Below, one piece after another: positions 1 through 15,258 of a DNA stretch of 15,258 nucleotides. The notes below the pieces were generated by a model, which was not told the DNA's origin, made no database searches, and was given only the letters and a program-made list of their open reading frames with translations. This DNA is from Deltaproteobacteria bacterium (GTDB lineage: Bacteria; Myxococcota_A; Polyangia; Fen-1088): contig JANRKS010000025.1 in the NCBI GenBank assembly GCA_033763315.1, positions 1 to 15,258 on the forward strand, given 5' to 3'. Position numbers and translations under genes: made by a program. How positions within the stretch are numbered: the first letter of the stretch is position 1; each line of letters opens with the position of its first letter.

Positions 1-2900
1 TCGTAGCTCCTCCAGCAGCATGTCGCCAGCGCGCACGTAAACCGCGCTGACAGCTCCGCTGCCGCCCACCTCGGCCACGATGTGGCTCAAGCCACCGTGT
101 GTATCAACGACGAAATCCGTCACGACAGCAGCGCCGCCGCCTGCGGGCGTCACCGACGTGCGCACCAACACGCCGTCAACGTCATACGTATTCTGCACCA
201 CCGTACCGTCGGCCTTCGTGACCCTCACCAGCCGGTCTTCAAAGTCCCATTCGTACGCATCACCTGTGGGTCGCTGCGTTTGGTTGCCGTTTACATCCCA
301 CACGTATGGCTGTGCGTTTTCCGTCAGCAAACGTTGCCGCTCGTCGTAGCTATAAGCCACGTTCGCAGCGCCCGCCCCCGTGGTCACCTGCGAGCTACGG
401 TTGGATACTGCGTCGTAAGCAAACGTCTTCGTGTATTGCGGCCCACTGCCGCCGCTCACACCCTCGCCCACCAAACGCCCCACGTCGTCGTACGCGTACG
501 CCCTCACCGTGCCATCAGCTTCCGTGATGGCATCACGCAAGCCGCTGGCACCCAGTGTGTACGCATAGCTTGCAATCGTGGTGTCTCCCGCCACCTTGAA
601 CGTACGAATGTTTGTGAGGCGGCCACGGTTGTCGTGCGTGTAACTCGTCTGCACGCCGTTTGGCCGCACCAACGTTGCCAGCATCCCCTGCGCATTATGG
701 CTCATCGTGAACGCACGGCCCGCTGGGTCGGTGACACCCACCATGCGGCCCGCGCCATCGTAGCCGTACGTGGTGGTGAACACCTCAGCCCCGACCTTCG
801 CCGTCAGCGTTTCCTGACGGCCAGCGGAGTCATACGTGTATTCAACCTTGCGTCCCGCAGGATCTGTCTTCCGCAGCAACCGCTGGCTGTTGTCGTAGTC
901 ATACGTCGTGGCGCCCGCGGTGTTCGTTGCCGTCAACCTGCGGCCCATCACGTTGTAGGTGAACGCCACTGACGTGCTATCGGGATACGTACGCAGCGTT
1001 TGCCGGTTGTTCACGTCGTACGCATACGTCGTCACACGGCCCTGGAAGTCCTTCCGCGAAGCCACGTTGCCGGCCGCATCGTAGGTGCGCTCTTCAAACG
1101 CTCCATCGGGCAGCACGCGCTTTGTCTCGCGGCCCATTCGATCGTATTCGTAGTGTGTCGTGTGATTGGCAGCGTCGGTGGTGGCGATGCGGTTGCCCAC
1201 TTCGTCGTATGCGTAGCGGGTCACGTTCAAAAGCGGATCCGTCACCGCCGTCAGTCGACCAAGCTCGTCGTACGTATAGGTGGTGGTCTTGCCACGCTCA
1301 TCCGTTTGCGACACCTCGCGCCCCAAGAAGTCGAACACGCTTGACCGCGTGCTGCCACCCGGATTCGTCACAACCGTGGCGTTGCCCGTTTCATCCAACG
1401 TGAACTGAGTGACCCCGCCAAGTGCGTTCGTCTCCGAAACCTTACGCCCCGCCACATCGTAACCCGTCGACACAACCGCCCCCGAAGCATCCGTGCTCGA
1501 CGTCTGCTGCCCAGCCGCATCGTACGCAAACGTTGTGGTGCCGCGCCCGCTTTGGAACGACGCCACCACCCGTCCTGCCCCGTCGTACGTTGATTCGGAA
1601 TACGTGCCGTCAGGCCGCGTGGTGCGCAGCAAGCGGCCCACCTTATCGAACGTACTGCTGGTGGTTTGACCCGCCCGATCTTTGCGAGCCACCGCGCGAC
1701 CTTCGTTGTCGTAGGTTGTCTCGTCAAAGCTCCCGTCTTGATACGTCACCCTCGTCGCGCGGCCGTTGGTGTCATACGTGGTCGTGGTCACGTGGCCAAG
1801 TGCATCCGAAGACGTCACGCGGTTGCCAACCGCATCGTACGTGTAGTTGAGCTGCGACCCATCCGCCTGCACCACGCGCGTCTCCCGCCCTTGCCCATCG
1901 TACGTGTGCGTGGTCGTCAGCGTTTCGGTGCCCGCAGAAGTGGTGCGCGTGCGCACTTCCGTCAACGGCCGGTTGTTGGCGTCGTACGTGTATGTGGTCA
2001 CCCGCCCGAGAGCGTCCGTTTCGCTCGTCTTGTTGCCTTGATCGTCGTGCGCGTAGTTCGACACATGCCCCAACGCGTCCGTCATCTGGCGCATGTTGCC
2101 CAGGAAGTCGTATAGGTACGACGTTGTTTGACCCGGCCGTGGCCCCACCTGTGTCAGCAGGTTCCCTTGGACTGAATACGTTGACGTCGTCACGTTCCCC
2201 AGCGGATCTGTCGTCGTCAACACTTGGCCAAAGCCGTTGTATGTGTGCTCCGTCCGGTGACCCAGCCCATCCACTTCAGCCGTGACGTTGTCACGCGTGT
2301 CGTATTCATACTGCCGCGTGCGCCCGCTACCGTCGGTTTCCGAAAGCACGTTGTTAAGACTGTTGTAGGTGCGCAGCGTCTCGTGGCCTTCGCCATCCAC
2401 CTCGCGCACAACGTTGCCGCGTTCATCGAACCACAAGGTCTTCGTATACCCATTGCGGTCGATCACCGTTTCTTTGCGGTTGTCCAGGTCATGCGACAAC
2501 GAAATCGCGTGGCCCAGGGAATCCGTGGTGGATATGAGGCGCCCATCAGCATCGTAGTCGTGACGAATCGCGCGCACCCCTCGCGCATCAATGATGTCGC
2601 GCAGGTGGTGAATGCGCTGGCTGTCGTAGGCAAACCGCGTTTCATTGCCTTCACGATCTGTGAAGCCGGTCAGGTTGCCATCGGGATCGTATTGGTAAGC
2701 GTTTCGCTTGCCCATCGGATCCACAATGCCGGTGATCCGGTTTTCCTCATCGCGTTCAAACGTAATGCTCTTGCCAGATGAATGCGTGATGCCGTGGGCA
2801 TCGAAGGTCAAAGAATTGCCATTGCGGTCTGTAATGCTTGTGAAGCCATCGAACTGGTCGAACTCAAGTACGCGTCCATCTTGCAATGTCAAGCGATAGC
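1..2900 (-). repeat. RHS/YD repeat region of the giant ORF
   Basis: Many YD-type repeats, e.g. TYDAAGNVASRKDFQGRVTTYAYDVNNRQTLRTYPD (~975-1086), AYQYDPDGNLTGFTDREGNETRFAYD (~2625-2700) and YEWDFEDRLVRVTKADG (~205-255). Confidence 0.93.
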
Positions 2901-5900
2901 GGCGCGGATCAAACGGCTCGAAATCACCGTCGCTTCCGCTCCACAGCTCATAGCCGCCGCTTTCGCCTGGCTGAACAAACACGTCGCCGCCTGACACCAG
3001 CTCAAGCTTTGAGTTTGTTCCAGGTTTGGCAGCGAAACCGATGGTGACGAAATCCGGTGGCGAGAAGTACTCGCACGCATCAGACACCGTGGGCTCAAAC
3101 TCATGCATCCGGCCTTCCGGCGTGATAACCGTGACCACAAGCTTGCGGGCGGGCTGCACGCAGTAACGCGGCAGGAAGCCTCCCGTGCTGGCAGCGCCGA
3201 AACCCTTTCCGAGCACCGCGTTTTCGTAAACCCGCACGCGGTTCACGTCCAGGGTCCATCCGTGACCGAAATCGCCCTTTTGCGTATTGCGGCTGTCATA
3301 GCTGCGCAGAATTTGAATCGGCACGCCAGCCATAGGTACGTTGAGATCATCGAATGTGAGTGCCACGTGGCCAAGCTTCATCTGGTCTTTCACCAGCAGC
3401 TGCATCAGCGCCTCCGCCGAACGTCCCGCCGTATCGGTGGCCGCCAAGCGAATGTCATAGATGCCATTTTCAAGCAGTGTCGGGTCGAACTTAGCCAGCA
3501 CACCCGACAACGGCGTTGAACCCGTTGCGAACGTGGACCACTCGGCGCCCGGTGTGGTTGGACGCATCTCCAAACGCCAAGCGCTAAGAGTGCTGCTGGT
3601 GACGCTGCCTTCAAGGTTGGTAGGCGCCGTGACCACCGACAAATCCAGCGGCGAGCTGAACGCGACCGTGGGCGCCGCACCTGTGGCGGCTTGACCCGAC
3701 ACAACCACCTGCGTGTCATCAAAGGCGGACTGCTGGCCATCGTGCGCCGTGAGGCGCAGCGTGTACGTGCCCACTTCTTGGAATGTGGCTGTGGTCACCG
3801 CAGCCAAAGCGTTCGCGAAGGCGACAGGCCCCGGGCCCGAAACAAGCGACCAGCGAGCCACGGGTGTCGAGCCCGCCGGCTTGCCATCGTCACCGATTGT
3901 GCCTGCGAGCAGAGCCGTGCGGCTCGGCAACAACACGGATTGTGATGGGCCAGCGTCGATGATTGGTGCCAGGTTGCCGGGCAAAACGATCACCGTGGTG
4001 TCGTCCTGCGATGAAGCGAGGCCGTCTCCCACAACAAGCCTAAAGGTGTACGTTCCAGCAGAAGCGAACGTGACCACGGTGCTAAGCGCGTTAGGTTGAG
4101 CGATGGACGCAGGAAACCCGGACGTCTGGGTCCACTGGAAATGCAGCGAGTCTGACGGAATGCCATCATCTGTGGCTGAACCGGCAAGCACGACCTTGCC
4201 CGCGCCTGGAACTTCTGTTTGCTTGTCGGGGCCAGCACTGATGACCGGCGGCTGATTGTCGGCGACCACTCGTACGGACACCGTGTCAACGGCCGACGCA
4301 AGGGTGTCGCTGACCAACAGCTCGAACACATAATCCCCTTCCAAAGCCAGATCTACCGCTGCTGCTGCAGAGTCGTAGCCCAATACATTGACGAACGTCG
4401 GGCCTGAGACTTCACGCCACTGATATCTCAATTCACCTGAGGGCAGCCCGTCATCTAATGCACTCCCGGCAAGCAGGACGTGTGTACCGGGGGATACCGT
4501 CACGTCTGCGCCCGCGTTCACAGATGGGGGAACATTCTGGCCGTTGAAGCCAACGAATACGATCACGTCATCGCTCGACGAGGCCTCACCGTCACTGACA
4601 GCAAGGCGAAGGATATATGTGCCCGCAACCGGTAGAACGACGCTCGTTGAAAGACCGTTTTCGTTGCCAAAGCGCACGCCTGCGGGGCCGGAAATCACCG
4701 ACCAGGTGGGTAGCAACGTACCATTTTCGGGCAAGCCATCGTCTGTGGCTCGGCCAACCAAAGTGAGAAGGTTCTGCGGCCAGGAGAGTTGGATATCAGG
4801 TCCGGCGGACACCGCGGGAGCTGCGTTTGGCCCGAACGCTTCAAAGACCTGGACCACAGTGTTGTCGCTGCCGAAGCGCTCGCCGTCATCGGCAATCAGC
4901 TGCAGAGTATACTGCCCTGGCGAGCTGAACGTCACATCTGTGGCAAGGGACTGAGGTGCACTGAATGTAGCGGTACCCGGGCCCGCAATTTGAACCCAAC
5001 GAAGCACGAGCCCATTCGGGGGCGTAAGATCGTCTGTGACTGTTCCTGCAAGATGTGCAGTTAGCACAGGTGCTCGCGTGTTGAGGTCGGGCCCCGCGTT
5101 AACTACGGGAGCTTCATTGTTGGGTTGAACAACGACCTGAACCGAGTCTGTCGACTCGAGCTCACCATCCGTTGCCGCAAGCGAAAGAACATATGTGCCT
5201 GCTTGGGTGAAGATAGCGAGAGGCGAGACATTCGCGGGGTTCGAGAAAGACACCTGGCCAGGCCCCGTCGCCGTCCAGGATTGACTCAAGTAACCCCAAG
5301 GAAGGCCGTCGTCGACGACGTACGCGCGATCGAGCGATACAGCCGCTCCGCTGAATGAGAGCCGCACGTCATCAATTTCGAGGTCGTTCACCGGTCCGGT
5401 GTTTATATGGCTCTCAACAAATACATTGACCCATCTTGTGAAGCGCGGCACATGCAGACGAACCTTGTACCGCCCCCACCCCTGCGTGTACGCAAGCGGG
5501 CTTGAGGTGACCGTCCGTGCCGTTGATGTATTTGCTTCGTAGTTGAACTGGACCGTAACAACCGCGTAGTCGGGGTTCGTTTCGGGAGCCGTCCGCATGA
5601 CCAACTCCAGATCAACATCAACCAGATCTGCATCGACCAGCTGCGTCTTCTCGCCGATAGGTACACCTTGGAAAAGTGTGCCGTCTCCGCCGTCCGCGAT
5701 TCTATACACATCGCCATTTCTCAAGGCCTCTGTCGATGGCACCTTGTGCCAGTTGCCCGACACGGAACTCCAACCACGTTGCGATGTCCCCAGTGTCCGA
5801 AAAGCATCGACGATTTCATTGGCGCCCAACCGCACTGATATTGCGGGACCTGCTTCAACGTCAGGTGAATGGTTCGGACCTGTGGACGGAAGAACCGTGA

Positions 5901-8900
5901 CAACCAGGTCGTCGAGGCCACGCTCTTGGCCGTCAAAAGCCGCAAGCTGCAGGCGGTAGACACCCGGCGCAGGGAAGATGGCCGTGGTGGCTGGCGCTGT
6001 CGGATCAGCAAAGATCACCTTTTCGGGTATCGTCCCGCTCGACCAGCGATAGGTTAGCCCTGTGCCCGGCACGCCATCGTCGGTGGCGACGCCCGCAAGA
6101 GCGACGGAGTTATTGGGCAAAGCGATGGTTACATCTGATCCAGCAGATACCACAGGCGCCTCATTGGAAACGGCGCCCACTGATACCGTCGCTTCATCAA
6201 AGCGGCTCTCGACGCCGTCAGACGCTGTGAGGCGGAAAACGTATTGGCCCGGTTGAGGAAAGGATATGATGGTTTCAAGTTCGGACGGTTCCTCAATGTT
6301 GGCGGTTGCAGGCCCAGATGTTTGAGTCCAAACATGAGTCATCACGCCACTAGGCAACTGATCGTCCACCACGGTGCCAATCAATCTCACCGAGGCGCCT
6401 TCGGTTGGCTGATATACACCCATGCGACCGCGAGGCTCCACGTCGTTTAGGAAGCGAAACAAGCGGGAGGCGGGATCAGCGGCATCGACTGCATTCAGCG
6501 GCAAAGCACCGCAGAACATGAGCCAGGAAACGGAGTTGAACAGGAAGTGCTGTGATGAGGGCGCAAGCGCCGCGCACGAGCTGCCATAAGTCGACGTGCC
6601 GTCGATTTCAAATCCGTACCGCTTGAGAAAGGAACTCCAGACTGATGACTCTTCGGCTGGCGAATAAAACCCAGTCCCCAGGGTCAGGAAGACGTTGCCA
6701 CCCAAAGCGACGTAGGCATTCAATGTGTCGATATACTGCGCGTCGAGGTCGCCTACGAACAGGCCGTCGTAGGTCAACAGGCTTTCGAGATCTTTGCCAG
6801 AGCCATCAGAAGGCGACCATTCGTGCGAGTGCCCCGCCAAAGCCAGGGCCGCATGAAGCTCTTCACCATGGGGCCATTGGGGACCCGTTTGGAAGTCAAG
6901 GAATCTGCCACCACCAGCTGGAGCAAAGTAGTTGGCCAGATTCACAGCAAATTCCGCTCCGGATACACCCGGGGAAAAGCCCTGATTTGAAAGAATCCAT
7001 TCATCCGAGTCGACGACAACTTTTCCCCGCCCCGAAGCGTTTCGTACAAAGGCACGTTTATCCACACCCGCATCAACCTGGGGGGGCTGATTGGAAGGAG
7101 CCACCTCAATGGTGGCTTCATCAGAAGCTGACGAATAGCCGTCGGTCGCCGTGAGCTTCAAGACGTAGCTCCCAGGTGCAGAAAACGTCACGGTCGTGGC
7201 CGGAATAAACGGCTCCGTAATGGTGGCTGTGCCCGGTCCGGAAACAACAGTCCACTGCACAGACGCAAATCCAGCGCTGTTAACTACAGTTCCCGAAACG
7301 TTCGCTTGCATTGACGGCGTCACAACGTCAGGTCCGGCGTTGACAAGCAACGGCGGCTTGGCCGTTCCATCTACCGTGAAGCTAACATCGTCGCTCGATG
7401 TGAATTCTCCGTCCGAGACCGTCAACCTCAGAACATAAGTGCCCGGGTTTGGGAAACGGACGTTCGAATGGACGTCGTGCGGATTGTCGATGGCTGCGGC
7501 ATTTGCAGGGCTGACGTCTGCCCATGTAATGGACAAGCTTGCACCGATTGGCTGACCATCATCTCTGGCCACACCTTGCAACTGCGTATTTAAAGCATAG
7601 AGGTAACGATCAGCACCGGCGCTTGCGATGGGCGGCGCGTTCATAAATGAGTCGTCGTTCACGATCGTCGCAAAAGCCTCGGACCGAATGAGGCTGGCAC
7701 CACTAGTCTGTGACAAAAGCAACCCGAAAGATTCGTCGGATTCAATCGCAAAATCAGAATTGATCGTGACCTCAACCGTGGTTTCCCAGGCTCCCGCCAC
7801 AATCGTCGCCGTCCCGTTTGTCGGGACATAGTCGCTGCCCGCTGTCGCCGTTCCATCTTCAGTGGCGTAGTTGACGGTCACAGGATGAACGCTTGGCGCC
7901 GACAAACGAAGGTGAAACACCGCCTTCAACGGCGACGCGCTGTCTTCCACCACTGACACATCGTTCACAGTGAGCGACGGATCGCCTGTTCTAAAGTCGA
8001 AAAGGCGCCCGCCATTTTCCGCACCTTGGTTGTCGCGGGCGACCACACGCCAAAAATACCGTGTGTCATCGATGAGAGAGCTGGCATCAAAGTGCGCGCT
8101 GGCCGCATTCGCAGACACCGTCGAAAGCGTGCCAATGGCGTTGCCCATCGACCATAGATCGGCCTGCGGCGTTGTGCTTGCTTGGCTGTCCACACCACCA
8201 AAGACAAGCAATCGGTTGCGGTTAGCAGAATAGGCCGCCACGTGCCCAAGCCGCTGCGCAGGTGAGGCTTCGCTCGCTGCCTGCACCCTCGTCCACGTGG
8301 GTGCAGCCGCATTGTTCAAGTTCAGCAGCCAACTGTCCTTCAGGCCGATGCTGTCATTGTTGACCACGGCGCTGCTGCCACCATGAACCAAAAGCCGCCC
8401 AGCTACAGGTTCGAGTGACAATGAATGCCCCCACCGCCCTGCAGGGCCTACGCCGCTGATGTTGAGCTTTTGCCACGTGGGAGTTCCAGAACGACTGGCG
8501 GCGCCATTCAAAACCCACACATCAGATAGAACAGTTCCCGTCGCCGATCGACCTCCGAAAAGGTAAAGGCGATCCGCTGCCGCATCGTAAGCCAAGGCCG
8601 CGCTCGCTCGTGCTGCAGGCCGGGTGCCTGCCACTGCAAGAGGCTGCCAGCTGGGCGTTCCGCCACCCGCAACGTTGTTGAGCACCCACACATCATTCGT
8701 TGGCAAGCTGGCCGCCTCTGGAATGCCACCAAACACGATCAGTTTGTGAGACACCTGATCGTAGGCCGCCGCGTGTTCACGCAAAGCCACGGGAGAGGCG
8801 GGCAGCGCGGTCCACGCTGCGGGTCCCATGCTTAGACCTGTCACAACTTTCGCGTCTGCCAGGGATGAAGCGCATGTGCCGGCACAGCCACCATGAATCA

Positions 8901-10395
8901 CGAGCGCCTGCGCCGACTCATCGAAGGCTGCCACCGCGAATTTGCGTGCAGAAAGCGCAGAGCCAGCAGGCACGATCGTTTGCCAGAAGGCGCCTTGTCC
9001 CACGGTGGTTGCGTTGTGAAGCACGCGCAGATCGGCCACTGGCCCCGCCGCCGTTTGCCCACCGAAAATGAACGCACGATCCGTGTCGTCATCATACGCC
9101 GATGCGGCAAAAGCGCGGCCCACCGGTGCGCCCGTGGCACCACACTGAGGTTGCCACGTTTGCCCATTCGTCGTGACAGCGGTGCCCAACTGCACATCAA
9201 AGGTCAGCGGCTGGCTTTCGGGATCAGATGCCGTCCACGCAATCGTGGTTGCGGCAGGCAAACCGGACGAGCCCATGGCAGGCGATCGTGATGATGGCAC
9301 GCTGGGCGCTTCGTTCGGCTCGTCATCGTCGATGATGAGGCCCGTGGCGTTTGCTTGCCCTAACGTGGCGCCAACAGCTTCTCCCAGTTGAACAAAGAAC
9401 TGCTTATCTGGTTCGGGCACCAGATCACCAAACACAGGCACGGAGAATGTTTGAACGGTTTGGCCAGGCGCAAAGGTGATCACGGCACCACGACGAAGGT
9501 AATCACAACCAGCCACCGCGCTGCCGTCCACCGTTTGCGCGGCCACCGTCACTTCATGATCGGACGCGAGCGAAAGCGACACATTGAAGTTCGCAGTCGT
9601 TAGTCCCGTGCTGCCTTCGGCAAGCGTGACATTGCCAACGCTAACCGTAGGACCTGATGGCGCTGTGACAGTGACGGACACGTCAGCAAAAGCAGTAAGC
9701 GCAGAATCGCTTACCGTCACGCGGACCACATACGATCCGGCGGCCCGAAAAAAGGCGGAGGTGCTGTTCGCGTTCGGGCTCACAAAGTCAACCACGCCGG
9801 GACCACTCACCAAAGACCACGCATAGGCCAACGCCGAGCCGGCTGGCAGCCCGTCATCAGTGGCGGTTGCCGTCAGCAAAACATCGGCACTGACCGCAGC
9901 CGTAGAAGGCGTGGCCGTCGCAGTGACGGTCGGCGCAACGTTTGTCGGACAACGTGTTGAGTTCGAAGACGCCGTTGACGTCCGCGGCCCAAGCTTCCAC
10001 ACAAGGTTCGAGCCGTTGAAGGCCACCGTGAACACATCCACGTGTCGCCCCGGCGCAAACAGCACAGGTTGCCCCCGATCGAGCGGCGAAGGAGTGAACT
10101 TGTTGTTCGCCCCCACGGGCACGCTCACCGAGTCAGTGACGGTGTTCAAGTATCCGAAGTGCGCCGTGTATTGCCCCGGCCCATCGGCGGTGACGCACTC
10201 TAAGATCGGGCGCAGCAGCGACGCATCGGTGAGGAGCGCTTGACTTGAATTAAGGTCCGCGTGATCGGGCGGTTCGCTGCACCCTATGCCTAACGAGGCA
10301 AGCGAAATAACACATAGCGCTGAGAAGGCTCTCGACCATTCATGCGCGAAATATTCCGCGCCCGACCGCATCATCACACCAATTGGACTAGCCAT
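1..10395 (-). CDS. Giant secreted RHS/YD-repeat protein with PKD/Calx-beta/Kelch stalk (3' end outside window; at least 3465 aa)
   Basis: One minus-strand frame (codon starts at multiples of 3) reads without a stop through the stretch I translated continuously (10395 to ~3240) and in spot checks down to base 1. The track lists no terminated ORF in this frame. It begins MASPIGVMMRSGAEYFAHEWSRAFSALCVISLASLGIGC, with GGGAG ~8 nt upstream of ATG 10395; alternative ATGs are at 10374 and 10371. At the window edge it reads ...TYDVDGVLVR...DFVVDTHGGLSHIVAEVGGSGAVSAVYVRAGDMLLEELR, typical of the late RHS core. Confidence 0.93.
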   Translation of the reverse strand, partial: MASPIGVMMRSGAEYFAHEWSRAFSALCVISLASLGIGCSEPPDHADLNSSQALLTDASLLRPILECVTADGPGQYTAHFGYLNTVTDSVSVPVGANNKFTPSPLDRGQPVLFAPGRHVDVFTVAFNGSNLVWKLGPRTSTASSNSTRCPTNVAPTVTATATPSTAAVSADVLLTATATDDGLPAGSALAYAWSLVSGPGVVDFVSPNANSTSAFFRAAGSYVVRVTVSDSALTAFADVSVTVTAPSGPTVSVGNVTLAEGSTGLTTANFNVSLSLASDHEVTVAAQTVDGSAVAGCDYLRRGAVITFAPGQTVQTFSVPVFGDLVPEPDKQFFVQLGEAVGATLGQANATGLIIDDDEPNEAPSVPSSRSPAMGSSGLPAATTIAWTASDPESQPLTFDVQLGTAVTTNGQTWQPQCGATGAPVGRAFAASAYDDDTDRAFIFGGQTAAGPVADLRVLHNATTVGQGAFWQTIVPAGSALSARKFAVAAFDESAQALVIHGGCAGTCASSLADAKVVTGLSMGPAAWTALPASPVALREHAAAYDQVSHKLIVFGGIPEAASLPTNDVWVLNNVAGGGTPSWQPLAVAGTRPAARASAALAYDAAADRLYLFGGRSATGTVLSDVWVLNGAASRSGTPTWQKLNISGVGPAGRWGHSLSLEPVAGRLLVHGGSSAVVNNDSIGLKDSWLLNLNNAAAPTWTRVQAASEASPAQRLGHVAAYSANRNRLLVFGGVDSQASTTPQADLWSMGNAIGTLSTVSANAASAHFDASSLIDDTRYFWRVVARDNQGAENGGRLFDFRTGDPSLTVNDVSVVEDSASPLKAVFHLRLSAPSVHPVTVNYATEDGTATAGSDYVPTNGTATIVAGAWETTVEVTINSDFAIESDESFGLLLSQTSGASLIRSEAFATIVNDDSFMNAPPIASAGADRYLYALNTQLQGVARDDGQPIGASLSITWADVSPANAAAIDNPHDVHSNVRFPNPGTYVLRLTVSDGEFTSSDDVSFTVDGTAKPPLLVNAGPDVVTPSMQANVSGTVVNSAGFASVQWTVVSGPGTATITEPFIPATTVTFSAPGSYVLKLTATDGYSSASDEATIEVAPSNQPPQVDAGVDKRAFVRNASGRGKVVVDSDEWILSNQGFSPGVSGAEFAVNLANYFAPAGGGRFLDFQTGPQWPHGEELHAALALAGHSHEWSPSDGSGKDLESLLTYDGLFVGDLDAQYIDTLNAYVALGGNVFLTLGTGFYSPAEESSVWSSFLKRYGFEIDGTSTYGSSCAALAPSSQHFLFNSVSWLMFCGALPLNAVDAADPASRLFRFLNDVEPRGRMGVYQPTEGASVRLIGTVVDDQLPSGVMTHVWTQTSGPATANIEEPSELETIISFPQPGQYVFRLTASDGVESRFDEATVSVGAVSNEAPVVSAGSDVTIALPNNSVALAGVATDDGVPGTGLTYRWSSGTIPEKVIFADPTAPATTAIFPAPGVYRLQLAAFDGQERGLDDLVVTVLPSTGPNHSPDVEAGPAISVRLGANEIVDAFRTLGTSQRGWSSVSGNWHKVPSTEALRNGDVYRIADGGDGTLFQGVPIGEKTQLVDADLVDVDLELVMRTAPETNPDYAVVTVQFNYEANTSTARTVTSSPLAYTQGWGRYKVRLHVPRFTRWVNVFVESHINTGPVNDLEIDDVRLSFSGAAVSLDRAYVVDDGLPWGYLSQSWTATGPGQVSFSNPANVSPLAIFTQAGTYVLSLAATDGELESTDSVQVVVQPNNEAPVVNAGPDLNTRAPVLTAHLAGTVTDDLTPPNGLVLRWVQIAGPGTATFSAPQSLATDVTFSSPGQYTLQLIADDGERFGSDNTVVQVFEAFGPNAAPAVSAGPDIQLSWPQNLLTLVGRATDDGLPENGTLLPTWSVISGPAGVRFGNENGLSTSVVLPVAGTYILRLAVSDGEASSSDDVIVFVGFNGQNVPPSVNAGADVTVSPGTHVLLAGSALDDGLPSGELRYQWREVSGPTFVNVLGYDSAAAAVDLALEGDYVFELLVSDTLASAVDTVSVRVVADNQPPVISAGPDKQTEVPGAGKVVLAGSATDDGIPSDSLHFQWTQTSGFPASIAQPNALSTVVTFASAGTYTFRLVVGDGLASSQDDTTVIVLPGNLAPIIDAGPSQSVLLPSRTALLAGTIGDDGKPAGSTPVARWSLVSGPGPVAFANALAAVTTATFQEVGTYTLRLTAHDGQQSAFDDTQVVVSGQAATGAAPTVAFSSPLDLSVVTAPTNLEGSVTSSTLSAWRLEMRPTTPGAEWSTFATGSTPLSGVLAKFDPTLLENGIYDIRLAATDTAGRSAEALMQLLVKDQMKLGHVALTFDDLNVPMAGVPIQILRSYDSRNTQKGDFGHGWTLDVNRVRVYENAVLGKGFGAASTGGFLPRYCVQPARKLVVTVITPEGRMHEFEPTVSDACEYFSPPDFVTIGFAAKPGTNSKLELVSGGDVFVQPGESGGYELWSGSDGDFEPFDPRRYRLTLQDGRVLEFDQFDGFTSITDRNGNSLTFDAHGITHSSGKSITFERDEENRITGIVDPMGKRNAYQYDPDGNLTGFTDREGNETRFAYDSQRIHHLRDIIDARGVRAIRHDYDADGRLISTTDSLGHAISLSHDLDNRKETVIDRNGYTKTLWFDERGNVVREVDGEGHETLRTYNSLNNVLSETDGSGRTRQYEYDTRDNVTAEVDGLGHRTEHTYNGFGQVLTTTDPLGNVTTSTYSVQGNLLTQVGPRPGQTTSYLYDFLGNMRQMTDALGHVSNYAHDDQGNKTSETDALGRVTTYTYDANNRPLTEVRTRTTSAGTETLTTTHTYDGQGRETRVVQADGSQLNYTYDAVGNRVTSSDALGHVTTTTYDTNGRATRVTYQDGSFDETTYDNEGRAVARKDRAGQTTSSTFDKVGRLLRTTRPDGTYSESTYDGAGRVVASFQSGRGTTTFAYDAAGQQTSSTDASGAVVSTGYDVAGRKVSETNALGGVTQFTLDETGNATVVTNPGGSTRSSVFDFLGREVSQTDERGKTTTYTYDELGRLTAVTDPLLNVTRYAYDEVGNRIATTDAANHTTHYEYDRMGRETKRVLPDGAFEERTYDAAGNVASRKDFQGRVTTYAYDVNNRQTLRTYPDSTSVAFTYNVMGRRLTATNTAGATTYDYDNSQRLLRKTDPAGRKVEYTYDSAGRQETLTAKVGAEVFTTTYGYDGAGRMVGVTDPAGRAFTMSHNAQGMLATLVRPNGVQTSYTHDNRGRLTNIRTFKVAGDTTIASYAYTLGASGLRDAITEADGTVRAYAYDDVGRLVGEGVSGGSGPQYTKTFAYDAVSNRSSQVTTGAGAANVAYSYDERQRLLTENAQPYVWDVNGNQTQRPTGDAYEWDFEDRLVRVTKADGTVVQNTYDVDGVLVRTSVTPAGGGAAVVTDFVVDTHGGLSHIVAEVGGSGAVSAVYVRAGDMLLEELR
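3241..3680 (-). other. Linker Ig-like domain plus DUF6531-like RHS N-terminal segment
   Basis: Translation ...LAKFDPTLLENGIYDIRLAATDTAG... followed by DLNVPMAGVPIQILRSYDSRNTQKGDFGHGWTLD. This matches the DL-x-IP...RxYxS...G-x-FG-x-GW motif that precedes RHS repeats. Confidence 0.8.
3700..7641 (-). repeat. Tandem array of 10 PKD/K319L-like Ig domains (two carry insertions); an 11th copy lies at ~9661-9935
   Basis: Recurrent ~90-aa unit N-x-[AP]-P-x-V-x-AG-x-D...L-x-G-x-x-x-DDG-x-P...W...SGP...F...G-x-Y-x-L-x-L-x-x-x-DG...D. Copies at about 7370-7641, 7100-7355, 6178-7092 (split), 5890-6165, 5128-5874 (split), 4845-5118, 4552-4827, 4264-4536, 3982-4257 and 3700-3975. Confidence 0.85.
7651..7980 (-). 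other. Calx-beta domain 2
   Basis: PSLTVNDVSVVE...VFHLRLSAPSVHPVTVNYATEDGTATAGSDY...IESDESFGLLLS...ATIVNDD is a canonical Calx-beta pattern. Confidence 0.9.
8140..9180 (-). other. Six-blade Kelch/galactose-oxidase-like beta-propeller
   Basis: Six repeats carry the GG doublet: AFIFGG, LVIHGG, LIVFGG, LYLFGG, LLVHGG, LLVFGG. Most are preceded by an R-x-x-[HA]...YD-like segment and followed by D-x-W and a W-x-x-L-like segment. Confidence 0.9.
9322..9651 (-). other. Calx-beta domain 1
   Basis: PTVSVGNVTLAEGSTGLTTANFNVSLS...TVDGSAVAGCDY...ITFAPGQT...VFGDLVPEPDKQFFVQL...ATGLIIDDD. Confidence 0.88.
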
Positions 10396-10427
10396 ACTGG
10401 ATTCTCCCTGGGTCTAGCGATACTGGA
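10385..10427. promoter_or_regulatory. 17-bp direct repeat flanking the putative RBS of the giant gene
   Basis: GGACTAGCCATACTGGA (10385-10401) and GGTCTAGCGATACTGGA (10411-10427) are 15/17 identical with a 26-bp period. The repeat is seen directly; the regulatory role is inferred. Confidence 0.5.
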
Positions 10428-10502
10428 ACAACCCAAAAAGAGTCAAAGAAGAAATGCTGTGTCACCTAATATTCACGTCTGGACATGCGCTAAGTCGCCG
10501 GG

Positions 10503-10586
10503 GTCATATATGACTTCTATGACTCGTGGCTATGACCTTTATGACTCCGGCGTATGACTTGTGCTGCGTTGCACCCGTCTCATACG
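10503..10586. repeat. TATGAC hexamer array (22-bp period) with inverted copies
   Basis: TATGAC starts at 10509, 10518, 10531, 10540 and 10553 (spacing 9,13,9,13). An inverted GTCATA at 10503 makes the palindrome GTCATATATGAC. CGTATGA (10551-10557) and TCATACG (10580-10586) form an inverted pair. Confidence 0.8.
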
Positions 10587-10623
10587 GAAAACATAACGTT
10601 GCGCCGGCGCCTCTTGACAACCC

Positions 10624-10870
10624 GTGATCAACGTCCTCGAACAGCTCGCGGTGGCGGGCACCCACAGACGGGGCCGCCACAAATGTCGCCTTTGCGCGAG
10701 ACGCCCGAACGGGAGCGATCGATTTGAAAGTCGAACGCCGGGTTGACCCGCATCTCTACGAACTGACGCAGCCTTTAGGTAGTGAGCGCGCTCCAAAGAA
10801 GGGCGGCCGTGGCGCCTCCACCAGAGCACGTGCTTTCAGGCTTACTCCTGTGCGGCAAGTGCGGCGTCAA
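10624..10870 (+). pseudogene. Frameshifted internal fragment of a large serine recombinase (end of recombinase domain plus start of Zn ribbon)
   Basis: Three collinear motifs lie in three frames. VINVLEQLAVAGTHRRGR starts at 10624 (cf. V-x-x-IL-x-NP-x-Y-x-G). AIDLKVERRVDPHLYELTQ lies at ~10715-10771 (cf. PAIVD-x-E-x-F-x-x-AQ). HVLSGLLLCGKCG lies at 10827-10865 (cf. Zn-ribbon motif LSGLL-x-C-x-x-CG). No catalytic resolvase domain is seen. Confidence 0.68.
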
Positions 10871-10987
10871 ATATCCACTCGGCCAAAGGTCAATCGATGT
10901 CGGCAGCACTCTTAGGGCGCGCGGGATAACTCGCCCACAACAAAGTGTGAACGCCCAAACCCTACCATCAGGGTGGCGGGGGAAAGG

Positions 10988-11752
10988 TCAACGCCAAACT
11001 GAGTGCCCTATCTTGCCAAGGAACGAAAGCGCCGTGGACAGATTCGACCAGATGGTCGAATGCTTCACAAAGGCGTCTAGGGAACTGCCCTCGACGATTT
11101 GGATTCGCCCATCTGCGCCGCCAGATGGTACGGGTTGGAATCGTGTGTTTGCTTCGCGCGAAGCAGGAGCCCCAGACTGTTCGTTCGTAGCTTTGGGTGC
11201 GGCGGCGTTTGGGTCGAGCCGATCGCGGCGGTAGGGAGCAGTCGCAAAAATTTCTTCGTAGCGCGTGTCCGTTACGATGAAAAGATCGTCGGGGAGCTTG
11301 TCGTACTCCGATGAAGCATCGGCTTCCGCGAACTGTCGAATACGTTCTATTTCGGAATCGATTCGCACGGCGATAGAAGCGAATGGTGTGTGACCAACTT
11401 CAGCGCTGCGGATCCACCTCGCCCATTCGAACCAATCCACCGGATTGTCTACCGGCACCAAGTGCCTAAAACCCAGCCGACATATTCGCTTCGTTGCGCA
11501 TTGGCCAAGCGTGCATAGCATCACCTGAAGACGTACACCTTGTTCAAGAAGATCTCGCACGTCCCACACGCCCTTCTCAAGGTCAAGAAGCGCGCCCGTC
11601 GTTGAATCCCGAATCAGGGCGGGATGATAGTGCAGGAACAGCTTGAAATAAGCGTTCAACGCGCTTTTAAACTCTTCGATCCGAGAGAGAACAAGGCGGC
11701 TTTGTTCAGACAGAGGGGTATCAGTGCTGCCGTGCGATGATTCCGAGGGCAT
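10988..11752 (-). CDS. Hypothetical protein (254 aa)
   Basis: Long ORF with globular-looking composition. ATG 11752 (MPSESSHG...) has GAGG about 8 nt upstream and is preferred over the track start at 11821. No family recognised. Confidence 0.7.
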   Translation of the reverse strand: MPSESSHGSTDTPLSEQSRLVLSRIEEFKSALNAYFKLFLHYHPALIRDSTTGALLDLEKGVWDVRDLLEQGVRLQVMLCTLGQCATKRICRLGFRHLVPVDNPVDWFEWARWIRSAEVGHTPFASIAVRIDSEIERIRQFAEADASSEYDKLPDDLFIVTDTRYEEIFATAPYRRDRLDPNAAAPKATNEQSGAPASREANTRFQPVPSGGADGRIQIVEGSSLDAFVKHSTIWSNLSTALSFLGKIGHSVWR

Positions 11753-12013
11753 GGCTAGATCCTCGTACCAATGGAGGTCCAGTGCAAGCACCTTTTGGCG
11801 GTGATTTTGAAGCATCACCAACTTCTTGAGTTGCTGGTTCTTTGTCTTTGCGCCTGTTGTCCAAAATCAAATCCGCCAAACGCCTTCGCTACCCGAGGCA
11901 AATTGGTTGAAGGCACTTTCGTGCCGCCAGCGGCACCTGCCGTCGCACCTGCGTGAAACGTTTCGGGCAAGGCCAATTTGAAGCGGGCGAGTGAACGAGC
12001 AATCATCGATCAC

Positions 12014-12508
12014 ATGAAGGCCGCCCGCTTGAGTCCAGAACTTCAGGCTTCGTTGCGCGACGCCATTGTGGCGGAGAGAAATGCCGACGCGGCGCTTGAT
12101 GCGCGACGTGCACACGTGGATCGTCTGCTTCAAGAGATGCGATCGAATGGCGTCTCATTTGATCGCATTGCGATCGAAGCGTTTAAGGCGCGGCGTGGAC
12201 GGCCGCCGCGTGCAAAGGAACGATTGCGCGAGCGTGCACGCCTTCGCCAACGCTACTGTCGCATGAAGGTGAAGCTGGGCGTGACGTGCGGTCACCGAGA
12301 TCCTCTGGCGACCACCGGTCAATCGCCGTCGGTTCACGTAGCCTTGGCAAGCAAGGAGTTAGCGAACATGAACGACCCACGATTGATAAAGCGGACAACG
12401 ATCGAAGAGACTTACACCACGTCAAGCAAGGCCAGCTTGGGCGACGCCGATCTTGGCGACGACGAACTGGACGATGTGGACGACGACGAGGACGAGGACG
12501 AGAGCTAA
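12014..12508 (+). CDS. Hypothetical helical protein with Arg-rich segment and acidic tail (possible DNA-binding protein)
   Basis: In-frame ATG at 12014 (track start is TTG 11978). Contains NGVSFDRIA (HTH-like), then RRGRPPRAKERLRERARLRQR, and ends DADLGDDELDDVDDDEDEDES. Confidence 0.65.
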   Translation: MKAARLSPELQASLRDAIVAERNADAALDARRAHVDRLLQEMRSNGVSFDRIAIEAFKARRGRPPRAKERLRERARLRQRYCRMKVKLGVTCGHRDPLATTGQSPSVHVALASKELANMNDPRLIKRTTIEETYTTSSKASLGDADLGDDELDDVDDDEDEDES

Positions 12509-12512
12509 GTCG

Positions 12513-12827
12513 ATGGGCCGCTCCGTAAGCAAAGCAACGGGGGCGTGGGTTATGAAGGAACCGACCAATGCCTGCGCCACCGTTGCTTGGGCCCGCACAC
12601 TCATCGAGGCCGGCTACCGCTACCCAAGGTCGAACAAGTGTTTGCTTGCATTGGGCTTGGTGGCGTCCACGATGCCGGCATTGGGTGACGGTGCGGCGTA
12701 CACGCGAGCCGAACGGCGGGCGCGTCGAAAGGGCTGCGCGAATGCCGTGGTTGCAGGCGCGCAGGAGGCGGCGGCCTTGCTGAGCCATGCGTGCGGCAGG
12801 CCCAAGCGCCCCAAAGCTAAACGATAG
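12513..12827 (+). CDS. Hypothetical basic protein (104 aa)
   Basis: ATG lies 4 nt after the stop of the upstream gene, which is operon-like spacing. Helical, basic sequence (YTRAERRARRKG). No family recognised. Confidence 0.5.
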   Translation: MGRSVSKATGAWVMKEPTNACATVAWARTLIEAGYRYPRSNKCLLALGLVASTMPALGDGAAYTRAERRARRKGCANAVVAGAQEAAALLSHACGRPKRPKAKR

Positions 12828-12854
12828 GCAGTCTATCAGGGCGGGAGGACCCTT

Positions 12855-12999
12855 CCGCAGGGGGGAGCTTTTGGCGGCCCCGCAGGCCAGGCGCATGGGG
12901 GAAACGATAGCGCCGCACCCTGCGCCCGCAGGGGGTGGACGCCCACGCCCGCAGTGTGCGCTCGTGTTGCAAGGTCGCCGAAGCCGCAGCCTACGCAGG
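12855..12999 (+). repeat. Cluster of CCGCAG motifs upstream of the HTH gene
   Basis: Exact CCGCAG at 12855, 12880, 12926, 12949 and 12984, with a near copy ACGCAG at 12993. Dyad CCCTGCG-CC-CGCAGGG at 12918-12933. Confidence 0.55.
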
Positions 13000-13029
13000 G
13001 GCCAACAGCGACCGAGAAAGTGGTCAGAG

Positions 13030-13731
13030 ATGAACCCAACTACAACCACAATGATCTTTGGCTGGCCCAGTATCGCCAAGACCCTGGGGCTTTCGGTCCG
13101 TCGGGCGCGCGAGATCGTCAGTGCGCGCGGCCTTATTGCCGAACGGCGCAACGACGGCGCCGTTGGCGTGCCTGCGCAAGCATTGCGCGCATTGGCAGAA
13201 GAGCTGGGTGACTGCCGTCGCGAAGATGGGGCTGTGATCGAAGGCGTTGCCGAGCCCCATCCTGAACATACGCCGACCTTGGAGGGCGATTTAGAACCGT
13301 CAGCCGAAGTTAGCCCACCAGCACTTGATGCCCGGTTGGCCAACGGAGGGTGTGACATTGACGACGAGGGCGAACGTGCACGCGACTTGAGTGCAGAACT
13401 TGATCGCCAATACTTGCTTATGGAACAGCTTGACGTTCGCATCCAAGGTGTTGCTCAACACAGTTCCACCGTGACAGCACGTGTAAATCAAACGGAGTCG
13501 CTGCTGTGGCAACAAAAGCAAAGCGCCGCTCGCGATCGTCAGTGGTTATGGGCGCTGAAAGCCGAAGTGCAACAGTTGCGCCGGCAAGTTGAAGCCTTGG
13601 AAGGCGCGCTAAGAGCCATGCCGATGGCGTTGGTGTCCACGGGCCACAAATGCGGGGCGTGTGGTGCCAAAGCACTGATGAGCCCGGTGGGTTGTGGCGC
13701 TTGTGGCCTTGGTATCGGACCAGGTCGATAG
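13030..13731 (+). CDS. HTH (excisionase/MerR-like) / coiled-coil / C-terminal C4 zinc-finger protein
   Basis: N-terminal IFGWPSIAKTLGLSVRRAREIVSARGLIAERRNDG resembles GW-x-x-IA-x-x-LG-x-S-x-R winged HTHs. An acidic Pro-rich linker is followed by heptads LKAEVQQLRRQVEALEGAL and C-terminal CGACGAKALMSPVGCGACG. Start is probably ATG 13030 or 13051 rather than 12787. Confidence 0.75.
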   Translation: MNPTTTTMIFGWPSIAKTLGLSVRRAREIVSARGLIAERRNDGAVGVPAQALRALAEELGDCRREDGAVIEGVAEPHPEHTPTLEGDLEPSAEVSPPALDARLANGGCDIDDEGERARDLSAELDRQYLLMEQLDVRIQGVAQHSSTVTARVNQTESLLWQQKQSAARDRQWLWALKAEVQQLRRQVEALEGALRAMPMALVSTGHKCGACGAKALMSPVGCGACGLGIGPGR

Positions 13732-13749
13732 GCTCCTTCAGGATCTGAA

Positions 13750-14100
13750 CTACTTGCGGGCAGCCAACCGTTGAGCGACAAGCAGCAACGCTTTGACATC
13801 TGCGGCAGGCAGATTGAGCGCGATTTCTGCGAGGCGCTCCGCATCGTTAGCTGAACGCTTTTCGTCCGCTGTCAGGCGCGAGTCCGAAAACAGCTTCCAC
13901 ATCGGCTCGTCCAAAGCGCCGGCAATCCGCTCCAGCACTTCCAACCTTGCCTGGCGGGCGCCACCTTCGATCTTGACGAGGTAGCTCACTCCCAGTTCGG
14001 CGTGCTCTGCAAGCTGAAGCTGCGTCATGTCGTGCTGTAAGCGTAACTCCTGGATGCGCTTGCCAAGTCGCGTATTTAGGTTGGGTTTGGCCACTACCAC
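13750..14100 (-). CDS. XRE-family (Cro/CI-type HTH) transcriptional regulator with C-terminal helical extension
   Basis: LGKRIQELRLQHDMTQLQLAEHAELGVSYLVKIEGGARQARLEVLERIAGALD is a canonical HTH_3 pattern. Start is GTG 14100 or 14094. Confidence 0.93.
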   Translation of the reverse strand: MVVAKPNLNTRLGKRIQELRLQHDMTQLQLAEHAELGVSYLVKIEGGARQARLEVLERIAGALDEPMWKLFSDSRLTADEKRSANDAERLAEIALNLPAADVKALLLVAQRLAARK

Positions 14101-14148
14101 CTGGGTAACAAGTTGGCCCTGCTAGGGGAAGCGACTGCCTGGGTCATC

Positions 14149-14179
14149 TATTGCACTGCCAGTGCTATACGTGTATTCT
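14149..14179 (+). promoter_or_regulatory. Sigma70-like promoter overlapped by a palindromic operator
   Basis: TTGCAC (14151-14156)-N17-TATTCT (14174-14179). The dyad TATTGCACTG-C-CAGTGCTATA (14149-14169, 9/10 arm matches) covers the -35 box and most of the spacer. Confidence 0.62.
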
Positions 14180-14201
14180 TCGCGGCAAGGTGGAGGTGGC
14201 G

Positions 14202-14369
14202 ATGGAACGGGAGCAAGCGACCGCGGGCAAGTCGCAAAAACCTGACGATTTTCGCTTGAGGCAATGGATCGTTGCCATCGAAAGCGTGCTTGGCATCCGA
14301 TCAGAAGTCCTTGAGCATCTCTGCCAACGTGACCCCGAAGTCCTTGGCCAGGCGGACGAGGGTCGTTAG
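14202..14369 (+). CDS. Possible small protein (55 aa) divergent from the XRE gene
   Basis: AAGGTGGAGGTGG lies immediately upstream of ATG 14202, downstream of the predicted promoter. The last 69 nt overlap the 3' end of the second XRE gene in antisense, which lowers confidence. Confidence 0.38.
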   Translation: MEREQATAGKSQKPDDFRLRQWIVAIESVLGIRSEVLEHLCQRDPEVLGQADEGR

Positions 14370-14522
14370 TTTCGGGTCGATAACACCGCGTTCCAGTTTT
14401 TGGTAGTGGCTCAAATTCCACCCGTGGTCCCGAACCAGATCCATCTGCGATAGGCCCATTTCCGCCCTTAACGCGCGAAGGCGTTTGGCAAGGCGTTGTT
14501 CGATGGAGGGTTTGGGGGCCAT
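14301..14522 (-). CDS. Small single-domain XRE-family regulator (controller/C-protein-like, 73 aa)
   Basis: MAPKPSIEQRLAKRLRALRAEMGLSQMDLVRDHGWNLSHYQKLERGVIDPKLTTLVRLAKDFGVTLAEML is a canonical HTH_3 pattern. ATG 14522 preferred over GTG 14534. Confidence 0.92.
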   Translation of the reverse strand: MAPKPSIEQRLAKRLRALRAEMGLSQMDLVRDHGWNLSHYQKLERGVIDPKLTTLVRLAKDFGVTLAEMLKDF

Positions 14523-14547
14523 GTCGGCACCCACGAATCTGAAGAAT

Positions 14548-14570
14548 TACGTCACCCCGCCATACGTCAC
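14548..14570. promoter_or_regulatory. 8-bp direct repeat with 15-bp period upstream of the small XRE gene
   Basis: TACGTCAC at 14548-14555 and 14563-14570 (GTGACGTA twice on the minus strand), 25 nt before ATG 14522. Confidence 0.5.
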
Positions 14571-14610
14571 GCTTGAGGTAGGCAACAGAACGAGCAACAA
14601 TGCGTTCGGA

Positions 14611-15258
14611 ATGGCTTCTTGGTGTCTTGGGATTGGTTTCTTGGTAGTCACTTCGGGCTTGCTAGCGTTGCAGGGCATCAACGCTCTGGCCGATGAAACG
14701 CAGGTCGGTGCCAAGACGGCTGCTGCGGCGAGACCCGCGGATAAGGCCTCAGCGAAGGTGGCATTTGAGGCGGCCAAGAAGGCCTACGCTGAAAAGCGAT
14801 ATGCCGAGGCTGCTTCCTTGTTTTCCTACAGTTATGACCTCAGCGGCAATCCCGATCTGCTCTTCAACGTAGCGCAGGCATTGAGGCTCTCAGGCGATTT
14901 GAAGAAGGCCCTTGCAACGTATCGTTTGTTTCTGAAGGAGCGGCCCGATTCTGAGAATGCAAGGTTGGCCCAGATCAAGATTGACGAGATCGACATTGCG
15001 CTCTTGCCGGTGCCGTCAAGGAAGCGCGCTGCACGCGAAGATCAAGCGGCGTCGATACCAGTGCCAGCACTCGAAACACACTTGGTCTTTGAGGATCCTC
15101 CTGTCCAGCGCCAACGTACATTGCCCACGTGGGCACTCAAGGCCGGCGCGATCACTACCGGAACATTTGCATTTGCAGCCATTGCCACAGGCCTTTCGGC
15201 GAGCAGCAAATTTAGCGACCTCAAAGACTCATGTGGTCAAACACCACAGGGTTGTACT
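14611..15258 (+). CDS. Secreted TPR-repeat protein with C-terminal hydrophobic segment (partial, runs off window; absent from ORF track)
   Basis: The frame is open to the window end. Signal peptide MASWCLGIGFLVVTSGLLALQGINALA|DE, then TPR-like AKVAFEAAKKAYAEKRYAEAASLFSYSYDLSGNPDLLFNVAQALRLSGDLKKALATYRLFLKERPD, a Pro-rich linker, and WALKAGAITTGTFAFAAIATGLSA...CGQTPQGC. An upstream in-frame ATG exists at 14521. Confidence 0.87.
   Translation, partial: MASWCLGIGFLVVTSGLLALQGINALADETQVGAKTAAAARPADKASAKVAFEAAKKAYAEKRYAEAASLFSYSYDLSGNPDLLFNVAQALRLSGDLKKALATYRLFLKERPDSENARLAQIKIDEIDIALLPVPSRKRAAREDQAASIPVPALETHLVFEDPPVQRQRTLPTWALKAGAITTGTFAFAAIATGLSASSKFSDLKDSCGQTPQGCT

Follow-up and report, generated by a model that had tools for sequence, protein, structure and literature searches.

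The window analysed here is an entire contig of 15,258 bases, in which positions 1..10395 on the reverse strand are occupied by a single stop-free frame of 3465 codons, reading from an ATG at 10395 and running off the contig end. With a stop expectation of 0.0335 per codon, calculated from the base composition of the window, 3465 stop-free codons would arise by chance with a probability of ~1e-51, and the second-longest open reading frame (ORF) overlapping the region encodes 296 aa. A GGGAGA motif is located 7 nt 5' of the ATG. The original prediction of a single open frame of more than 3465 aa was borne out by the translation of 1..10395, which contains no in-frame stop; its description of the protein as "hidden" was not, since the protein is already deposited in a public protein collection with the same Pfam domains. 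The gene is real but incomplete: the contig stops at codon 3465, leaving the core-end motif, toxin tip, and immunity gene outside the window. When the protein alone was used to search the genome contig collection, no related locus was found.

Table 1. Features of the open frame and its upstream region, ordered from the N terminus, with the upstream cluster last
Feature	Position	Strand	Basis
Leader, residues 1-39	10279..10395	-	Translation, lipobox pattern, hydropathy, Cys conservation
Polar linker and N-terminal domain of ~90 aa	9922..10278	-	Repeat domain without a Pfam model
PKD domain 1, residues 159-243	9667..9921	-	Self-built HMM, E 4e-30; Pfam PKD_4 at 152-236
Calx-beta domain 1, residues ~250-358	9322..9648	-	Pfam PF03160, best stretch 264-358
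FN3-like sandwich (~359-425, 751-805) and Kelch propeller (~426-750)	7981..9321	-	Pfam Kelch, weak Ig-type matches
Calx-beta domain 2, residues ~806-920	7636..7980	-	Pfam PF03160, 2 stretches; NCBIfam caca at 836-897
PKD domains 2-3, residues 926-1008 and 1020-1098	7102..7620	-	Self-built HMM, E 1e-31 and 3e-27
Alpha/beta module, residues 1099-1325	6421..7101	-	AF2 model, weak family leads
PKD domains 4-5, residues 1325-1406 and 1418-1501	5893..6420	-	Self-built HMM
Jelly-roll module (modelled), residues 1502-1673	5377..5892	-	AF2 model, Foldseek
PKD domains 6-11, residues 1674-2232	3700..5376	-	Self-built HMM, six domains, E 7e-29 to 1e-33
Putative Ig-like domain before the plug, residues 2233-2335	3391..3699	-	Big_7, weak, E 0.33
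DUF6531 plug region, residues 2336-2390	3226..3390	-	Pfam PF20148, E 6e-7 on segment
RHS/YD-repeat shell, residues 2391-3465	1..3225	-	Pfam RHS_repeat, E 1e-111
Cluster of six GTCATA hexamers	10503..10558	.	108-163 nt upstream of the start codon

The leader reads ...SLASLGIGC, as originally predicted, with the Cys at residue 39, or at residue 32 or 31 if translation begins at the alternative starts Met8 or Met9 (nt 10374 or 10371). It displays the features of a lipoprotein signal, namely a basic n-region (long, with Arg10 and Arg22), a hydrophobic h-region (AFSALCVISLASLGIG; hydropathy maximum 2.0-2.2 across residues 23-26), and a lipobox-like LGIG-C that closes the leader with its terminal Cys. 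Residues 29-39 fit a PROSITE-style lipobox pattern. The textbook lipobox is L-[AS]-[GA]-C; that of the query is atypical, with Gly at -3 and Leu at -4, and its Cys, at position 39 from Met1, lies beyond the usual range. When the query was aligned with its seven closest N-terminal relatives, the lipobox Cys was kept in all eight sequences, at the end of the h-region, while six remoter relatives carry AxA-type signals immediately ahead of the same domain instead of the lipobox Cys. Judged by these sequence features, the leader fits a lipoprotein (signal peptidase II) signal, and the protein is probably lipid-anchored. Lipoproteins of diderm bacteria face the periplasm by default.

Between the leader and the RHS shell lies a stalk of ~2300 residues. 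With an HMM trained on repeats of the protein itself, we detected 11 PKD domains (the Pfam model K319L-like_PKD matched in 10 stretches of the protein), and Pfam identified two Calx-beta domains. Together with the N-terminal ~90-aa domain, the split FN3-like domain, and the Ig-like domain preceding the plug, the total comes to ~16 Ig-like beta-sandwiches, and the earlier count of "about 15" such domains was therefore right. The stalk is made of Ig-like sandwiches as had been claimed, but not purely so, as three non-Ig globular modules had been overlooked. The assignment of residues 2233-2335 as Ig-like is by inference; this block is conserved in 13/13 rows of alignment A1. The N-terminal domain reads PILECV...NNKFTP...GQP..F.PGR...LVWKL, with Cys67 and Cys149, and matched neither a Pfam family nor a PDB sequence at E ≤ 1. 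It was recovered in 3407 representative proteins at E ≤ 1e-3, often in 2-9 tandem copies; one of them, P0123, has five copies and matched 0 Pfam families.

The first of the three non-Ig modules is a Kelch propeller (residues ~426-750; Pfam Kelch families, E 2e-36), the translation of which contains six blade motifs of the form R..(A/H)xAxYD....L.VFGG. Weak Ig-type matches were found at residues 755-800, and the whole FN3/Kelch block is conserved in alignment A1. From the sequence, a six-bladed Kelch propeller appears to split an FN3-like domain by insertion. The second module, at residues 1099-1325, was modelled by AF2 with a pLDDT of 70 as alternating strand and helix elements, for which Foldseek returned generic alpha/beta matches only (TM ≤ 0.37). 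The leads to a family are weak, i.e., ABC_transp_aux (E 0.031) and DUF4350 (E 0.14) in Pfam; TCAF_N, DUF4092, IFT52_GIFT, and ThuA in Atlas; and, among PDB profiles, IFT52 only, at E 0.29 and 0.6. These leads are mutually consistent, and the module is possibly GIFT-like (GldG/IFT52) or GATase1-like. The third module, at residues 1502-1673, is all beta in its AF2 model (pLDDT 76), which Foldseek matched to the sugar-binding domains of Fbs1/FBG3 (TMq 0.57-0.60, E ~3e-5) and also to CBM16, CBM6, CBM61, CBM22, and phage tailspike modules; the Atlas leads were FBA and DUF642, each below 0.9. The model thus suggests a lectin-like or carbohydrate-binding-module-like fold. All three modules may be ligand binders.

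C-terminal to the stalk, we found the DUF6531-like segment and YD repeats that had been predicted. PF20148 matched at residues 2339-2385 with a segment score of 30.2 bits (cut-off, 24.1), and the plug region matches this DUF6531 model rather than an FN model in Pfam. The distance between DUF6531 and the first YD motif is only ~180 residues, and the strict form of this motif occurs 19 times between residues 2569 and 3302. Pfam RHS_repeat matched in 16 stretches and TIGR01643 (YD_repeat_2x, NCBIfam) in 11, and the match to NCBIfam RHS_core was partial. The best PDB sequence matches of the shell were T6SS Rhs cores (8h8a and 7q97, E ~1e-38); the teneurin-like protein structures 9ifo and 9pt5 matched at E 6e-22, with the match confined to the shell. 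No PAAR, VgrG, Hcp, or SpvB family matched the whole protein at E ≤ 0.01 in Pfam or NCBIfam, in agreement with the earlier remark that a PAAR- or VgrG-like N terminus was not to be seen. Similarly, no NHL repeat was matched by Pfam in the protein, the sole propeller being the Kelch, some 1600 residues upstream, and neither a TcB-type propeller nor a TcA partner was found with Pfam/NCBIfam in the window.

Full-length relatives show how such a protein ends. The nearest homologue, P0003, is colinear with the query (49% identity over 3393 aligned positions, 1% gaps) and extends ~305 residues past the query's last residue, a stretch that contains the RHS core end and then a tip of 215 residues. The core end, in which an Arg accompanies two aspartyl self-cleavage motifs of the DPxG type (...DPxxG...DPxNxVDPSG), is present in 14/14 full-length relatives, having been located by script in 12 of them and by eye in P0016 and P0027. 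Past this motif the consensus of alignment A1 collapses, and the 12 extracted tips (174-242 residues) are mutually unrelated; in three relatives the tip is a named toxin domain, i.e., Aspzincin_M35, a YwqJ-like deaminase, or RES. A shared core end followed by unrelated tips, three of them recognizable toxins, upholds the predicted RHS polymorphic-toxin type. We also looked downstream of the relatives' genes, where 43 of 59 loci have an ORF of ≥80 aa on the same strand that begins -30 to +60 nt from the stop, compared to 658 of 1180 random positions; this count carries little weight because the random control sites fall inside long ORFs. Two of the downstream ORFs that were scanned (L001 and L061) matched no Pfam family. 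The core end, tip, and immunity gene of the present copy could differ from those of its relatives.

Upstream of the start codon, the hexamer GTCATA occurs six times inside 56 nt. The window as a whole contains 13 matches, a number reached in 0/200 shuffles, against an expectation of 2.65, and TRF assigned a period of 22 to the cluster. The cluster is a candidate regulator-binding array, with a putative link to the gene. No sigma-70-like promoter was found at 10300-12000, nor any Rfam family or tRNA in the window. Among the six neighboring ORFs searched against PHROGs, an XRE regulator was the sole match.

WapA of Bacillus subtilis, an RHS toxin exported via Sec and associated with the cell wall, kills neighboring cells on contact; its host is Gram-positive, it is anchored in the wall, and it is smaller than the query protein. 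To our knowledge, it has no stalk of PKD, Kelch, and Calx domains. WapA has been described as a delivered tRNase (PMC5566331), and Sec-dependent RHS toxins have been tabulated (PMC3482391, Table 1). With at least 3465 aa and a leader, the query has the size (>1500 aa) and N-terminal signal of the large Sec-dependent surface Rhs proteins described in PMC10433427, a class with T6SS-independent, contact-dependent delivery. Rhs4 and Rhs5 of Myxococcus xanthus are ~4000 aa long, have signal sequences, and take part in kin discrimination independently of a T6SS (PMC10433427). By description, they share YD repeats with the query, and their polymorphic C-terminal toxins and proposed surface location parallel what is predicted for it. 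In the passages of that publication on Rhs4 and Rhs5, however, signal sequences are described without mention of a lipobox, and the genes are placed on Mx-alpha prophages (PMC10433427), whereas the window has only an XRE-type regulator nearby.

Teneurin-like YD-shell toxins of Myxococcota have been predicted to be SEC/SPII lipoproteins, and the same source, in its passages on these proteins, gives their crossing of the outer membrane and delivery route as not known (PMC13018210). With the bacterial teneurin-like proteins (BiTLP; PDB 9ifo, 9pt5), the query shares N-terminal adhesion domains and a YD shell; the C-terminal toxin of BiTLPs is short and polymorphic (PMC13018210). In the teneurin-like superfold as defined there, an FN-plug seals the YD shell, and an NHL beta-propeller is placed between the two (PMC13018210). 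The query has no NHL propeller, its plug matches DUF6531, and its shell is nearer to T6SS Rhs cores (E 1e-38) than to teneurin-like proteins (E 6e-22), and membership of that family was rejected given the missing propeller between plug and shell. T6SS Rhs effectors (RhsA, 7q97; Tse5, 8cp6; and 8h8a) likewise combine a YD shell with a plug of the DUF6531 type, but their N termini are PAAR or VgrG-binding and lack a signal peptide, whereas in the query a lipobox leader is followed by a stalk of 2300 residues; with this leader and no PAAR/VgrG N terminus, it was not classed as a T6SS effector. In Tc toxins, the TcB-TcC cocoon is an RHS shell around a self-cleaved toxin (PMC13018210). A Tc subunit was rejected as well, as Pfam and NCBIfam matched no SpvB domain, TcB-type propeller, or TcA partner in the window.

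Taken together, these observations make it likely that the 3465 residues encoded here are the N-terminal part of a giant T6SS-independent RHS polymorphic toxin of ~3750-3800 residues, for which we propose the following mechanism. The precursor would be exported via Sec, cut by signal peptidase II ahead of Cys39, and then lipidated at this residue. The protein would thereby be tethered to the outer membrane of its diderm host, which may belong to the Myxococcota. The ~2300-residue stalk would hold the RHS shell outward, and its globular modules would bind glycans or proteins of a neighboring cell. The absent C terminus would bear the motif for aspartyl self-cleavage as well as an encapsulated toxin of ~170-240 residues; this toxin would be freed into the target cell, while a small downstream gene would shield the producer. 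The originally proposed surface exposure, stiffening of the stalk by Ca2+, and contact-dependent killing or predation are putative.

Other roles can be proposed for a protein in which the stalk makes up two-thirds of the length and carries three putative ligand-binding modules. It could be primarily a receptor for cell-cell adhesion or recognition, with a teneurin-like social role in kin contact and a toxicity that is secondary or lost; such a role has been left open for the YD-shell proteins of social bacteria (PMC13018210), and the tip of the present copy lies outside the contig. Yet the NHL propeller that defines teneurin-like proteins is absent, and the self-cleavage core end kept in 14/14 relatives, together with diverse tips that include three recognizable toxins, is a pattern typical of conflict systems, so we consider a mainly adhesive role unlikely. 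The lipoprotein leader would place the protein in the outer membrane, which is the source of vesicles, and Sec-dependent RHS toxins have been grouped with T2SS export (PMC3482391, Table 1), both of which would accord with a toxin that, instead of being displayed on the surface, is released via vesicles or a type II-like pathway to act on distant cells. We nonetheless regard release as quite improbable, since contact explains the long multi-adhesin stalk more easily and no T2SS or vesicle-related gene is located within the window.

The lipobox leader and the possible Myxococcota affinity also bring to mind outer-membrane exchange, in which the protein, like SitA, would be passed on as cargo when TraA/TraB fuse the outer membranes of myxobacteria. 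The SitA family is not known to include RHS giants of ~380 kDa that carry adhesin modules, the query shows no sequence relationship to SitA, and the window contains no traA or traB, making this route very improbable even though SitA toxins are themselves lipobox-led polymorphic toxins (PMC5562445). Finally, the closeness in sequence of the shell to T6SS Rhs cores might indicate a T6SS or Tc-type effector with an adaptor encoded elsewhere. Against this stand the cleavable-type lipobox signal, the extracellular-type stalk, the lack of PAAR, VgrG, and SpvB domains, and the lack of any T6SS or TcA gene within the window, and we give an effector of this kind hardly any credence.

The secreted, lipid-anchored toxin that we favor falls within a class of secreted RHS toxins known from earlier work, and it opens no new category. 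The class is less novel than the original prediction implied, as Rhs giants with signal peptides and YD-shell toxins predicted to be SPII lipoproteins have both been published (PMC10433427, PMC13018210, PMC3482391). A bolder possibility, which we hold to be doubtful, is that the protein represents an RHS lineage apart from the teneurin-like proteins, which kept a T6SS-type DUF6531 plug and shell, while the PAAR adaptor gave way to a lipid anchor and a stalk that reads receptors. If true, the stalk would carry an FN3 domain with a Kelch propeller nested in it, an alpha/beta module of the GIFT type, and a lectin resembling Fbs1 and CBMs; a diderm cell would display an RHS capsule and, through glycan-guided contact, pass its toxin across two envelopes by a route with no known machinery; and surface proteins of this kind would have the uncatalogued N-terminal "PVLECV" domain as their base next to the membrane.

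RHS giants exported via Sec are common among soil Acidobacteriota, Myxococcota, and other phyla. To the question of how such proteins traverse the outer membrane and hand over their toxins, the present copy contributes a well-supported predicted lipoprotein leader and specific candidate receptor-binding modules, which provide concrete handles on anchoring and target recognition.

The giant gene, which starts at ATG 10395 on the minus strand (window 1..10395) and is unclosed at window base 1, forms one frame of 3465 codons. At the stop expectation set by the window's base composition (0.0335 per codon), a stop-free run of this length would arise by chance with a probability of ~1e-51. The second-longest ORF overlapping the region encodes only 296 aa, and GGGAGA is located 7 nt 5' of the ATG. 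The gene is real but truncated, and the translation, with no in-frame stop, upholds the single open frame of the original prediction. The protein is not "hidden," as had been claimed, since a public protein collection already includes it, as a single-member cluster. The only contig of this cluster has 15258 bases and is identical in extent to the window, so that the frame runs off the contig end.

We then turn to the relatives for the missing 3' end. P0003 (3700 aa), the nearest homologue, aligns colinearly with everything from query residue 92 onward, with 1657/3393 positions identical (49%) and 1% gaps, and runs ~305 residues further, i.e., through the core remainder ending ...NDPVLFVDSSG and a 215-residue tip in which no domain match was found. 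The core end closing the RHS shell (...RARWMDPxxGRF...DPxNxVDPSG) was present in 14/14 full-length relatives, 12 located by script and two (P0016 and P0027) by eye, and the consensus of a 13-row alignment of the query's family was lost directly after this motif. The 12 extracted tips (174-242 residues) were mutually unrelated; named toxin domains were found in three tips, namely Aspzincin_M35 (P0016), a YwqJ-like deaminase (P0023), and RES (P0109). At 43/59 loci with a complete 3' end, an ORF of 80 aa or more on the same strand started -30 to +60 nt from the stop, which is weak evidence, the random positions (658/1180) being an invalid control. Many tips (P0003, P0033, P0059, P0032, and others) open with 40-90 hydrophobic, Gly/Ala-rich residues ahead of the putative toxin domain, and these may form a membrane-entry segment. 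The original identification of the query as an RHS protein of polymorphic-toxin type was essentially right.

In the giant protein, Pfam and NCBIfam models matched RHS_repeat in 16 stretches (E 1e-111), YD_repeat_2x in 11 stretches, and DUF6531 at residues 2339-2385, as expected from the DUF6531-like segment and YD repeats first read from the sequence. When the shell was compared to PDB sequences, it matched T6SS Rhs cores at E ~1e-38, the solved TLP at 6e-22, and teneurin-2 at ~1e-8. A T6SS or Tc component was nevertheless rejected, as no PAAR, VgrG, Hcp, or SpvB family was detected at E <= 0.01 with these models, in line with the predicted lack of a PAAR- or VgrG-like N terminus. Nor is the protein teneurin-like: bacterial teneurin-like proteins are defined, in passages of PMC13018210, by an FN-plug, NHL, and YD shell, whereas here no NHL family was detected at the same threshold, DUF6531 and the first YD motif are separated by ~180 residues only, and the shell is nearer to T6SS Rhs cores.

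The leader (residues 1-39) comprises a long n-region containing Arg10 and Arg22, an h-region of 16 residues, and LGIG-C with Cys39, which would become position 32 or 31 if translation began at Met8 or Met9, respectively. A PROSITE-style pattern matched a lipobox at residues 29-39, albeit with an atypical Gly at -3, and no second strongly hydrophobic 19-residue window occurs anywhere in the giant protein. Residues 1-160, used as query in a full HMMER search, matched 3407 representative proteins at E <= 1e-3, which have in common the ~90-aa N-terminal domain (query residues ~60-150). In the query and its seven closest N-terminal relatives (P0217, P0149, P0179, P0159, P0174, P0202, and P0138), Cys closes the hydrophobic segment (8/8) and is followed by a polar linker and then ...LLTD..L.(K/R)PVLECV, while in six remoter relatives (P0208, P0160, P0255, P0136, P0137, and P0184), AxA-type signals adjoin the N-terminal domain. 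The predicted LASLGIG-C ending stands, and this comparison gives good support to a putative signal peptidase II site. Records of the N-terminal relatives include "Deltaproteobacteria bacterium" and "cysteine-rich repeat protein," and P0159 carries DUF4215. The ~90-aa N-terminal domain often occurs in 2-9 tandem copies and in many kinds of surface protein; it had no Pfam match in the query or in the five-copy protein P0123 and no PDB match by sequence, and may be a candidate uncatalogued domain family. Six other family members (P0006, P0016, P0026, P0032, P0065, and P0068) have an unusual, non-lipobox leader (basic residues, then LL..FG(I/L)(D/E/Q)) and a conserved first domain (LWPPNH...DEP..TGDG...DGRVYL), replacing the query's lipobox and first domain.

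Between leader and shell, Pfam and NCBIfam found K319L-like PKD in 10 stretches, Calx-beta in two, and Kelch propeller families; an HMM made from the protein's own repeats placed 11 PKD domains. Together with the two Calx-beta, N-terminal, FN3-like, and Ig-like pre-plug domains, these give ~16 Ig-like sandwiches, close to the "about 15" proposed, but the picture of an Ig-like stalk had overlooked three non-Ig modules. The Kelch propeller seems to be nested inside an FN3-like sandwich (residues 359-805, window 7981-9321, minus strand), because its flanks, 359-425 (TIAWTASDPE...TFDVQLG) and 751-805 (YFWRVVARD...FDFRT), read as two halves of one FN3-type sandwich. Weak Ig-type matches fall at residues 755-800, and the 359-805 block is conserved across the family alignment. 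For the alpha/beta module, Foldseek matches were generic alone (TM <= 0.37); weak Pfam matches (ABC_transp_aux, E 0.031; DUF4350, E 0.14), Atlas neighbours including TCAF_N, DUF4092, IFT52_GIFT, and ThuA, and IFT52 as the sole PDB profile match (E 0.29 and 0.6) agree that it is possibly GIFT-like or GATase1-like. The model of the third module resembles Fbs1/FBG3 sugar-binding domains (TMq 0.57-0.60) and also matches CBM16, CBM6, CBM61, CBM22, and phage tailspike modules; its predicted fold is lectin-like. Ca2+ stiffening of the Calx-beta/PKD arrays is plausible; the protein contains nine DDG motifs.

Features of the giant protein (residues) and of its neighbourhood (window positions)
Feature	Position	Strand	Basis or remark
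N-terminal domain, ~90 aa	residues ~60-150, within window 9922-10278	-	PVLECV...NNKFTP...GQP..F.PGR...LVWKL
PKD domain	residues 159-243	-	self-built HMM
Kelch propeller	residues ~426-750	-	Pfam E 2e-36; six R..AxAYD....L.VFGG blades seen in translation
PKD domains	residues 926-1008, 1020-1098	-	self-built HMM
Alpha/beta module	residues 1099-1325	-	AF2 on 6-row alignment, pLDDT 70, alternating strand-helix
PKD domains	residues 1325-1406, 1418-1501	-	self-built HMM
Jelly-roll module	residues 1502-1673	-	predicted fold, pLDDT 76
PKD domains	residues 1674-1756, 1767-1850, 1864-1948, 1961-2043, 2054-2137, 2148-2232	-	self-built HMM
277-aa ORF	10988-11821	-	directly upstream of giant gene, same strand
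ORF	11978-12508	+	acidic tail at end
ORF	12787-13731	+	weak winged-helix match Rv2175c_wHTH E 3e-5, under cut-off; coiled-coil-like tail
XRE-type helix-turn-helix regulator, 116 aa	13750-14100	-	Pfam HTH_3 E 4e-9; PHROG transcriptional regulators E 8e-17

Six GTCATA hexamers are packed into 56 nt (window 10503-10558), 108-163 nt 5' of the giant-gene start. Five are direct copies on the minus strand, with spacing alternating between 13 and 9 nt, and the last makes the palindrome GTCATATATGAC. The whole window holds 13 copies compared to 2.65 expected, a number reached in 0/200 shuffles. This cluster is a candidate regulator-binding array, of which the XRE-type regulator, encoded on the giant gene's strand and 5' of it, could be the partner. 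The 277-aa ORF had no match in Pfam or PHROG. In window 11900-13750, G+C is raised (~0.63) and long ORFs overlap on both strands; a 419-aa minus-strand ORF there is Arg/Ser/Pro-rich and looks like a shadow of plus-strand ORF 12787-13731.

Aligning against genomes, one for each species, gave 461 confirmed matches, of which the best 79 were, by record title, mostly from Acidobacteriota, with Myxococcota, Chloroflexota, Cyanobacteria, Verrucomicrobiota, Gammaproteobacteria, and Bacillota also represented. Stalk make-up is highly variable in the family, with FG-GAP, LamG, VWA, and F5/8-C inserts. The top locus, L001, is by its title a Myxococcales MAG (44%). Its protein P0122 (L001 1-12531), judged by eye, has Cys-rich repeats, repeated LamG-like blocks, a propeller-like region, PKD domains, and a YD shell, and is teneurin-like in overall look; a 143-aa ORF overlaps its stop by 4 nt.

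A class of signal-peptide-bearing Rhs proteins of very large size has been described, and Myxococcus xanthus Rhs4 and Rhs5 (~4000 aa) act in kin discrimination without a T6SS (parts of PMC10433427); Sec/T2SS-exported polymorphic toxins include RHS repeats (PMC3482391, Table 1); and passages of PMC13018210 describe diverse N-terminal adhesion domains in bacterial teneurin-like proteins, with SEC/SPII lipoprotein targeting predicted in Myxococcota. The giant protein appears to work like the proteins in these portions of the three papers; outer-membrane crossing and toxin entry into the target are, in the same passages of PMC13018210, unknown for its own proteins too. The giant gene therefore belongs to a class already known, and its novelty had been overrated. 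The family with a PKD/Kelch/Calx stalk may be undescribed in the literature searched, where, judged by title and opening of the abstract, nothing on it came up.

RHS shells enclose and self-cleave a C-terminal toxin. From this established behavior and from lipoprotein biogenesis, we infer the steps that go beyond the sequence elements themselves. The precursor would be exported via Sec, cleaved and lipidated at Cys39, and held in the outer membrane by its lipid anchor, displaying a stalk with Kelch, alpha/beta, and lectin-like modules. The displayed modules would contact a neighbour cell, and the tip would be released, with a downstream immunity protein shielding the producer.

Follow-up and report, generated by a model that had tools for sequence, protein, structure and literature searches.

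Complete domains nested within PKD and FN3-like hosts in the stalk of a giant, predicted lipid-anchored RHS-type protein

RHS and other polymorphic toxins have been studied mostly as cargo of secretion systems, and the present locus may bear on how giant, Sec-exported, surface-anchored members of this group find their targets. In the window, which denotes the whole analyzed stretch of 15,258 nucleotides, a single minus-strand open reading frame (10395..1) encodes 3465 residues of a protein, P0001, and the region 5128-9315 on the same strand corresponds to residues 361-1756. The first-pass annotation had claimed that three Ig-like domains in this region are each interrupted by a complete foreign domain. 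The questions raised by the locus are whether these host domains are truly split and what such an arrangement would mean for a protein of the RHS type.

Overall architecture of P0001

The gene of P0001 (1..10395, minus strand, as are all features given below; 3465 codons) has no closed 3' end, as the contig begins at base 1 of the window. A Pfam search of the 3465 residues matched 17 families, and the order from the N-terminus was a lipoprotein-type signal, a stalk of PKD, Calx-beta and FN3-like domains, and an RHS shell. The N-terminal signal (10279..10395) was read from the sequence and contains LGIGC with Cys39, which we take, from the familiar pattern, to be a lipobox. P0001 is predicted on this basis to be a lipoprotein anchored by lipid.

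In the stalk, an intact PKD at residues 152-244 (9664..9942; Pfam and our own PKD profile) is followed by Calx-beta domain 1 at residues 264-358 (9322..9606; Pfam, E 1.8e-14 on the piece). Calx-beta domain 2 occupies approximately residues 808-915 (7651..7974; Pfam), two intact PKDs lie at residues 919-1009 and 1012-1100 (7096..7641; Pfam and own profile), and further intact PKDs were located with our own profile at residues 1411-1503 (5887..6165) and, as five tandem copies, at residues 1760-2234 (3694..5118). This profile was built from seven intact repeats of P0001 and gave 11 matches in the protein, two of which were N-truncated. The Pfam K319L-like PKD family (PF22352) matched at E 4e-107, above its curated cut-off, in 10 tandem stretches. 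A Pfam match to PA14 at residues 1356-1412 was rejected, as no single stretch passes alone and the match overlaps a PKD body.

Residues 2339-3465 (1..3381, cut by the contig end) were assigned by Pfam to DUF6531 and the RHS repeats of the shell. The RHS (YD) repeats matched PF05593 (RHS_repeat) at E 1.3e-111 in 16 stretches, preceded by DUF6531 (PF20148) at residues 2339-2385 with 26.6 bits (cut-off 24.1). With its YD repeats and N-terminal DUF6531 plug region, P0001 has the shell and plug features of RHS/YD-repeat polymorphic toxins and is probably one of them. In Rhs and Tc proteins, an RHS shell with DUF6531 is a toxin-encapsulation device. The payload is absent from the window because the contig ends, and no toxin domain was visible within the window, where the reading frame runs off the contig start. 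The RHS-associated core motif and any immunity gene, like the C-terminal toxin, would be located past the contig end. A search of the genome for the missing C-terminus gave two TIGR03696 matches, which belonged to two other, complete RHS genes.

Three interrupted hosts and their passengers

One of the three hosts is FN3-like. Its N-terminal half spans approximately residues 365-407 (9175..9303), with strands B (385-388) and C (398-404) assigned by DSSP on an AlphaFold2 model, and its C-terminal half spans residues 758-805 (7981..8124), with strands C', E, F (YFWRVVARD) and G assigned by DSSP and conservation. Between the halves, at approximately residues 408-757 (8125..9174), lies the first passenger, which matched the Kelch family PF24681 (E 4e-43 on the piece) and superposed on the LZTR1 Kelch domain 9mey_B (VIA Z 36.4, rmsd 2.4, 304 residues aligned, model range 56-401). 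Both results point to a six-bladed Kelch beta-propeller. The AlphaFold2 model of residues 355-1503 (8 alignment rows, mean pLDDT 78.6) placed two and four host strands on either side of the propeller; strand A was not predicted in this model, and pLDDT was low before residue 395. The C-terminal half weakly matched the corresponding half of two FN3-like Pfam families, PhoD_N (E 0.015, positions 47-82 of 90) and Ig_Rha78A_N (E 0.017, positions 58-90 of 105). Both halves (378-407 and 756-806) were kept in 7 of 119 other homologues, with a spacing of approximately 350 residues wherever both were present, and an eighth homologue, whose N-terminus is cut, retained only the C-terminal half. As the FN3/Kelch unit is unchanged in all 8 homologues holding it, it showed no sign of swapping.

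The next host, split PKD 1, starts with an N-piece at residues 1102-1117 (7045..7092; NQPPQVDAGVDKRAFV), which corresponds to positions 1 to approximately 15 of our own PKD profile and holds strands A (1106-1108) and A' (1113-1116) by DSSP. The following profile match was found only from residue 1333 and covered profile positions 18-91 with 64 bits. This N-truncated body (residues 1333-1408; 6172..6399) lies 233 aa after the orphan A/A' strands and holds strands B to G according to the profile and DSSP, and the Pfam K319L-like_PKD match (residues 1333-1394) starts at profile position 11. The fragment modelling that had been proposed for such hosts gave the strand order and complement of a split domain; in the model of residues 355-1503, the strand complement of split PKD 1 by DSSP equals that of the next intact PKD.

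The passenger of split PKD 1, with approximately 215 aa at residues 1118-1332 (6400..7044), was delimited by DSSP and a family profile and displays an alternating beta-alpha pattern in the same model. Pfam gave no family at E ≤ 0.01 and only a match to ABC_transp_aux below threshold, and a comparison of the passenger alone with PDB sequences gave one chance match (E 0.14). At E ≤ 1e-3, the passenger family comprises 475 clusters, many members of which are free-standing proteins of 230-290 aa. The family profile matched the GIFT domain of IFT52 (5fmr_A) at E 0.001 over 68 positions, three of 38 aligned rows matched OST48_N and three matched ThuA, and Atlas leads to GIFT/ThuA scored 0.90-0.94. 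PEP-CTERM and dockerin tags were present in 16 and 4 of the 38 rows, respectively, and the family is therefore considered extracellular. Based on the E value of 0.001 and the Atlas leads, the passenger may represent an unnamed extracellular family that is remotely GIFT/ThuA-like.

In the case of split PKD 2, the N-piece was delimited from sequence and DSSP at residues 1508-1522 (5830..5874; NHSPDVEAGPAISVR), with strands A (1512-1514) and A' (1519-1522), and the next PKD match appeared only at residues 1691-1757. Its N-truncated body (residues 1684-1758; 5122..5346; Pfam, own profile and DSSP) lies 188 aa after the orphan A/A' strands; the match to our own profile begins at position 25 and the Pfam match at position 13. 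The AlphaFold2 model of residues 1504-1760 (17-row alignment, mean pLDDT 88, pTM 0.75) gave strands A and A', a domain at model residues 19-180, and then strands B to G. The N-piece was modelled as two short strands, with a mean pLDDT of 88-92 over the first 20 model residues.

The third passenger, an FBA/CBM-like jelly roll of approximately 160 aa at residues 1523-1683 (5347..5829), was recognized by VIA and Foldseek (Foldseek E 1.8e-7) and had no Pfam family at E ≤ 0.01. It superposed on the Fbs1 sugar-binding domain 2e31_A (Z 17.5, rmsd 2.4, 156 residues aligned, model range 19-180), CBM61 (Z 14.4, 2xom_A), CBM16 (Z 13.7, 2zew_A) and CBM4-2 (Z 13.5). The modelled jelly roll thus has the fold of CBM4/16/61 and the Fbs1 sugar-binding domain, and sugar binding is putative, as fold likeness to lectins or CBMs alone does not show binding. 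All three passengers are complete, independently existing domains.

Evidence for split hosts and their recurrence

In both PKD hosts, the chain is interrupted once strands A and A' have formed (approximately 16 residues, roughly profile position 17-19) and before strand B. An equivalent loop had been claimed for the two cuts and was found; however, the cut does not directly follow the AG motif, as had been supposed, but lies after both A and A'. The two N-pieces start 2-8 residues beyond the intact PKD that precedes them and the two bodies stop 2-5 residues short of the next PKD; therefore, the hosts are in register with the tandem PKD array. Among 120 giant homologues, 54 cases of split PKDs were found in 39 proteins, all at the A'-B loop, a frequency (39/120) that is overstated because the homologues were retrieved with a query containing split domains. 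Five unrelated passenger families occupy this loop, in agreement with the earlier suggestion of an insertion hotspot, and a second insertion site, located mid-domain, is also present in PKD domains.

An alternative is that the passengers lie linearly between PKDs, with the orphan segments being strand-A-like linkers and the next PKDs being truncated or completed by a passenger strand. The late start of the split PKD 2 body, at own-profile position 25, would suit such an arrangement. The covariation test, in which column pairs were learnt on intact PKDs, also gave a negative score for split PKD 2 of P0001, which fitted its own body worse (-3.44) than its neighbours (-0.62 and -1.03), with its B strand unaligned to the profile. 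At the family level, however, the same test favoured split hosts: the N-pieces fitted their own body better than flanking intact bodies in 62 of 108 comparisons, which were not independent, worse in 45 and equally in 1 (Wilcoxon p 0.01), and held-out intact domains gave 345 of 512. Complex prediction with the 30-residue N-piece and 80-residue body of split PKD 2 scored a weak 0.38 against 0.18 for the best of three controls. Of 80 solved complexes, 58 attained this mark, as did 2 of 110 mismatched pairs; at scores of 0.60 or less, just 7 of the 80 solved complexes attained it, together with both passing mismatches. At least 95% of contacts agreed between the runs, and partner pLDDT was at least 64; as PKD folds are already solved, resemblance to known structures may account for the pass. 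In the fold searches, no PKD structure was superposed on N-piece plus body among the matches listed, because passenger matches filled every list.

Other observations stand against linear passengers. The N-pieces matched the profile from position 1 in 54 of 55 candidates (5-22 bits, mostly >10) and ended at position 14-26, and the bodies begin at 12-25. When gaps of at least 60 aa were counted in the 120 homologues, an orphan A-strand motif directly followed the previous domain in 52 of 79 gaps before an N-truncated PKD match but in only 6 of 185 before a full match (Fisher p 4e-28). The confident prediction of the N-piece as two short strands and the strand complement shared by split and intact PKD in the model argue in the same direction, and a linear arrangement is considered improbable. 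The pairing of strands A/A' with the distal PKD body is given as a prediction, which draws on DSSP, pLDDT, profile complementarity and the weak tests above. A split look could also arise, without functional meaning, from an assembly artefact, a frameshift or mobile DNA recently inserted into a PKD repeat, and the assembly does consist of 40 contigs with the P0001 gene at a contig end. This explanation is scarcely credible, as the frame is open over 3465 codons, the homologue P0008 (40-44% identity) has the same domain order and the same two split PKDs, and the 54 cases come from independent assemblies; insertion of an intein or a mobile element was rejected on the same grounds. Thus, the observation of three stalk domains interrupted by complete domains was confirmed, with profile complementarity, strand order in the models and recurrence all bearing it out.

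The A'-B loop of PKD domains appears, from the comparison of homologous sequences, to be a recurrent insertion site, filled through repeated insertion or through the spread of host-plus-passenger cassettes. In a FastTree analysis of 54 host bodies and 170 intact PKD bodies over approximately 75 columns, CBM hosts required 18 changes versus approximately 35 with shuffled labels and did not form one clade, and the four hosts of the alpha/beta-passenger type did not cluster. As the first-pass annotation had suggested for a homologue comparison, the same loop was found to hold different passengers, and some relatives lack the split PKDs: the close relative P0037 lacks the second, and P0080, P0061 and P0069 lack both. 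The proposal of a swappable array would be compatible with the PKD passengers, whose content varies among close relatives, but no sign of swapping came from the invariant FN3/Kelch unit.

Searches beyond these homologues were also conducted. With split PKD 2, no protein of near length was found at E ≤ 1e-10 among 1072 candidates, and a locus search of genome contigs with the single split PKD 2 protein returned only 2 partial PKD matches. Passenger homologues were absent from 40 relatives and from 400 same-phylum genomes searched. Of 400 genomes sampled from the phylum to which the genome of one homologue belongs, only G436 (the centre) and G490 contained a near-full-length passenger match.

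Comparison with known systems and proposed role

Insertion of a vWFA or I domain into a host of Ig-like or propeller fold is known from Gram-positive pilus tip adhesins and integrins; these are other protein classes with other hosts and do not carry arrays on a toxin stalk. The split domains of RTX adhesins are reportedly treated by Graham et al. (2024, Proteins 92:933). In PMC12077191, the Ig-like split domains of the RTX adhesins MpIBP, FrhA and AhLap are described as budding off ligand-binding domains after the first strand, and such domains are reportedly also treated in PMC10865825. P0001 resembles RTX adhesins in that the chain quits a rod domain once the first beta-strand has formed, folds a complete domain (CBM, vWFA or others) and then finishes the host; several split units stand among plain extenders, distal to an N-terminal anchor, and a CBM-like jelly roll is among the passengers. 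The polarity is also alike, running from anchor through extender and split-domain binding region to a distal functional end. By their sequence and models, the interrupted and then completed hosts of P0001 would fit the RTX-adhesin definition of a split domain plus ligand-binding domain unit. Unlike the RTX adhesins, as described there, P0001 uses PKD (K319L-like) or FN3-like hosts instead of BIg extenders, a predicted lipid anchor instead of a retention domain, and an RHS cage as its distal end. Pfam found neither RTX repeats nor type I secretion parts in the 3465 available residues, the extreme C-terminus lying beyond the contig end, and P0001 is probably not a member of the RTX adhesin family.

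According to PMC6486591, receptor-binding domains are inserted at conserved points in the A subunits of Tc (ABC) toxins, and the authors call these points susceptible to evolutionary transfer of sequences. The likeness is that fixed scaffold loops accept structurally unrelated domains, which in Tc toxins are thought to set tropism. In contrast, their scaffold, as presented there, is an alpha-helical shell with a neuraminidase-like domain on a separate pentameric A subunit, whereas in P0001 a monomeric stalk of Ig-like domains, fused to the shell protein itself, takes this part. Bacterial teneurin-like proteins are surface-exposed YD-shell toxins with a variable C-terminal toxin; those from Gram-negative bacteria are predicted to be SPII lipoproteins and vary in their N-terminal adhesion domains, which are not presented as nested in the available text (PMC13018210). 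P0001 shares the YD shell and the predicted lipid anchor with the proteins described there. Unlike them, it showed no NHL propeller, TTR, FN-plug or TIP by Pfam in the available residues, although absence from Pfam is no proof.

The claim that this layout is undescribed was wrong in general, since the RTX-adhesin split domains share the topology (PMC12077191); for PKD hosts in RHS proteins, the literature search found no description. Nested display is thus known from RTX adhesins and apparently not yet described for the RHS toxin class.

With a probability of approximately 0.7, we read P0001 as a giant lipid-anchored protein of the RHS (YD-shell) polymorphic-toxin type whose split-host stalk displays binding modules. 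The N-terminal two thirds would form a rod of approximately 15 beta-sandwich domains (PKD, Calx-beta and FN3-like), three of them split hosts, in which the chain would form the first strand(s) of the host, depart to fold a complete autonomous domain and return to finish the host. The Kelch, GIFT/ThuA-like and FBA/CBM-like passengers may project sideways without breaking the rod, serve in target recognition and attach to glycans or proteins at the surface of a target cell or matrix. Such binding could position the distal RHS cage, which would release a C-terminal toxin.

The nested domains might instead be real but serve the producer, with P0001 being mainly an adhesin or matrix protein; they would then fasten the stalk in the exopolysaccharide, S-layer or biofilm matrix of the producer, or mediate kin adhesion. 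PEP-CTERM sorting signals, which together with dockerin tags occur in the free-standing family of the alpha/beta passenger, are linked to exopolysaccharide-producing bacteria; rods of Calx-beta and PKD domains are typical of adhesins, and the window holds no visible toxin domain. However, the toxin-encapsulating shell with DUF6531 speaks against a producer-serving role, as do the homologues annotated as RHS repeat-associated proteins that carry the same stalks, and we regard this role as rather unlikely.

If the nested modules of the preferred RHS-toxin reading are recognition parts, the fixed loop would locate candidate receptor-binding domains from sequence only, in a search applicable to thousands of unannotated giant metagenome proteins, and the split-domain rule would extend beyond RTX adhesins. 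A broader proposal is offered only tentatively, as we doubt it more than we believe it: the A'-B and mid-domain loops of K319L-like PKDs may act quite generally as docking sites, used again and again within a large and undescribed class of RHS toxins that are giant and surface-anchored and belong to bacteria of soil and sediment. A split PKD could then be a search rule revealing new ligand-binding domain families, with the GIFT-like family, a domain of approximately 300 aa and an SBBP-type propeller as candidates, and the passenger set of each toxin would encode which neighbours can be attacked. Independently of this proposal, the analysis delimits the alpha/beta passenger as an unnamed, probably extracellular domain family that also exists free-standing with PEP-CTERM or dockerin tags.

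Domain organization of the stalk protein

The window comprises the first 15258 bases of the contig, in a 7.6-Mb genome of 40 contigs. The giant RHS stalk protein, P0001, is encoded on the minus strand by a single open frame of 3465 codons that starts at 10395 and runs off the contig at base 1. Its domain order was determined with Pfam together with a PKD profile derived from seven of its intact repeats. The N-terminus carries a signal peptide with the motif LGIGC (Cys39), which we take to be lipobox-like, and the region between this motif and the first PKD domain (residues ~46-150; window 9946-10260, minus strand) matched no Pfam family even at E ≤ 10. A PKD domain (residues 152-244) and the first Calx-beta domain (264-358) come next. 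Behind them lie an FN3-like host with a Kelch propeller set into it (about 365-805), Calx-beta domain 2, and two PKD domains (919-1100). Subsequently, split PKD 1 (1102-1117 and 1333-1408), an intact PKD domain (1411-1503), split PKD 2 (1508-1522 and 1684-1758), and five further PKD domains (1760-2234) lead to DUF6531 and RHS repeats, which occupy the frame to its end, all on the minus strand. Residues 361-1756 correspond to the stretch in which the first-pass annotation had described foreign domains nested in Ig-like hosts. The feature is real, and that structural reading was essentially right: P0001 consists of an Ig-like rod that carries three complete domains within its loops and is joined to an RHS shell.

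Split PKD domains and their insertion site

Each split PKD domain starts 2-8 residues past the preceding PKD domain with the N-x-x-P-x-V-x-A-G strand and a second short strand (the N-piece). Interruption of the PKD hosts by an inserted domain was borne out by this orphan A strand, followed 233 (split PKD 1) or 188 residues (split PKD 2) on by an N-truncated PKD body that begins at position 18 or 25 of our profile, respectively (Pfam positions 11 and 13). The stretches between N-pieces and bodies matched no Pfam family at E ≤ 0.01. The cut had been placed at an equivalent position in both hosts, just after the first strand; the equivalence held, but the cut falls in the A'-B loop, behind both strand A and strand A'.

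The pairing of N-pieces with distal bodies was evaluated by covariation and complex prediction. Column pairs learnt on intact PKD domains scored a split domain's own distal body above those of flanking domains in 62 of 108 non-independent comparisons (p 0.01), below them in 45, and equal in one; among held-out intact domains, the own body was favored in 345/512. Within P0001, split PKD 1 agreed with own-body pairing, whereas split PKD 2 did not. In complex prediction, the 30-residue N-piece of split PKD 2 with its 80-residue body scored 0.38, compared with 0.18 for the best of three controls; the runs shared at least 95% of their contacts, and the partner's pLDDT was at least 64. The mark used was reached by 58/80 solved complexes and 2/110 mismatched pairs, and, at scores of 0.60 or under, by 7/80 solved complexes and both passing mismatches. 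Resemblance to solved PKD folds may be what produced this pass. Together, covariation and the predicted complexes point weakly to pairing of the N-piece with its distal body.

A homologue search with residues 1095-1760 yielded 137 giant proteins of 1.9-6 kb, and the 120 matches listed were analyzed. RHS families occurred in most of these 120, and the named sources were Acidobacteriota, Myxococcales, and other MAGs. The homologue P0008 reproduces the P0001 architecture in every domain (40% identical in the search, 44% over residues 356-1406), P0016 and P0031 contain these modules plus extra PKD domains, P0037 is without split PKD 2, and P0080, P0061, and P0069 retain the FN3/Kelch-Calx-PKD block with both split PKD domains absent. 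The PKD profile gave 1564 matches across the 120 listed homologues. When a gap of at least 60 aa preceded an N-truncated PKD match, the orphan A-strand motif stood right after the previous domain in 52/79, compared with 6/185 gaps before a full match (Fisher p 4e-28).

With slightly wider criteria and one false case dropped, 54 split PKD domains were found in 39/120 listed homologues, a frequency biased by the split domains in the query. Their inserts fell into five unrelated classes: CBM-like (38 cases; 133-171 aa, plus one of 572 aa), a class without a Pfam family (7 cases; about 300 aa), the passenger-1 type, i.e., that of the domain in split PKD 1 (4 cases), an SBBP-type propeller (4 cases; 427-458 aa), and a singleton. 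All classes share the same boundaries (N-piece at profile positions 1 to 14-26, body from 12-25), which supports this PKD loop as a recurrent insertion site, as the proposed hotspot had implied. Repeated insertion and the spread of host-plus-passenger cassettes were not told apart by the host-body tree. Passenger variation did not extend to the FN3 host; the FN3/Kelch unit did not differ among the 8 homologues having it, and no uninterrupted version was seen.

A second PKD insertion site, mid-domain at profile position about 46-56, was observed in 9 cases in 7 proteins (P0004, P0010, P0015, P0026, P0046, P0078, and P0091), with inserts of other types (186-362 aa). Double nesting was observed in P0033 (residues 1014-1602), where the 572-aa CBM-like passenger is interrupted by two ConA-like domains (GH43_C2/DUF1349-like).

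Predicted folds of hosts and passengers

Residues 1504-1760 were modeled using AlphaFold2 with a 17-row alignment built from locus references (mean pLDDT 88, pTM 0.75). In the model, two strands (1512-1514 and 1519-1522; block pLDDT 88-92) precede a domain of residues ~1523 to 1683, after which come PKD-body strands B to G. The inserted domain is predicted to be a lectin-like jelly roll; it aligned with the Fbs1 sugar-binding domain 2e31_A (VIA-align Z 17.5, rmsd 2.4, 156 residues, model residues 19-180) and with CBM61, CBM16, and CBM4-2 (Z 13.5-14.4), and its best Foldseek E-value was 1.8e-7.

Residues 355-1503 were modeled with an 8-row alignment, also from locus references (mean pLDDT 78.6). 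Residues 406-757 form the Kelch propeller (Z 36.4 to LZTR1), preceded by two strands (385-388, 398-404) and followed by four (759-803, including the YFWRVVARD strand). The flanking strands combine in the model into an FN3-like sandwich whose cut lies in the loop between C and C'; its strand A was not predicted, and confidence was low before residue 395. The strand complement of split PKD 1 equals that of the intact PKD domain after it. By strand assignment in these fragment models, the strands before and after the passengers of the two split PKD domains add up to the host complement, as single split hosts would predict.

Passenger 1 (window 6400-7044, minus strand) was modeled as an alternating beta-alpha domain. 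Its family, which includes proteins P0121-P0269, comprises 475 clusters at E ≤ 1e-3 (221 of these at E ≤ 1e-10), has no Pfam model, and contains many free-standing members of 230-290 aa. The domain sometimes occurs in 2-3 tandem copies. In an alignment of 38 rows (the P0001 domain and 37 short free-standing members), PEP-CTERM was carried by 16/38 and dockerin by 4/38; thus, the family is extracellular. The family profile matched the IFT52 GIFT domain 5fmr_A (E 0.001), three members matched OST48_N and three ThuA, and Atlas leads were TCAF_N, DUF4092, and IFT52_GIFT/ThuA clusters. The fold is probably GIFT/ThuA-like. With the Kelch and jelly-roll domains modeled as full folds and the passenger 1 family often free-standing, the passengers are, as far as testable, complete foreign domains, as originally claimed.

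Known systems, proposed action, and distribution

In RTX adhesins, complete ligand-binding domains bud from Ig-like split domains past the host's first strand (PMC12077191). Insertion points for unrelated receptor-binding domains in Tc toxins are conserved and called susceptible to evolutionary transfer (PMC6486591), and Gram-negative teneurin-like YD-shell proteins are predicted to be SPII lipoproteins whose N-terminal adhesion domains are diverse (PMC13018210). Of the teneurin-like features, Pfam detected the YD shell in P0001 but no NHL, TTR, or TIP family. P0001 is not an RTX adhesin, since RTX and type I secretion parts were not found by Pfam in its 3465 residues. Neither the full-text literature searched nor passages from a preprint on giant genes described passengers nested in PKD domains or RHS stalks. 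The novelty claimed for the layout was narrowed: the principle is known from another giant surface-protein class, but its occurrence in the PKD hosts of RHS-type toxins appears to be new, as do the passenger breadth at one loop and the unnamed passenger family.

The N-terminal cysteine may be lipidated and would anchor P0001, with the rod holding the RHS cage away from the cell. Ig-like sandwiches are roughly 4 nm long each, and ~15 of them would give a reach of some tens of nanometres. The three passengers would stand out from the rod and attach to glycans or proteins on a target surface, after which the RHS cage would release a C-terminal toxin, as other Rhs proteins do. The toxin, core motif, and any immunity gene of P0001 lie beyond the contig end.

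Neither the gene nor its passengers were found with the query used in 40 relatives or 400 genomes of the same phylum; where the closest loci and proteins had a named source, it was an Acidobacteriota MAG. Horizontal transfer or poor assembly of such genes would fit this patchy distribution. At window positions 10396-15258, no secretion-system or immunity-like gene was recognized, and the long upstream ORFs at 10988-11821 and 12183-13442 (both minus strand) matched no Pfam family. An ORF at 12787-13731 (plus strand) gave a sub-threshold wHTH match, and a TPR protein that begins at 14485 (plus strand) continues past the window's end. Two further RHS-core matches in the source genome are separate, complete genes, neither with a PKD stalk: a 3197-aa protein with SpvB, FG-GAP, PPC, and RHS families, a TcB/TcC-like fusion (G000:C19:512597-522190; L180:2098-11691), and a 1481-aa DUF6531-RHS protein (G000:C22:2502-6947; L181).
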